A stretch of DNA of 64,000 nucleotides from Chthoniobacterales bacterium (GCA_038207335.1 JBBQZX010000009.1:32001-96000), one strand, 5' to 3'; numbered from the stretch's first letter, positions 1 to 64,000 are shown. Notes: generated by a model from the sequence alone, not told the origin. Numbers and translations are program-made.

Positions 1-3000
1 GTGGCGCGGAGGCGGATGAATTGGCGCGGGGCGCCAGGTGTGATAGGGGCGGCGGCGCGCCATTTTAAGGTGGCCAAGTCACCGGAGACACTGGTTTCAC
101 CGAGGTAGAGGATGGCGGCGGGCGTGGCGTCCCAAGCGGTGAGATTTGTGGAAAGCTCGGCGGTGAGCGTTGCGTCGTCGGCGGCGAGTGCGACGGTGGC
201 GCTGAAGGTGAGGAAGGGCTGCGGGCCCGCGCCGATGTCGAACATCTCCACCGCCGGAACGGGCAGGGAGCCGACGGCCGGGTCGGTGTCGCTGGCGCCG
301 AAGACGTGCTCGAGCAGCGCGGGGATGCCGTCGCTGTCGATGTCGGCGAGCGGTGCGCCGGTGAAGGAGACGCGGTCGCTGATGCCGGGATTTCCGCCGA
401 CGGTGGAGCTGCTGCGCCAGTTTGCGGCGCTGGCGGGGTCGGCCCCCGGCTCGCGAAGGACGAGGCTGCGGCCGGCGGTGTCGGGCGCGGTGGGCCACGG
501 CGCTTTGTCGGCGTAGGTGAAGCGGAAGATGTCGCTGCCGTCGGCGGCGGTGAGCGCGATTTGCTCGCCGTAGTTGTCGAGCCCGCCGGTGTAGGCGCCG
601 GCGACCGGGAGGCCGGAGCCGTATTTCGCAGTGAAGGCCTCGACATTTCTCACGACGAGGATGCGCGCGCCGGCGGCGAGCAGCGTGCCTTGCGGGAAGG
701 TGAACGCGATGCCCGCGGTGAAATGGACGCCGGTGAGGTCGATGGTTCCGGCGGAGCGGTTCATCAACTCGATGAATTCATGATCCTCGGTGAGCAGCGG
801 GTGGTAGTGCAGCTCGGAGATCGCGAGATTCAGCGCGCTCGCGGCGGTGCCGACGATGAAGGTCGCCTCGGTGAGCGCGCTCCACTCGGTGCCGTTTTTG
901 GCGCGCGCTTTCACGGTGGCGGTCTGCGGAAGGGTGAAAGGCGCGGTGTATGGCGTGCCACGGGGGGTGCCGGTGTAGGCGGTGCGCGGGTCGGAGCCGT
1001 CGAGCGTGTAGTATATCGCCCCCGTCGGCGCGGACATCTCGAGCGCGTAGCTGGCGGGCACATTTCCCCCAAACTGCCCGAACTCCGGGGGCTCGGTGGC
1101 CGGGTAGAGGCTCTGCGCGCGCAGTTTCGCGATGGTCGAGATGCCGAGCGACGGGTTGTGCAGATTCGGGATGTGCGAGTTTTTCACCACGGCGACGCTC
1201 GGCAGCCAGTCGGCCTCGCGAGTGTAGGTACGGCCTGCGGGGACGGCGTTGCCGTACGCCGTTGAGTCCGGGACATCGCCCCAGCGCGCGCTCTCGGCCA
1301 CGATCGGGAGGTCGAGGATGTCGGCGAATGCCTGCCAGCGCGCCTGCTCGGCGGCGGTGCTGAGCGCGCCGCCATTGTCGAGATGCCGGTGCGCGCGGTC
1401 GGCGAAGAGGAGGCGGAATTCGGGGTTCACGCGGAGCTTTTGGTAGAGCCGCCCGGCGGTCTTGTCGGTCGTGGTGTTCGGCGCGCTGGGGGAGAGACGG
1501 TCGAGGTTCAGCGTCGGATCGAGGACGATCTCTTGGTCCCACACGAGGAATTGCCACTTGCTGCCCGCGACGTTGCGGTTGCGGATGGCGTATCCGTTGT
1601 GCTGCGGCCAATCCTCGGCGTCGCAGTGCGCGTGGAGCAGGTAGTAATCGACGAAATTCACGATATCGATCTGCGCGAGTGCGGACTCGTAGCCAGCCTG
1701 CGCGGTGAGGTCGGCGCTGTTGATGAATGTGAAGAGCGAATTCCACGCGGTGATCGTGCCGTCGGCGGCGTTCGTGAAATCGGCGATCACGTCCCAGTCC
1801 GCGGGCGCGCCGCCGAGATGATCGGCGCAGAAATTGTCATCGATGCGCTCGCTGACTTCGTACATGCCCCAGTAGAGGCCATTGATGTAGACGTGAATGT
1901 AGCGCCCGGCGGTCGCCAGCCAGCCCATCGCGGCGAAGCTTTTCCGCATCCACGGATCGCGAAAATAGACGCTGTCATCGGGCTTGTATCGCCCCGTGGC
2001 CCAGCTCGCCATGCCCCAGCCATCGGTGAAGAAATCGTGGAGGATGAGCTTGTCGAACGCGCTGAGGTTCGTGTCGCTGAAGAGCTTTTCGTTCAGCTTG
2101 CCGTCGCCATATTCGCTGCGAAAGGCCAGCGTGAAACTGTGCTTTTGCATGCGGAAGGGCGTGCGGCTTGAGTTGCCGTGGATTTTCAACCCGACGCCGG
2201 TGTGAAAGCCGCCGCCGCCCGGATTCAGCCACTCCATCGCGGTCGCGCGCTCCCATGCAGCGCCGCGGCTCAGCGGATTCGTGTAAATGCCGGTGCCGAT
2301 GCTGTGGAAATCCGCTGGATTCAGCGTGAGCGAGAGCGCGGGCAGTGCGTCGAGCGCCTCGACGATGCCGTGGCCGGCGACCGTGTTGTTCACGACGTTC
2401 GGGTCCATCTCATAATCGGCGGGCACCGTGCCGTTGCCGCCGTTGTTCGCGGCGACTTGGCTGTCCGTGCCCCATGTCGCGGGCCAGCCGGGCGGGTTCG
2501 CGGGCTGCGAGCCGACTTGAACATTGAAGATGTAGGTCTGCGTGTCGGTGTTCGTCGGAGCCAGCGGAGACGCGAAGGCTTTTGCGCGCAGCGCCGTCGT
2601 CGTTGCGATCGGGATGCCGGCGGGGCCTGGATAGGGCGTGCTGACGGTCGTCGGTTCGGAGCCGTCGGTGGTGTAGAAAATCGTTGCTCCGGGAGTCGTG
2701 GTCGTGATGTGGACGGCGAATGGCGCGTTGTAAAAGCCGCGTTTGAGATCGAACTGCGTGTCGGCGACAAAGCCCGGCGCCTGCGGGCCATTCGCGGCGC
2801 GCGGCGTCGGCGTCAGGTAAAAGCCGGGCGTCAGGGGCTCCACCGTGCCGGACAGGCCGTAGCTCACGTTTTTGCGCTGCGACGGCAGATTGCTGAAGCT
2901 CGTCACTGCCGTTGCGCCGCCCGGCTGATAGAGGCCGAGAAAAGCCCCCGCGCTGCTGCTCAGCGCGAAATTCGTGTGGAGCGCCGCCGGGTTTGACGTG

Positions 3001-4466
3001 CGGTTTTTCCCCGAGGCCCAGACGAGGAGCCGCGCCTGCGCGGCGAGCGTGATACCCGCGGGAAAGGTCCACTTCGTGTGTTTCGTGGCGTTGTCCGTGA
3101 GATGCCAACCCGAGAGGTCCAGCGTGGACGTCGTCGTGTTCCAAATCTCGATCCAGTCGTTCGTCTCGCCGTCCTCGTCCGCGACGCCGCCCGAATTGTC
3201 CGCGAGGAATTCGCTCAGGATTGGATGCCCGAGATCCACCACCGGCTCGGCCGCAAGCGTCGAGAGCCGGAGCGCGTCGATGAAAACCGCCGGCGCATTC
3301 GCCACAACGCGGCCGCTGATGACCATCTGCCCGCTGGCGCTCGCGGTGAAGGCGCCCGCCATTTTGTAGTCGTCATTCGTCGCCGGGAGATTTGCGCCGT
3401 TGAAGCCGTAGTCATCCCACAAAAACGCTCCATTCACCGTCCAGTCGCTCGTGCGCACGCTGCCGCTGCTGCTCGGATCGTAGCTCCACAGCTCCACGAG
3501 ATACGTGGCATTTGGCGTCAGCCCGCTCACCGTCACGTCGAGCCCCGTGCCCGCCGCGGCGCCATTGGCAAAGATGAAATCGCGGAGCAGTTGCGACTCC
3601 GTGAACGCGCCATTGCTCCCCGGCACGCCGAGCCGCTCCCGGTCGTCCACGGTCCCGCCGCTGCCCGCGAGCGTCACCGAGAGCGGGCCAAAAGCGCGCG
3701 TCGCGGTCGTCTGCGTGGCCGTAGTGCCATCGAGGAGGAATTCGCTGAACCCTGCCGCCGTGTAACTCGCGCCGGGGAAACTGCGGTCGTTGAAATCCAG
3801 CGCAAGCACCGGCGTCGCCTGCACCACCGGAGCCGCGAGCTCATCCATGGTGAAGCCATTCAAAAAAACCTGCGCCGTCGTCCCTGCCGCCGCCGGTCGC
3901 CCGCGCAGCGTGAGCCGGCCCGCGGCATCGGCGAGCGCGTTCACGGTGAAGCGGTTCGCCGTGTCCGAGGCCGGCAGCGTCGCGCCGTCGAACGTGTAAT
4001 TATTCGCGGCGAATCGCGGCCCGCCGAGGCCGAGCACCGACCAGTCGCTCGTCCGCGCGCCCGTGCTTCCGCTGTCAAAACTCCACACCGTGAGCGCGTA
4101 TTGCCGCCCCGGCGTCAGCCCCGCGATCACTGCGTCGAGGCCCACGCGATAGAAGTTCGTCGTGCTGTCCCCCGCCGCGAAGATGCAGTCGCGAAACAGC
4201 GGTGCCAGCGTGAGCGCGCCCCCATCCGCGGGCGTCGCTCGGCGCACATCGTCGAGCGCCGCGCCCGAGGCCGGATTCACATCCACGGTGAAAGGCGGCA
4301 CCGCCAGCGTGTCATCCGTGAGCAGATAGCGCGATTGCCCCGCCGCCGTGTCGTCGGGAAAATCCACCGCGTCATTCACATCCACGCGCAGCACGACGGC
4401 GGCATGCGCCATCGAGGCAGCGAGCAGAAGCGCAAGCGCGGGAGCAAGTGGGGAGCGGGCGGGCAT
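1..4466 (-). CDS. Large secreted lamin-tail-domain / CotH kinase / FN3-associated protein (runs off left edge)
   Basis: Not in the ORF track because no stop lies inside the window. ATG 4466 gives MPARSPLAPALALLLAASMAHA (signal peptide). An LTD motif (ISEFLADN...DWIEIWN...DLSGWHLTD), CotH-like motifs and a second LTD follow, and the same frame reads ...PRQFIRLRAT at position 1. Confidence 0.8.
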   Translation of the reverse strand, partial: MPARSPLAPALALLLAASMAHAAVVLRVDVNDAVDFPDDTAAGQSRYLLTDDTLAVPPFTVDVNPASGAALDDVRRATPADGGALTLAPLFRDCIFAAGDSTTNFYRVGLDAVIAGLTPGRQYALTVWSFDSGSTGARTSDWSVLGLGGPRFAANNYTFDGATLPASDTANRFTVNALADAAGRLTLRGRPAAAGTTAQVFLNGFTMDELAAPVVQATPVLALDFNDRSFPGASYTAAGFSEFLLDGTTATQTTATRAFGPLSVTLAGSGGTVDDRERLGVPGSNGAFTESQLLRDFIFANGAAAGTGLDVTVSGLTPNATYLVELWSYDPSSSGSVRTSDWTVNGAFLWDDYGFNGANLPATNDDYKMAGAFTASASGQMVISGRVVANAPAVFIDALRLSTLAAEPVVDLGHPILSEFLADNSGGVADEDGETNDWIEIWNTTTSTLDLSGWHLTDNATKHTKWTFPAGITLAAQARLLVWASGKNRTSNPAALHTNFALSSSAGAFLGLYQPGGATAVTSFSNLPSQRKNVSYGLSGTVEPLTPGFYLTPTPRAANGPQAPGFVADTQFDLKRGFYNAPFAVHITTTTPGATIFYTTDGSEPTTVSTPYPGPAGIPIATTTALRAKAFASPLAPTNTDTQTYIFNVQVGSQPANPPGWPATWGTDSQVAANNGGNGTVPADYEMDPNVVNNTVAGHGIVEALDALPALSLTLNPADFHSIGTGIYTNPLSRGAAWERATAMEWLNPGGGGFHTGVGLKIHGNSSRTPFRMQKHSFTLAFRSEYGDGKLNEKLFSDTNLSAFDKLILHDFFTDGWGMASWATGRYKPDDSVYFRDPWMRKSFAAMGWLATAGRYIHVYINGLYWGMYEVSERIDDNFCADHLGGAPADWDVIADFTNAADGTITAWNSLFTFINSADLTAQAGYESALAQIDIVNFVDYYLLHAHCDAEDWPQHNGYAIRNRNVAGSKWQFLVWDQEIVLDPTLNLDRLSPSAPNTTTDKTAGRLYQKLRVNPEFRLLFADRAHRHLDNGGALSTAAEQARWQAFADILDLPIVAESARWGDVPDSTAYGNAVPAGRTYTREADWLPSVAVVKNSHIPNLHNPSLGISTIAKLRAQSLYPATEPPEFGQFGGNVPASYALEMSAPTGAIYYTLDGSDPRTAYTGTPRGTPYTAPFTLPQTATVKARAKNGTEWSALTEATFIVGTAASALNLAISELHYHPLLTEDHEFIELMNRSAGTIDLTGVHFTAGIAFTFPQGTLLAAGARILVVRNVEAFTAKYGSGLPVAGAYTGGLDNYGEQIALTAADGSDIFRFTYADKAPWPTAPDTAGRSLVLREPGADPASAANWRSSSTVGGNPGISDRVSFTGAPLADIDSDGIPALLEHVFGASDTDPAVGSLPVPAVEMFDIGAGPQPFLTFSATVALAADDATLTAELSTNLTAWDATPAAILYLGETSVSGDLATLKWRAAAPITPGAPRQFIRLRA

Positions 4467-4904
4467 CGGGAGGGGGCTCGGATAATGTCTCGCCCCAGAC
4501 CGCCCCTCGCGCCACGCAAAAGAATAAGACCTTTCTGGAAAACGCGCCGTTGAAATTTGCCTCTTGGAATGACGTTCCTTCCAAACGCCTCTGGCAACCC
4601 AACTGGGGGGAAATACTTCTTGCCCGCGGCTCACCGGGAGAGTCTGCTCCCGCCCGTGCGCGGAGGAAAACGAATCGCGGAGATACCCGGCGCGCCTTCC
4701 GAAGGATTTTTTCCCGTTTGCGTCGGCATATCCCTCGTCCGCAGCTCCCGAGGACGCTCTTTTGACGAAATTTGCCCACTTTTCGCCTCCGGCAAACCCT
4801 CCCTCTCTGTAACCCACCACTGCAAAAACAAAACCACACTCTGTCGCAAGCTCGCGCCGGGATTGCGGCCTGTGGCTGAACTGCCGCCGCACGCCGCATT
4901 TTTC

Positions 4905-5774
4905 ATGACTCCGCTCTCCAAAAGATCCACGACGCCGGGCGATCCGTTTTTTCGCGGGTGGGCGAAGCCGGGGGTGGTACCGCCGGGAGTGGATTGGGCG
5001 GCGGAGCGACTCGCGGGGGAGGGGGAGACGTTGGATGCGATCAGCGGGCACTTTCGGCTGTTTCAGCTCCGCGACGGGCACCGGTTTTCGACGGACGATG
5101 TGCTGACGGCTTGGTATGGGACGGCTTGGTGCCCGAGTGCGCGGACGGTGCTCGATCTCGGGAGCGGGATCGGGTCGGTCGGGATGGTGGCGGCGTGGCG
5201 GTTGCCGGGGGCGCGTTTCGTCACGATCGAAGCGCAGCCGGAAAGTGTGCGGCTGGCGCGGAAGTCCCGCGCGTACAATGGTCTGGAGGATCGGTATGAA
5301 ATCCGAGAGGGGGATTTTCGCGATCCGGCGCTGCTCGGGGTTGATGAGAAGTTCGATCTCGTGCTCGGCAGCCCGCCCTACTTTCCGCTCGGCAGCGGCG
5401 TCGAAAGCGAGCACCCGCAAAAGCTCGCGTGCCGCTTCGAACTGCGCGGCGACATAGCGGACTACTGCGCCACGGCATCCGCGCATCTTGCGCTCGGCGG
5501 TTGGTTCTCGTGCGTCTTCCCCACCGAGCAACTCGACCGCGTCGCGACCTCTGCACGCGCGACTGGACTCGCCATTGTCCGTCGGCGTCCCGTCGTCCTG
5601 CGCGAAGACGAGTCGCCGCTGCTAACGCTTTTCGCGATGGTGCGCGCGGATCATCTGCCAGAGCCGATCCGCAGCCAGACGCGGGTCGAGCCCGCGCTCA
5701 CGATCCGCCAGCGCGACGGGCAAGTGCACCCCGAGTATTCCGCCGTGAAACTCTCCTTTGGCTTTCCCCCCTGA
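4905..5774 (+). CDS. SAM-dependent methyltransferase, tRNA1(Val) A37 N6-methylase (TrmN6/YfiC)-like
   Basis: GHRFSTDDVL, VLDLGSGIGSVG (motif I) and SPPYF (NPPY-like motif IV). Start moved to ATG 4905. Confidence 0.8.
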   Translation: MTPLSKRSTTPGDPFFRGWAKPGVVPPGVDWAAERLAGEGETLDAISGHFRLFQLRDGHRFSTDDVLTAWYGTAWCPSARTVLDLGSGIGSVGMVAAWRLPGARFVTIEAQPESVRLARKSRAYNGLEDRYEIREGDFRDPALLGVDEKFDLVLGSPPYFPLGSGVESEHPQKLACRFELRGDIADYCATASAHLALGGWFSCVFPTEQLDRVATSARATGLAIVRRRPVVLREDESPLLTLFAMVRADHLPEPIRSQTRVEPALTIRQRDGQVHPEYSAVKLSFGFPP

Positions 5775-5798
5775 GAGATCCGGTCAACGGCCCAAGAG

Positions 5799-5821
5799 TG
5801 GCGGAGTCTGCGGGACTCGAA
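5799..5821 (-). repeat. Duplicate of tRNA-Asp 3' end (att-like direct repeat)
   Basis: tggcggagtctgcgggactcgaa versus tggcggagtctacgggactcgaa at 8251-8273 (22/23 identical). Confidence 0.85.
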
Positions 5822-5947
5822 TTCGCCGTAAGGTTACCACGGCGTTGCGCACGCCCCTTCCATTAGGCAGCGGTCGGCGAGGGCTTTGAGAAAAGGTGAC
5901 GTTGCCCAAGTCGAGGAAGAGCCGTTGCAGAGCAGCGCCAGCGTGCC

Positions 5948-6040
5948 ATCACGCACCGCTTTCACTACACGGACTTCGAGCAAGGCTTTGCGGCCATGAA
6001 ATCCGGCGCCTGCGACAATATGATCTCGGAATGGGCGTGA
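5948..6040 (+). pseudogene. tdh: 3' remnant of L-threonine 3-dehydrogenase
   Basis: Translates ITHRFHYTDFEQGFAAMKSGACDNMISEWA*, matching the Tdh C-terminus pattern (ITHRF..DF..GF.AM.SG...KVIL.W). No 5' part is present. Confidence 0.75.
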
Positions 6041-6079
6041 CATTCCGCCGCGCTGCTCGCTCGAATCCATCTCCTTTTT

Positions 6080-7333
6080 ATGAATCCCACTCGGTTCCTA
6101 CTTCTATCCATGGCTGCAGCCTTGACCGCCCGCGCCGATTTACGAGTGCCGGCGTTCACCGCCTATCTCGAACCAAATCCGAATGGTGCGTCCGTTTCGG
6201 AAAAGGCGGGTATTACGGAATGGCACGATCCGGCTTTGAAAGTCTGTTGGTTTGGAGAAGTCAAAACTCCGGGCCAACTTGACTGCGCCCTCACCCTGCG
6301 CCTGCCGGCGAACGGAGTTTCCAAGTTGCGACTGACCCTCGCCGGTCAGTCGCACGAAGCGACTGCGAAAGGCGAGGGCGACAGCGCAGTCACCGTGAAG
6401 TTCGGCTCGTTCGACATTGCAAAGCCCGGTTATCAAAAGTTCGCGCTGGAGTCGCTCAATCCAGCGGGTAAGGCCGCTGGCGATCTCGAGGCACTCATTT
6501 TGGACGGCCCGGCGATCAAGGACGCGGAGTTCAATCTCAAACCGCGCCGCAACGCCGCGTCCGTGCATCTGAATTACCCGAAGCCGAAAGACGCTAATAT
6601 TGCCGCCTTCTCCTGCGAGGTCACCGCCGTCGAAGATCCCGTTGCGACTTACTACATGGCGACCGGCTGGGATCGCGGCTACTTCGGCATGCAGGTGAAT
6701 AGCGCTACGGAGCGACGAATCATCTTCAGCGTGTGGGACGCCGGCGGAGAGGCCAAGGATCGCGGTAAAGTCGCCGCTGAAGATCGCACGACGCTGCTCG
6801 GGAAGGGCGAAGGGGTGGTCACGGGTGATTTTGGCAACGAAGGCACCGGCGGACACAGTCATCTCGTCTATCCGTGGAAGACTGGTGAACCGCAGCGTTT
6901 CATCACCACCGCGCAACCCGTGGACGCGACACATACGATGTACTCGGGATACTATTTTCACCCGGAGAAAAAGCGGTGGATGCTCATCTCGAGTTGGAAG
7001 GCTCCGCAGACCGGGACTTGGTTGCGCGGCTTATATTCCTTCAGCGAGAATTTCAACGGCAGCAACGGGCACCTTCAGCGCAAGGCGCTCTACGGCAATC
7101 AATGGCTGCGCACCGATGGCGGGAAGTGGATCGAGCAGACGACCGCCAGCTTCAGTCACGATTCCACCGGCAAGGCGGATCGTCTCGATCGCTTCATGGG
7201 CGTGGAGCGCGGAGCATTCTTTCTTTCGAATGGCGGGTTCATTGCCGGTTCGAGCAAATTTGGCGAGACGTTCGCCCGACCCGCGACGGGCCATCCACCG
7301 GAGATCGAGTTGCCTGCTCCGCCCACGCCCTGA
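6080..7333 (+). CDS. Secreted DUF5077/DUF3472-domain protein
   Basis: Signal peptide; RRNAASVHL, GYFGMQVNS.TERRIIFSVW, FGNEGTGGHS and LYSFSENF motifs. Confidence 0.8.
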   Translation: MNPTRFLLLSMAAALTARADLRVPAFTAYLEPNPNGASVSEKAGITEWHDPALKVCWFGEVKTPGQLDCALTLRLPANGVSKLRLTLAGQSHEATAKGEGDSAVTVKFGSFDIAKPGYQKFALESLNPAGKAAGDLEALILDGPAIKDAEFNLKPRRNAASVHLNYPKPKDANIAAFSCEVTAVEDPVATYYMATGWDRGYFGMQVNSATERRIIFSVWDAGGEAKDRGKVAAEDRTTLLGKGEGVVTGDFGNEGTGGHSHLVYPWKTGEPQRFITTAQPVDATHTMYSGYYFHPEKKRWMLISSWKAPQTGTWLRGLYSFSENFNGSNGHLQRKALYGNQWLRTDGGKWIEQTTASFSHDSTGKADRLDRFMGVERGAFFLSNGGFIAGSSKFGETFARPATGHPPEIELPAPPTP

Positions 7334-7343
7334 ACGCGCGCCC

Positions 7344-7979
7344 GTGAATCTCCCGTCACCGCTCTTCCTCGACCACCTCGGTATTGCAGTGGGTGCGATG
7401 TCGGGCGTCCTCGCCGCGCGCGGCAAGCAAATCGATCTATTCGGCGTGCTCGTTCTCGCCGTCGTCACCGCGTTTGGCGGCGCGACCGTGCGCGATGTAC
7501 TCGTCGGCGATCTGCCGGTGGTCTGGCTGCGCGGTCCGTGGTTGCTCACGAATGCCGTAATTGTCGGCCTGCTCACGTTCGTCATCGCCCGCCGGCTGGA
7601 ACCGCCACGTCGTGTCTTCCTCGTCGTCGATGCCTTGGTGCTCGCCGCCTTCGCCATGATCGGCACTCGCAAAGGTTTGCAACACGGCTTCTCCGCGCCG
7701 GTCTGCATGCTGCTCGGTGTCATCACCGGCATCGCCGGTGGCATCCTGCGCGACGTGCTCATGCGTGAAGTGCCGACGGTTTTTCGCAAAGAGATTCATC
7801 TCTACGCCACCGCCGCACTGATCGGCTCCGCCCTGTGCGTCGCCCTACGTCTCTTCGGCGTGTCGGAGATAATCGCCCTTCTCGCGGGCGGAGCAGCAGT
7901 GCTGCTGCTTCGGCTTGCCGGCATCTGCTGGAAACTCTCCCTGCCACTTTTCGAAACGCGCCAGCATTCCCCGCCATGA
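7344..7979 (+). CDS. TRIC/UPF0126 family membrane protein (putative glycine transporter)
   Basis: Two repeats: GV..LAVVTAFGGATVRDVL and GVITGIAGGILRDVL..EVP. GTG start at 7344. Confidence 0.85.
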   Translation: MNLPSPLFLDHLGIAVGAMSGVLAARGKQIDLFGVLVLAVVTAFGGATVRDVLVGDLPVVWLRGPWLLTNAVIVGLLTFVIARRLEPPRRVFLVVDALVLAAFAMIGTRKGLQHGFSAPVCMLLGVITGIAGGILRDVLMREVPTVFRKEIHLYATAALIGSALCVALRLFGVSEIIALLAGGAAVLLLRLAGICWKLSLPLFETRQHSPP

Positions 7980-8139
7980 CCGCCACTTTCGGAGACCAGC
8001 TTACTCAACAGCTCGTCGAGATCCGCGCTGCCGGTCGCTACAAAGCAAGCGTATCATCTGCATGCCGCAGAATACCTTCGTCCGCCTCGCCGACGGACCA
8101 ATGGTGTTGAACTTGTGCGCGAACAATTACCTCGGCATC
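7976..8139 (+). pseudogene. kbl: Frameshifted 5' remnant of 2-amino-3-ketobutyrate CoA ligase
   Basis: MTATFGDQLTQQLVEIRAAGRYK, a frameshift near 8045, then KRIICMPQNTFVRLADGPMVLNLCANNYLGI (Kbl N-terminal NFCANNYLGL motif). Homology then stops. Confidence 0.8.
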
Positions 8140-8250
8140 GAAGAGACCAATCTCGAGCTCGACGCAGTGGCAGCGGAATCAAACCTTAAGTCATCCCACC
8201 ACCGGTGTCGGTCACGCCGTTTTAACCTGCTGTTTATCGGCAGTTTAGAA

Positions 8251-8327
8251 TGGCGGAGTCTACGGGACTCGAACCCGCAACCTCTGCCGTGACAGGGCAG
8301 CGCTCTAACCAATTGAGCTAAGACTCC
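8251..8327 (-). tRNA. tRNA-Asp (GTC)
   Basis: GGAGTCTTAGCTCAATTGGTTAGAGCGCTGCCCTGTCACGGCAGAGGTTGCGGGTTCGAGTCCCGTAGACTCCGCCA forms a cloverleaf with GTC anticodon and encoded CCA. Confidence 0.97.
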
Positions 8328-8496
8328 TCGAAAGGAGCGGGGACGGTAGATTCGCGCCGGATGCGGAGCAAGATTTTTTCTCGGAAAATCCGCGACGGCG
8401 TCCCGAGTTGAGAACCGAGGATTTCCCGGATGCGAATGCTGAAAACCGCGTCATCGGCGAAATCCGCGGTTTAATTCCGAGAGTCGCGATGTGCGC

Positions 8497-9453
8497 TCAG
8501 GCGCGGGGATGGAATTTGTGATGCACCGCTTTGAGCCGCCGCTGATCGACATGCGTGTAAATCTGCGTAGTCGAAATGTCGGCGTGGCCGAGCAGTTCCT
8601 GAATGATGCGGAGGTCGGCACCGTTGCCGAGCAGATGGGTGGCGAATGAATGCCGGAGGAGATGTGGATAGACGTTGATATCGATGCCGGCGTTTTTCGC
8701 GCACGCCTTCACGATTTGCCAGATGCGGACGGTCGTGAGCTTTGTGCCGCGCGAGGAGAGGAAGACTTCGCTGCCCGTTTTTTTGCGGACGAAATCGGGG
8801 CGTTCGTTCGCGAGGTAGAGCGCGATCGCGGCGCACGCTTTTGCCCCGACGGGCACGAGCCGCGTCTTGTTGCCTTTGCCGGTGACGCGGATGATTCGCG
8901 AGTCGAGGTCGAGATTTTCGAGCCTCGCATTCACGAGTTCGGAGACGCGCAGACCGCTTGCATACAGGAGTTCGAGGATGGCGCGGTCACGCAGGGCACG
9001 CGGGACATTCTCCGGCACGCCGTCGAGGAGATGCTCGACTTGGAGTTCGTTCATCGTTTCCGGCAGGTATCGCTCGGTGCGCGGGAGCGGCAGCAGTTCC
9101 GCGGGATCGCGTTCGATCCGGCGACGCGCCTGGAGCCAGCGGAAGAAGATTTTGATCGCGACGACGATGAGCTTGATCGAGGCCGCCGCGAGGCCGCTGC
9201 GTTTTCGATGCGCGAGGTAGTCGGTGATTTGCGCGTGCGTGATTTCGCGGGGCGCGACGCTCGTTTCCGGCATCTCCGCGCCGCTGCTCGTGAGCTGCGC
9301 GACGGCTGCCTCGCCGAGCGCTTTCACGATTTGCTTTCGCTCGAGCCACGCGGTGAAGCCCTCGAGAGAGAGGCGCGTGGAGATTTGATAATTGTCCGAG
9401 AGCCCGCGCTCGGTCGCGAGGTAGAGGATGAAGTCGTCGATCGACTCGCGCAT
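8497..9453 (-). CDS. xerD: Site-specific tyrosine recombinase XerD
   Basis: RDRAILELLYASGLRVSEL, GKGNKTRLVP, HLLRHSFATHLL.NGADLR.IQELLGH..ISTTQIYTHV. ATG overlaps the purC stop. Confidence 0.9.
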   Translation of the reverse strand: MRESIDDFILYLATERGLSDNYQISTRLSLEGFTAWLERKQIVKALGEAAVAQLTSSGAEMPETSVAPREITHAQITDYLAHRKRSGLAAASIKLIVVAIKIFFRWLQARRRIERDPAELLPLPRTERYLPETMNELQVEHLLDGVPENVPRALRDRAILELLYASGLRVSELVNARLENLDLDSRIIRVTGKGNKTRLVPVGAKACAAIALYLANERPDFVRKKTGSEVFLSSRGTKLTTVRIWQIVKACAKNAGIDINVYPHLLRHSFATHLLGNGADLRIIQELLGHADISTTQIYTHVDQRRLKAVHHKFHPRA

Positions 9454-10316
9454 CAGCGGGTGAGCCGGTCGAGCGCTTCGAGATACTTTTCGCTCGTCCT
9501 GCAGATGACCTCGTCGGGCAGCGGCGGCGCGGGCGGCGTCTTGTCCCAATCGAGTGTTTCGAGGTAGTCGCGGACGAATTGCTTGTCGTAGCTCGGCGGG
9601 CTGATGCCGAGCCGATGTTGATCCGCGGGCCAGAAGCGCGAGGAGTCGGGCGTGAGGCATTCGTCAATCAGGATCACGCGCCCATCGAGCAGTCCGAATT
9701 CAAACTTCGTGTCCGCCACGATGATCCCGCGCTCGGAGGCAAATGCGCGTCCTTCCTCATAAATCCGCAGGCTCAGCGCGCGGACTTGTGTCGCGACATC
9801 GTCCCCGATGAGACGGCGGCATTCGTCCCAGGCGATGTTCTGATCGTGCCCGCTCTCCGCTTTAGTTGAGGGCGTGAAAATGGTTTCCGGCAGCCGCTCC
9901 GCCTGCTGCAAACCCGCCGGAAGTGCGACGCCGCAGATGCTCTGCGATGCCTGATATTCCTTCCATCCAGAGCCCGCGAGGTAGCCGCGGACGACGCACT
10001 CGACGGGCAGCGGCTTCGCTTTTTTTACGATCATCGATCGTTGCGAAAGCTCTTCCCATCGGCCTTGGACGGCATCGGGGAGATTTGCGAGATCCGCGTC
10101 GAGGAAGTGATTCTCCACGAAATCGAAGCGCGAAAACCAGAAACGCGAGAGGCTGGTGAGCACCTCGCCTTTTCGCGGAATGCCATTGGGCAGGATGCAG
10201 TCGAAGGCCGAGATGCGGTCCGTCGCGACGAGCAGCAGGCGGTCGCCGAGGTCGAAAATCTCGCGCACTTTTCCACTCGCGATTTTTGTGATGCCGGGCA
10301 GGTCGAGGGTGAGCAT
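9453..10316 (-). CDS. purC: SAICAR synthetase
   Basis: GKVREIF, TDRISAFD, ECVVRGYLAGSG, DTKFEFG, DECLTPDSSRFW. Confidence 0.96.
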   Translation of the reverse strand: MLTLDLPGITKIASGKVREIFDLGDRLLLVATDRISAFDCILPNGIPRKGEVLTSLSRFWFSRFDFVENHFLDADLANLPDAVQGRWEELSQRSMIVKKAKPLPVECVVRGYLAGSGWKEYQASQSICGVALPAGLQQAERLPETIFTPSTKAESGHDQNIAWDECRRLIGDDVATQVRALSLRIYEEGRAFASERGIIVADTKFEFGLLDGRVILIDECLTPDSSRFWPADQHRLGISPPSYDKQFVRDYLETLDWDKTPPAPPLPDEVICRTSEKYLEALDRLTR

Positions 10317-10434
10317 TGGGGAAGTTGAAAGCTGGAAGTTGTGAGTTGAGAGAGGCGGATGCGGGACGTCGAGTTTTGAGCGGTTTCAGCCGTGCTCGCG
10401 GGGCGGTTGTCTTGGTAGGTTTGCCGCATACGTC

Positions 10435-11598
10435 ATGACCGAACCTTTCACTTTTAACGCTCCCGCTCGTCTCATCGACTTCATGCGGCAGGCCGATGAG
10501 CCGGGTCTCATCAATCTCGCCGCGGGCATCCCGGGGCTCGATGCGCTGCCGGCGGAAGCTCTGCGCGAAGCATTCGAACGGGCGCTCGCAGGCGGCGGCG
10601 CGGGGTTGTTTGCGTATCATCACCCGGATGGGGATCACGGCTTGCGCGAGTTGCTCGCGGAGCGGCTGCGCGCCCGCGGCGCGGATGTGAGCGGGCCGCG
10701 GCTATTCACGACGACGGGCTGCACGCAGGGGCTCTCAGTGATGCTCTCCGTGATCGTGAAGCCCGGCGATGTCGTGGCGGTCGAGGCTCCCGCCTATTAC
10801 GGGATGCTGGAAATCCTGAGCACTCTCGGCGCGCGAGCGCTGCCGCTGCCGCTCGCGGGCGGAGAAGGGATCGATCTGGAAATCGCCGCCGAGTTTATCG
10901 CGCGCTGGAAGCCGCGCTGCCTCGTGGTCTGCTCATCGCTCTCGAATCCATCGGGCGCAACCATCCCAGAGAGCCATCGGGAGCGCCTCGTGGAGCTGTG
11001 CCGCGGGCTAGGCGTGCGGATCTTGGAAGACGACATTTATGCGGAACTCGTCGATGGCGGTGCGCCGAAACCGATGCTCGCATTCGACGACGGCTCGACG
11101 GTTTCCTACGTGTCGAGTTTTTCAAAATCGATTTCGCCGGGGCTGCGCGTCGGCGTCTGCGCGCCGGGGTCGCTCTTCGATGAGGCGACGGCGCGGAAGT
11201 GCCAGCAGGACTTGCACAGCGCGGTGCCGACGGAGGTTGCGCTTCGCGAATTTCTCGCCAGCGGCGCGATGGAGCCGCACTTGAAACTGCTGCGCGCGAG
11301 GAACTCCCGGCGACGCGAAATCGCGCTCGCGACGCTCGCGAAGAGCTTCCCGCAAGGCACGCGCGTGACCTCCCCGGCGGGCGGCTACATGCTTTGGGCC
11401 GAGCTTCCGCACGCGGTCGATTTTGCGAAAGCGCGAGCCGCCGCTCGCGAGCAGCACGTCGCTTTCGCAGCGGGCGACGTGTTTTTCGCGGCGCGCCCTG
11501 CGACGAGCAGCGTGAGGCTGAACTGCGCGCGTGCCAGCGAGGAGGAATTAGTGCGCGGCCTCGAAATCCTCGGCCCGCTCCTCTCGCCCGACCGCTAA
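10435..11598 (+). CDS. PLP-dependent aminotransferase class I/II (MocR-like catalytic domain, no HTH)
   Basis: NPSG, ILEDDIY, SSFSKSISPGLRVG. Confidence 0.88.
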   Translation: MTEPFTFNAPARLIDFMRQADEPGLINLAAGIPGLDALPAEALREAFERALAGGGAGLFAYHHPDGDHGLRELLAERLRARGADVSGPRLFTTTGCTQGLSVMLSVIVKPGDVVAVEAPAYYGMLEILSTLGARALPLPLAGGEGIDLEIAAEFIARWKPRCLVVCSSLSNPSGATIPESHRERLVELCRGLGVRILEDDIYAELVDGGAPKPMLAFDDGSTVSYVSSFSKSISPGLRVGVCAPGSLFDEATARKCQQDLHSAVPTEVALREFLASGAMEPHLKLLRARNSRRREIALATLAKSFPQGTRVTSPAGGYMLWAELPHAVDFAKARAAAREQHVAFAAGDVFFAARPATSSVRLNCARASEEELVRGLEILGPLLSPDR

Positions 11599-11610
11599 GG
11601 AATCCGTGCC

Positions 11611-11725
11611 GGGTAGCGCACGCGCCCTCGCGTGTTGTCATCGGCGCCCTCGCCGATGATCCGCGCCTGCGAAGAGTGTCCGGCGAAGGCACCAGCCACC
11701 ACACGCGAGGGCGCGTGCGCTACCC
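11611..11725. repeat. REPIN/MITE-like element with 25-bp perfect terminal inverted repeats
   Basis: gggtagcgcacgcgccctcgcgtgt ... acacgcgagggcgcgtgcgctaccc (GTAG-type REP). Confidence 0.8.
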
Positions 11726-11747
11726 ATCGAGCCGTGCGCGCGCCCCT

Positions 11748-11785
11748 AAACGAAAAACGCGCGTCCGTTGCCGGGCGCGCGTTCT
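11748..11785 (-). terminator. Rho-independent terminator of bcp
   Basis: Stem aacgcgcgtccg/cgggcgcgcgtt with GCAA loop and a U-tract on the minus strand. Confidence 0.7.
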
Positions 11786-11808
11786 TCGGAATTCGAGATG
11801 GCTCGCGG

Positions 11809-12327
11809 CTACTGCTTCGCGAGGTTTTCGTAGGCTTCCAGCACGTCTTTCGCGTGCGTGTCTGTCGAGGCTTTCGGCATCGTCCAGACGACTTTCCCGT
11901 CCTTGATCAGAAACGACTGCCGCTTCGCGATCGCCCCGTTGTGCGCGACTCCAAACGCGTCGGCGACCTTGCTGTCGCTATCGGCGATGAGCGTGAAGGG
12001 CAGCTTGTATTTCTCCTGGAATTTCTTCTGCCCCTCCGGCTTGTCGCCGCTCACGCCGAGCACCTGGATTCCTTTGCCCGTCAGCGCCGACCAGTCATCG
12101 CGGATGCTGCAAGCCTGCTTCGTGCAGCCGGGTGTGTCGGCCTTCGGGTAGAAATAAACGAGCGTCGGCCCCTTGGCGTAAACGTCCTTGAAATCGACGG
12201 CCTTCCCGTCCTGATCGACCGCGCTGACCTGCGGCGCCGCAGCGCCTACGTCGAGCGATTCGGCCCGTGCAAAAAGCGCGAGACCGAGGAGGGAAAACAA
12301 TGTGGTGAGTGTGGTGGTGAGTTTCAT
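11809..12327 (-). CDS. bcp: Exported peroxiredoxin, BCP/PrxQ family
   Basis: YFYPKADTPGCTKQAC motif; signal peptide. Confidence 0.9.
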   Translation of the reverse strand: MKLTTTLTTLFSLLGLALFARAESLDVGAAAPQVSAVDQDGKAVDFKDVYAKGPTLVYFYPKADTPGCTKQACSIRDDWSALTGKGIQVLGVSGDKPEGQKKFQEKYKLPFTLIADSDSKVADAFGVAHNGAIAKRQSFLIKDGKVVWTMPKASTDTHAKDVLEAYENLAKQ

Positions 12328-12518
12328 GAGTGAGGAAAAACTCTAACGGCTCGAAGCACCGTAAGTCGCGCGGATTCTCGGATCGCCCCGCTCGCTGCAC
12401 CGAACCGGTTGATTCGACTGACTTCAAAAGAGTGGGAAGATTAGCTTGGCGGCACCTCCGTTGGGCCCCTGTCGGCTGATCGTTTGTTCGGGGCGGCTGG
12501 CGCGCCGGGTGCGCGCTA

Positions 12519-12645
12519 CAGCATACAACCCGCGGTAATGTAAAGCGGCGGGGCGCCGGGAGGCCTCCTTTGGAGAGCCGGTGCGGTGCGCGGAGAAGTG
12601 GCCGGCTGGTCCGCCGCCGCTTTGCATTACCGCTGTTGTATGCTG
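12519..12645 (-). repeat. attC-like long imperfect inverted repeat
   Basis: CAGCATACAAC-AGCGG-TAATGCAAAGCGGCGG ... CCGCCGCTTTACATTA-CCGCGG-GTTGTATGCTG. It has AAC/GTT cores, 5/6-nt spacer asymmetry and is 127 bp long. Confidence 0.5.
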
Positions 12646-12945
12646 AGCGGAGCGCGGGCCTGGCGCGGCGGCTGCCTCCTTGCGCGTTTCGTGGGGGGAC
12701 GAACGCGAGCAGCCGCCGTGACAGGCCCGCGCGCAGCGGTTCGCGCAAGCTCCCGGCGTGACAGCCGCGCGGCGGGAACGGGGCGGGCGGGGGTTAGGGT
12801 CCGCTGCGCGGCCAGCAGGCACCGTGACGCGCGAGGGAGCGGCGCGGTTAAGCGGGGCCGCTCGCTCGCGTGGCGCGATGCCTGCACGGTTGGGGCACGC
12901 AACCCACCCGCGGCGGGACGCCGCCACACTTCAACGGCAAGGCGG

Positions 12946-13755
12946 TTAAGCGCGGCGTTTCGAAGCAATCGCGACGATGGCAAGCAAGGTGAGGATTCCC
13001 ACCACCCACGGCCACACCGGCGCTCCGCGCTCAACGGTCGGCGCGGGACTTTCAGCAACCTTTGGTGCCGACGGAGCAACCGGCATGGCAGTTGGAGTCG
13101 CCATCGGCCGTGCAAACGTAGTCGGGGGCGACTGATCTGGAATAGGACTCGGTGCCTTTGGCAGTTCGGGTTTGGACGCTTCGGCCTCGCGTTGCAACGT
13201 TGCCTGCCAAAACTCAGATTCGTCTGTCCCCATATCCGCAAGCCATGCATCCCGCTTCTTCCGCTCCAAAGTTAGACTCGCATTCGAAGAACGTCGGTGA
13301 ATGGAAAGCAATAACACCTCGTCAGCGACATGCCACCGCAGGACACGGGTAACACTTGTGGACGCATCTTCAAAGTTCGGGACATCTGATAATCTGGCGG
13401 AACCATGCTGCTCTTGGAGTTTGGCTGCCATCCCTTTAAACGCTTCCTCGGCAACAGCAGCTGGAAGTAATGGATCATCAGTCCAGTAGCTGAGAGCATT
13501 GAATTTACCTCCGTCTAACTTGGCACGCCCCGCAAAAGTCAGTCCGAACGCGGAGAGTTTCTTAAGTTTTTGCTCGGTCGCTTTTGAATCTAAAGCGACG
13601 GGCGCATCCAGGTATCGAGCTGCTTTTGCGTTTGTTGGACTGCCTAAGTTCTGCGCGACAATACCGAGGAGTTCCTCGTCGCTAGCCAGCGCGGGGCCAT
13701 ACGCTAGCAACCCGCAGATAAACAGCCCGCTGGTTCGTAGCAAACAAAGATTCAT
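12946..13755 (-). CDS. Exported, C-terminally membrane-anchored protein; candidate immunity protein
   Basis: Signal peptide, Pro-rich linker and C-terminal TM helix plus KRRA. ATGA overlap with the upstream amidase-bearing gene. Confidence 0.7.
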   Translation of the reverse strand: MNLCLLRTSGLFICGLLAYGPALASDEELLGIVAQNLGSPTNAKAARYLDAPVALDSKATEQKLKKLSAFGLTFAGRAKLDGGKFNALSYWTDDPLLPAAVAEEAFKGMAAKLQEQHGSARLSDVPNFEDASTSVTRVLRWHVADEVLLLSIHRRSSNASLTLERKKRDAWLADMGTDESEFWQATLQREAEASKPELPKAPSPIPDQSPPTTFARPMATPTAMPVAPSAPKVAESPAPTVERGAPVWPWVVGILTLLAIVAIASKRRA

Positions 13756-16700
13756 TGGGCGGGTTGTGCGCGAAGGTCATCAATGCTCGCATTCCCCAAT
13801 GCTTTAGCAGCTTCCTCACGCATCCTGTTAGCCGTGGCTGACAAGGTTGCATTTCCCTCGTTGAAAAGGAGATCAGCGTTTGTGTTAGACATCCATTCCA
13901 TCTCGATCAGCGCCGCTCTGCATGGTGTGTGGCCGGCGATGTTGCCGTTATAGTTAGGGGTTGCTGGGTCGGTGCTGTCGGAAAGAGTATCCAGTCCCTT
14001 TTGCAGATTAGCTTCATGCTGCTCCGAAGTAATCCCGTCAGTTGGAGCGTTGCGGCTCGCTTGCGGCTCAACAGCCGCGATTGCCGTCTGCACCCCTTGG
14101 CGTAGTCGAATCGCAAGAGCTTGATCTTCTGCAAGATTAAGGTTGCCAGTTGCGTCCCACATTCCAAATGGATGTCGCCTCAAGGGAACTCCATCTACGG
14201 AGTTGAAGTGGATGCTGACATAAACATCACAACCATTCTCCCTTGCCACTTTCGTCCGGTCAGGGAACGAGACGTTCGCCGTTCCGGTGCGTGTGAGAAA
14301 GACTTTGAGTTGAAGATGTTCAGTGTCTCGACGTCTCCGCAAGTCCGCTGCCATACGCTGCGCAACATCGAGGGCAAAGGCGTGCTCTTGGGCTCCGGTT
14401 GTTACTCCCGTGCCGCCGAGCGCATTCGATCCTCCAGCCGCACCAATTCCGTGACCGGGATCAATTACGATAACGCCAGGCACTTCCAAATCGATGAGTT
14501 CAAGCGGTGAAGTAGTTCCTTCGATCTGAATCTTGATGCGGGCTTTGTTCAGGCCTATTGGCGGAACATTCACTCGAATCGCAGTAAACCCGTCGGCATC
14601 AATGGTCGTTTCCCCTTGTTCTTGAGAGACCCGACGATAGCTGTGAGCAGTAAAAGTTGTTGATGCTTCAAACCGATCCCGGTGAGCTGCTACCGCGCGA
14701 TCCCAGCTACCCCGGAAGACCGGTGGAAGATTCAGACCATTCGGATCAAAGGACCGGGTAAAGAGAGGATCCATCGACCAAGTAACTTTCTTGTCCTTGA
14801 GGGCCGAACCGATCTTCACTTTCAATTCACGCCACGCGATTCGGATGGCAGCCGCGTCGTTTTGGTTGGCAGCGGGATCCCTCTCAACCATCGCATTGGA
14901 TTGAGGGTTTGGTTTCGGTTTCTCAGAGCCTGCAATCTCGTTGCCATCGTCATCCCTGAGCTTGGGCGCTAACTCGACTACTTCCACTGGGAGGAGGAGG
15001 GCGGGGTTGGAAAGCCAAGCAATGTTTTCTGGATCCGACACGGTGCCTTCGGGTGTCCAGAATGTGCCGACGCAATTTCCAGCAGAGTTTATTGCGTTTG
15101 GATAGATGGGAGTCGGCGGTTCGAGGGTCGGGTCTCGAGATTCCGGTAGCGGGAAGGCTTGGAGGGCGACATGGAAATATGGGTCGCTGGGAGTCCATTC
15201 GGCTATGCAATGTTGATTGAGAAGCCACTGCCCTTGGCCGGTGGCATCGGAACCATATACGTCGGCGTAAAAGATGATGCTCGTCCGGTGGGTGATCGGA
15301 TTCGGGTTCGTGATCATTACCGGGTTCGCGTTCTGAAACTGCGATCTCAGTTGTGGGGGAAAGTTATTCATGAAAACTCTCTCTCGTACGGAATCCGATA
15401 ACTCGGATGTTTGGATGAAGCCGAGATACCCCCATCCTTTGCGCGTATGCGATGGGTTGTCTGGGAGTGGGTCCGGAAAGTCCTCGGTCGGATTCTCCCA
15501 CTGGTAACTAATCCCATCATTGAGAAGTCCGATGACCTCCCTTCGGTCATTGATCGCAGTCGGAGTGCAGCGGCCGAGTGAAGTGTAGGTTCCGGCGAGG
15601 TTCCAAATGAGGTTGTCGGTCACCACGATGTTTCCAGTTACAATATCTCTGCCTGTGATGTTTATAATCTCCAAGCCATTCTCGCTTATCGCGACGAAGT
15701 TCGCGCCTTCTATTGCTGTGATCGGAGTGCCAACGAGAAATTGGCGAAATGGCGCTCTTACGAGACCTTCATAGTCATCAAATTCGCCGTGGATAGTCCC
15801 AGGATAGGCAAGCTCCCCCCCTTTCACTCCTGTGCCCGTCACTTTGTAAATGACGCAGCCCATCTCTGGCGTAGTGTCAGCCCATACTCCGTTCCGCAGG
15901 TCTGGTGGAGCTGGCGGATTGTCGTGTGGCAAAGGAATGAGGTATGCAGGTACTGGAACATCGTCAGGTATGCCTCGCTCGTAATTCCACTCGTAATCGC
16001 CTTCCTTTTTTTCCCAAGTATTGCATGAGCCAACAAGTTCTCCCCATGTGGAGACGGAATTGCCAATGTATAACTTTTCTTTAGATACGTCACCATCCCA
16101 AGTTGTTTCTTTCTTGAATTCTTTCACACTGGTGATCGCGCCATCTGCCCACGCACTCGCGATATATCTGTTTGACTGAAAAAATGCGGCTACCCACGCC
16201 ACATGAGTCTGTTCGTCGATCGCCAAAAACTCGTTCTGTCCAGGTTGAACCGGCTCGCCATTAAAGGTGAACTTGCTCAAATCGATCAGCGCATACGCTT
16301 TTACGGGGATGTCTTGACTCCGCAAGGGGTCAGTGGGGTATTGGTCGAGGTAGTCTGGGACGCCATCCCCGTCGCTATCTTGGGCGCTAGTCGGGATATT
16401 TGGATCGGTGCCGTTGGCGATTTCGTCGCCATCGCTGATGCCGTCGCCGTCGGTGTCGGAGTTGTGGGGGTCGGTGTGGATGCCTCCACCGTTGTCACCG
16501 CCGATTTCGTCGATGTCGCGGATGCCGTCACCGTCACTGTCGCGGTTGAAATCGAATGCGAAGAGGTTCTTGACTTGGCCGATGTTGACAAGGGTGAAGT
16601 CGTTGGTGCCTGGGGGGGTGAGATTCCACGGGTAGATGCTGCCGAGGCCAACCTCTGCGAGGCGGTCGTAAAAGGGCTTTGCAATGGTTTTGAGTTGAAA

Positions 16701-17075
16701 GAGAGTGACGGCTGCATACTCGTCGTGGGTGACGCCTGACGTGGGAGCCCATGCGGCGACGAGGTTTTCGATTGTTGAGCCGGCACCACCGGGGAGCCTG
16801 CTGAATTCCACGGCGGCTTGGGTGACGATTTGTTTGACTTGGCCGGTATTGGGGGCCGTAAAGTTGTCCACGCTCGGGTAGCTGCCGGGCCATTGGGGCG
16901 TGGAGTCGATGGAATTGGTGCGCTTGATCACGTCGCGAGTGAACCACCAATCGGGGTATTCGGGCGGTTTGTCGAGGGGTATGGGACCCGCGATGCTGAC
17001 GGTGGCGCTCCAGACGAGGAGGAGCAGCCAGGCGGTGACGCGGGTGGCCATGGGAGGGGAGGTGCGATGTTGCAT
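13752..17075 (-). CDS. Secreted multidomain protein: 3x N-x-GQ-x-K repeats, TSP3-like Ca-binding repeats, LLPVE linker, C-terminal N-acetylmuramoyl-L-alanine amidase (Amidase_3)
   Basis: DSDGDG repeats; amidase motifs IVIDPGHG...E, VSIHFNS, AALIEMEWMSN. Start may be ATG 17051. Confidence 0.8.
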   Translation of the reverse strand: MQHRTSPPMATRVTAWLLLLVWSATVSIAGPIPLDKPPEYPDWWFTRDVIKRTNSIDSTPQWPGSYPSVDNFTAPNTGQVKQIVTQAAVEFSRLPGGAGSTIENLVAAWAPTSGVTHDEYAAVTLFQLKTIAKPFYDRLAEVGLGSIYPWNLTPPGTNDFTLVNIGQVKNLFAFDFNRDSDGDGIRDIDEIGGDNGGGIHTDPHNSDTDGDGISDGDEIANGTDPNIPTSAQDSDGDGVPDYLDQYPTDPLRSQDIPVKAYALIDLSKFTFNGEPVQPGQNEFLAIDEQTHVAWVAAFFQSNRYIASAWADGAITSVKEFKKETTWDGDVSKEKLYIGNSVSTWGELVGSCNTWEKKEGDYEWNYERGIPDDVPVPAYLIPLPHDNPPAPPDLRNGVWADTTPEMGCVIYKVTGTGVKGGELAYPGTIHGEFDDYEGLVRAPFRQFLVGTPITAIEGANFVAISENGLEIINITGRDIVTGNIVVTDNLIWNLAGTYTSLGRCTPTAINDRREVIGLLNDGISYQWENPTEDFPDPLPDNPSHTRKGWGYLGFIQTSELSDSVRERVFMNNFPPQLRSQFQNANPVMITNPNPITHRTSIIFYADVYGSDATGQGQWLLNQHCIAEWTPSDPYFHVALQAFPLPESRDPTLEPPTPIYPNAINSAGNCVGTFWTPEGTVSDPENIAWLSNPALLLPVEVVELAPKLRDDDGNEIAGSEKPKPNPQSNAMVERDPAANQNDAAAIRIAWRELKVKIGSALKDKKVTWSMDPLFTRSFDPNGLNLPPVFRGSWDRAVAAHRDRFEASTTFTAHSYRRVSQEQGETTIDADGFTAIRVNVPPIGLNKARIKIQIEGTTSPLELIDLEVPGVIVIDPGHGIGAAGGSNALGGTGVTTGAQEHAFALDVAQRMAADLRRRRDTEHLQLKVFLTRTGTANVSFPDRTKVARENGCDVYVSIHFNSVDGVPLRRHPFGMWDATGNLNLAEDQALAIRLRQGVQTAIAAVEPQASRNAPTDGITSEQHEANLQKGLDTLSDSTDPATPNYNGNIAGHTPCRAALIEMEWMSNTNADLLFNEGNATLSATANRMREEAAKALGNASIDDLRAQPAQ

Positions 17076-17093
17076 TGGGCGATGGCCTCGAGT

Positions 17094-18785
17094 CTAGGGC
17101 ACTGGGTTGGGACCGAATGCCCCCATGGAGAGGTCGCCTTGGGGCTCGATGTGGACGGGGCCGTCGAAGCGGGCGGTGCCGGCGACGTGGAGCTGGGCTA
17201 GCGGCTGCGCGATGCCGATACCGACGTCGCCGGCGGGGGTGATTCGCACTCTTTCGACGGATGGGACTGGGTTGGCTCCGTTCCCGGTGCCGGCGGTTTT
17301 GATGAGGACGGCACCGCCTTGTCCGTTGCCGAAGCCGTCGCCGCCGGCGATGGAGAGGTCGGCCCCGGCGACGGTTTCGGCAGATGCGCCGGTGGCGTGG
17401 AGGGTGAAGCCGATCGGGTTTGCCGATGCTTTGCCGTTGCCGAAGTAGCCGTTGGCGATGAAGCCGTTCCCGGCGAGGTTGTCTCCTCCGACAATCAATT
17501 GATTGCTGCTGGATGCGGTGATTGAATCGTCTGAGTAAGCTCCGAGGAATATGTTGAATGAACCGAGTAAATTATGCAGGCCTGCAGTATACCCAATGGC
17601 TGTGTTGAAATTCCCGGTCGTATTGCCGATTCCGGCTGCGCTACCAATGAAAATGTTATGAGAGCCCTCCGTGTTCTCGGCTCCTGTCACGGCTCCAATG
17701 AATACGTTCGAGTAGCCCGACGTGTTTCGATAGCCGGTGCTGTCGCCAATAAACTGATTCTCACTGCCGACCGTGTTACCTCTGCCAGCGAAAACCCCCA
17801 TGAAGGTGTTGGCTATCCCAGATGTGTTATTCTCCCCAGCTTGTCGGCCAATGAAATTATTGTAAGTCCCGGTCGTATTATAGTATCCGGACCCAGCACC
17901 CATGAAGTTGTTAAAGGCTCCGGTGGTGTTGAATACACCGCTGTTGACAGAGATGAAATTGTTGCAGTAACCTGTGGTGTTGCTATACCCGGCGTTTCCT
18001 CCCACGAAATTGTTGCAGCTTCCTAAATCGTTGTTGCGACCGGCATTTGCTCCAAGGAAGTTGTTGCCGCCACCTTGCGAGTTTGACAATCCAGCGCCGG
18101 TGCCGGCGAAAAAGTTACCCGCTCCTTGAGAGCCGGGATTTCCCGCGCCCGCGAGGGCAATTCCGTCGGGGCTGCTGCGAGATAAGATTTCGACGCCGTT
18201 GATTTTTAAGGCACCGCCTTGGATGTTGAGGGCAGGAATGGTGAGTGGCGAACCAGCGGTGATGTTGCAGATGCCGTTGTAGCCATTGGCGCTGCTGGCG
18301 AATCTGCTCTCTGTGAGTACATTGGAGCCGTTGATCGTGATGCTTCCGTTGCTGTTTGGATTGAGAGCGATGGTCGGCGTATTCGAATTCGACGGATACA
18401 AGAGTAAATCGTTCGACACATCGAGGGTCATCTGCGGGAAAGAAGTGCCATTGAGATCGGCTTTTTCCCACTGCAGCGCGATCGTCGGCTTGGCTAGGAA
18501 AAATCTTAGAACGGAAGTGGGGAGAGCCGGGTCTTCACCGTAGCTCAGAGTCAGCGCCTGCGATTCTCCAATCTGAGTCGTTGCCCTGCCAAAGTAAAAC
18601 TCGCTGCCTGCAACATCGAGGACATTGTGAAGGGTGGTGGCACCGTTGACATCTAGCGAACCGCCGATGGTAGCATTGCCGTTGACATCGAGCTCGGTGA
18701 AGGATTCAGGGAAGGCAGGAATCTGGGAGGAAAGGAGGAGGGCGATGCAGGTGGTGAGGATGCGGTGGGAGGCTTGTTTTTTCAT
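17094..18785 (-). CDS. Secreted fibre/adhesin-like protein with 14-aa NNFxGxxAGxxNTTG repeats
   Basis: Signal peptide, LDVNG repeats, ~14 beta-roll-like repeats, ERVRITPAGDVGIG..P.AQLHVAG, C-terminal PQGDLSMGAF. Confidence 0.75.
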   Translation of the reverse strand: MKKQASHRILTTCIALLLSSQIPAFPESFTELDVNGNATIGGSLDVNGATTLHNVLDVAGSEFYFGRATTQIGESQALTLSYGEDPALPTSVLRFFLAKPTIALQWEKADLNGTSFPQMTLDVSNDLLLYPSNSNTPTIALNPNSNGSITINGSNVLTESRFASSANGYNGICNITAGSPLTIPALNIQGGALKINGVEILSRSSPDGIALAGAGNPGSQGAGNFFAGTGAGLSNSQGGGNNFLGANAGRNNDLGSCNNFVGGNAGYSNTTGYCNNFISVNSGVFNTTGAFNNFMGAGSGYYNTTGTYNNFIGRQAGENNTSGIANTFMGVFAGRGNTVGSENQFIGDSTGYRNTSGYSNVFIGAVTGAENTEGSHNIFIGSAAGIGNTTGNFNTAIGYTAGLHNLLGSFNIFLGAYSDDSITASSSNQLIVGGDNLAGNGFIANGYFGNGKASANPIGFTLHATGASAETVAGADLSIAGGDGFGNGQGGAVLIKTAGTGNGANPVPSVERVRITPAGDVGIGIAQPLAQLHVAGTARFDGPVHIEPQGDLSMGAFGPNPVP

Positions 18786-18819
18786 AGGTCGAGAGGTTGG
18801 GCGGTGTGAGTTGCGTTTC

Positions 18820-18850
18820 GGGTCGCCAAGAGGGTCGCCAAGAGGGTCGA
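18820..18850. repeat. 12-bp tandem repeat (2.5 copies) in intergenic spacer
   Basis: gggtcgccaaga gggtcgccaaga gggtcga. Confidence 0.7.
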
Positions 18851-18862
18851 TGTTTCCGTCGC

Positions 18863-19477
18863 CTAGCCGGCGAAGGGGCAGGTGACGATGTCGCTGTCTT
18901 GGCCGACTTCGGTGTCGCCGATGATGCCGCGGGCCATGTATTCACGGTCTTCGGGGGCGCCGGGGACGAGGAGGGGGGTCTGGTCGTCGTAGGGGAAAGT
19001 TTTGCGGGCGGGGGCGACGAGGAGCCACGCGGCGTTGTTGCGGCGCAGGTAGATATTGACGCGTTCGGCGTAGTTTTTGGTGCCGGTGATGCGGACGTGG
19101 CCGCGCATGGGCTCGACTTTGATGACGGGCTTGATGGTGTTTGGCGGGGGCGTGTAGGCGCTGGTGAAGATGCGCATGGCATTGCCCAAGCCGGTGGTGA
19201 AGGCCGGGTTGGCCTTGATCTGGTGGATGAAGTCGCGCAGCGGGGTGTTGCTGTCGTGGAAGAGCTGGTGGGCGTCGCCGCTGGCGGTATCGAGGACGGT
19301 CTGGGCGTCGATGACGGCCTGGTAGGCGGCGATGAGCGGGTCGATGAGGGCGTTGAACGCGGTGACGGCGGCGGCGTTCAGGCTGAGGGTGGTGGCGTTG
19401 TCGGCGACCTCTTGCTTGAGGTCTTTGAGCCACTGGAGGCGGTTTGCGAAGGAGTCGGGGATGAAGTCGTTGGCCAT
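18863..19477 (-). CDS. Hypothetical cytoplasmic protein (helical N-half, FN3/Ig-like C-half)
   Basis: Strong GC3 bias; amphipathic helices followed by a beta-rich C-terminus (..IYLRR...W...YDD..P...EY.A.GI.GD.EVG..SD.V). Confidence 0.75.
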   Translation of the reverse strand: MANDFIPDSFANRLQWLKDLKQEVADNATTLSLNAAAVTAFNALIDPLIAAYQAVIDAQTVLDTASGDAHQLFHDSNTPLRDFIHQIKANPAFTTGLGNAMRIFTSAYTPPPNTIKPVIKVEPMRGHVRITGTKNYAERVNIYLRRNNAAWLLVAPARKTFPYDDQTPLLVPGAPEDREYMARGIIGDTEVGQDSDIVTCPFAG

Positions 19478-19596
19478 GGTTCGGGGTAGGTTGGTGGTTC
19501 TTGGTTTCGCTGTTTAGAGGTGAAAACGGGCGGTTTCTCTGCGGCGCGGGCGAGGTTAGGGGTGCCGGAGGGTGAATGTGAGGGCGTCGCCTCTGT

Positions 19597-19869
19597 AGAG
19601 GAGGTTTCCAAGCGAGCTGGCGGGGTTTCCAGCGGGATTGGCGGGTACGCCAATGCGATTGGCATACTGGCGGATTGGATTGGCGGGGTTTCCAATCGAA
19701 TTGGCGTACTCGCCAAGTCGAATGGCGGGGTTTCCAATGTGATTGGTGGGTACGCCAATCCGATTGGAGTAGTTCCCAGCGCAATTGGCGTACTTGCCAA
19801 TCGGGCTGGCGGCGCTGTGGATCGAGATGGCAGGGTAGCGGACCGGGCTGGATAGGATGCCGGACGACG
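19597..19869. repeat. Degenerate 21-bp tandem array, ~13 units
   Basis: TGG recurs exactly every 21 nt from 19618 to 19849. Most central units are imperfect palindromes (ATTGG-N8-CCAAT). Confidence 0.85.
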
Positions 19870-20187
19870 CGGCGACGGTGCGGGGGTTCGCGGGGAGGGG
19901 GTTTTCGCGCGTGGGGGACACGGGAGCACAGTTGAGCGGGTGGCCAATGCGGTGTCTGTCCGGGATGAGCCCCCATTTTGAGGTGGAGACGCTGGAGGGG
20001 AGGAGGCGTGGGCATTTGCTTACGCTGAGGAGGGGATTGGTGCGATTTTCCCCGGACACTGCTCCCCTACAAATGGGGCGGTTCAGTGTTCAAATCGCGG
20101 CATTTTGAGTGTTGTTTGGTGGAGGTGAGGGCGCTGATTTGGTTGCGTTTCTCTGCCATGCGTCGGGGGTGAAAAGCGGGGGATGGT

Positions 20188-20213
20188 GGTCCTTCGTTGC
20201 ACTCAGGATGACA
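20188..20213. repeat. REP-like palindrome (TCCTTCG..GC.CTCAGGATGACA type)
   Basis: ggtccttcgttgcactcaggatgaca. Confidence 0.6.
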
Positions 20214-20252
20214 GGGTGGGGAGGGGTGCGATCGTCGTTGCGGTGAGCAAGT

Positions 20253-20305
20253 TTGTAGGGCGACCGCTTCGGTTGCCCAAGGCAGGCGGAGTGCCTGCCC
20301 TACAA
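20253..20305. repeat. GTAG-type REP doublet
   Basis: ttgtagggcgaccgcttcggttgccc aa ggcaggcggagtgcctgccctacaa. Confidence 0.7.
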
Positions 20306-20396
20306 TTTTCCGGCAAGCTGAATCGCTTTGGGGAAATTCTTGAGGCAGGGTGTGGGTGAAGGTGCTCTACTCGGGCTGTGTCACGTTGCTCCCTCG

Positions 20397-21242
20397 ATGA
20401 TTGATCCTTTTAAGAAGCCACGCGTGCTGGTGGTGATGGCTGTGCCGGGGCTGCGGACGGGGATGTCGATGTTTCTCGAAAAGGAGGGGTCGCTGGAGGT
20501 GTGCGGGGAGACGTGCAAGGCGGCGGAGGCGCGGGCAATGTGCGGGGAGTTGCTCCCGGATGCGATCGTGCTGGACCCAGAGGTGGCGGGGCTGGGGCTG
20601 GCGCTGGTGCGCGATTTCAAAAAACTGCACCGGGCGGCTTCGACGGCGCTGTATGCGAGGCGGATCGATGCGGAGCAGGTGCGCCGGGCTTTCAAGGCGG
20701 GGGCGCAAGGTTATTTCTCGCAATCGGAGGAGTTGCCGACGGTGGTGGCGGAGCTGGTGCGGGTCTGCTGGGGGGAGCGGGTGATGAGCCCGGCGGTATC
20801 GCGGCAGATGACGCGCGATTTTACAAAGGGGAATGACAGGACGGCCGGGCTGGAGCGGATTTCGGCGCGGGAGCAGGATGTCCTATGGCTGCTGGGCCAT
20901 GGGAAGGGGGAGTCGGCGATCGCGCTGGAGCTGGGGGTGGGTGTGAAGACGGTGGAGACGTATTTCGAGCGGCTGAAGCAGAAGCTCTCGCTGAAGGATG
21001 CCGCGCAACTGCTGGCGGTGGCACGGGAATATGCGCGGCAGCACTCGGAGGTGAGCGGCCGCGCCATGGAGGCGGGGCGAGAGGGATCGGCAGGCGCGGA
21101 TGTGGGGGAGAAGGCGGTGGCGATGCTGTCGGAGGTGGGTGCGCCGCCGCTGATGCGGGGGTTCTTCGCGACTGATTTTCTCGCGCCCCCATCGGGTGCG
21201 CGGGGGACTCGCAGCTTCCGCTACTCGCGGAGGCGGGTGTAG
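20397..21242 (+). CDS. NarL/LuxR-family response regulator with degenerate receiver
   Basis: REC fold plus ISAREQDVLWLLGHG....IALELGVGVKTVETY HTH. Confidence 0.8.
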   Translation: MIDPFKKPRVLVVMAVPGLRTGMSMFLEKEGSLEVCGETCKAAEARAMCGELLPDAIVLDPEVAGLGLALVRDFKKLHRAASTALYARRIDAEQVRRAFKAGAQGYFSQSEELPTVVAELVRVCWGERVMSPAVSRQMTRDFTKGNDRTAGLERISAREQDVLWLLGHGKGESAIALELGVGVKTVETYFERLKQKLSLKDAAQLLAVAREYARQHSEVSGRAMEAGREGSAGADVGEKAVAMLSEVGAPPLMRGFFATDFLAPPSGARGTRSFRYSRRRV

Positions 21243-22621
21243 CCGAAGAACCCGCGCTTTTTAATGAGCTCGGCGACGCGCTCGGGAACCATTTGCTCCC
21301 ATGAGTCGTCGTTGCTGGCGATGCGGTTGAGGACGTCGCGCGAGAAGACGCCGAGGGCGCCGGGGTCGAAATTGTCGAGGGCGACGAAGCTGCCGCGGCC
21401 GGAGAGGTATTGGTAGAGGGGGCGGAGTTCGGGCGCGACCTGGAGGTTGTCGATCGTGGTGAGCTCTTTGGTCTTCGGGTCTTGCAGGGGATAGACGTAG
21501 AGCTTGAGGTCGTTTTTGAAGAGCCGACCGAAGGACTCGAGGATGCCGCCTGGGAGCTGGGGGTAATACTTTTCATCAAAGATCTCGATGAGGCTGGGGA
21601 CGCCCATGACGATGCCGATGCGCTCTTTAGTGCGCCATGCGAGGTAGGCGGCGAGGCGGAAATACTCGAAGTAATTCGAGATCATGACGGTGGAGCCGCA
21701 GGCGGCGAGGAGGTCGGCGCGGGCGAGGAAGTCGCGGCGATCGACGACTTTGCCGCCGGCGAGCAGATTGCTCATGGTGATCTCGGCGATGGGGAGCACG
21801 TCTTTGCCGGCGACGGCGGGGTCGTTGCTGAATTTTTCCAACGCGCATCGCTCCATGTCGCGGTTCACATTCGACACGGGGCGGAAGCTGCCGCGCGAGA
21901 CGAGCACGGCTTTTTTATGGAGGACTTCGCTCGGCTGAAGGACTTCGCGATTCGGGCCGAACATGGCGACGCCGCTGAGGCCGAGCTCGACGAGTTTCAG
22001 TGCGACGAGGCGGTTATCGACGGCGCGAAATTCGATGCCGCTGAAGTCGATGACGTCGATCTCGATGCGCGCGGGCGTGAGGGAATCGAGCAGGCGCTCG
22101 ACGAGGACCTCGGGCTCGTGGTGGTGGAAAAATGCGCCGTAGAGGAGGTTCACGCCGACGATGCCGAGCGCCTCCTGCTGGAGCGAGGCCTCCACATCGA
22201 CCATGCGAAGATGGATGATGATCTGGCTCGGCTGATCGCCTGGATGCGCCTGGAATTTCACCCCCATCCAGCCGTGGCACTCATTGCCGCCGGTGAAGCT
22301 GCGCGTGGTGACGGTGTCGGCGAATGCGAAGAAGGAGGTGGTCTCGCCGCGTTTATCTTGGAGACGTTCGAGGTCGAGATTGTATTCGCAGTCGAGCATT
22401 GACTGGAGCCGCGTACGCGAGACGTAGCGATCGGCGGTTCCGTAAATCGCGTCGCTCACGGTCATGTCGTAAGCCGAAATGCTTTTCGCGATCGTGCCCG
22501 CAGCACCGCCGACGCGGAAGAACCAGCGGACGACTTCCTGCCCTGCGCCGATCTCGGCGAGCGTGCCGTACCAGCGCGGGTCGAGGTTGATTTTAAGTGC
22601 CTTTGTGTGCGTGTCTTCCAT
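21221..22621 (-). CDS. Conserved nucleotidyltransferase-like protein (NadD/NMN adenylyltransferase-like family)
   Basis: YGTLAEIGAGQEV.RWFFRVGGAAGTIAKS.SAYDM, RGSFRPV, GGILESFGRLF. ATG 22621. Confidence 0.65.
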   Translation of the reverse strand: MEDTHTKALKINLDPRWYGTLAEIGAGQEVVRWFFRVGGAAGTIAKSISAYDMTVSDAIYGTADRYVSRTRLQSMLDCEYNLDLERLQDKRGETTSFFAFADTVTTRSFTGGNECHGWMGVKFQAHPGDQPSQIIIHLRMVDVEASLQQEALGIVGVNLLYGAFFHHHEPEVLVERLLDSLTPARIEIDVIDFSGIEFRAVDNRLVALKLVELGLSGVAMFGPNREVLQPSEVLHKKAVLVSRGSFRPVSNVNRDMERCALEKFSNDPAVAGKDVLPIAEITMSNLLAGGKVVDRRDFLARADLLAACGSTVMISNYFEYFRLAAYLAWRTKERIGIVMGVPSLIEIFDEKYYPQLPGGILESFGRLFKNDLKLYVYPLQDPKTKELTTIDNLQVAPELRPLYQYLSGRGSFVALDNFDPGALGVFSRDVLNRIASNDDSWEQMVPERVAELIKKRGFFGYTRLRE

Positions 22622-22626
22622 TGGGC

Positions 22627-22727
22627 AGTTGAGAGTGAGTGGTTGAGAGTTGAGGGCGGGATCCGCGCTTCGGCGCTTGATGCGAAGAGGATTGAGGGAG
22701 GTGCTCTCAAGTCTCAACTCTCAACTC
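22627..22727. repeat. Inverted heptamer repeats (GTTGAGA)n/(TCTCAAC)n
   Basis: Direct reading; the right arm overlaps the 3' end of the 22707-23162 gene. Confidence 0.65.
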
Positions 22728-23162
22728 GACCTCATGATACTCGAGCGCCCATTCGCGCATGAATCGCACGCGGGTCGGGCGGATGCGGTAGATGATCAAA
22801 TCGGGGTTGTCAGGCGTGCGGAGGTATTGGCGGAGCAGGGGATTGCTCTCCCAGATTTCGGCTAAAAGCGCGGCGTCGGTGAGGACCTCGGCGACGCCGG
22901 TGATGCGGAGCTGGTCGTGCGAATCGTCGAGGTAGCACAGCTCGACGTTTGGGTTCGCGGCGATCTCAGCGGTCTTGTGGTAGGCGCGGAGATTCGCCAC
23001 GAAAATGGTGAAGCCATCGACGCACACGGGGGACACGGGCCGCACGCGCGGTTGGTCGCCGTCGATGGTGGCGAGTTGTGGGAAGCGCGCGTTTTTGATG
23101 ACGGCTTGCGCGAGGGAGACGAGTTCGGCGGGGGAGAAAGTTTTCGGAGTCGGAGGAGGCAT
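22707..23162 (-). CDS. Pyridoxamine 5'-phosphate oxidase / general stress protein 26 family
   Basis: LATIDGDQPRVRP, K..EI.ANPNVELCY, QLRITG.A. Confidence 0.85.
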   Translation of the reverse strand: MPPPTPKTFSPAELVSLAQAVIKNARFPQLATIDGDQPRVRPVSPVCVDGFTIFVANLRAYHKTAEIAANPNVELCYLDDSHDQLRITGVAEVLTDAALLAEIWESNPLLRQYLRTPDNPDLIIYRIRPTRVRFMREWALEYHEVELRVET

Positions 23163-23242
23163 GGGCGGATGAAAGCATGGTTTGAGGCGTGGCGGCAAAG
23201 CTGCGCTGGGCGGTGGCGGCGGGCGCTGGTAAATGCAGCGGC

Positions 23243-23881
23243 GTGCGCTTGCTTACGTTGTTTCTCGTCGTGGGAATCGTCCTGCTTTTGCCGTTTTTGT
23301 TTTGGGGCGAAACGTTCACTCGCTGGCTCGATGACGATGCGGGCATCGAGTGGCTCCGCGGCTTTGGCGCGTGGGGTTGGATGGTGGTGATCGCGTTGCT
23401 GGTCGCCGATTTGTTTCTGCCGATCCCTGCGACGCCGGTGATGTCGGCGGCGGGCTTTTTGTATGGAGGTTGGATCGGCGGGCTGGCCAGCGCGGCGGGT
23501 TCGTTCCTCGCGGGCCAGCTCGGATACTGGCTTTGCAGGCGATTCGGTCGCGGCTTTGCGGTGCGGCTGGCTGGCGAAAATGACCTGCTTCGCGCGGAGA
23601 ATATTTTCGATCGCAGCGGTGCGTGGCTGGTCGCGCTTTCGCGCTCGCTGCCGCTGCTGCCGGAAGTCGTTTCGTGCCTCGCCGGGCTCGCCCGGATGCC
23701 GCCGATGAAATTCACGCTAGCTCTCGCGTGCGGGTGTCTGCCGATGGGCTTCGCCTACGCGGCGATCGGCGCGGCGGGCCAGTCGCGCCCCGGCCTCGCG
23801 CTCGCCCTCAGCGCGCTGGTGCCCGCGCTGCTGTGGGTCTTCGTGCAGTGGCGGATGCGCGGTGCCTGGCGGGAAAACTAG
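23243..23881 (+). CDS. VTT/DedA (TVP38/TMEM64) membrane protein
   Basis: DLFLPIPATPVM, R.LP.LPE..S.LAG; hydrophobic. Confidence 0.85.
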   Translation: MRLLTLFLVVGIVLLLPFLFWGETFTRWLDDDAGIEWLRGFGAWGWMVVIALLVADLFLPIPATPVMSAAGFLYGGWIGGLASAAGSFLAGQLGYWLCRRFGRGFAVRLAGENDLLRAENIFDRSGAWLVALSRSLPLLPEVVSCLAGLARMPPMKFTLALACGCLPMGFAYAAIGAAGQSRPGLALALSALVPALLWVFVQWRMRGAWREN

Positions 23882-23884
23882 AGG

Positions 23885-25645
23885 CTACTTCGCGGGGGCG
23901 ATGAAGAGTTTGCGGCCTTTGAATTTGATGCCGTTCAGCTTCTCCACGACACTCGCTGCCTCTTCTTTCGCAACATCGACGAGCGTCTGTTTGGGAAGCA
24001 GGTGGATCGCGCCGATGGACTCTTTCGGAATGCGCGCGACGCCCGCAATGACGCCGACCACATCGCCCGGTTGGATGTCGTGTTCGCGTCCGAGATTCAT
24101 CGCGAGTCGCACCATTCCTGCCTCGTGCGATTTCGCGCCGGGCTCGGCGACGTTGCGTTTTCCGGCGGGTGATGGGCGCGCATTTTCACGCGGCAGGCGG
24201 TCGCGAAACTCGCGCTTTTCGGTGCGCGGCTCGCGAGATTCGCGTGGCGGGCGCGATTCGTATTTCGGGTAATCCCGCGACTCGTCGCGAGGTTCGCGTG
24301 GCTCGCGAAACGTGTGTTGTGGCGGTTCTTCGCGCGCCGGTTCGGGATTGCGCGGCTTGTCGTTGCCCGAGAGATGGATGAGCGCGGAGGCGATGTCGGT
24401 CGGCGAGTGACCGGCTTCGAGCAGGCGGTCGATGAGAGCTTCGTGGCGCTTGAATTCGCCTTTCTCGAGCGTCTCTTTCAATGAGTCGAAAAAAGCGTTG
24501 CTGCGCTTTTCCTCGACCTCATCGGCGGAGGGCACGCGCTCGCGCCGGATGCGGCTTTTCGTGAAACGCTGGATGTTCTCCAGCTTATAAATCTCGCGCC
24601 CGGCGACGAATGTGATCGCCCGCCCGGCGCGACCCGCGCGACCGGTGCGGCCAATACGGTGGACGTAGTCTTCGCCATCGTGCGGGAGGTCGTAGTTGAA
24701 GACGACTTCGATGTCGTCCACGTCGAGCCCGCGCGCGGCGACGTCGGTCGCGACGAGGAACTCGAACCCGCGTTTTCGGAATTTCGCCATGACGCGCTCG
24801 CGCGCGTTTTGCGTGATGTCGCCGTGCAGTTTGTCGGCGGAATAGCCGCGCGCGATGAGGTGCTCGACGAGTTCATCGACCATCATTTTCGTGGCGCAAA
24901 AGATGATGCCAAATTTGATGTCGTTGAGGTCAATGAGGCGGCAGAGCGCCTCGACTTTAAAGCGGCGATCGACTTCGTAATAGACCTGCTCGATCGCGGG
25001 GACGGTGAGCGCCTCGGCGTCGCAGCGCACGTTTTGCGGGTCGCGCGTGAAGCTCTTGATGAGTTGCTTGATCGGCGCGGGGACGGTCGCGGAAAAGAAG
25101 ACCGTCTGCCGCTCGGCAGGCGACTGGCTGAGGATTTTCCGGATGTCTTCGACGAAGCCCATGTCGAGCATCCGGTCGGCCTCGTCGAGGATGACCATGC
25201 GGATTTGATCGAGCTTAAGCGATTTGCGATCAAGGTGATCCATGATGCGTCCCGGCGTGCCGATGACGATCTGCGCGCCCGCGTGAAGCCCGCGAAATTG
25301 GCGCTCGTAAGACGCGCCGCCGTAGATCGGGAGCTCGCGTACGCCGCGCTTGAACATCGCGAGTTTCGCCACCTCCTCCGCCACCTGCACGGCCAGTTCG
25401 CGCGTCGGGCAGAGGATGAGCACCTGGACAGCCTTCAGATCGCCATCCACCCGCTCGATCGCGGGGATGGCAAATGCAGCGGTCTTGCCGGAGCCGGTCT
25501 GCGACTGGCCCACCATGTCGGCGCCGCCCATGATGACGGGGATGGCCGCGGACTGGATGGGCGAGGCTTCCTCGAAGCCTATTTTGGCGATCGCCTTGAG
25601 CAATTCCGGCGACAGGCCGAGCTCACTGAAAAGTTTCTTTTGCAT
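23885..25645 (-). CDS. deaD: DEAD-box RNA helicase with DbpA-type C-terminal RBD
   Basis: QTGSGKT, PTRELA, DEADRMLDMGF, HRIGRTGRAG. Confidence 0.9.
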   Translation of the reverse strand: MQKKLFSELGLSPELLKAIAKIGFEEASPIQSAAIPVIMGGADMVGQSQTGSGKTAAFAIPAIERVDGDLKAVQVLILCPTRELAVQVAEEVAKLAMFKRGVRELPIYGGASYERQFRGLHAGAQIVIGTPGRIMDHLDRKSLKLDQIRMVILDEADRMLDMGFVEDIRKILSQSPAERQTVFFSATVPAPIKQLIKSFTRDPQNVRCDAEALTVPAIEQVYYEVDRRFKVEALCRLIDLNDIKFGIIFCATKMMVDELVEHLIARGYSADKLHGDITQNARERVMAKFRKRGFEFLVATDVAARGLDVDDIEVVFNYDLPHDGEDYVHRIGRTGRAGRAGRAITFVAGREIYKLENIQRFTKSRIRRERVPSADEVEEKRSNAFFDSLKETLEKGEFKRHEALIDRLLEAGHSPTDIASALIHLSGNDKPRNPEPAREEPPQHTFREPREPRDESRDYPKYESRPPRESREPRTEKREFRDRLPRENARPSPAGKRNVAEPGAKSHEAGMVRLAMNLGREHDIQPGDVVGVIAGVARIPKESIGAIHLLPKQTLVDVAKEEAASVVEKLNGIKFKGRKLFIAPAK

Positions 25646-25708
25646 CGCGGCTTGTAACTTGGCGGGTCGCCTCGCGCGAGGATTATCGAGGACCGGACGC
25701 GGTCGCGC

Positions 25709-25990
25709 TTAAACAGCCGCGGGCTTTTCGCGGTAGAGGACCGCGACGTTTCCCACCCGCATGATGAGCTCGCTGCCGGTCTGCTCCACGATCTGCGGGA
25801 CGATCGACTTCTTCTGCTCTTTGAATGCGATGAACTTCATTTTCACGAGCCCGTGTTGCGTGAGCGCTTCGTCGAGGCTTTTCAAAAACGCTGGGCTCAT
25901 GCCGCCGTGACCGAGCTTTACGATCGGCTCGAGCCGTTGGGCGCGGGCTTTGAGGTCGGACTTTTCTGCGTTGGTTAAAGTGGCGGACAT
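25709..25990 (-). CDS. yhbY: CRM-domain RNA-binding protein YhbY
   Basis: LKARAQRLEP.V.LG..G, HGLVK, GNVAVLYR. Confidence 0.85.
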   Translation of the reverse strand: MSATLTNAEKSDLKARAQRLEPIVKLGHGGMSPAFLKSLDEALTQHGLVKMKFIAFKEQKKSIVPQIVEQTGSELIMRVGNVAVLYREKPAAV

Positions 25991-26075
25991 GGCGCGGATT
26001 CTGGCGGCGAGCGGGCGGGGGAGCGAGCGTGTTTCTCGACTCGCGCGGCTCGCCGTGTTAGCTCCCCGCGCGCCG

Positions 26076-26714
26076 ATGACGACTCCGAACAAGATCACGA
26101 TCACGCGGATTTTGATGATCCCGATCTTCGTGATGATGGCGATCTACTACGGCCGCAGTGTGGCGCGCGGCGAGCCGCTGGACTGGCAGCGCTGGCTTGC
26201 TATCGGAATCTTCGTGACCGCTTCCGCGAGCGATGGGCTCGATGGATACATCGCGCGTCGCTACAATCAAAAGAGCCGACTCGGCGTGATCCTCGACCCG
26301 ATCGCGGACAAGGGGTTGCTGCTCGCGGGCATCATCACGCTGAGTTTTACGAACTGGAGCTACCAGTTCCCGCTGTGGTTTCCGGTTCTCGTGATCGCGC
26401 GCGACGTGATCGTGGTCGCGGGCGCGCTGACGCTGAATTTTCTCAACGGAACCGTGCAGGTGCGGACGCGCTGGACTGGGAAAACGGCGACGGTTTTTCA
26501 GATGATCGCGCTCGCGCTGGCGATGCTGCAGATCAATCCATTTTCCAAGACGATCGGCCTCCGCTCGTGGTCGGTGGATGTCGATACGATCGATGTCGCG
26601 GTCGCGCTGGCGGCATTTTTCACAACGGTCTCCGGCATCAGATATGTGATCGATGGGATCGCGCAGATTCACGACAAAGGGCACGGCGATCCGAAGGCGT
26701 GGACGGAAATTTGA
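26076..26714 (+). CDS. pgsA: CDP-alcohol phosphatidyltransferase (PgsA-like)
   Basis: PNKIT..R, DGLDGYIAR......LG..LDPIADK. Confidence 0.8.
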   Translation: MTTPNKITITRILMIPIFVMMAIYYGRSVARGEPLDWQRWLAIGIFVTASASDGLDGYIARRYNQKSRLGVILDPIADKGLLLAGIITLSFTNWSYQFPLWFPVLVIARDVIVVAGALTLNFLNGTVQVRTRWTGKTATVFQMIALALAMLQINPFSKTIGLRSWSVDVDTIDVAVALAAFFTTVSGIRYVIDGIAQIHDKGHGDPKAWTEI

Positions 26715-26717
26715 GGG

Positions 26718-26806
26718 ATTCAGTGTTCAGGGAGCGGCGTTCAGTGTTCAATCGCGGTCGGGCGCGCTTCCCGGAAACTGAAACCTGAAAATCGAACACT
26801 GAACAC
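26718..26806. repeat. Inverted heptamer repeats (TTCAGTG)n/(CACTGAA)n
   Basis: Direct reading of the pgsA-der spacer. Confidence 0.6.
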
Positions 26807-26809
26807 CGC

Positions 26810-28324
26810 ATGCCCGAACGTATTGTCGCAATCGTAGGCCGACCCAATGTCGGCAAGTCCGCGCTCTTTAACCGTCTCGCGGGGCGCAAAATTTCCATCG
26901 TCCACGACATGCCCGGCGTGACTCGCGACCGCATCGCGACGACGTGCAAGATCGGCAATTTCCCGTTTACTATTTTCGATACCGGCGGCATCGGGAGCAA
27001 TGTGGACGCGAGCTTCACGGAGCAAGTCCATGCCGAAGTCGATATTGCGGTGGAGACAGCGGACGTGCTGCTTTTCGTCGTGGATGGGCAGTCGGGATTG
27101 AACCCGATCGATGAGGAACTCGCGCGGCAGCTCCGGCGCGTGCGCAAGCCGGTGCTGCTCGTCATCAATAAAATCGACGTCGATCAGCATGCGCCGAATG
27201 CGGTGGAATTCAGCCGGCTCGGCTTTGAAAATCACATCGCGATCAGCGCTGAGCACAACCGCGCGATCGAGCCGCTGGTGGCGTGGACGGAGCGGCTGCT
27301 GCCGTCGCCGGATCATGCGAGAGCCGAGGCGGAGGCGCTGAAGCAGCCGGTGAAGATCGCGATCGTCGGGCGGCCGAATGTCGGCAAATCGTCGCTCACG
27401 AATATGGTCCTGCAGGACGAGCGGACAATCGTGAGCGAGATTTCGGGGACGACGCGCGACGCGATCGACATCCCGTATGCGCGGCACGGCAGCGACTACA
27501 TTTTGATCGATACGGCGGGCATCCGTCCGCGCGGGAAAGTGTCGAGCTCGGTCGAAGTTTTTAGCGTCATGCGGTCGGAGTCGAGCATCCGGCGCGCGGA
27601 TATTTGCCTGCTCGTGCTCGATGCTTCGATGGGTGTCACGGCGCAGGATAAAAAGATCGCCGGGCTGATCCAGGAGGCGCGAAAGCCGTGCGTGGTGGCG
27701 GTGAATAAATGGGATTTGGTGAAAGAGAAGACGGACGACAAGGCGTCGCTCACGGAGTTTCTCGATGACCTGCGGGCGGAGCTTTTCTTCCTCGATTACG
27801 CGCCGGTGCTGCTCGCATCGGCAAAGACCGGCGCGGAAATGACGCGCATTTTTAAGACGATCGAACGGATCAAAAAAGAGGCGCAGGATCGCATCGGCAC
27901 CGGGCCGCTGAACCGCTTGCTCGCCGCCGCGACGACCGCGCATCCTTCGCCGATGCAGGCCGGGCGGCGGTTCAAAATCTTGTACGGCACGCTCGCGGAC
28001 ACGCGCACGCGCTCGCCGATCCCGATCCCGGAGATCGTTCTTTTCTGCAATGACGAGAAGCTGCTGGTGGAAAGCTACCGGCGTTTTCTGGAGGCGCGCA
28101 TCCGCGAGGCGTGGCCATGCACGGGCTTGCCGCTGCTTTTCCACCTGCGCCCGCGAGAGGTGAAAGGCTCGGCGAAGCAAGCCGCGCGCGGTCGAAAAGG
28201 GGGCGGCGAGCAGAAGCCGAAAACGCCGCGTGCGCAGGAGCACGCATCTCGGAAGCGCGACATGTATCCCGCGGGGAAAAAGCGCCCGGCGCGCGGAGTG
28301 ACGGGGCGGCGGCAGGGAGGTTGA
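26810..28324 (+). CDS. der: Ribosome biogenesis GTPase Der
   Basis: Two GRPNVGKS G-domains and a KH-like C-terminus. Confidence 0.96.
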   Translation: MPERIVAIVGRPNVGKSALFNRLAGRKISIVHDMPGVTRDRIATTCKIGNFPFTIFDTGGIGSNVDASFTEQVHAEVDIAVETADVLLFVVDGQSGLNPIDEELARQLRRVRKPVLLVINKIDVDQHAPNAVEFSRLGFENHIAISAEHNRAIEPLVAWTERLLPSPDHARAEAEALKQPVKIAIVGRPNVGKSSLTNMVLQDERTIVSEISGTTRDAIDIPYARHGSDYILIDTAGIRPRGKVSSSVEVFSVMRSESSIRRADICLLVLDASMGVTAQDKKIAGLIQEARKPCVVAVNKWDLVKEKTDDKASLTEFLDDLRAELFFLDYAPVLLASAKTGAEMTRIFKTIERIKKEAQDRIGTGPLNRLLAAATTAHPSPMQAGRRFKILYGTLADTRTRSPIPIPEIVLFCNDEKLLVESYRRFLEARIREAWPCTGLPLLFHLRPREVKGSAKQAARGRKGGGEQKPKTPRAQEHASRKRDMYPAGKKRPARGVTGRRQGG

Positions 28325-28383
28325 GTCGCCCACCTTTGACCTTCCCACTGCGCCTCGTCGGCGCCTAGCCTCGCCGCCCCTTT

Positions 28384-29463
28384 ATGAGCCAAAAAATGAA
28401 TGCTGCTGTCGTCGGTTGCGGGATCGGAAAAAGCCACATGCTCGCTTTTCAGAAAGTCTCCGACCTCTTCAATCTGCGCGCGATCTGTGACCTCGATGCC
28501 AAGAAAACGCAGGAGCTTGCGGACGAGCTGAAAGTCCCGATCACCTACAATTCGCTCGAGGCGCTCTGCGCCGATCCCGAGGTGGATGTCATCGATCTCG
28601 CAACTCCGCCGCATCTCCATTTCGACCAAATTCGCCAAGTCCTCGCGGCAGGGAAGCATGTCATCTGCGAGAAGCCGCTCGTCCCTTCGCTCCAGCATGT
28701 CGATCGGCTCATCGAGATCGAAAAATCGAGCGGCAAGCGCGTCCTCCCGATCTTCCAATATCGGTACGGGCACGGTCTGCAGAAGCTGAAGCTGCTCGTC
28801 GATCGCGGACTGGCGGGCAAGCCGCACACGGTGAATATCGAGACCTCGTGGCGCCGCCGCGACGATTACTACGCGATCGCGTGGCGCGGGAAGTGGAAGA
28901 CGGAACTCGGTGGCTGCTGCCTCACGCACTCCATCCACGCGCACGATATTTTGACTTACATCAACGGCCCGGTGAAGCGCGTCTTCGCCCGCTGCGCGAC
29001 GCGTGTGAATCCGGTTGAGGTGGAGGATTGCGCGGCGATCACTTTTGAAATGGCGGACGGCTCGCTCGCCGGATCGACGACGACGCTCGGGCGCGCCGAC
29101 GAGATTTCGCGACACAGTTTCGTCTTCGAGCGCCTGAGCGCGGACAGCAATCTGCGAGCCTACGATAGCTCAGGTGACCCGTGGGTTTTCAAAGGCGACA
29201 CAAAGGCGATCCAAGAGGAGATCGATGCGGCGCTGAAAGATTTCGAGCCCGAACCGGAGCACTATCAGGGGCAGTTCGCGCGTTTTCATGCTGCGCTGGA
29301 AAATGGCACCGACCTGCCCGCGACGCTCGCCGATGCCCGGCAATCACTCGAACTCATCACTGCAATCTACCACTCTGCGGACACGGGCGAGGCGGTCGAA
29401 TTGCCGCTCACCAGCGAGCACCCGAAATACGCAAACTGGACTCCCTCGAAATTTCGCGAGTAG
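28384..29463 (+). CDS. Gfo/Idh/MocA oxidoreductase
   Basis: VVGCGIG, GKHVICEKP, GG.....IH..D. Confidence 0.9.
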   Translation: MSQKMNAAVVGCGIGKSHMLAFQKVSDLFNLRAICDLDAKKTQELADELKVPITYNSLEALCADPEVDVIDLATPPHLHFDQIRQVLAAGKHVICEKPLVPSLQHVDRLIEIEKSSGKRVLPIFQYRYGHGLQKLKLLVDRGLAGKPHTVNIETSWRRRDDYYAIAWRGKWKTELGGCCLTHSIHAHDILTYINGPVKRVFARCATRVNPVEVEDCAAITFEMADGSLAGSTTTLGRADEISRHSFVFERLSADSNLRAYDSSGDPWVFKGDTKAIQEEIDAALKDFEPEPEHYQGQFARFHAALENGTDLPATLADARQSLELITAIYHSADTGEAVELPLTSEHPKYANWTPSKFRE

Positions 29464-29515
29464 TCCTGAGCGGGCGGTCTGTTTCGAGGTTCGCGCGACG
29501 AATGCCGCAGATCGT

Positions 29516-30871
29516 TCACGTATTCTTCAGCACGCCCGTGCTGTCGCCGATGCGGTCGGCTTTGACTCCAATCTCACCGAGCATCGAGAGGTAGAGATTC
29601 GTCATCGGCGTGTCGGTTTTGAATTTCATGTGCTGGCCGGGCTGAAAGTCGCTCGCGCCTTTGCCGCAAAGTAGTACGGGCAGGTTGTTGTGCGCGTGCG
29701 CGTTGCCATCGGCGATGCCGCTTCCAACGACGATCATTGAGTTATCGAGCACGCTTCCGTTGCTTTCGCGCATCCCTTTGAGCTTCCCGATGAAGTCTGC
29801 GAACTGCTCCATGTGGAAGTGGTTGATCTTCGCGATCTTCGCCTTTTTCTCCGCGTTGTTTCCGTGGTGGGAGAGTTCGTGGTGCCCCTCATTCACTCCG
29901 ATGAAAGGGTAGGAGCGGTTGCTGCCTTCGCGCAGCACCATGTAGCTCGCGATGCGTGTGGAATCGGTCTGCATCGCGAAGGCGAGCAGGTCGTACATGA
30001 TCTTCACATGCTGCGTGAAATCACCGGGGATTCCGTCCGGCCGTGGGATCGTGGGACGCGGCATCGCGGCGCGAAATTTCGTCTCCTGCTCGATGGACAC
30101 CTCGGTCTCGCGGAGCGCGGTCATGTATTCATCCATTTTGCGGCGGTCGGTCGCGCCGAGCTGTTTTTGCAGCGCGCGCGCGTCGTCGCAAACCATGTCG
30201 AGGATGCTCTTGCGCGACGCCTCGCGGACAGCGCGCCCGGCGGCAAGGTCGGGGTCTTCCTGTGAGCCAAAGAGCTTGTCGAAGACGAGCCGCGGATCGG
30301 CGGTGGGTGGCATCGGAGTGTTCTCGTTGCGCCAGGAGATGTTGTTTTGGTACGCGCACGCGTACCCGGAATCGCAAGCGCCCGCCTGCCTCCCGGAGCT
30401 GTCGCAGCTCAGCTCGAGAGACGGGATTCGCGTCTTCGTGCCGACTTGCTGCGCTGCGACCTGATCGACTGAGACGCCGATGTGAATGTCGGAGCCCGCA
30501 GTCTTGCGCGGATGCACGCCGGTCAGGAAGCACGCGTTCGCGCGCGCGTGATCGCCCGGGCCGTCGCCGAGGCCTTTTGCGTTGTTGTGCGCGAGTCCGC
30601 TGAGGACTGAGAAATTTGTGCGATGAGGCGCGAGCGGCTGGAGGATGGAGGGCAGCTCGAATGCGCTCCCGGCGGATTTAGGCGTCCAGTTCTCCATGTC
30701 CATCCCGTTCGGCAGATAGACAAAAATGAGCCGCTTCGGGATGCCGCCGACCGGTCCCACAGCGCGGCTGAGAGGTGCCATGCACTCCAGCAGCGGCAGA
30801 GCGATACAGGCGCCGAGCCCCTTGAGAAATGTGCGGCGCGGGAGGCGGAGAGACGCATTTGTGATATGCAT
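29516..30871 (-). CDS. DUF1552 family Tat-exported protein
   Basis: RRTFLKGLGA.IALP.LE, CDSGYACAY..NISW, HHELSHH, GN.H.H.NLP. Confidence 0.88.
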   Translation of the reverse strand: MHITNASLRLPRRTFLKGLGACIALPLLECMAPLSRAVGPVGGIPKRLIFVYLPNGMDMENWTPKSAGSAFELPSILQPLAPHRTNFSVLSGLAHNNAKGLGDGPGDHARANACFLTGVHPRKTAGSDIHIGVSVDQVAAQQVGTKTRIPSLELSCDSSGRQAGACDSGYACAYQNNISWRNENTPMPPTADPRLVFDKLFGSQEDPDLAAGRAVREASRKSILDMVCDDARALQKQLGATDRRKMDEYMTALRETEVSIEQETKFRAAMPRPTIPRPDGIPGDFTQHVKIMYDLLAFAMQTDSTRIASYMVLREGSNRSYPFIGVNEGHHELSHHGNNAEKKAKIAKINHFHMEQFADFIGKLKGMRESNGSVLDNSMIVVGSGIADGNAHAHNNLPVLLCGKGASDFQPGQHMKFKTDTPMTNLYLSMLGEIGVKADRIGDSTGVLKNT

Positions 30872-31040
30872 GGCGTAAGACGAAATCTTAGTCCGAAGTA
30901 TCTGGATCGGCAACGCGGCAAATTATTCGAGCCGCAGTCTCGATCCCGCTCTCGAAAAGGCAGGGATATTTCAGTTTGCGGTTCGACCACCGTGGCGGTC
31001 AGTTGCGCGCCTGGTCGCAGGCATCTCAACCCATTCTTTC

Positions 31041-34000
31041 ATGAAGCACTCCACCATCGAACCGCTCGAAGCCCGCATCGCTCCGGCGATGCTCTTGAAT
31101 TCCACGACCGTGATTTTCCACGATCTCGATGGCGACGACGTGACGGTGAAATTTTCCAAGCCGATCCTCAACAGCCCGGTGACGGCGGCGCTTTTGCTGA
31201 AGTTCGACACGGGCTCGGTGCATGACGACGCGACAGATGACGGGCCGCAGCAGCTCCAGCTCATCGACCTCCAATCGCAGGTGGCAACCACCGTGAACGG
31301 TGTGAGCTTTTCAGTCACGGCGAAGCGCAGCGCAACGCGCGGTGGCGATGGGTTCGCGGATGTGGGATTTGTTAATGCTATGGGGCTCGATCTCGGCGTG
31401 GTGCAAATCGCGGGCGATCTCGGGCGCATCATCGCAGGCAACACGACGACCACGAGCGCGCCGGCGGTGAAGTCGTTGACGGTGCAGTCGATGGGAGAAC
31501 TTGGGATTTCCACGCAGCAGGCGGGCGGGTCGTTGGCGAGCAGCCTAGATGGCGGACTATCGACGCTCGTGGTCAAAGGGAGCTTGCGCGATGTGTCGAT
31601 CGCGGTGACCGGCGCGGCGGAGGGGACGATCGGCTCGGCAACAATCGGCGGTACGATTTTCGGCGGAGTCATCACGACGACTGGAGACTTTGGCAGCGTG
31701 AAGATCGGCGGTTCGTTGCTCGGTGGCGCGATGGATCACTCGGGGCGCATCGTGTCGGGTGGGGCGCTCGGGAGTGTGACGATCGGCGGCGCTGTGGAGG
31801 GGACGGGCGCGGACACCGGGATCGTGTCGGCGGCGACGACGATGAATTCGGTGAAGATTGGCGGCGACCTGCGCGGTGGTGCTGGGGCGAGCTCTGGGCG
31901 CGTGAGCACGAACACGGGTGACATTTCAAACATCACGATCGGTGGCTCGATCGCAGGGGGCGCGGGCCAGTCCAGCGGTGCGATCGAGGCGGGGCACGGT
32001 CTCGGGAAAGTGAGCGTGGGGCAGGACGTGCGTGGGGGCGCGGGGAGCGATAGCGGTACGATTTATTCGGATGGAGACATCAGCTCGGTGGCGATCAAGG
32101 GATCGCTCGTCGGCGCGGCAGGAGTCGGGAGCGCCTCGATTGTGGCGGACAATGCCATCGGGTCGGTCAAGATCGGCGGCAGCGTGCGCGGCGGCGTGGG
32201 GAGCGAATCGGGCGTCATTTCGAGTGACGACCACATCGACTCGTTGGCGATCGGCGGGTCGCTCGCGGGCTACATCGGGGCGTTGGGAATGGGCGGGGCG
32301 AATGGCGAAGGCGGCGCGACGATTTTGAGTGGGATGATCAAAAGCGTGAGCGTCGGCAAATCGGTCTATGGCGGGATCGGCGACGACTCGGGCGTGATCC
32401 GCGGAAGCTTCGACGGACTCGGGAAAGTCGCGATCGGCGGGTCGCTTGTGGGCGGCGAGGGGTCGGGCACGGCGTCGATTTTGGGAGATCAGATCGATAG
32501 CGTCTCGATCGGCGGCGACGTCCGCGGCGGTGCGGGGAGCGACAGCGGGACGCTCAGCGCGTCGGGCGGCGATCAGATCGGAAAGGTGAGCGTCGGCGGG
32601 TCGGTTTTCAGCGGCACGGGGAATGGGAGCGGCTGGATACTCGGCTACACGGGACTGCCGAGCGTCACGATCAAAGGCAGCCTCGTCGGCACGGCGGCGA
32701 ATCCGGTCGTGATCTCGTCGAACTACGACTACGGCGACGCGAACCACGACATTCCCACGATCGGGAAGATGACGGTCGGCGGGCGCGTGGAGTTCGCGCA
32801 AATCCTCGCCGGGTATTCCGGGACGACGCCGATCAGCGCCGACTCGAAGATCGGCAGCATCACTGTCGGCGGCGACTGGATCGCGAGCAGCATCGCGGCG
32901 GGTGTGCGAGTGGGGACAGATGGAAAATTTGGCACTGCGGATGACGCGCGGAACCCCCTCAATTCGCCGCCGCCGTCCGGCACTAATCACCCCGAGTTTT
33001 TCAAGTCGAGCATCGGCAGCGTGACGATCAAAGGCCAACTGCTCGGCACGCCGACGGACGTGAGTGGAGCGGACGCATTCGGATTTGTCGCCGAGAGCAT
33101 CGGTTCGATCAGAATTGGGACGACGAAGGCGTCGCTGACATCTGCAGTCGATGCCGTGCCGCTCGGCGCGACCGGCGATTTCATCGCGCGGGAAGACGTG
33201 GGTGGGCCGCAGATCATGCTGCCGGTGCTCATCGGCGGCGTGGACGTGAGCGGCTCAGGAAAAGCGTTCACTTTCACCGATGTGGATGGCGACCTCGTGA
33301 CAGTGAAGACGAACAAGGCGGTGCTCGACGCCGCGGACTTCATCACGGTCCCGTCGGGCTCCGGTTATCAGCTCCAAGAAATCCGCGTCTCGAATCACGG
33401 CGACGCGGCGCGCGGGCTCTCGATCACCGTCAGTGCGAAGCCGCAGGATTTGAACGATGACGGCGTGCTCGACGGCGACGGGTCGGTGAATATCGGCTAC
33501 ATCAATTCGCTCGGAGTCGATCTCGGTGCGGTGAAGATTGCGGGCGATCTCGGCCGGATTGAAGTCGGCGACATGATGCTGTCAAACGGTTCGCTGAAAT
33601 CGCTGAGCGTGCAGTCGATGGGCGTTTTCGCGCTGAGCACGCAGGCGGCGGGTGGAAATCTGCGGAGCGATTTCAGCGGGAAAGTCGGGGCGATCGGTGT
33701 GCGCGGTGACATTCTCGATGCGGTGCTGGAAGTCTCCGCTACTCAAACATGGCTGGGACCCGGAGACGCGTCTGCGAGCGGAGACATCGGGAAACTCACC
33801 ATCGGCGGGTCCCTGCGCGCCGGCGCCGACAACCTGAACGACGTGGAGGGCGGCGTCTTTGCAAGCGGCAAGATCGGGTCCGTGAAAGTCGGCCGCGACA
33901 TCATCGGCGGCGCGGGTGAGGGCAGCGGGCAAATCTTCGCTGGCGATAAAATCGGTTCGGTGAAAATCGGCGGTTCGATCGTCGGTGGAGCGCTCGACGA

Positions 34001-35420
34001 TAGCGGGTTGATCGAGTCGGAAGTCGGAATCGGCTCTGTGACCGTCGTCGGCGACTTGATCGGCGCCGCGGGCGAGTATAGCGGCGCGATCTCGGGAACG
34101 CTTTCTCTCGGATCAGTGAAAATCGGCGGCTCCATGCTGGGTGGCAGCGGTGAAGAGAGCGGCGGCGTCTCAGCGGAGGACCGCGAAGGCGTCATCAAAT
34201 CCGTGACGGTCGGCGGCGATGTGATCGGCGGCGGCGGCGAACGAAGCTCCTACATCCATGCTGGCAATAAACTCGGCGTGGTGAAAATCGGCGGTTCGCT
34301 GGTGGGTGGCGTTGGCTTGACGAGCGCCGTCATCTACGCCGGCACGGCATTTGCCGAGCCGCATTTTATCAAGAGCGTGAGCATTGGCGGTGACGTCATC
34401 GGTGCCGTGGGCCAAAATTCGGCGAATCTCGGCTCAGCATTCAGCAGCGTCGGCGCAGCTTCTTTCCTCGACATCGGCAACATTGCGGTACGCGGCAGCA
34501 TCGTGGGCGGCGCGGGATTTGGCAGCGGATCGATCACGGCGGGGAATGTGCCGAAAATCGCAATCGGAGGCAGTGTCATCGGAGCGGTTGGGAATAGCGC
34601 GGAGATCCTTGTCACCGGCACTGCCGGCTCGATCACCATCGGCGGCTCGCTCATCGGTGGTGCTGCTCCGGGCAGTGGATATCTCAGCGCGCAGAAGCTC
34701 GGAAAGCTCGCGATTAAGGGCGACCTCCGTGGCGGCGGCAGCGACTTTGCCGGCTACATTTTTGCGAATCTCGACGGTGCAAAATCAATCTCGATCGGCC
34801 GCTCGATTGTCTCCGGCAACGCAGCCAAGACCGGCGCCATCGACGTCAACGGCCCGCTCGGAAGCCTAGGGATCGGCGGCGACGTGATCGGCACGGCGGC
34901 GAATCCCGTGAACATTTCCGCCCGCGGCACGGACTCGCAGACCAAGCCGCTCGCGATCGGAAACCTGACGATCAAAGGAAGCGTGGCGTATCTCAATATC
35001 CTCGGTGGCTTCGCTGGGTTCAGCGCGCAGGCGCTCAATGCGGATGCCAATCTCGGGAAAATTTCCGTCGGCGGAAGCTGGACCGCGGGCAATATCAGTG
35101 CCGGCGTCGATCGCGGCGGTGACGGGAGCTTCGGCACTAACCAAGACAAGCGCGGCGCGTTTGGAAACGACGCGGACAAATACTCGAAGATTGCGAGCAT
35201 TACCATCAAAGGCCGCGCGATGGGCACTATCGACACCGTCAGCGGCACCGATCATTTCGGATTCGTGGCCGACGAAATTGTTTCCGTAAAAATCGGCGCA
35301 GTGAAATTCCCGCTCGTCAAAAATGCCGGAAACGACAATGAAAATCGAATGGACGCCGCGCTGCTCGAAATCGGTCCCACCGGTGACTTCAGCGTCCGCG
35401 AAGTGCCGATTGTAATCTGA
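31041..35420 (+). CDS. Large Gly-rich repetitive surface protein with LEPR-XLL/Planctomycete-extracellular N-terminal motif
   Basis: N-terminal IEPLEARIAPA; two homologous modules of ~29-aa IGSVKIGGS..GG.G..SG.I repeats. Confidence 0.8.
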   Translation: MKHSTIEPLEARIAPAMLLNSTTVIFHDLDGDDVTVKFSKPILNSPVTAALLLKFDTGSVHDDATDDGPQQLQLIDLQSQVATTVNGVSFSVTAKRSATRGGDGFADVGFVNAMGLDLGVVQIAGDLGRIIAGNTTTTSAPAVKSLTVQSMGELGISTQQAGGSLASSLDGGLSTLVVKGSLRDVSIAVTGAAEGTIGSATIGGTIFGGVITTTGDFGSVKIGGSLLGGAMDHSGRIVSGGALGSVTIGGAVEGTGADTGIVSAATTMNSVKIGGDLRGGAGASSGRVSTNTGDISNITIGGSIAGGAGQSSGAIEAGHGLGKVSVGQDVRGGAGSDSGTIYSDGDISSVAIKGSLVGAAGVGSASIVADNAIGSVKIGGSVRGGVGSESGVISSDDHIDSLAIGGSLAGYIGALGMGGANGEGGATILSGMIKSVSVGKSVYGGIGDDSGVIRGSFDGLGKVAIGGSLVGGEGSGTASILGDQIDSVSIGGDVRGGAGSDSGTLSASGGDQIGKVSVGGSVFSGTGNGSGWILGYTGLPSVTIKGSLVGTAANPVVISSNYDYGDANHDIPTIGKMTVGGRVEFAQILAGYSGTTPISADSKIGSITVGGDWIASSIAAGVRVGTDGKFGTADDARNPLNSPPPSGTNHPEFFKSSIGSVTIKGQLLGTPTDVSGADAFGFVAESIGSIRIGTTKASLTSAVDAVPLGATGDFIAREDVGGPQIMLPVLIGGVDVSGSGKAFTFTDVDGDLVTVKTNKAVLDAADFITVPSGSGYQLQEIRVSNHGDAARGLSITVSAKPQDLNDDGVLDGDGSVNIGYINSLGVDLGAVKIAGDLGRIEVGDMMLSNGSLKSLSVQSMGVFALSTQAAGGNLRSDFSGKVGAIGVRGDILDAVLEVSATQTWLGPGDASASGDIGKLTIGGSLRAGADNLNDVEGGVFASGKIGSVKVGRDIIGGAGEGSGQIFAGDKIGSVKIGGSIVGGALDDSGLIESEVGIGSVTVVGDLIGAAGEYSGAISGTLSLGSVKIGGSMLGGSGEESGGVSAEDREGVIKSVTVGGDVIGGGGERSSYIHAGNKLGVVKIGGSLVGGVGLTSAVIYAGTAFAEPHFIKSVSIGGDVIGAVGQNSANLGSAFSSVGAASFLDIGNIAVRGSIVGGAGFGSGSITAGNVPKIAIGGSVIGAVGNSAEILVTGTAGSITIGGSLIGGAAPGSGYLSAQKLGKLAIKGDLRGGGSDFAGYIFANLDGAKSISIGRSIVSGNAAKTGAIDVNGPLGSLGIGGDVIGTAANPVNISARGTDSQTKPLAIGNLTIKGSVAYLNILGGFAGFSAQALNADANLGKISVGGSWTAGNISAGVDRGGDGSFGTNQDKRGAFGNDADKYSKIASITIKGRAMGTIDTVSGTDHFGFVADEIVSVKIGAVKFPLVKNAGNDNENRMDAALLEIGPTGDFSVREVPIVI

Positions 35421-35559
35421 AGCTCGGCGGAAAACGGCGAACGAGTTCGATCCGCAAGGCTGCAGAGGACTGCCATTCCCGCACGAGGATTAGCTCTATT
35501 GCAGAGCGGCGAACTAGCCGCCCCGCATTCTCGCTTTCGGCCATTACCTCTTTCTTTTC

Positions 35560-36354
35560 CTACTGCCCGTGCTGCTTGGCGTTCGGATCGTCGTCGGGAT
35601 TTTTCGTCCAGACGATGTCGGTCTGCGGAAAAGGGATGCGACCGGTTTCAGTGAGCAGGTCTTTCGAGTCCACGGCTTCCGCGTGGCCGTCCATGAAGGT
35701 CATGATACCAGTCGTGCCGTAGCGGGTGACAAAGGACTTCGCGCTGCCTTTGCAACTGCCGTCGTATTTCGGTTGCGTTGGGATTGCCTTTGGCTCGCTA
35801 GGGAGGCCCTGCTCGAGGAACATCACTGTGCGTGAGGGGCGCTGCACCATGCTCATTTTCGGCGGCTCCTTGGTCCCGCTCGCGTCCTTTTGCGAGAGCT
35901 TCGTGTTGATCGCAATCGCGAAGAGTGGCTCTTTCAGCTTCTTGTCGGACTCGGGATATTTGGCTCCAGGAAGCCAGATGAGATTCGCTTTAGTATAAAA
36001 ATCGCGGGGCGACGTTGCGAATTCGCCGACCGTTTTCTGGCCCAGAATCTTCGGAAGAGCATTGTACCACGCTTTGTTTGCGGCTTCGTTTGCTGCGTTT
36101 TGCCAGGTGTCCGGCCCCTTTGCGTCTTCTGCGGGGAAGGTGCCGTCGTTCTGGCTTGTGTATGTGCCAAACGCGGTGGCGAGCTGCCTCATGTTGTTGA
36201 TCGCCACGGCTTTACTCGAGCGCTGCTGGACGACGGAAATGACGGGAAATGCAATCGCCGCGAGCACGAGGATAATCGCGATGACGACGAGGATTTCCAT
36301 CAGGGTGAATGCCGCGCGGTGTGCGCGGGCGGGGATGCCGGGGATGCGGTTCAT
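35560..36354 (-). CDS. Prepilin-type N-methylation domain protein (PVC pseudopilin-like, H-X9-DG-type C-terminus)
   Basis: AFTLMEILVVIAII.VLA; C-terminal FMDGHAE. Confidence 0.85.
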   Translation of the reverse strand: MNRIPGIPARAHRAAFTLMEILVVIAIILVLAAIAFPVISVVQQRSSKAVAINNMRQLATAFGTYTSQNDGTFPAEDAKGPDTWQNAANEAANKAWYNALPKILGQKTVGEFATSPRDFYTKANLIWLPGAKYPESDKKLKEPLFAIAINTKLSQKDASGTKEPPKMSMVQRPSRTVMFLEQGLPSEPKAIPTQPKYDGSCKGSAKSFVTRYGTTGIMTFMDGHAEAVDSKDLLTETGRIPFPQTDIVWTKNPDDDPNAKQHGQ

Positions 36355-36377
36355 GTTTTCGATGTGCAGAGTGGAGA

Positions 36378-37097
36378 TCAGGTGGCGAGGGCGCGGTTTG
36401 GGACGGTAGAGGTGAGCAGGACGCGATTGTTGCCGTTGAGCTGCTGGAGCGCGGCGACGAATTCACCCGGCTTGAGCACGTCTTTGAGGTGAACATTGTA
36501 GCGCAATTCCGTCATCATGCCGGCTTGAATTGATTCGACGGAGATGAGGTCGAAGTCGTGGAGATGCGAGGCGAAGCATTCGCGGAAAACGGTGTCGTGG
36601 TCGATGTCGTTCGTCACGCGGATGCGCAGCCGATGCGAGGCGCGCGCGGGGGAGAAGATGTCGGCTTTTGAAAAGATGTAGATGATCGCGCAGAGGATGA
36701 TCGTGGTGACGGTGGCGAGCGCGTAGGCCCGCGCGCCGACGCCGAGGCCGGCGGCCATCGCGAGGAAGATGAAGCCGATGTCGCGCGCCTGCGTGAGCGA
36801 GGTGCGGAAGCGGATAATGGAAAAGGCGGCGAAGATGCCGAAAGCGGTGGCCTGCGCGTGCTCTTTATCGACATGCACGACCATGACGACGACCGAGACC
36901 ACGGTGCCGAGGATGAGGAGCGAGTGGATGTAATCCTGCGACAGGTCGCTACCTTTGTAGGTGGCCTTATATACCGCTGCGATGAGGAGATTCAGCAGAA
37001 AGCTGAGGCCGATGGCGTAGATGATCTCCTGAAGGGGGGCGATCGGTTTGTCGAAGCCCATGACTTCGTTGATGAATTGGTAAATCGAGTCGTCCAT
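36378..37097 (-). CDS. DUF4956 membrane protein
   Basis: AFGIFAAFSIIRFRT, FIF.AMAAGL..G; adjacent to VTC. Confidence 0.88.
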   Translation of the reverse strand: MDDSIYQFINEVMGFDKPIAPLQEIIYAIGLSFLLNLLIAAVYKATYKGSDLSQDYIHSLLILGTVVSVVVMVVHVDKEHAQATAFGIFAAFSIIRFRTSLTQARDIGFIFLAMAAGLGVGARAYALATVTTIILCAIIYIFSKADIFSPARASHRLRIRVTNDIDHDTVFRECFASHLHDFDLISVESIQAGMMTELRYNVHLKDVLKPGEFVAALQQLNGNNRVLLTSTVPNRALAT

Positions 37098-37118
37098 GCG
37101 TGGTGAAGAGGTGGCGGG

Positions 37119-37964
37119 CTATCCCGCAGCGACTGCGGGCTGTGGGTCGGAGGGGCCGGTGGCGTCGATGAGCGAGGGGTTGAGGGTTTGCGGGGTGATT
37201 CCGTAGTGCGCCTTTGCGCGACGCCCGCCGATTTGCCGGTGGAGGACGGGGTCGCCGTCCTCGAGCGCGTTGTTGTATTTGCTGTGGCTCTGCAGGATGC
37301 AGTGGTGCTCGCCGAGCATTTTCGTGAGCCAAAAAGGCACCGCGCCGGTGACTTTCACCTCCATGACGGAGTAGCCCTCGGGCAGCATGAAATTCTCGAA
37401 TCGCCGGTCGTCCGGGGTTGGCGTCAGATTTTCCATCCGATACGCGATGCCGGTGTCGAAGGTGATGCGCAGGTCCGAATCGGGATCGACATCGGCGAAT
37501 GCCTGCCGGTCGTATCTCATGCAGCAGCACGGTGCGAAGTGGCGCTCGCGGACGAGCTTGTGAACCTCCTCGACGAGCCGCTGGTCCATGATGCGCATCG
37601 GGATGCTGACGTTCTCGCCGTCGGCGATGCGCAGCGCGTCTTCGAGCGGCACGCGGAGGCGGCGCTTCACTCCGCGGCCGTCGCGCTTGTGCTTGATCTC
37701 CACGAAGCACGTCGGCGGTAGCGCGCCGTCGAGGCTGCCATAGACGCGGACGCGCATCTTCCGGCGGTTGCCGAAGCCGCGAACTTTTTCCCAGTAGCAG
37801 TCGCGGTCGGCGTTGTCGTAGTAGAGGCTGACGATCGGGTAAAATGCGCCGTCGCCGGCATTCTCATCGGCGCGCAGATGCGGCAGCAGGTGAGGCATGA
37901 GGCCGTCGCGCTGCTCGCGTGTGATCACGAATTTGATTTCGAATCGGTCGAGGCGATAGCTCAC
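37119..37964 (-). CDS. VTC-domain (polyphosphate polymerase-like, CYTH) protein
   Basis: RFEIKF, SLYYD, RRKMRVR.Y, EIKHK, LRITFD, MEVKV, SKY. Confidence 0.88.
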   Translation of the reverse strand: MSYRLDRFEIKFVITREQRDGLMPHLLPHLRADENAGDGAFYPIVSLYYDNADRDCYWEKVRGFGNRRKMRVRVYGSLDGALPPTCFVEIKHKRDGRGVKRRLRVPLEDALRIADGENVSIPMRIMDQRLVEEVHKLVRERHFAPCCCMRYDRQAFADVDPDSDLRITFDTGIAYRMENLTPTPDDRRFENFMLPEGYSVMEVKVTGAVPFWLTKMLGEHHCILQSHSKYNNALEDGDPVLHRQIGGRRAKAHYGITPQTLNPSLIDATGPSDPQPAVAAG

Positions 37965-38084
37965 AGAGGGGGTTGCTTTGGCGAAAGGGAGGCGGCGGGT
38001 GGGGCGTTGTTAAATAGGGAGCGTGCGGCGGCTTGAAAAGCGGATTGTGAAATCGCGGTGAATTTTTTCGCGCCGCGGGAAGGG

Positions 38085-40247
38085 TCAATCGCCGCCGAAG
38101 AACTTTTTGAACGAGCGAAAGACGCCGCCGGATGCGGGCTTGCGCGGGCGTTCTTCCTCCTCGGTGAGCGCGCCGCCGCGGTGAATGTGGCAGGGATCGC
38201 GCGGGATCACGGACGCGGGCAGGTCGATCGAATACGCCTTGCCCGCGCGTTCGCAGGCGGTCGTCGCGAATTCATTTGAAAGTGAGCAGACCTGCGTGCG
38301 CTGGAGCGGCCCGGGCGGTCGGAAATCCGCAGCGGGGTAGCGGTTAGCGGGTGCGGCATTCATGACATCGACCCAAATCGGTAGCGCGAGCGCAGCGCCG
38401 TACCCGTGCGGGATAATCGTCTGCGGGCGGTCGAGCCCGACCCACACCCCGCACGTCAGCGAAGTGGTGTAGCCCGCAAACCACGCATCGCGAAAATCAT
38501 TCGTCGTCCCCGTTTTCCCCGCCGCAGTTTTCTTGAATCCCAGCGCGCCCGCGGTCGCCGCCGTGCCGCGTTCGAACACCTTCTCCAGGGTCGAAGTCAC
38601 GAGCCAATTCACCCCCGGATCGATCGCCGGACGGCTCACATGCGCCGCGCGATACACGATCGCGCCATCCGACGTGTCGATCCGCTCGATGATGTAGCTC
38701 TGCCGCCGAATGCCGTTATTTGCGAACGTCGAATACGCCGACGTCAGCTCCGACACCGTGCTTTCGAACGCCCCCAAAAACGCCGCCGGCTGCCGCGTCA
38801 TCCCCAGAATCCCGACATCCTCCGCGACCTTCTCCACCGCCTCCAGCCCCGCGCGCTCGCCCACCCGCACGCTCATGGTATTGCGGGATAAAATCAGCCC
38901 GTCCTCTGCCGGGAGCACGCCCTTGTTCGTCCCGTCCGAGTTTCCCGGCGTCCAATTTCCCGCCCCCGTGATCTCGCCGCGCTCGATCGCCTCATCGCTG
39001 ATCGCCGCGCCCGGCAGCATCCCGCGCGCAAACGCCGCCGCATACACAAACGGCTTGAACGTCGAGCCGACCTGCCGTCCCGCCTGAGTCGCGCGATTAT
39101 ATTTGCTCTCGGAAAAATCTCGCCCGCCGACCACCGCGCGGATGCCGCCGGATTTGTTGTCGATCACCACCACCGCTCCTTGCAGATATGGCGTCTGTAG
39201 CTCGTCCTCCTTCGCCTGCTGCGAAAAATTCACGCGCTTCGGATGCGCGTATCCCGGCCGCGACTCGACTTTTCGGAGCTGCACGTCGATCGACTTTTCC
39301 GCCGCCTGCTGGAGCGTTGGATCGATCGTCGTGTAAATCTTCAGCCCACCGTCATCGCGCTGCGCATCCGAGAGCAGCAGGTCGAGTTCGCGCCGCACCG
39401 TGTCCATCGCATAATTTTCCTGCGCCGACAGGACGCGCTTTTTCGCCACGATGAGCCGGTCATCCTTCTGCTCCGCAGCCACGGCGGTCGAGATTTTCCC
39501 CTCTTTCGCGAGCCGGTCGAGCACGGTGTCGCGCTCGCGTTTCGCGCCTTTGGGATTTGTGAAAGGCGAGAATCTTCCGGGGCTCCGAATGATCCCAGCG
39601 ATCGTTGCGCCCTCGCCGATCGAGAGCTGGCTGGCGTGCTTGTTGAAATACGAAAGGCTCGCCGCCTCGATGCCATAAACGCCAGCGCCGAAGTAAATTC
39701 GGTTCACGTAAAACTCGAGAATTTCATCCTTTTTAAACCGCTGCTCGATCCGCACCGCGATGAATGCCTCGAGCAATTTGCGGTGAATGTTTTTGCGATT
39801 TCCCACGCGCTCCTCGGGGTAGCTGTTTCGCGCGAGCTGCTGCGTGATCGTGCTCGCGCCCTGTGCCGCGGAGCCGCGCGTGAGATTTCGCACGATCGCG
39901 CGCGCGACGCCGATGGGATCGACGCCGTGGTGCGAGTAAAAGCGCGAGTCCTCGCGTACGAGCAGCGCGTCGAGAAAATTGCGCGACACCTCCGAGAGCG
40001 GCACCACGATGCGATTTTCGCCCTGGAGCCGACTGTAGAGTTTGCCGTCCATGTCATAGACGATCGAGCGCTGCGGCATCTCCTTCACCGCCTCCATGTC
40101 GAAGGTGGACGACCAGATGCCATAGATGACGCAGACCACCGTGCCGACCACGAGGCACAGCAGGGCGAGCCAAAACAGGAGCCACCGAAAGAAGCGGCGC
40201 GGCGGCTTTTTCGGGGCGTTTTTTTTGCGGGAGGAAGAGCGGGCCAA
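38085..40247 (-). CDS. Class A penicillin-binding protein (PBP1A family)
   Basis: [35 protein letters not shown]. Confidence 0.93.
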
Positions 40248-40290
40248 GTGGGTGGGATGATCGTCAGTCGATGCCGTGCGGGCATTTCAG

Positions 40291-40385
<95 letters not shown>

Positions 40386-40399
40386 GTTCTCCCAAATCC

Positions 40400-41065
40400 G
40401 TGCGAATCGACATTCTCTCCCTTTTCCCGCAAATCCCCTCCGCCGCTCTCGCCGAGAGCATCATCAAGCGCGCGCAGGAAAAGCAGCTCGTCGAAATCCA
40501 CTCACACAATCTCCGCGACTGGACGCGCGACAAACACCGCACCACCGACGACACGCCGTACGGCGGCGGGCAGGGGATGGTGCTGAAATGCGAGCCGATC
40601 TTCGCCGCTGTCGAAGAGCTGCGCCGCCCGGATTCACGCGTCATTCTCATGTCGCCCGCGGGCCGTGTTTTTGTCCAGCGCATCGCAGCGGAGTTCGCGC
40701 TCGCGACGCATCTTATCTTGCTTTGCGGGCATTACGAAGGGATCGACCAGCGCGTGATCGACCAGCTCGTCGATGACGAAATTTCAATCGGCGACTACGT
40801 CCTCACGAACGGCGCCATCGCCGCCGTGATCGTGATCGATGCGCTCGTCCGCCTCATCCCCGGCGTCCTCGGCGACGACCAATCCGCGTTCGACGACAGC
40901 CACTCAAACGGCCTCCTGGAATTCCCGCAGTACACACGCCCCGTCGAATTCCGCGGCGCGCGAGTCCCGGACATTTTGCTCAGCGGAAACCACGCCGCCA
41001 TCGCCGCCTGGCGCCGCGAACGCGCCATTGAAAAAACCCGCCAAGTCCGCCCCGACCTCTTCTAG
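40400..41065 (+). CDS. trmD: tRNA (guanine-N1)-methyltransferase
   Basis: [37 protein letters not shown] 40400. Confidence 0.96.
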
Positions 41066-41085
41066 CTGGGACTCGCCGATCCCGC

Positions 41086-41922
41086 CTACAGCTTCGCCGC
41101 CGAAAGCCCGCTCGCCATCGCCACGCGCGTCGCCTCGGCGCGTGCGTTTTGCACGAACGTATTATTTTCGCCCAGCTTCGCCCACGGACCCGTCGGCACC
41201 TCGTCGAATTCCACGAATTTCCAATCAGTTACATCCGTGTCCGCCATGCCGAGGAAGTCGCGCACCGCAGGCGAGACATCGAGCCCGGCACCGTGATTGA
41301 GATTCACCTTGGGCCGCTCATTTCCAAAAACATACTGCCAGTGATCGGTGCGAAACGGCCCCGCATCTTCCCACTGCGCGTAGCACACGCGATCCTTGAA
41401 TCGAATCGCGAGCCAGCGCCCCTTGCACACCGTTTTTGTCGGCCCCTTGAACGCTGCGTTGAACCACGGAATGACCTTCGACGCCTCCGGCTTGTGTCCG
41501 TTTTTCGTGAGGTCGTTGTAAGGCAGCGCGACGTAGAACGGATTCTGTCCCGGGGTGAATGCGGCCGGGATGAAATTCACACGCTTCGCCGGATTCGGAT
41601 CGTCCGTGCCGCCGTAATTCTTCGCCCAATTCGCATCCCACGCGCTGATATGATTCGGCACTGGGTTGTTCTTCGTCGGCTTTTCACCGATCCAAAAGGT
41701 CGTCGTCACGATCGCATTTTTCCATGGATACCGGTCCGCTCCCTGCGCCGGCGGGTCGGCGATCCCGACAGACGCGGGCGTTTTTAAATCCGGTCGCGCG
41801 AGCACGGACTCGCGCAGTTTCTTGGAATAGCTCATCTCCGCGGCTTTCGCGGCACCCGTGGGAACGAGTGAGGCGAGGGATGAGGCGACAATGGCGGAGG
41901 ATCGGAGGATGCGCTTTCTCAT
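41086..41922 (-). CDS. Exported protein with probable double-psi beta-barrel (RlpA/expansin-like) domain
   Basis: TTTFWIGE, NPFYVALPYND, CYAQWEDAGPF, GLDVSPAV. Confidence 0.6.
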   Translation of the reverse strand: MRKRILRSSAIVASSLASLVPTGAAKAAEMSYSKKLRESVLARPDLKTPASVGIADPPAQGADRYPWKNAIVTTTFWIGEKPTKNNPVPNHISAWDANWAKNYGGTDDPNPAKRVNFIPAAFTPGQNPFYVALPYNDLTKNGHKPEASKVIPWFNAAFKGPTKTVCKGRWLAIRFKDRVCYAQWEDAGPFRTDHWQYVFGNERPKVNLNHGAGLDVSPAVRDFLGMADTDVTDWKFVEFDEVPTGPWAKLGENNTFVQNARAEATRVAMASGLSAAKL

Positions 41923-42093
41923 AATGGATGGAGGTTGTGGCGTGAAGATCGCGCCGCGCGGTTCTGGGGTTGCCGCTACTGAATCGGATCGTAGGCCTCG
42001 ATCCGGCGGTGTCAAAGCACCGAATTTGCGGAACGCGCGATCTTGGAAACGCAGTTGAAACAGCGCGCCGAACTCCGATAGCATCCGCGCCCC

Positions 42094-43230
42094 ATGAAGA
42101 AAGCCGCTCTCTTTGCCACCGCCATTTTCCTCGCCGCACTCACGGGATGTAAGAGGAACGACTCCGGCGCGGCAGCGGATAAAGTCGTAATCGGCGAGTT
42201 CGCATCGCTCACCGGCGCGACTGCGAGCTTCGGCCAGTCGTCGCACAAAGGGACGCAGATGGCGATCGACGAACTGAACGCGGGCGACGGCCTGCTCGGG
42301 AAAAAGGTGGGACTAGTGACCGAAGACGATCAGTCCAAAGCCGGCGAGGCGGCGACTGTCGTGCGCAAGATGATTTCACGGGACAAGGTGATCGCGGTGC
42401 TCGGCGAAGTCGCGTCGTCCCGCTCGCTCGAGGCCGCGCCGATTTGCCAGCAGAGCAAAGTCCCGATGATCTCGCCGTCCTCGACGAATCCGAAAGTCAC
42501 TGAGGTCGGTGACTACATTTCGCGCATCTGCTTCATCGATCCATTTCAAGGCACCGTGCTCGCGAAATTCGCACTTTCAAAAGGCTGGAAAAAAGCCGCG
42601 GTGCTGACCGATGTGAAGCAGGACTACAGCGTCGGGCTTTCGCAATATTTCAAAGAATACTTCTCGAAAAACGGCGGCACGATCGTGATCGAGCAGAACT
42701 ACTCGACCGACGACACGGACTTCAACGCGCAGCTCACCTCGATCAAGGCGGCTGCGCCCGACGTGATCCTCGCGAGCGGCTACTACACGGAGGCCGGGCT
42801 CATCGCGAAACAGGCGAGACAAATCGGGCTGAGCGTCCCGATGCTCGGCGGCGACGGCTGGGATTCGCCGTCTCTCGTCCAAGTCGCGGGCGCGGCGATG
42901 GAGGGCAATTTTTTCTCGAACCACTTCTCAGCTGAAGACCAGACGCCGCTGATTCAGGATTTCATCAAACGCTACAAGGCCAAATACAATGAGGAGCCCG
43001 ACGCGATGGCCGCGCTCGGCTACGACTCCGCGATGATTCTCGCGGATGCGATCAAGCGCGCGGGCACGACGGACTCCGAGAAGCTGCGCGACGCCGTAGC
43101 GTCGACGAAGGAGTACAATGGCATCACAGGCAAGATCACGCTCGACGACAAGCGCAACGCGAACAAACCGGCGGTGATTTTGACGATCAAAGACGGGAAG
43201 TTCAAATACGTGGAGACCGTGGCGCCGTAA
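42094..43230 (+). CDS. livK: Branched-chain amino acid ABC transporter substrate-binding lipoprotein
   Basis: Lipobox LTGC; Peripla_BP_6 motifs. Confidence 0.9.
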   Translation: MKKAALFATAIFLAALTGCKRNDSGAAADKVVIGEFASLTGATASFGQSSHKGTQMAIDELNAGDGLLGKKVGLVTEDDQSKAGEAATVVRKMISRDKVIAVLGEVASSRSLEAAPICQQSKVPMISPSSTNPKVTEVGDYISRICFIDPFQGTVLAKFALSKGWKKAAVLTDVKQDYSVGLSQYFKEYFSKNGGTIVIEQNYSTDDTDFNAQLTSIKAAAPDVILASGYYTEAGLIAKQARQIGLSVPMLGGDGWDSPSLVQVAGAAMEGNFFSNHFSAEDQTPLIQDFIKRYKAKYNEEPDAMAALGYDSAMILADAIKRAGTTDSEKLRDAVASTKEYNGITGKITLDDKRNANKPAVILTIKDGKFKYVETVAP

Positions 43231-43233
43231 GGC

Positions 43234-44166
43234 ATGGACGACTGGGGCCGGTTTCTCCAGCAGCTCGTCAACGGGCTCTCGCAAGGGTCGATCTACGCTC
43301 TCATCGCGCTCGGCTACACGATGGTTTATGGCGTGCTGCGATTCATCAATTTCGCGCACGGCGATGTTTTCATGGTCGGCGCATACGCCGGGCTATTCCT
43401 CCATCGATGGCTCGTGCCGCTGCTCGGAGTGGTGCCCGGTTTCGGCGGCGCGCTGCTCATCCTCGCGGGCTCGATGGCCATCTGCGCCGCGCTCGGCATC
43501 GTCATCGAATGGCTCGCGTATCGCCCGCTGCGCACACGTCCACGGCTGATCGTGCTCATCACGGCGATCGGTGTTTCGCTGCTGCTCGAGTATTCCGCAC
43601 AGCTCATTTTTGGCCCGAATCGCCAGCCATTTCCTGACCTCGTCGAGACACGGCTCGTCGGAGGCTTCGGCGGTTTGCTCGTGAAAAATACGCAGCTCAT
43701 CGTGCTCGCAGTCACGCTACTTCTGCTCGGTGCGCTGAGTTTCATCGTGCTGAGAACGCGTCTCGGAATGGCCATGCGAGCGCTCTCGTTCAACCCCACC
43801 GCAGCTGCGCTGATGGGCGTGAATACCGACGTCGTCATCTCGTTCACCTTCGGCCTCGGCTCTGCTCTCGCTGCGGCGGGCGGCATTTTTTCGTCCATGC
43901 TTTATCCGCAGGTGCAACCGTTCATGGGAGTGACCGTCGGCCTCAAAGCCTTTGTGGCAGCCGTTCTCGGAGGCATCGGCAATATTCCCGGTGCCGCGCT
44001 CGGCGGCCTCATCATCGGCGTCGTCGAGACGATGGTCGTCGCCTACAGCGAGAAAATCGGCATCTCCTCCGGCTACCGCGACGCCGTCGCATTCGTTATC
44101 CTCATCCTTATCCTGCTCGTGAAACCGTCCGGCCTCCTCGGAAAAACGGAACGCGAGAAGGTCTGA
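43234..44166 (+). CDS. livH: BCAA ABC transporter permease
   Basis: YALIALGYTMVYG.LRFINFAHG, KAFVAAVLGGIG. Confidence 0.92.
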   Translation: MDDWGRFLQQLVNGLSQGSIYALIALGYTMVYGVLRFINFAHGDVFMVGAYAGLFLHRWLVPLLGVVPGFGGALLILAGSMAICAALGIVIEWLAYRPLRTRPRLIVLITAIGVSLLLEYSAQLIFGPNRQPFPDLVETRLVGGFGGLLVKNTQLIVLAVTLLLLGALSFIVLRTRLGMAMRALSFNPTAAALMGVNTDVVISFTFGLGSALAAAGGIFSSMLYPQVQPFMGVTVGLKAFVAAVLGGIGNIPGAALGGLIIGVVETMVVAYSEKIGISSGYRDAVAFVILILILLVKPSGLLGKTEREKV

Positions 44167-44178
44167 GTTTTTGCCGCG

Positions 44179-45141
44179 ATGCGCTGGTCTCATCTGCTCC
44201 TCATTTGCGCGCTCGTTGCCGCCGCCGTGGCGTCGGTTTTTTCGTCCCGAATCGATGACTACGTGGTGAATGTCGCGGTCCTCTGCGGCATCAACATGAT
44301 TCTCGCGACGAGCTTGAACCTCGTGAACGGTCACACCGGACAATTCTCGCTCGGGCACGCCGGATTCATGGCTGTCGGCGCGTATGGATCGAGCGCCGTT
44401 TCACTCTTCGCGAGCCCCTGGTTGCTCGCGAAAATGGGCGGCGTCGGATTCGCCGCTAACCAAACGCTCTTCCTCATCGCGCTCCTGGCGGGTGGTATCG
44501 CAGCGGCTACCGCGGGCTTCATCGTCGGCGTTCCGTCGCTGCGTTTGCGCGGCGACTATCTCGCGATCGTCACGCTCGGCTTCGGTGAAATCATCCGCGT
44601 CATCGTGCAAAATACCGACGCCATCGGCGGCCCGCGCGGGCTCAATCAAATCCCCGGATTCACGAATGTTTTTTGGACGTTCGGTCTTGCCGCGGTCACC
44701 GTCTATGTGGTCTCCAGCCTCGTCGATTCGACGTACGGCCGCGGTTTTCTCGCCGTGCGGGACGACGAAATCGCGGCAGAGGCGATGGGCATCAACACGA
44801 CCAAATACAAAGTCCTCGCGTTCGTGCTCGGCGCGTTTTTCGCCGGCATCGCGGGCGCGCTTTACGCCCACTACATCACCTATATCACGCCCGAGGGTTT
44901 CAATTTCATGAAGTCCGTCGATGTCGTCGTGATGGTCATTCTCGGCGGCATGGGCAACGTCGTCGGCGTGCTTCTCGCGGCGGTCGTGCTCACCGTGCTC
45001 AACGAATTTCTGCGCTCGTTCGAACAGTATCGGATGATCGTTTTCGCGCTGCTGCTGATCCTCATGATGATCCTCCGTCCGCAGGGTCTGCTCGGCGGCT
45101 TGCGCTGGCCGTTCAAAGGCAAAGTCGCGAAGAAAAAATGA
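44179..45141 (+). CDS. livM: BCAA ABC transporter permease
   Basis: GQFSLGHAGF, LRLRGDYLAIVTLGFGEI. Confidence 0.92.
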   Translation: MRWSHLLLICALVAAAVASVFSSRIDDYVVNVAVLCGINMILATSLNLVNGHTGQFSLGHAGFMAVGAYGSSAVSLFASPWLLAKMGGVGFAANQTLFLIALLAGGIAAATAGFIVGVPSLRLRGDYLAIVTLGFGEIIRVIVQNTDAIGGPRGLNQIPGFTNVFWTFGLAAVTVYVVSSLVDSTYGRGFLAVRDDEIAAEAMGINTTKYKVLAFVLGAFFAGIAGALYAHYITYITPEGFNFMKSVDVVVMVILGGMGNVVGVLLAAVVLTVLNEFLRSFEQYRMIVFALLLILMMILRPQGLLGGLRWPFKGKVAKKK

Positions 45142-45912
45142 ACCGCCGCCTGCTAACGCTCGACGACGTTTCGATTCAATTCGGCGGCCTCAAAGCAGTC
45201 AGCGCGCTGAGCTTTCACATCGACGATGGCGAGCTTGTCGGCCTTATCGGACCGAATGGCGCGGGCAAGACCACCGTGTTCAATTTGATCACCGGCGTCT
45301 ATGCGCCGACCGGCGGGCGCATCGACTTCGCGGGCCGCTCCGTGCATGGCCAGCGACCGTATAAAATCACGTCGCACGGCATCGCGCGCACGTTTCAAAA
45401 CATCCGCCTCTTCGGCTCGATGAACGTCTTCGACAACGTCCGCTGCGCCTTCAATTTGTCGCTTAAACAAGGCATCGGTGCGGCGCTGCTGCGCGGCTCC
45501 ACATTTGAATGCGAGGAGCGCGAAATTGAAGCGCGCGCGCTCGAGTTGCTGGAAATTTTCGGCCTTGCTGGCGAACGGGACACCGATTGCCGCAGCCTGC
45601 CATACGGCGACCAGAGGCGGCTGGAAATCGTCCGCGCATTGGCCACAAAACCAAAGCTGCTGCTGCTCGACGAACCCGCCGCCGGGATGAATCCCACTGA
45701 GAAAATCGAGCTGATGAGGCTCATCCGTTTCACGCAGGAAAAATTTCAGCTCGCAGTGCTGCTAGTGGAGCACGACATGAAAGTCGTCATGGGCATTTGC
45801 GAGCGGATCGCGGTGCTCGATTACGGCGTGAAAATCGCGGAGGGGACGCCCGCCGAGATTCGTGGAAATCCGAAAGTCATCGCTGCGTATTTAGGACAGG
45901 AGGCCGCCGCCG

Positions 45913-45920
<8 letters not shown>
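45138..45920 (+). CDS. livG: BCAA ABC transporter ATPase
   Basis: GPNGAGKTT, RTFQNIRLF, LPYGDQRRLEI, DEPAAGMN. Confidence 0.93.
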
Positions 45921-46623
<703 letters not shown>

Positions 46624-46712
46624 TCGTGGGCCGTCATCATCCGGTCGGTTTCAACGATTTTGCCAGCGGCGAGCTTGCCATCGCGCAGCGCTGTGCCGTA
46701 TCACTCACCTCA

Positions 46713-47084
46713 ATGAAAACCTTGCTCCCCGCCCTCGTTCTCGCCGCGCTTCTCTCACTCAGTGGCGGTGCGTGCGCCTACGATTCTGACGGCCCGATTG
46801 TGGTGCCAAGGTCGGCGTCGCTCATTCCGCGCAGCGAGAAGCCGCAGTTTTACCAGCCGACACAGCGTTACTGGGGCCGGGATTACGTGGTTTATTACCA
46901 TTTTGTTCCTGTGGAGGCTCACTCGCGCTTCACTCCGGTTTTCGGATCGAGAGAGCTTCAAATCACCTCCGAACAATTTACCGGTGCGGGTCCTGCGGGT
47001 CCGCGGCTGATCGTTTACACGAAGCCAAGATACAATCGGACGACGACCACCACGACCACGACCACGACCGGCTACGAGAAATAA
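46713..47084 (+). CDS. Small exported hypothetical protein with C-terminal poly-Thr
   Basis: MKTLLPALVLAALL signal peptide; T9 tail. Confidence 0.55.
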   Translation: MKTLLPALVLAALLSLSGGACAYDSDGPIVVPRSASLIPRSEKPQFYQPTQRYWGRDYVVYYHFVPVEAHSRFTPVFGSRELQITSEQFTGAGPAGPRLIVYTKPRYNRTTTTTTTTTTGYEK

Positions 47085-47113
47085 CTCGTCCGTTGGGCGA
47101 AAAAGTCCTTGGC

Positions 47114-47152
47114 AGCGCGACGCGCCCGTGGCAGCGTCGCGCTCCTTTTTTT
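47114..47152 (+). terminator. Hairpin + U-tract immediately upstream of rplU
   Basis: agcgcgacgc/gcgtcgcgct stem followed by ccttttttt. Confidence 0.5.
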
Positions 47153-47167
47153 AGGACACCTCTTTTT

Positions 47168-47479
47168 ATGGCATACGCAATTTTCAAAACTGGCGGAAAA
47201 CAATACCGCGTCTCGGCAGGCGACATCCTCGACATCGAGAAGGTCGAAGGCGAAGCAGGAGCGGAGGCGAAATTCGCCGAAGTGCTCCTCGTCGCGGATG
47301 GCGGCAAACTGAAATCGGGAGACGCGCTGAGCGGCGTCTCCGTCGTCGCAGAAGTCGTCGCACAGATCAAGGCGCCGAAAGTCATCGCTTTCAAATACCG
47401 CCGCCGCAAAGGCTACCACCGCACCGTCGGACATCGGCAAAAGCTCACTAAAATCAAGATCACGAGCATCCCTGCCTAA
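47168..47479 (+). CDS. rplU: 50S ribosomal protein L21
   Basis: MAYAIFKTGGKQYRV...KYRRRKGY.RT.GHRQ. Confidence 0.97.
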   Translation: MAYAIFKTGGKQYRVSAGDILDIEKVEGEAGAEAKFAEVLLVADGGKLKSGDALSGVSVVAEVVAQIKAPKVIAFKYRRRKGYHRTVGHRQKLTKIKITSIPA

Positions 47480-47512
47480 GTCCGTTTTCAACACCACTTT
47501 TTTCTCAATCTC

Positions 47513-47776
47513 ATGGCACACAAAAAAGGTCAAGGCAGCGTCAAGAATGGGCGCGACAGCGTCAGCAAACGGCTCGGCGTCAAGAAATTCGGCAGCCAGT
47601 CGGTGATCGCCGGCAACATCATCGTCCGTCAGCGCGGCACGAAATTCCTGCCGGGTAAAAACGTCGGCCTCGGCAACGACTACACCATTTGGTCGCTGAT
47701 CGATGGCACCGTCCGCTTCGACCGCGAAGGCCGCCGGGTGAACGTCGATCCGATCGCAACCGCGTCCGCGAACTAA
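47513..47776 (+). CDS. rpmA: 50S ribosomal protein L27
   Basis: [23 protein letters not shown]. Confidence 0.97.
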
Positions 47777-47797
47777 ATTCGAGCAGACAAGTTTCCG

Positions 47798-47833
47798 AGC
47801 GCTCCAGTCCTCACGGGCTGGAGCGCTTTTTTT
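47798..47833 (+). terminator. Rho-independent terminator after rpmA
   Basis: agcgctccagtcc-tcac-gggctggagcgc-ttttttt. Confidence 0.85.
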
Positions 47834-47965
47834 ACGGCATCTTGGATCCAGCCTTCAACTTCGCGTTCCGCCTCCAAAAGCGAGACGAGTTCCCGCGTGA
47901 AAACGCCACGCACGATTTCGGCTCTTCGCGGATTGCGGACGGAATCCAGAAGTTGACACTGGATC

Positions 47966-48847
47966 ATGCCGACAACCCGTATCCTCGAACTGTCTTCCGG
48001 GCTCCGGCTTGCGATCGATGAGGACGGCGATCTGGGCGGCACGCCGGTCTTTTTCTTTCACGGCTGGCCGTCCTCTCGCCTGCAGGGCGCGGGGTTTGGG
48101 CCGGCGGCGCGCGAACTCGGCGTGAGGCTCATCTCACCTGATCGACCGGGCATCGGCCTGTCGTCGTATCAACCGGGGCGGCGGTTGCTCGACTGGCCGC
48201 CGCTCGTTCGAGAAACGGCGGAGCAGCTCGGCATTCCGCGCTTTCGCGTGTTGGCGATTTCCGGTGGAGGGCCCTACGGGGTGGCTACGGCGTTCGCGTT
48301 GCCGGATTTGGTCGAGACGGTTTCGATCGTCTCCGGCGCGCCGCCGCTCGGCCCGGACGTCGATCCTCAGGCCGTGTTGCCGATTTATCGCTGGCTGCTT
48401 GCCGTGCATCGGCGGCGACCCGGCGCGGTGCGCGCATTTTTTGCAATGGCGCGGCCTTTCGCCACCATCCGCCCGCCGCGTTGGATGTGGCCACTGTTGC
48501 TGCGGTTCGTGCCCGCAGCGGATCGCGAGGCGCTGCGCGATCCGGCAGTGTTCGATGGATCGTTCGGATGCTACCGCGAAGCGTGGCGCGGCAGCGCGCG
48601 CGGCGTTGCCTCGGATGCGGAGGTTTACGCCGCCGACTGGGGTTTTGAACCCGAGGAGGTGCGCGTCCCCGTCCGGCTCTGGCATGGAAAACACGACCGC
48701 AATTTCTCCTGGCGGCTTGCCGAGGCCCTCGCGCGCCGGTTGCCCGACTGCCGCACGCGTTTCATCGAAAATGCCGGCCACTACTCGGTCGCGGTCTCGC
48801 ATACGCGCGCGATCCTCGAAGAGCTGATCTCGCCAAATCCGATTTGA
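47966..48847 (+). CDS. Alpha/beta hydrolase
   Basis: FFHGWPSSR, DRPGIGLS, ISGGGPY nucleophile, AGH. Confidence 0.88.
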   Translation: MPTTRILELSSGLRLAIDEDGDLGGTPVFFFHGWPSSRLQGAGFGPAARELGVRLISPDRPGIGLSSYQPGRRLLDWPPLVRETAEQLGIPRFRVLAISGGGPYGVATAFALPDLVETVSIVSGAPPLGPDVDPQAVLPIYRWLLAVHRRRPGAVRAFFAMARPFATIRPPRWMWPLLLRFVPAADREALRDPAVFDGSFGCYREAWRGSARGVASDAEVYAADWGFEPEEVRVPVRLWHGKHDRNFSWRLAEALARRLPDCRTRFIENAGHYSVAVSHTRAILEELISPNPI

Positions 48848-48925
48848 GAGCGTGATAACGGATTCGCCGCATCCGTGCACGATTCGGTGAGCGCATCCTG
48901 ACGACCTCCTCGCTCCTCGGGATGC

Positions 48926-49333
48926 AGCCCACGGTTGCCCGCAGCGGGCTACCCTGGGAAAGCGCCCGCGCCGTGGGGATGGGCAATCCCGGCCTACGGC
49001 ACCAGCACCGCGGCGCTCTAAGGGCCCGTCCCCGCCGTGTTGAACGCCGCCACATGCAGTTCCGTCCCCGGCGGGATCGATAGCTCCGCGTGCGGCTCCG
49101 TCACCGTCGCCAGCAGCGTGTGCTCCGGCCCTTCCGAACCGTTGAAAACCTTGTAACCCGTCGCCCCCGTCACCGGCGACCATGTCACATTCGCGATGCC
49201 GCCCTGCAAGGGTTGCATCTCTCCCGCGATCCAACCCTTTCCGGGTCGCCACCTCTCCTCCCGCCCCATCCCAAGCTAGGCGCTCCTTGCGTCGCCCCAA
49301 CCCTGGGCTGACCGATCCAACGCCTTCATCGTT
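48926..49333. repeat. Composite REP-like palindromic element (AGCCCA.GGTTG...CAACCCTGGGCT) interrupted by a coding fragment
   Basis: Left arm agcccacggttgcccgcagcgggctaccctggg; right arm cccaagctagg...caaccctgggct...aacgccttcatcgtt; internal ccctgcaagggttg / caaccctttccgggt. Confidence 0.6.
48994..49200 (-). pseudogene. FN3-like domain fragment with premature TAG
   Basis: NVTWSPVTGATGYKVF...LHVAAFNTAGTGP*SAAVLVP*. Confidence 0.55.
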
Positions 49334-49357
49334 CCCCCGCGCCATCCCTCCCTCCCC

Positions 49358-51478
49358 TCACTTCCCCTCCGCCCGCCACTTCGCAAGCGTCGTCCGAACC
49401 TTCGCGGCATCCGGGGCTTCGATCGCCTCGCGAATCTGGAGCGCCGCCTCCGCCCGCCGAATCGCCTCGGCCTTCTCACCCAGTAAGTCGAATGCCGGTG
49501 CCGAGTTCCAGAGATCACTGCCTTCTCCCCGCCGGTCACCGATCTCGCGGGCGATGACGAGGTGCTGCTCGTAGAACTCGATGGCCTTGCGCGCGTCGCC
49601 CAAGTTCCCGTAGGCGTTGCCGAGACTGCCGAGGGCGTTGCCTTCCCCGCGCCGGTCGCCGATCTCGCGGGCGATGACGAGACGCTGCTCGTGGTAATCT
49701 ATGGCTTTGCGCGCGTCGCCCAAGTCGGCGTAGGCGGTGCCGAGATTGCCGAGGGTGTTGCCTTCCCCGTGCCGGTCGCCGATCTCGCGGGCGATGACAA
49801 GGTGCTGCTCGTAGAACTCGATGGCCTTGCGCGCGTCGCCCAAGTCGGCGTAGGCGAGGCCGACATTGCCGAGGCAGCAGCCTTCCCCTCGCGGATCGCC
49901 GGTCTCGCGTATTACGACCAGCGCCTGTTCGAAGAACTCGATGGCCTTGCGCACGTCGCCCACGTTCCTGTAGGCGTTGCCGAGATTGCTGAGGTTGTTG
50001 CATTCCCCGCGCCGGTCGCCGATCTCGCGCATTACAACCTGCGACTGCTCGTAGGAGTCGATGGCCTTGCGCGCGTCGCCCAAGTCGAAGTAGGCGTTTC
50101 CGAGATTCCCGAGGATATTGCCTTCCTGCTCGCGATCTTCGATGAAGTGCGCGGCGTCGCGCTGGGCTTCCAGCCAGCGGACGCTCTGGCGTGGATGGAA
50201 GCGGAGATTGCTGGTATAAACCACTGCGTTCACGAGCGAGAGGAGCAATCTGGCGGAGTCGCGGTCGAGTCGGGGCACCAGCCAGTCGAAGGCAGCTTCG
50301 AGTTGCACGCGCTCGCGGTCGAAGAGATCCAAGCCGGCGCGCACATTTTCGCCGCCTTTCAAATAAAGAGCGGCGGTTTCGTATCCCACATCGCGATAGT
50401 GCGCGGCGTGGCGGAGGTGGGCGGAGTCGCGGTCAGTGTCGGAGAGCTTGCCCTCGCAGAACTGGCGGACGAGATCGTGGAGGCGGAAGCGGGCGGCGGC
50501 TTCGTCCCACTCGACGAGCCTGGCGGTGACGAGCGTCTGCAGGGCGTCACGCGCGGTGTCGGCGTCCTTTTGCCAGACAGCGGCGACGGCGCGGAGGTCG
50601 AAGCTGGCGGGAAAGACGGCGAGGAGGGTCCAGTCGCGGCGCGTCTCCTCATCGAGGAGGCTGGCGCTGACCTCGAAGGCGGCATCGACTTCGCCGAGCC
50701 GGTCTTTGCGCTGGCGGAGGCGGGTGAGCAACTCGGGGACGGGCGTGAGGCTGCGATGATTGACCGCACCGGCGAAGACCGCGAGGGCGAGCGGGAGATG
50801 GCCGCAGAGCACGGCGTCGTCGCTTTCGCTCCCATGTAGACGCGGGGCCAGCCGGAGGAGGAGCGCGCACGAGTCGTCGGGGGCGAGGCAAGCGAGACGA
50901 TGGACGGTAAGGCCGGGGATGGCGAACTGCGTGCGGGAGGTGACGAGGAGGAGGCAGCCCGCGGGGGGGAGGAGCGGGGAGACTTGCGCGGCGTCGGCGG
51001 CGTTATCGAGCAAGAGGAGGACGCGGCCGGCTTCGGCGAGGACGGAGAGGTAGATGGGCGTGAGATCGTCGAGTGCCTCGGGGAGGCGGGCATCGGGATG
51101 GAAGCTGTGGATGATCTGCTCCATCGCCTCGGCAGGTGTGACGGCCTGGATGGCGCTGCCGCGGTAGCCGCCGGCATCGGCACCGGCACCGCGGAGATTG
51201 AGGAAGAGCTGGGCGTCCGGGTAGCGGTCGATGAGACGGTGGGCGAGGGCGACGGCGAGGGCGGTCTTGCCGACGCCGCCCATGCCTTGCAAGCCCGAGA
51301 TGGCCGCGCCAGCCCCGCCGCCGCCGAGCGTGCGGGCGAGTTCGTCGAGGATGTCATCGCGCCCGGTCAGCGGCGTGGCGGCGGGGAGCTGATGGCGAGG
51401 AGAGAGGCGCTGAGGTTCGCCACCGATCCGCACATTCGCACCAGCTCCGGCGACGATGACATGCCCACCGGCCTGCAC
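49358..51478 (-). CDS. NB-ARC (STAND) NTPase + TPR repeat protein, NLR-like
   Basis: TGRD, GMGGVGKT (Walker A), LLLLDNA (Walker B), LVTSR, CGHLPLAL, LHDLVR (MHD); 40-aa TPR repeats. No ATG start (GTG 51478). Confidence 0.9.
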   Translation of the reverse strand: MQAGGHVIVAGAGANVRIGGEPQRLSPRHQLPAATPLTGRDDILDELARTLGGGGAGAAISGLQGMGGVGKTALAVALAHRLIDRYPDAQLFLNLRGAGADAGGYRGSAIQAVTPAEAMEQIIHSFHPDARLPEALDDLTPIYLSVLAEAGRVLLLLDNAADAAQVSPLLPPAGCLLLVTSRTQFAIPGLTVHRLACLAPDDSCALLLRLAPRLHGSESDDAVLCGHLPLALAVFAGAVNHRSLTPVPELLTRLRQRKDRLGEVDAAFEVSASLLDEETRRDWTLLAVFPASFDLRAVAAVWQKDADTARDALQTLVTARLVEWDEAAARFRLHDLVRQFCEGKLSDTDRDSAHLRHAAHYRDVGYETAALYLKGGENVRAGLDLFDRERVQLEAAFDWLVPRLDRDSARLLLSLVNAVVYTSNLRFHPRQSVRWLEAQRDAAHFIEDREQEGNILGNLGNAYFDLGDARKAIDSYEQSQVVMREIGDRRGECNNLSNLGNAYRNVGDVRKAIEFFEQALVVIRETGDPRGEGCCLGNVGLAYADLGDARKAIEFYEQHLVIAREIGDRHGEGNTLGNLGTAYADLGDARKAIDYHEQRLVIAREIGDRRGEGNALGSLGNAYGNLGDARKAIEFYEQHLVIAREIGDRRGEGSDLWNSAPAFDLLGEKAEAIRRAEAALQIREAIEAPDAAKVRTTLAKWRAEGK
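49500..50130 (-). repeat. ~5 highly similar 120-bp tandem repeats encoding TPRs
   Basis: The block tcgatggccttgcgcgcgtcgcccaagt..gtaggcg and its variants recur every 120 bp. Confidence 0.9.
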
Positions 51479-51673
51479 TTCCGCTGCGTGTGTCGTCCCC
51501 GTGCCCGCCGCCGCGTGCTCAGGGGCTACGCTTTTGGGGGCGAGTCGTTCTCGCGGGTGATGGAGACGTCTTTCTTCGCGTCGAATTTCTTCGCCTCCAA
51601 CGTGCCGCCGCTGGACGCGAGTCTCAAATCCCGGCGAGGCTCGCGCGCGCGCAAATCCAGCGGCACCGCCCGA

Positions 51674-52474
51674 TCACAAGCCCTCTGGTAGCGGGAGTTG
51701 CGCGTCTTTCAAGCCGCCGTCCGGGATCGGCAGCCGCAGGGTCCAGAGGATCGCCTGCGTGACGAGTCGGCGATATTCGATGCGCTCCCAGTTTTTGTGA
51801 AAGTGGAGGCACACGAAGCCGAACGAGCGCCCACCATCCGGTCGATCCCACGCCCAGCCGATCGTCTCCTCGCGGCCCTCCAGCTGCGTGGTGAGCAGGG
51901 GTATGAAGGCGTCGGATTTTGGCTGAAGATCGAGCCGGTAGTAGAACTCGTCGTTGATCCGAAAATCGCCCAGCCCCGCGACTACCGGATGCTGCGGCGC
52001 GGCGATGTGGATGTCGTTTTCCTGGACCACGTATTTGCGCTGCGGCCCGCCGCGTGTGCCGCCGAGCAGCGCGAGTTGGCCAGCGATGAACGTTGCATCC
52101 TTTGCGCCGACCGACCAATGCAGCGCCACCAGCGCGCCCTTGCGCTCGCAAAACTTTTGCAGCGCCGCGTAGCGCTCCGGTGTCGCCTGCATCCACTGCG
52201 CGCCTTGCGTCACGAGCAGCACGATCCCGTCCGCCTTGTCGATGAGCGCCGGTCCTTCAGGCCACGGCTCGTCGGCCTTCACGATCGTCGTCGTGATGTC
52301 GGCGGCGAAGGGCTTGAACAGTTGCTCGATCACCTTCACGCCGGCCATATATTCATGCGTGCCAACCGGGTGTCCATCAGGCCCTTGGCCGATCAAAAGG
52401 ACGCGCTTCGGCGCGGCATGGGTGCTGAACGCGAGCGCGGTGAGAAGGCTCAGGAAGAGGATGGAGAATTTCAT
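51674..52474 (-). CDS. ThuA-like domain exported protein
   Basis: H..GTHEY.AG, GALVALHWS, DEFYY, GWA..RPDGGRSFGF..LHFH.NW. Confidence 0.85.
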   Translation of the reverse strand: MKFSILFLSLLTALAFSTHAAPKRVLLIGQGPDGHPVGTHEYMAGVKVIEQLFKPFAADITTTIVKADEPWPEGPALIDKADGIVLLVTQGAQWMQATPERYAALQKFCERKGALVALHWSVGAKDATFIAGQLALLGGTRGGPQRKYVVQENDIHIAAPQHPVVAGLGDFRINDEFYYRLDLQPKSDAFIPLLTTQLEGREETIGWAWDRPDGGRSFGFVCLHFHKNWERIEYRRLVTQAILWTLRLPIPDGGLKDAQLPLPEGL

Positions 52475-52497
52475 GGGGTTTGGGGGATTGGTTGTGC

Positions 52498-55173
52498 CTA
52501 CGCGGAATTTACGAGGCTTCGAGCGTAGCTGAGTTTGTCGATGTCCGCGGGGGTTTTGTCGCGGCGGATCGCCTTGATTCGGGGGAAGCGCAGCGCGAAG
52601 CCGCTTGCGTGGCGGGCGCTCGGCTGGATGGAGTTGAAGGCGATCTCGAGCACGATCTCGGGGCGGACTTCGCGGTAGCGGCCGCGATCGACGAGCGTCG
52701 TGGATTTGAAATGCTCGGTGAGTTCCTCGATCTCCACGTCAGTGAGCCCAGAGTAGGCCTTTCCGATTGTGAGCAGCGCGTCGGTTTCGTCGTCGCGCAC
52801 GGCGAATGTGTAGTCGCTGAGGACGTGGCTGCGTTTGCCGTGGCCCATCTCCGCGCCGACCACGACGACATCGAGCGTCGCGAGTTCTTTCTTAAATTTG
52901 ATCCACGCGAGGCCGCGCCGTCCGGGCGCGTAAATGCTCGCAAGGTCTTTGAGCATGAGTCCTTCATTACCGCGTTGCCGGGCTCCGGTGAAGGCCGCGT
53001 CAATGTCCGCGACGCCTCGGATTTCGTGGATCGGGGCGAGTTCGAGGCCGGCCGGGAAGGTGAGCGATTTGAGTGTTTTGCGGCGCTCCCGGAGCGGCTG
53101 CTTCAGCAGCGAAATGCCGTCGAGATGCAGCAGATCGAACGCTTTGAAGATGACGGGGATGTCGCTGCTTCCGAGGAAGAGATCATCGTCGGTTTTTCGC
53201 CCGAGACGTTTTTGCAGGTCGAAAAAGGTGAGCTTTTTCCCCGACTCGAATGCCAAGATTTCGCCGTCGAAAATCGCCTCGTGCGGGAATGCGCGCGCCG
53301 CACGGACGACCTCAGCGAATTGACCGGTCACGCGCTTTAGATCTCGCGTGAATATCTCCACGCGTCCGCCGCCGACGTGCAGATGAGCGCGGATGCCGTC
53401 GAATTTATCCTCGGCCCAATGCGGGCTGCCGGACTCCGCGATCCGGCACCACGCCGCTTGGGCGCTTGGTTCCGGGCTCGCGAGCATGACTTTGATTGGG
53501 CGAAAAATGCGCAGCGTCGCGCGGTCGAGTTCGCGGTGGGAGGCGAGGCGCGCGGTCTCGCCGATGTCGCCGAGGAGCATATTCGCCTCGCGCACTTCGT
53601 CGGCGCTCGTGGCGAACGCGACGGCGATCGCTTCCTCGACGAGTCCTTCTTTCAAGCCGATCCTCAGGTCGCCCGTGACGATGCGGACGACATAGCTCGC
53701 CTCGATCGGTGTGAGCGCGGCTAGCCGCTTTTGGAGCAGCTCGGTTTTGGCGAGTGGGCCCCCCGCGCGTTCGAGGTTGTCGAAAAACGCGCGAGATTCG
53801 ACTAGGGAGAATGGCGCGGGCGCGGTGCGGTCGAGCAGGATTTCAAATGCGACTTTTCCAGCATCGGCGTGCATCCGGGAGATTTCGCGGAGCTGTGCCT
53901 CGCTGGTTTTGCTGACTGCGAGGAGCGCGCGTTTAATCACGGCCCAGCCGGTCTGCAATGTCCGCGGATCGGCTTGAGCAAAGGCGCGGCCGGTGAGAAA
54001 TGTCGCGGCGATGGGGAGCTGCCACGCGTCGAGCGTGCGAAAATAGGCGCTGAGGGATTCGATCTTTTTGAACTTTGAGGGAGTAGCGGCGATTTGGTCG
54101 CAGAGGGTTGCGAATGCGTGGAATTGGGAGGCAAGGACGGGGTTTGGCCCTGCAGGCTTTTCGAGGGACGGCGTGCTGGAAGCCTGTGTCACGGCGCGGA
54201 GTGAGAGCTCCATTTGATTTTCCTCGCTCAGAGCCCATGCCTCGATGCCGCGCTCGCGGAGGTCGCGCGCGAAGGCAGCGGCGAAGCCGTGAAGCGTGAG
54301 AACGCGAGCGGGCTGGACGAGTTCGACGTATCTGAGCAAGTCGGGGTAGTCGGCGTGATCCGTGAGCGGAAAGGCGGCATCCACTTGATGCCGAAACATT
54401 GCGCCCGGATCGAGCGCCCAGCCAGTCAGCACGGCGGTGCGGCGTTTCTTGATTTTCGTCACCATCAGCGAGCGGTTCGTGCTCGGCGGACAGACAAGTA
54501 CCTTTCCCGAGACCTCTCCGGCGGCGTAGCGGACGTAGCCTGCCGGGAAGTCCGGCTGGAGTTGGCGGTAGATTTCCGTCATCCGAAACACGGATGAGTG
54601 CAACATCGGCGTGAGCCCCGCTCGGAGCAGCGCGCAGAGGATTTCCTGCGACTTGCCAAGCGAGTATCCGAGCAGGACAGGCACCGCATTTTCCTCCAGT
54701 GCATCGCGGCAAAACTCGACCATGTGCGCGAGCGTCTGCTCGGTCGGCGGCATTCGATATTTCGGCAAGCCGTAGGTCGTCTCCATGATGAGCGTCTCGG
54801 CGTGGCAGGTCTCCGCCTTCTCGGCGGAGAGGCTTGGGCGCAGCTTGAAGTCGCCGCTGTAGAGCAGCGAGCCCGCGTCGGTCTCGAGAAAAAGCTGCGC
54901 CGAACCGAAGATGTGGCCGGCCGGGAGAAGCGTCATGCGCATTCCGCGGACAACCGTCGGCATGCGAAAATCGAGCACATTTTCTACGCGCTCGCCGGAG
55001 AGCCGCGCTTGCATGAGTCGCGCGGTGCCAGCGCTGGCGATGATTTCCGCGTGCTTCGCTATGTGGTCGCTGTGTGCGTGCGAGACGAATGCGAGCGGCT
55101 TTGCATCCCACGGATCGAGCCAGAGATCCGTCGCAGGAAGATGAATGCCGCGGTGATATTTGACGTCGATCAT
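52498..55173 (-). CDS. ATP-dependent DNA ligase fused to N-terminal MBL/beta-CASP nuclease
   Basis: SHAHSDH, AGHIFGSA, SGDFK, METTYG, DHADY; ligase motifs EDKFDGIR, EGLMLK, LRFPR. Confidence 0.92.
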   Translation of the reverse strand: MIDVKYHRGIHLPATDLWLDPWDAKPLAFVSHAHSDHIAKHAEIIASAGTARLMQARLSGERVENVLDFRMPTVVRGMRMTLLPAGHIFGSAQLFLETDAGSLLYSGDFKLRPSLSAEKAETCHAETLIMETTYGLPKYRMPPTEQTLAHMVEFCRDALEENAVPVLLGYSLGKSQEILCALLRAGLTPMLHSSVFRMTEIYRQLQPDFPAGYVRYAAGEVSGKVLVCPPSTNRSLMVTKIKKRRTAVLTGWALDPGAMFRHQVDAAFPLTDHADYPDLLRYVELVQPARVLTLHGFAAAFARDLRERGIEAWALSEENQMELSLRAVTQASSTPSLEKPAGPNPVLASQFHAFATLCDQIAATPSKFKKIESLSAYFRTLDAWQLPIAATFLTGRAFAQADPRTLQTGWAVIKRALLAVSKTSEAQLREISRMHADAGKVAFEILLDRTAPAPFSLVESRAFFDNLERAGGPLAKTELLQKRLAALTPIEASYVVRIVTGDLRIGLKEGLVEEAIAVAFATSADEVREANMLLGDIGETARLASHRELDRATLRIFRPIKVMLASPEPSAQAAWCRIAESGSPHWAEDKFDGIRAHLHVGGGRVEIFTRDLKRVTGQFAEVVRAARAFPHEAIFDGEILAFESGKKLTFFDLQKRLGRKTDDDLFLGSSDIPVIFKAFDLLHLDGISLLKQPLRERRKTLKSLTFPAGLELAPIHEIRGVADIDAAFTGARQRGNEGLMLKDLASIYAPGRRGLAWIKFKKELATLDVVVVGAEMGHGKRSHVLSDYTFAVRDDETDALLTIGKAYSGLTDVEIEELTEHFKSTTLVDRGRYREVRPEIVLEIAFNSIQPSARHASGFALRFPRIKAIRRDKTPADIDKLSYARSLVNSA

Positions 55174-55294
55174 GCAATGCGAATTCTCATTTTAAAAACG
55201 GGCGCGCGAACCGCGATGCGTGCAGCAAAAAGTTCCGTGGCCGAGTTGGAAAAATTGACACCCGAATGCGCACAGGCGTAGTTTTTGCCGTCTC

Positions 55295-55804
55295 ATGAAA
55301 CGACTCCCGATCGGGCTGGTTTCGCTCGCGCTTCTTGCGGCAAATCTTTCTGCGGAACCCGCCCATCTTTTGCAAAAAGCGAATGTGCTGCCGCTCGCGC
55401 TGGACGATGCGTTCCAATTTCGCAAAACGAAGACGCAGCTCAACGACCCGAAAACCAACAAGCCGACGCTCGACCCGCAAATTGCGTTCGACCGCGCGCG
55501 GCTGAATTTCGGAGCGATCACGCAGGTTGATCGGCAGGAGCGTTACGGGCATTATTTCACCTTTTACTGGCGCGCCAACCGGAAGGCGGACGTGACGGTG
55601 CGGTTGGAGTATCGGCAGGAAAACCTCGGGGCATACGTGCAGGCGCAGGAGAAGACTTACACGGGGGCGAAGGGGACAATGACGACTGAATTCAAGGTGA
55701 TCGGCGACGACTATAATACGGATGGGAAAATCACCGCATGGCGCGCGGTGATTATCGAAAATGGGAAGATCGTCGCGTTGAATCAGTCGTTTCTCTGGAA
55801 CTGA
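55295..55804 (+). CDS. Conserved exported hypothetical protein
   Basis: Signal peptide; host-like codon usage. Confidence 0.7.
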   Translation: MKRLPIGLVSLALLAANLSAEPAHLLQKANVLPLALDDAFQFRKTKTQLNDPKTNKPTLDPQIAFDRARLNFGAITQVDRQERYGHYFTFYWRANRKADVTVRLEYRQENLGAYVQAQEKTYTGAKGTMTTEFKVIGDDYNTDGKITAWRAVIIENGKIVALNQSFLWN

Positions 55805-55902
55805 TTACATGCAAAAAGCCGCCCACATCTGTATTGTCTCTGAGTCTAAAAATCTTCTATCGGCCGCACTCGTCGGTGCCGCCCGCTAAAGCACTTCGCC
55901 TC

Positions 55903-56409
55903 TTGACCACACAAAGCTCCATCCTCGTCGGCACGACTGGCCGCACTGTCTCGGTGCGAGTGGAGGGGAAGGGTTCGTTTTTGAATAGCACGGGGCTGAA
56001 GGATTTTGCGAAGGAGATGACGAATCGCGGCTTCCGCGAATTTGAGGTGGACTTGTGCAGGTGCCCTGTCATGGACTCGACGTTCATGGGGACGATGGCG
56101 GGCATCGCTCTGCGGCTGCGCGAGATCGGTTCGGGATGGCTGCGTGTCATCAATCTCAACGACCGTAACCGCGACTTGCTCACCAATCTCGGGCTCGATC
56201 AGCTTTTTACCATTGCCGCCAAGTCCGCGGAACCGGTCGCTGCGCCCGCCGAGAAGCCGCTGGAAATGCCCGCGGTCGAGGACAAAACCGCGCGGGCCGA
56301 GACGATGCTCGCGGCCCACGAAGCCTGTGTGGAAGCCAATCCTGAGAACGCGGCGAAATTCAAGGACGTGCTCGAGTATTTGAAGCAGGACCTGCATTTG
56401 GCGCGGTGA
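55903..56409 (+). CDS. STAS-domain anti-sigma-factor antagonist
   Basis: VDL..C..MDSTFMG; probable TTG start at 55903. Confidence 0.82.
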   Translation: MTTQSSILVGTTGRTVSVRVEGKGSFLNSTGLKDFAKEMTNRGFREFEVDLCRCPVMDSTFMGTMAGIALRLREIGSGWLRVINLNDRNRDLLTNLGLDQLFTIAAKSAEPVAAPAEKPLEMPAVEDKTARAETMLAAHEACVEANPENAAKFKDVLEYLKQDLHLAR

Positions 56410-56415
56410 TTCGGG

Positions 56416-57747
56416 ATGTGGGCCGCGTTCTTTTTTGGGTTGTTCGCGGCGACGGCGATCGGTGCGGTGATCGTGTATCGTCGGCAGGAGCGGCGCATCG
56501 TGGGGCTGGAAAAAGCGCGAGATCGGATCGAACTCGAGGAATCGCGGGTCTTTGATTTTTTCCATGGGCTCGGAGCCGCGGTGTCGGAGGACACGCGACC
56601 GCACGACCTGCACCGGCTCATCGTCGAGGGGGCGATACGCATCCTGGATGGGACCTCGGGTGCGGTCTATTTAGCGGAAAAAAAGAGCGAGCAACTCCGG
56701 CCGGAGTTCGTGTCGAAAGGCTGCCCGATGTTCGTCGAACTCATCGCGACGGCATGGAAAGAAGGCGAGCCACTTCTCCTGAACGACGACCCGCGGCTCG
56801 GACGCGAGGGACCGCTGCGACCGGCGTCCGCGATGGTAAGTCCGCTGATCTACGGAGCGCAAAAACTTGGGCTGCTCGTCGTCTCGCGAAAGGCAGGGAA
56901 CGACCCTTTTCCCGCGAGCAGCTTCGCGATTTTCAAGTGCATCGCCGAGCAATCGGCGTTCGCGCTTTACAACGCATTCATCTTCGCCGAGGCGGCAGAG
57001 AAGAAGCGGCTCGACCAGGATTTGCAGGTCGCGCACGAGATACAGCGCATCCTGCTGCCCACGAATGCGCCGGATGTCGCGGGGTATCAAATCAGCGGAA
57101 TTAACATCCCGGCGCGGCAGGTCAGCGGCGACTACTACGACTACATCGACATCGACGAGCAGCATTGCGGCGTGGCCATCGCGGACGTGTCGGGAAAAGG
57201 TGTGCCGGCGTCGCTCATCATGGCGATGTGCCGGAGCGTACTGCGGTCAAAGGCGGCAGGGCAGCATTCCTCGGCGCTCGTGCTGCAGCAGGTGAACGAG
57301 CAACTTTTTCCCGACATCCGGGAAGATATGTTCATCAGCATGGCCTACGCGGTTCTCGACCGCGAATCGCCGGCGATCACGCTCTGCCGCGCGGGGCACG
57401 ACGCGCCGCTGCTCTACTCCGCTCGGGAGAAGACGATCTCGAAAATCAACCCGCCCGGCATGGCTCTGGGCATTGACAGCGGAGGTGTCTTCAATAGGGT
57501 TACCGCCGATTTTTCCCTTACGCTCGAGCCCAACGACTGCCTCATCCTTTACACCGACGGCGTGACCGAGGCGCTCGACAAGCATGGGATGGAATTCGGC
57601 ATGGAGAACATGATTCAGTCGATTCTCTCGAGCGCTTCCGAAGGCGCGGCGAGGATCGTCTCGAAGCTGACCGACGATTTGCACGAATTCGTCGGCGCAT
57701 ACCCGCAGCACGACGACATAACTTTGATAGTGATTCGAAAAAAATGA
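56416..57747 (+). CDS. GAF + SpoIIE/PP2C phosphatase (RsbU-like), N-terminal TM
   Basis: VSGDYYD, IADVSGKGVPA, RAGH, YTDGVTEA, DDITL. Confidence 0.9.
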   Translation: MWAAFFFGLFAATAIGAVIVYRRQERRIVGLEKARDRIELEESRVFDFFHGLGAAVSEDTRPHDLHRLIVEGAIRILDGTSGAVYLAEKKSEQLRPEFVSKGCPMFVELIATAWKEGEPLLLNDDPRLGREGPLRPASAMVSPLIYGAQKLGLLVVSRKAGNDPFPASSFAIFKCIAEQSAFALYNAFIFAEAAEKKRLDQDLQVAHEIQRILLPTNAPDVAGYQISGINIPARQVSGDYYDYIDIDEQHCGVAIADVSGKGVPASLIMAMCRSVLRSKAAGQHSSALVLQQVNEQLFPDIREDMFISMAYAVLDRESPAITLCRAGHDAPLLYSAREKTISKINPPGMALGIDSGGVFNRVTADFSLTLEPNDCLILYTDGVTEALDKHGMEFGMENMIQSILSSASEGAARIVSKLTDDLHEFVGAYPQHDDITLIVIRKK

Positions 57748-58271
57748 GCAATCCAACAACCGACGAACCGACCGCGAACCCTGATGAATTCAACGATGCG
57801 AGCCTGACCGAGGATTCGTTGCTGGAGAAATTGCAGGCCGATCTCGATCGTTTCCGCGACCACGCGCTGAGGACCCAGGCCGACTTCGACAATTTCCGCA
57901 AAAGGGCTGCGCGTGAGAAAGAGGACGCGGTGAAATATTCGAACAGCTCGCTGCTTGAGCGGCTCATTCCGATCCTCGACAATTTCGAACTCGGGCTCGG
58001 TGCGGCGCGGGCGAGCGGCGAAAATTCGCCGATCCTGCAGGGGATGGACATGGTGTCGAAACAGCTCGCCGATTTTCTCACGCAGAGCGGTGTCGAGCCG
58101 GTGAATGCGGAGGGGGTGAAGTTCGATCCGAATCTGCACGAGGCGGTGGCCCAGGAGGCGAGCGTGAGCGTGCCCGAGGGGGTCATTTTGCGGCAGCTTC
58201 GGCGGGGATTTAAGCTGAAGGATCGACTGCTCAGGCCAGCGACGGTTGTGGTTTCGAAGGGCGCGGAGTAA
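57744..58271 (+). CDS. grpE: Nucleotide exchange factor GrpE
   Basis: [30 protein letters not shown]. Confidence 0.95.
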
Positions 58272-58336
58272 CTCAAAAACGGGAGCGGTTTCGGCGGCGT
58301 TCAGAATGCCGTGCGGGACGTTTTCGATCGATCAAC

Positions 58337-59512
58337 ATGGCCACAATTAAGCGCGATTATTACGAAGTTTTGGAGGTTGTCCGCACAGCAAACGGGGAAG
58401 AACTGAAGCGTTCCTATCGCAAGCTCGCGGTAAAATTTCACCCGGATAAAAACCCGGGCGACCACACGGCGGAGGAGAAATTCAAGGAACTTGGCGAGGC
58501 TTACGACATCCTGATGGATGAACAAAAGCGCGCGGCATACGACCGTTACGGGCACGCGGCATTTGCGCAGGGGACGGCGGGCGCGCGCGGGGGGGGCGGC
58601 GCTGGCGGGCACGATCCGTTCGATATTTTTCGCGAAGTCTTCGGCGCTGCGGGCGGCGGCGGAGGTGGTGGAGCCGGCGGAATTTTCGAGCAGTTTTTTG
58701 GCGGCGGCGGACAACGCGCGGCGGACCGCGATGGCAAGCAACGCGGATCGGATTTGCGCTACGACATGCAAATCCGGCTCGAGGAAGCGGCGTTTGGCTG
58801 TGACAAGGAGATTGAGGTGTCCAAGCTCGAGGGGTGCTCGGCCTGCCAGGGGACGGGTGCGGAATCGGGCTCGAAGGCGGTGACTTGCCCGGGGTGCAAC
58901 GGACGCGGCCAGGTGATCAGTTCGCGCGGATTTTTCCAGGTTTCGCAGACCTGCACGCGCTGCCGTGGGACGGGCCAGGTGATCGAAAAGCCGTGTCGCA
59001 AGTGCGGCGGCGAGGGACGCGCGGAGGCGCCGACGCGGATTAAGCTGAAGATCCCGGCGGGGATCGAGGACGGGTCACGGCTGCGGAGTTCGCGCAATGG
59101 CGAGGCGGGGATTCGTGGCGGCGCGCCGGGCGATCTTTACGTAGTGATCCATGTGAAAGAGCACGAGGTTTTCGAGCGCGATGGCGAGGCGCTGTTTTGT
59201 CAGGTCCCGGTTGCCTTCACGACGGCGGCGCTCGGCGGAGAGATTCAGGTGCCGACGCTGGAGGGGAAGGCGCAGCTCAAAATTCCGGCGGGAACACAGG
59301 GCGGGACGGCTTTCAAGCTGCGAGGGAAGGGGATGCCGGTTCTGAATTCCGCGCATCGCGGCGACCTCGTCGTGCATGTGGCGGTCGAGGTGCCGAGCAA
59401 GCTAAACGGCGAGCAGCGCAAAAAGCTGGAGGAACTCGCGGAGCTGATGGGCGACGACAACACGCCGCTGCACAAGTCGTTCTTCGAGAAGGCGAAGGAT
59501 TTCTTCGGGTAG
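58337..59512 (+). CDS. dnaJ: Chaperone DnaJ
   Basis: HPD J-domain, G/F region, four CxxCxGxG motifs. Confidence 0.97.
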
Positions 59513-59529
59513 CTGTCGCCGCCGACAAT

Positions 59530-60429
59530 TCAGCTCGCGTAGAAGCGGCGCGAAACGGCACGGCTGATTGGCCACATCGCGAGCAAAAGGCTCGCGAAGA
59601 TGAGGCCCATGCCGCCGGTGTGAGCGCACCATGCGGCTTGGAGGAAAAGCATCAGCCGGATGAATCGGCCGATTGCAGGCGGGACTGGCACGGTGGGATC
59701 GCGCGTGAGTTTCCATGCGACGAGCGCGCTGAAAAGGAGCGCGAGCGCTAGAATGGCGCGCATGGCGATGGCACCGATGAAGGCATCCGCGGGGCGACCG
59801 ATCCGCTCCCAATTCAGCGTGAAAGCGAGGCCCGCTAGCAGCACGGCGGACGGGAGCCACTTGGCCGCGAATGGGGTTGCACGCTTGGTCTCGAAGCGGG
59901 CGAGATGCGTGATCGCGGCGATGAAAAGGCCCGTGACGATCGCTGCGGTGATCGCTTCGTCGGGGATGATCCGACTCGGCGCGGCGGCTGCGCCGAGGAG
60001 CAGACTGAGCGCGCGGCAGAGGCCCATGTTTAGCGCGCCAATGACTGGCAGGCGCTTGGTCGCGCGGTTGTAAAAAAGGACGCTCGCGACGATGCCGATG
60101 CCGATTTTAAATACCAGTGTCCCAAGCGCCGCACACGCGGTGAGCCCGAGAAAGCAGAGCACGACCACCACCACGGACACGACGCCCGCGTGTGCCGCGC
60201 CGCTCGGGAGCGGACGGCTGGGCCGCTCGGCGCGATCTTCCGCGAGATCGGCGAGGTCGTTGTCGAGGAGGCCGGCGGCGTAAAAGCACAGGCTCGCGGC
60301 GATCACCGGCAGCGCGTCGAGCGTGAGCACGCCGAAATTCGCGAGCAAAAATCCCGCGAGCGGGTCGCCGGGCACCGTGAAGAGATTCGGCGCGCGGAAG
60401 AGTTGGAGCCATGCGCGGAGCTTTTGCAT
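59530..60429 (-). CDS. UbiA-family prenyltransferase (EboC-like)
   Basis: R.PNLFTVPGD.LAG, NDLADLAEDR.ERP.RPLPSG, MGLCR. Confidence 0.85.
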   Translation of the reverse strand: MQKLRAWLQLFRAPNLFTVPGDPLAGFLLANFGVLTLDALPVIAASLCFYAAGLLDNDLADLAEDRAERPSRPLPSGAAHAGVVSVVVVVLCFLGLTACAALGTLVFKIGIGIVASVLFYNRATKRLPVIGALNMGLCRALSLLLGAAAAPSRIIPDEAITAAIVTGLFIAAITHLARFETKRATPFAAKWLPSAVLLAGLAFTLNWERIGRPADAFIGAIAMRAILALALLFSALVAWKLTRDPTVPVPPAIGRFIRLMLFLQAAWCAHTGGMGLIFASLLLAMWPISRAVSRRFYAS

Positions 60430-60474
60430 TTAATTGGTTCGGCGGACGCGCGGCTCACAAGCCGGAGGCTTGCG

Positions 60475-61116
60475 CTACTTCTTCTGCGTCTCGCCGAATT
60501 CCGCCCACAGCTCATCCAGCGGCTTCCCGCACAGTTTCTCGAAAAGCTCGGGCGTGTAGGTCTTGTTTGCGGAGGCGTCGTTCAGCTCGCGGATGATGTC
60601 CTTGTCCTTCTCCGCCTCCAGCCACGTCAGGAACGTCCCGCTGAGATTATACCCCCCCTTGTAGCTGCTCTTCTCATCGAAGCGAAAGTGCCGCACGCCC
60701 GGCTCGAACTTCGCATCGCGCACATACTCCGCGATCGCCTCCGTCAGCCAGCCAGCCCCTCCGTGGGCGTAGTTCTGCACGACGTGTGTGAGCTCGTGGA
60801 TTACCATCCCGTAGTCATTCGGCGCGCGCGCGATCCACTGCGACGCGATGTGGATGCCGTCGCCGCTCGTGTATGCCACGCCCTTCATCGGCGCGAATTT
60901 GAGCCGCACCACATCCGTCGGCAGCTTGTGCTCCGGCCCGTAGAGCATCTCGTTGATCTTCGGATACCACTCCTCGCACAGCGTCTTGGCCTTCGCGGCA
61001 AAAGTCTCGCACTCGGGAGCCTCCGTCGTGTCGGTCTCGACGCGGAAAGCCGGTTCTGCGCGTAGCGCGGCGGTGGAGAGGAGCAGGGTGGCGAGCAGCA
61101 AGGGCGGGAGTTTCAC
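60475..61116 (-). CDS. Basic secretory protein (BSP) family zinc peptidase
   Basis: GVAYT, IHELTHVVQ, WLTEAIAEYVR; GTG 61116. Confidence 0.82.
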   Translation of the reverse strand: MKLPPLLLATLLLSTAALRAEPAFRVETDTTEAPECETFAAKAKTLCEEWYPKINEMLYGPEHKLPTDVVRLKFAPMKGVAYTSGDGIHIASQWIARAPNDYGMVIHELTHVVQNYAHGGAGWLTEAIAEYVRDAKFEPGVRHFRFDEKSSYKGGYNLSGTFLTWLEAEKDKDIIRELNDASANKTYTPELFEKLCGKPLDELWAEFGETQKK

Positions 61117-61223
61117 GGGGCGGATCAAAATCGCGCATAGCGGGAATGTCGCGAGCAAAGTGCGGACGCACGCACAGCTCCGGCATTGTCACCTTTCTCA
61201 AAACCGCGTTCCCTTCCCACGCC

Positions 61224-63977
61224 ATGTCCCCTGCACGCCTCCTCCTCCTCGCACTCTTCATCTCCACCGCCCGTGCCGCCGAGCCCGGCGCCACCCCCGC
61301 CTCCGAAATCACCGCCCCGCCCGGCTTCAAAGTCGAACTCCTCCGTTCAGCCGCCAAAAACGAAGGCTCCTGGGTCAGCATGGCCATCGACACCAAAGGC
61401 CGGCTCTACATTTCCCCGCAGGACGCCATCCCCGAGTCCGGCTTCAAGCGCGAGAGCAAGTGGGGTGGCCTCTGGCGCGCCACCCTCGACACCGCCGGCC
61501 ACATCACCGCCTGGGACAAAGTCCCCGTCCCCGTCGGCGGCGCCATGGGCATGCTCTGGGCCTTCGATTCCCTCTACGTCTCCGGCCAGGGCCCCGACGG
61601 CCAAGCCATCTACCGCCTCCGCGACACCGACGCCGACGACACCCTTGACACCGCCACACTTTTCAAGCGCATCCCCGGCGGCGGCGGCGAACACGGTGCC
61701 CACGCCCTCACCCTCAGCCCCGACGGCCAGTCCATCTACATCACCAATGGCAATGCCACCCCGCTCATCGACGGCATCTCGCCCGACTCCCCCTATCGCA
61801 ATTACGCCGAGGACATCCTCATCCCCCGCGTCATGGACCCCGTCGCCACCTTTTTTGACAAAATCAAAATCCCCTGCGGCCACATCCTCCGCACCGATGA
61901 AAACGGCACGCGGTGGGACCTCATCGCCGGCGGCCTCCGCAACGCCTACGACCTCGACTTCAACGCCGACGGCGAGCTCTTCACCTACGACAGCGACATG
62001 GAGTGGGACGTCGCCCTCCCGTGGTATCGCCCCACGCGCATCCTCCACATCGTCCCCGGCGGCGAATACGGCTTCCGCGAAGGCAACCAGAAGTGGCCCG
62101 AGACCTACGCCGACTCGCTCCCCGCGGCGGTGAATATCGGCCTGGGCTGCCCGACCGGCGCGAAATTCGGCACCCGCTCCACCTTCCCTGCTACTTATAA
62201 AAGCGCGTTCTTCGTGATGGACTGGACCTACGGGCGGCTGCTCGCCATCCACCTCCACGAGAAAGGCGCGAGCTACACTGCCTCCAATCCGCTCGCGAGC
62301 TACACCTCCCCCCGCGGCCCCGAGGCCAGTCAGGACGTGGAGGTCTTCCTCACGGGAAAAGGGATGCCGCTCACCGACATGGAGTTTGGGAAAGATGGGG
62401 CCATGTATCTCACCGTCGGCGGGCGCGGGACGCAGGGGGGGCTGTATCGGGTGAGCTGGGGTGGTGGCGAAGTTGTTAAAGCAGACATTGTTGAGCCCGA
62501 CCCGGTAGATGGAGTTTCGGAAGTCCGCATGGCTCGGGTTGGTCGTCAGATTGAGCACGAACTCGAGGAGGCGCGTGCCTACCGACACGCCCTTGAAACA
62601 GGCCTGACCTTTGCCAACCAAGCAGCGGACAAGATTCGCGCCGCAGAGACTGGCGACCGCTTTACTTACTTTGCCGCTCGGACGCTGGCTGAGAAATTGC
62701 CGCCCGACGACCTCCGCAAGCTCGCTTTGGAGCCCGCGCATGTCGCCGATGCCGGAACCATCGACGGCCCCAACGTGCCCTTGGTAAAGAACGCTCAACG
62801 AGTTCGCGCGCTCGACAGTTTGCAAGGCCTCCTCGCACTCGCGCGTGTCGGGGGGAAGGAGACGCAGGCGGACATTTTGGAAAGTCTCAAGAAGTTCCCC
62901 ATCGACTCCCTCAGCGAAGACCTCCAGCTCCTAAAGCTGCGCGTCCTGAAGGTGAGTTTTGCCCGGCAGGGGCGGCCTTCGCCCGAACTGGTCCAGATGG
63001 CCACGGAAAAGCTCCTCGCCCACTACCCGGCATCCACTTTCTCTCTGAACCGGGAGCTCAGCGAGCTCCTCGTCTGGCTCACCGGGGGCGAAAATGACCT
63101 TTCTCCTGCGAAAACAGGAGCCTCTCTTGCGAAGACAGAGCCCTCCGGCGTGAATGCTCACGGGCTCTTTTTCGCAAAGGCAAGGGGTGAAATCATCGCT
63201 CGCACACTGGATTTGATCGATCAGGCCCCCACCCAGGAAGAGCAAATCTGGTACGCCTGTATGCTCCGCGAGGCGCAGGGGTGGACGCCAGCCCAGCGCG
63301 ACCGCTACTTCGCGTGGTTCTCAAAGGCGGGCGGCTACTTTGGCGGCAATTCCCTCAAAAAATACATCGAGCGCATCCGCGACCAAGGCCTCGCCCACCT
63401 CCCCGCCGAAGCCCGCCCCGCCCTCCTCGCCCTCGCCACGGCACCCGCGCCCGCCCTGCAACCCGCAGCCCCCGCCATCGTCCGCACCTTCCAAAAAGCC
63501 TACACCATGGCCGACCTCGACCCCGACCTCCCGCGCCTACCCACCGGACGCAATCTCGCCCGCGGACGCGAGATTTTCGCCAGCGCCCAATGCCTGGCTT
63601 GCCACCACTTTGGCCAGCAGGGCGGCAACGTCGGCCCCGACCTCAGTGCCGTGGGCTCGCGCTTCCAGCTGCGCGACATCCTCGAGGCGATCGTCGATCC
63701 CTCCAAAGTCATCAGCGACCAATACGCCACCGTCACATTCACCATGAAAGGCGGCGACAGCTACGTCGGCCAAATCGCCAGCGAGAACAACTACAGCTAC
63801 GACGCGATCGTGAACCCCGTCACCGGCGAGCACAAACTCATCGTCAAAACCGCCCTCGAGAAAAAGGAAGTCTCCAAGACCTCCCTCATGCCCCCCGGCC
63901 TCATCAACACCCTCACCCCCGATGAAATCCTGGACCTCCTCGCCTACCTCCAAGCCGGCCCCGCCGCCGCAAAGTAG
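61224..63977 (+). CDS. PVC-type heme-binding membrane-associated dehydrogenase-like protein (beta-propeller + CxxCH)
   Basis: PPGFKVELL, GGEHGAH, G.RNAYD, DSDMEWD, C-terminal CLACH...GPDL...SLMPPGL. Confidence 0.88.
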   Translation: MSPARLLLLALFISTARAAEPGATPASEITAPPGFKVELLRSAAKNEGSWVSMAIDTKGRLYISPQDAIPESGFKRESKWGGLWRATLDTAGHITAWDKVPVPVGGAMGMLWAFDSLYVSGQGPDGQAIYRLRDTDADDTLDTATLFKRIPGGGGEHGAHALTLSPDGQSIYITNGNATPLIDGISPDSPYRNYAEDILIPRVMDPVATFFDKIKIPCGHILRTDENGTRWDLIAGGLRNAYDLDFNADGELFTYDSDMEWDVALPWYRPTRILHIVPGGEYGFREGNQKWPETYADSLPAAVNIGLGCPTGAKFGTRSTFPATYKSAFFVMDWTYGRLLAIHLHEKGASYTASNPLASYTSPRGPEASQDVEVFLTGKGMPLTDMEFGKDGAMYLTVGGRGTQGGLYRVSWGGGEVVKADIVEPDPVDGVSEVRMARVGRQIEHELEEARAYRHALETGLTFANQAADKIRAAETGDRFTYFAARTLAEKLPPDDLRKLALEPAHVADAGTIDGPNVPLVKNAQRVRALDSLQGLLALARVGGKETQADILESLKKFPIDSLSEDLQLLKLRVLKVSFARQGRPSPELVQMATEKLLAHYPASTFSLNRELSELLVWLTGGENDLSPAKTGASLAKTEPSGVNAHGLFFAKARGEIIARTLDLIDQAPTQEEQIWYACMLREAQGWTPAQRDRYFAWFSKAGGYFGGNSLKKYIERIRDQGLAHLPAEARPALLALATAPAPALQPAAPAIVRTFQKAYTMADLDPDLPRLPTGRNLARGREIFASAQCLACHHFGQQGGNVGPDLSAVGSRFQLRDILEAIVDPSKVISDQYATVTFTMKGGDSYVGQIASENNYSYDAIVNPVTGEHKLIVKTALEKKEVSKTSLMPPGLINTLTPDEILDLLAYLQAGPAAAK

Positions 63978-64000
63978 CGCGCACCGACTCGGCGCCTTTC

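Follow-up and report, generated by a model that had tools for sequence, protein, structure and literature searches.

Four co-oriented and closely packed genes lie on the minus strand of the window, by which we mean the whole 64-kb stretch of DNA analysed. They encode proteins of 204, 563, 1107 and 269 amino acids and are separated by intergenic gaps of 77 bp and 18 bp, while the 1107-aa and 269-aa genes overlap by 4 bp in an ATGA at 13752-13755. This is the arrangement that the first-pass annotation had described. The positions of the genes and of the features within them are collected in Table 1.

Table 1. Positions of genes, protein regions and DNA elements in the window.
Feature	Position	Strand	Basis
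Strain-specific inserted segment, ~8.9 kb, five genes	12329..21220		Congener comparison
269-aa gene; partner of family A, candidate immunity protein	12946..13755	minus	ORF listing; ATGA overlap, conserved adjacency
1107-aa gene	13752-17075	minus	ORF listing
Amidase_3 catalytic domain, residues 866-1107	13755..14479	minus	Pfam
Conserved beta-sandwich domain, residues 694-865, opening the cassette with LLPVEVVELAPK	14480..14996	minus	Homology, AF2
Unique middle region, residues 261-693, GC 0.518	14997..16295	minus	No homologue spans the region
TSP3-type calcium-binding repeats, residues 186-260	16296..16520	minus	Pfam PF18884
N-terminal module, residues 28-185, PDWW then three NxGQ[LV]K helical repeats	16521..16994	minus	Alignments, AF2
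Signal peptide, residues 1 to ~30, ...VSIA-GP cleavage	16986..17075	minus	Read from sequence
563-aa gene; fibre-like protein with signal peptide and 14-residue-type Asn/Gly-rich repeats	17094..18785	minus	ORF listing; PHROG, sequence reading
Conserved C-terminal tail of the 563-aa protein, VHIEPQGDLSMGAFGPNPVP	17097..17156	minus	Alignment with relatives
Tail motif GDLSMGAF	17115-17138	minus	Consensus GD[LIV]SMGxF
204-aa gene	18863-19477	minus	ORF listing
Five TTGGC-N6-GCCAA palindromes, spacing 21 or 42 bp, upstream of the 204-aa gene	19603..19809		Pattern search
Island gene for a LuxR-type response regulator, oriented divergently to the 204-aa gene	20328..21242	plus	Pfam GerE + Response_reg

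The gene cluster lies in a strain-specific island

We found that the four genes, together with a LuxR-type response regulator gene, make up the content of a strain-specific inserted segment. In the congeners G005, G008 and G006 the peroxiredoxin gene adjoins the 498-aa gene at the island site, and none of the five island genes, the regulator gene included, is present between the two. Homology to G005 and G008 ends at window position 12328. The GC-rich 5' end that had been noted for the 1107-aa gene was borne out, since the part encoding residues 1-260 has a GC content of 0.605-0.613 versus 0.518-0.549 for the rest of the gene. For reference, the value is 0.531 for the domain of the 269-aa protein and 0.622 for the whole window. 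In the fibre-like gene the last 135 codons (0.677) are richer in GC than the first 428 (0.530).

The T6SS, Rhs and phage genes that the first-pass annotation had failed to see were indeed absent within ~10 kb of the cluster in a Pfam survey of the neighbours. No TssC (PF05943) match, the mark of a T6SS sheath gene, was obtained in the whole genome, which is 94.7% complete. Pfam likewise gave no RHS-repeat match in this genome or in the 1107-aa protein, no T6SS-type PAAR, VgrG or Hcp domain in the 1107-aa protein, and no TPS domain or CdiB-type match, as in CDI and two-partner secretion, in the four proteins or their neighbours. The genome does encode four secretins and a separate 445-aa Amidase_3 protein (159 bits) that is its canonical amidase.

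The 204-aa gene had been counted as part of the system, a view that our comparison does not uphold, as it has no match in any cassette locus and its conservation does not follow that of the amidase or of the N-terminal module described below. Its product belongs to a multi-copy family without a Pfam or NCBIfam entry, and both full-length copies in its own genome, including a paralogue on C1, pair with a divergent LuxR-type regulator. Five of the seven TTGGC-N6-GCCAA matches in the window cluster upstream of the gene, and this array is a possible operator array.

An amidase cassette and its exported partner

The DSDGDG repeats reported in the 1107-aa protein correspond to TSP3_bac (residues 207-226, E 1.3e-7, Pfam), and the middle region that follows gave a faint match to HAF repeats (E 0.085). 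The C-terminal part matches Amidase_3 (PF01520) over residues 869-1073 with an E-value of 1e-15 and 58.6 bits against a cut-off of 27. As had been claimed, the metal site is intact: H875, E897, H956 and E1058 are in place, and all 68 aligned cassettes share these four residues. We take their roles to be those known for the family, namely His/Glu/His zinc ligands and a catalytic Glu. The AF2 model of the cassette has a pLDDT of 91.7, and its amidase fold matches 4rn7, 1jwq and 5emi, which include CwlV and AmiC2, with a TM of ~0.74 and a Foldseek E-value of 6e-14 to 4rn7.

Alignment shows that residues 694-1107, the beta-sandwich together with the amidase, make up a conserved and fairly sharply bounded cassette that is carried on many unrelated N-terminal regions. 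All 70 non-self matches to residues 265-860 carry PF01520; the alignments start at residues 607-703, and in 37 of the 70 proteins homology begins at residues 692-694. These carriers, all Verrucomicrobial, range from 611 to 1820 aa, show 33-75% identity and are otherwise not alignable. The cassette was found in two of 401 phylum genomes (G000 and G119), and a search of 40 relatives returned no orthologue of it. LLPVE, which begins at residue 694, had been proposed as a junction preceding varied toxic tips. We found instead that it is the first strand of the cassette and that the amidase always comes after it. It is present in 49 of the 70 cassette proteins; a bare LLPVE also occurs in 10 of 119 other proteins fetched, none of the ten having the extended context VVELxPK.

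As had been suggested, the amidase and the small gene behind it are conserved together, and a coupled gene for an exported, membrane-tethered partner follows the cassette in 16 of 16 distinct loci (those with downstream DNA). The partner ORFs are 242-318 aa long and start between 4 bp before and 11 bp after the amidase stop, with an ATGA overlap in 10 of the 16. Read from its sequence, the 269-aa protein starts with a signal peptide, which is followed by a domain of ~165 aa and a Pro-rich linker; at its C-terminus it has a TM segment and the residues RRA. It matches no known family in Pfam or NCBIfam. Its homologues lie directly 3' of the cassette in L021, L101, L111, L104 and the G119 locus. 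Among the phylum genomes, strong matches were confined to G000 and G119, the two that have the cassette, and a weak one was seen in G190 (E 4e-4).

Two partner families, A and B, can be told apart, and they are unrelated to each other (hhalign probability 1.9%). On the amidase tree family A falls in a single clade (support 100/99; 1 change, a value as low in 0 of 500 shuffles), and subgroups of family B track the remaining clades; in G119 a gene of B type is followed by a small TM gene and then by one of A type. Since linked genes co-diversify whatever their function, the tree does not prove cognate specificity. Judged by their PDB titles, the partner-bound Amidase_3 structures are the activator pairs AmiB-EnvC, LytH-ActH and CwlD-GerS (8c0j, 7tj4, 7rag), and therefore a conserved partner fits activation as well as immunity.

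The N-terminal module and the tail of the fibre-like protein

Three D[FY]xxxNxGQ[LV]K repeats had been recognised near the N-terminus of the 1107-aa protein. These are real and are kept in relatives, the second being degenerate (TLFQLK) in the 1107-aa protein itself. Together with a preceding PxWW they make up the signature of a module that is present in 38 of 401 phylum genomes and in 30 of 185 sampled Verrucomicrobiota genera. In agreement with the earlier failure to name it, the module has no Pfam or NCBIfam match. Its AF2 model (pLDDT 89, pTM 0.84) weakly resembles the fold of SLH anchors. SLH domains were the top two of 48,161 chains (VIA Z 6.0 and 5.8, in the chance range for helical models), with 107-108 residues aligned at an rmsd of 5.0-5.4; they were also the top rows in Foldseek, where E 0.27 is again in the chance range for such models, and the top Atlas lead (score 0.78). 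Like an SLH domain, the module would be formed by three tandem helical repeats of ~50 aa in one compact N-terminal domain found on diverse surface proteins. However, the module has the conserved motif NxGQ[LV]K, which differs from the SLH motif, its Z is only 6.0, and SLH (PF00395) gave no match at E <= 0.1 in the 1107-aa protein and none in the whole genome.

Consistent with the proposal of a conserved delivery region, the module is a leader shared by differing C-terminal tips, namely amidase, GxSxG lipase-like and Rhs-CT, and every one of these has a small gene of its own behind it. Besides the protein in the window, no fewer than 12 of the 70 cassette proteins begin with the module. The lipase-like proteins L123 and L127, with the motifs AHSMGN and AHSLGN, have ATGA-coupled partner genes whose products are mutually homologous and N-terminally anchored. 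Rhs-CT tips are found in L128 and L129. One module-headed Rhs protein, of 2941 aa, has a DPEGL core end, a CT of ~270 aa and an overlapping 227-aa ORF, and a second is 3987 aa long. Contrary to what had been supposed, the module is not toxin-specific: because it also heads non-toxin-like cargo with FN3, LamG, RCC1, HAF and Ig domains, and occurs as stand-alone proteins of 230-355 aa, it is not a toxin marker.

The 563-aa protein matches PHROG virion-structural and tail-spike profiles over residues 212-436, at the level of its repeats. Relatives align to the repeat region only, and no Pfam or NCBIfam family was found for the protein. We found that its tail is common to the C-termini of six otherwise dissimilar proteins encoded just upstream of the module genes of relatives. 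A DNA pattern for the tail gave 14 matches in 41 genomes versus 0 control matches, and 10 of the 14 sit 20-185 bp upstream of a module gene; the exact pattern precedes only 10 of the 15 module genes in relatives. In one genome the tail and the module are fused. These positions and the fusion agree with the suggested link between the module gene and the fibre gene that precedes it, and extend this link across the phylum. They suggest that the fibre-like protein probably docks to the module of the amidase protein.

Interpretation and relation to known systems

With slightly better than even confidence, we read the 1107-aa protein as a peptidoglycan-cleaving antibacterial toxin and the exported, membrane-tethered product of the ATGA-coupled 269-aa gene as its immunity protein. 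It is probably a polymorphic toxin system that depends on Sec, has an amidase as its toxin and an immunity gene beside it, and belongs to a fibre-linked type not described so far. Of the system put forward in the first-pass annotation, the shared leader, the fibre link and the coupled gene are supported; the LLPVE junction, the 204-aa gene and the specificity of the module are not. Once Sec has exported the protein, its module, perhaps a pseudo-threefold anchor of the SLH kind, would attach the cargo either to the cell surface or to the tail of the fibre. The amidase would then cut MurNAc-L-Ala bonds in neighbouring cells, and in the producer's own periplasm it would be kept inactive by the partner. 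Against a toxin, it is not evident how the protein would enter a diderm target, and an anchor domain joined to an amidase is also the classic layout of an autolysin.

The proposed pair follows the same logic as T6SS Tae/Tai, in which a gene for a wall-cleaving effector is adjacent to one for a periplasmic immunity protein. Unlike Tae/Tai, it has an Amidase_3 fold and a Sec signal peptide, and the T6SS sheath gene was not found in the 94.7%-complete genome. WapA of Bacillus subtilis is a wall-anchored Rhs toxin with a signal peptide, N-terminal wall-binding repeats and a C-terminal toxin, followed by the gene for the immunity protein WapI. The module-bearing Rhs proteins of relatives share this layout, but the hosts are diderm, the anchor domain is another one, and in the window the tip is an extracytoplasmic amidase whose partner is predicted to lie in the periplasm, tethered to the membrane.

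The Maf system of Neisseria (mafA-mafB-mafI) is described in the abstract of PMC7738311 as comprising a polymorphic toxin that depends on Sec and keeps its N-terminal domain constant, an immunity gene behind it, and a gene in front of it without whose product the toxin does not reach the cell surface. By that description, the order helper, toxin, immunity is also that of the candidate genes in the window. In contrast to a MafA-type outer-membrane protein, the upstream protein here is fibre-like with a conserved C-terminal tail, and its role would be in export or docking. Residues 1-200 of the 1107-aa protein gave no match to DUF1020, the N-terminal domain of MafB, or to any other Pfam family, and the module shows no sequence relation to Maf toxins in this search. 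As in the polymorphic toxins of Zhang et al. (2012), a shared N-terminal region precedes differing tips and the cassette has been exchanged with a sharp boundary. That paper (PMC3482391) lists MAFB-N, MicroscillaN and APD1/APD2 as lineage-specific constant domains of Sec/T2SS toxins and proposes that the constant domain mediates surface anchoring or clustering. Compared with the domains treated there, our module likewise follows a signal peptide, is clade-restricted and heads variable bodies and tips. It differs from them in kind, in being fibre-paired and in occurring alone or on non-toxin cargo, and the passages of PMC3482391 drawn on here do not mention it.

A self-directed role is unlikely. 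Here the module would tether a wall-remodelling amidase in the cell's own envelope, with the 269-aa protein as activator or regulator in the manner of ActH-LytH, GerS-CwlD and EnvC-AmiB. Those pairs, which are the partner-bound Amidase_3 structures in the PDB, resemble ours in combining the catalytic fold with a dedicated exported or membrane partner. The module weakly resembles SLH wall anchors, amidases joined to SLH domains are known from the literature, and many non-toxin proteins bear the module. However, in the known pairs the partner gene belongs to the conserved core and its product activates a housekeeping amidase, whereas the pair in the window is rare and patchy (2/401 phylum genomes, 0/40 relatives for the cassette), lies within a low-GC, horizontally placed insertion, and has a toxin-type leader fused to it. 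The canonical amidase is encoded elsewhere in the genome, and the same module heads Rhs toxins. In addition, other clades have an unrelated family in the partner's place, and G119 stacks two partner types, a pattern common among immunity genes but not among activators.

Quite improbable, in our judgement, is a diffusible exoenzyme, bacteriolytic or scavenging peptidoglycan, that leaves through a type II secretin, the partner guarding the producer's wall in transit only and the fibre being an adhesin or an unrelated neighbour with no part in contact-dependent delivery. The Sec signal peptide of the 1107-aa protein, the four secretin genes and the missing T6SS sheath gene would suit such an enzyme, and the variable middle regions could be modules that bind substrates or cells. 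The linkage of fibre tail and module across the phylum, with one fusion, argues instead for a tethered complex, and the Rhs proteins that share the module are of a kind typical of contact-dependent weapons (PMC3482391). A decayed prophage module of endolysin and tail fibre would account for the PHROG matches of the 563-aa protein, the endolysin profile matches of the amidase and the low-GC insertion, but is very improbable given the absence of other phage genes from the island and its flanks, the housekeeping neighbours, the nearby XerC-like integrase gene kept at the same place in island-free congeners, the signal peptides on both the 563-aa and 1107-aa proteins, and the recurrence of the same gene pairs in chromosomal, non-phage contexts.

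Returning to a fibre-linked toxin with immunity, the pairing of fibre and module genes recurs across the phylum Verrucomicrobiota. We tentatively raise the possibility, itself still doubtful, that the GD[LIV]SMGxF fibre tail and the PxWW/NxGQ[LV]K module each contribute one half to a single docking unit, which would define an undescribed, phylum-wide Verrucomicrobial apparatus of trimeric surface fibres with exchangeable Sec-exported cargo. If so, the cargo would include adhesins and enzymes besides toxins of the Rhs, lipase and amidase kinds, these with their matched immunity genes, and the apparatus would be both a contact weapon and a display system independent of T5SS, T6SS and T7SS.

An inserted accessory locus and its layout

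The locus is an accessory insertion. In each of three informative congeners (G005, G008 and G006; G004 and G007 were uninformative) the peroxiredoxin gene directly adjoins the gene for a 498-aa protein, and the five genes lying between them in the window were not found. Homology to G005 and G008 ends at window position 12328. From the congener gene order and this end of homology we delimit an insertion of about 8.9 kb (table below), and no full-length orthologue of its 1107-aa product was found in 40 relatives. The neighbours of the 204-, 563-, 1107- and 269-aa genes are housekeeping genes, on one side those for a XerC-like recombinase, purC, an aminotransferase and peroxiredoxin, and on the other the LuxR-type regulator gene and genes for the 498-aa protein, PNPOx, DedA, DeaD, PgsA and Der. 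The recombinase, purC and aminotransferase genes hold their position in all three congeners. Since the XerC/XerD-type ORF (8497-9660, which as listed shares about 200 bp with the purC ORF) is kept at the same site where the island is missing, it is not the island's integrase. The island edge at 12329-12945 comprises 617 bp without a called gene, with GC up to 0.76 and two inverted repeats with arms of 29-34 nt, and showed no homology to the G005/G008 spacer. Further out, an ORF of at least 1843 aa (3-5531, minus strand) extends past the window end and carries Lamin-tail, CotH kinase, CHB_HEX_C_1 and Fn3_assoc domains.

Positions of the genes and other features of the island in the window
Feature	Position	Strand	Remarks
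Island	12329-21220		LuxR regulator and 204-, 563-, 1107- and 269-aa genes
269-aa partner gene	12946-13755	-	ORF
1107-aa gene	13752-17075	-	ORF; Pfam TSP3_bac, Amidase_3
563-aa fibre gene	17094-18785	-	ORF; PHROG repeat-region matches
204-aa gene	18863-19477	-	ORF
Palindrome array	19603-19809		5 of the window's 7 TTGGC-N6-GCCAA matches

The four co-oriented ORFs described in the first-pass annotation were recovered, with spacers of 77 bp (204-aa/563-aa genes) and 18 bp (563-aa/1107-aa genes) and the expected 4-bp ATGA overlap between the 1107-aa and 269-aa genes. The reported GC-rich 5' end of the 1107-aa gene was also confirmed, as codons 1-260 have a GC content of 0.605-0.613 and the remainder 0.518-0.549. 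The final 135 codons of the fibre gene are likewise GC-rich (0.677), the domain of the 269-aa protein is at 0.531, and the whole window is at 0.622. Because the fibre C-terminus and the N-terminal module of the 1107-aa protein (residues 28-185) are host-like in GC and the fibre body, cargo and partner are low, the mosaic may reflect a resident junction with variable parts swapped around it.

The 204-aa gene was considered as part of the delivery system, an assignment we do not retain. It has no Pfam match, and no counterpart was found in the loci carrying the amidase cassette or in relatives' module loci. The family is multi-copy, this genome giving three matches and G006 six, of which some lie at contig ends, and its homologues occupy unrelated contexts. 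Both full-length copies in this genome, that in the window and a paralogue on contig 1, are divergent from a LuxR-type response regulator gene. Thus the 204-aa gene lies outside the conserved system and may belong to its transcription unit or its control. Besides the window gene, members include L149:10048-10677 and copies on several G006 contigs, and the family has no library match; matches at contig ends, as in G006, are expected of repeated or mobile DNA. The stretch separating the LuxR-type regulator and 204-aa genes contains the palindrome TTGGC-N6-GCCAA five times, at intervals of 21 or 42 bp, resembling an operator array on one helix face. Scans of the sequence for sigma-70 promoters and terminators gave results at or below shuffle level.

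An amidase cassette coupled to an exported partner

Pfam identified the proposed TSP3 repeats and amidase domain in the 1107-aa protein (TSP3_bac and Amidase_3, E 1e-15), and the catalytic-site residues are intact, with H875, E897, H956 and E1058 invariant across the aligned cassettes. NCBIfam searches of the four proteins added only weak amidase matches and a faint HAF repeat, and in PHROGs the amidase matched endolysin profiles. When residues 265-860 were used as a query, 70 non-self proteins of 611-1820 aa were retrieved (identity 33-75%), all of them containing PF01520. By local BLAST the alignment begins only at residues 607-703 in every case and reaches the end, the start falling at 692-694 in 37 of the 70; the same search found no homologue of the middle region, residues 261-693. 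This defines a cassette at residues 694-1107, which opens with LLPVEVVELxPK in 49 of the 70 proteins. Of 119 other fetched proteins, 10 have bare LLPVE and none has the extended VVELxPK context. LLPVE had been taken for a swap junction ahead of varied toxic tips; we found that the motif belongs to the amidase cassette itself. An AF2 model of the cassette (68-row alignment; pLDDT 91.7, pTM 0.92) predicts a beta-sandwich over cassette residues 1-172 and, C-terminal to it, an Amidase_3 fold, for which Foldseek returned 4rn7, CwlV and AmiC2 (TM about 0.74).

The cassette is rare, being present in 2 of 401 phylum genomes (G000 and G119). A search for related loci that covered 5 of 64 parts of the genome contigs was dominated by the generic VIDPGHG pattern of amidases; of the 80 loci it returned, 2 were true cassette loci. 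The genome also encodes a canonical Amidase_3 protein of 445 aa in a separate gene (159 bits).

We then examined the genes adjoining the cassette at 24 loci (the window, G119, genome records L021 and L022, and 20 metagenome contigs). L118, which runs off its contig, and the frame-broken L119 were left out, and the remaining 22 reduce to 16 distinct loci. Each of these contains an ORF of 242-318 aa starting between 4 bp before and 11 bp past the amidase stop codon (ten ATGA overlaps, two 1-bp overlaps and four gaps of 1-11 bp). As read from the sequences, every product begins with a signal peptide or signal anchor; a TM segment and basic tail at the C-terminus are seen in many as well. The partners fall into family A, the 269-aa type (the window, L021, L101, L111 and L104), and family B (eleven loci in four subgroups). 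Remote homology between the families was considered and rejected (hhalign probability 1.9%). Thus across these 16 loci the amidase is obligatorily coupled to an exported partner drawn from interchangeable families.

When the 16 cassettes are placed on a tree, those with a family-A partner form one clade (support 100/99; one change, a count as low being reached by 0 of 500 shuffles). The family-B subgroups track the remaining clades. As linked genes co-diversify anyway, this indicates co-inheritance and replacement and is not proof of specificity. In G119 the gene order is amidase, B-type gene, small TM gene, A-type gene, read over two nearly identical overlapping contig ends (L017, G119:C12, 1-740; L019, G119:C42, 1-1642). 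The overlap falls inside the family-B gene and the small TM protein has 120 aa; the run from B-type to A-type gene resembles a small immunity-gene array, and the few mismatches in the overlap are also compatible with the locus being present twice. Among the 401 phylum genomes, the 269-aa protein, which has no Pfam match, matched strongly only in the two that carry the cassette. A weak match in G190 (E 4e-4) covers the Pro-rich part and lies in a 1522-aa frame containing a stop. An Atlas look-up of the partner returned unnamed clusters only (0.93).

A module found in toxin loci and its fibre-tail neighbour

Alignment of the 1107-aa protein with its relatives outlines the N-terminal module: a signal peptide, PxWW and three (D/E)(D)[YF]AxxNxGQ[LV]K repeats with helices, after which come TSP3 repeats. 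Pfam searches of nine relatives' module proteins found no family spanning it. The module is single-copy in this genome. It was found in 11 of the 41 close genomes and, in the phylum sample, in 38 of 401 genomes (30 of 185 genera), where the frames that hold it range from 80 to 3321 aa, many being 230-355 aa. Among the 70 cassette proteins, at least 12 begin with it, and the rest have other signal-peptide-bearing N-termini or are fragments.

The module is common to Rhs and lipase-type toxin loci. At locus L128 it heads a 2941-aa Rhs protein ending in a DPEGL core and a CT of about 270 aa, whose gene is overlapped by a 227-aa ORF lacking a signal peptide, and at L129 a 3987-aa Rhs protein. WapA is a wall-anchored Rhs analogue. 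At L123 and L127 the module proteins have in common a C-terminal region of 560-600 aa with GxSxG lipase-like motifs (28% identity, E 7e-54); each has an ATGA-coupled, N-terminally anchored partner, and the two resemble one another as homologues (E 9e-12), with no relation to the partners of the amidase. Other cargo in relatives comprises RCC1, LamG, Ig, FN3 or no known domain. About 1 kb downstream of the L128 Rhs gene and its 227-aa candidate immunity ORF are two near-identical tandem ORFs of 74-79 aa (L128:11302-11772, G012:C58). Stand-alone proteins of 230-355 aa, consisting of module and TSP3 repeats without cargo, lie downstream of fibre-tail genes at L158 (G370:C6), L160 (G119:C4) and others; on G119:C4 a 182-aa mini-fibre is followed by two of them in tandem.

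AF2 predicts a compact helical domain for the module (42-row alignment; pLDDT 89, pTM 0.84). A module profile had no match among PDB sequences, and Foldseek gave none at E <= 0.001, its top rows being SLH domains (3pyw, E 0.27). In VIA-align against 48,161 chains two SLH domains ranked first with weak scores (Z 6.0 and 5.8 over 107-108 residues; next 4.9), and the best Atlas lead was a cluster with 65% SLH members at a noise-level score of 0.78. No PF00395 (SLH) match was found in the 1107-aa protein or the genome. An SLH-like fold is therefore a lead from uniformly weak scores.

The 563-aa protein has no Pfam match, and its repeat region matches virion-structural and tail-spike profiles in PHROGs. 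In six of nine relatives' loci a signal-peptide-bearing protein is likewise encoded directly upstream of the module gene. The bodies of these six all differ (YadA-head repeats, CBM96 with collagen, or no family), and common to them and the 563-aa protein, at or near the end, is [IV]xPxGD[LIV]SMGxFxxGxxP, which we call the tail. A DNA pattern for GD-x-[ST]-MG-x-F matched 14 times in the 41 close genomes versus 0 for the reversed control; ten matches sit 20-185 bp upstream of a same-strand module match, so that, of the 15 module genes whose start is intact, 10 are preceded by a tail. The phylum sample gave 22 matches versus 2 in the control, ten of them (9 of 21 without the window's own) upstream of a same-strand module match, at a distance of up to 500 bp in nine cases and of 1.25 kb in one. 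The fibres are 182-735 aa long. A protein search with the fibre C-terminus gave 8 non-self matches, with the tail only in P0192 and P0195. In G279 a single 1052-aa ORF (L157:2873-6031, G279:C68) runs from a signal peptide through a short stretch of fibre-like sequence to the tail and, five residues on, the module. The adjacency in both samples, together with this fusion, indicates that, as judged from sequence, the fibre-tail gene and the module gene are a conserved pair. Gene adjacency and the single fusion further suggest that the tail may physically dock to the module.

Toxin-immunity interpretation and significance

We lean slightly toward reading the amidase and its partner as a toxin-immunity pair. 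All three proteins would be exported by Sec, the module would tether the cargo to the fibre tail or an envelope polymer, the amidase would cleave the peptidoglycan of neighbours, and the partner would inhibit it inside the producer's periplasm. No TssC gene was found in the genome, which has four secretin genes. The main alternative, an anchored autolytic amidase with an activator as partner, has precedent in the solved AmiB-EnvC, LytH-ActH and CwlD-GerS pairs, in each of which an amidase is bound to its activator. We rate it lower, however, because the cassette is rare, the cluster sits in an insertion, partner families are replaced and stacked, and the module accompanies toxins. A prophage remnant was rejected on consideration of the PHROG matches, the housekeeping neighbours and the presence of the recombinase in island-free congeners.

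Constant N-terminal domains specific to a clade are already described for Sec-dependent polymorphic toxins (PMC3482391), and in the Maf system the product of an upstream gene can act as a dedicated partner for surface export (PMC7738311). What appears to be new, on sequence comparison, is the set of parts: the module and the fibre tail, the pairing of the two, the cassette of beta-sandwich and amidase, and both partner families. The module, beta-sandwich, candidate immunity families and tail motif had no match in Pfam, NCBIfam or PHROGs. No description of the system was found in the literature searched on polymorphic toxins in Verrucomicrobiota and on amidase effector-immunity, a text search that does not reach sequence motifs.

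Four sequence signatures could serve to find such loci in metagenomes, and the locus would also supply a peptidoglycan amidase together with proteins that are candidates for its natural inhibitors. If the partner is instead an activator, partner-controlled amidases would extend to a new phylum. Verrucomicrobiota are abundant in soil, water and guts, and little is known of how they fight or display surface proteins. The locus hints at a Sec-dependent polymorphic toxin family made of unmatched parts and, if the docking of tail to module is true, at a new, testable means by which a diderm could arm the fibres on its surface with exchangeable toxins.
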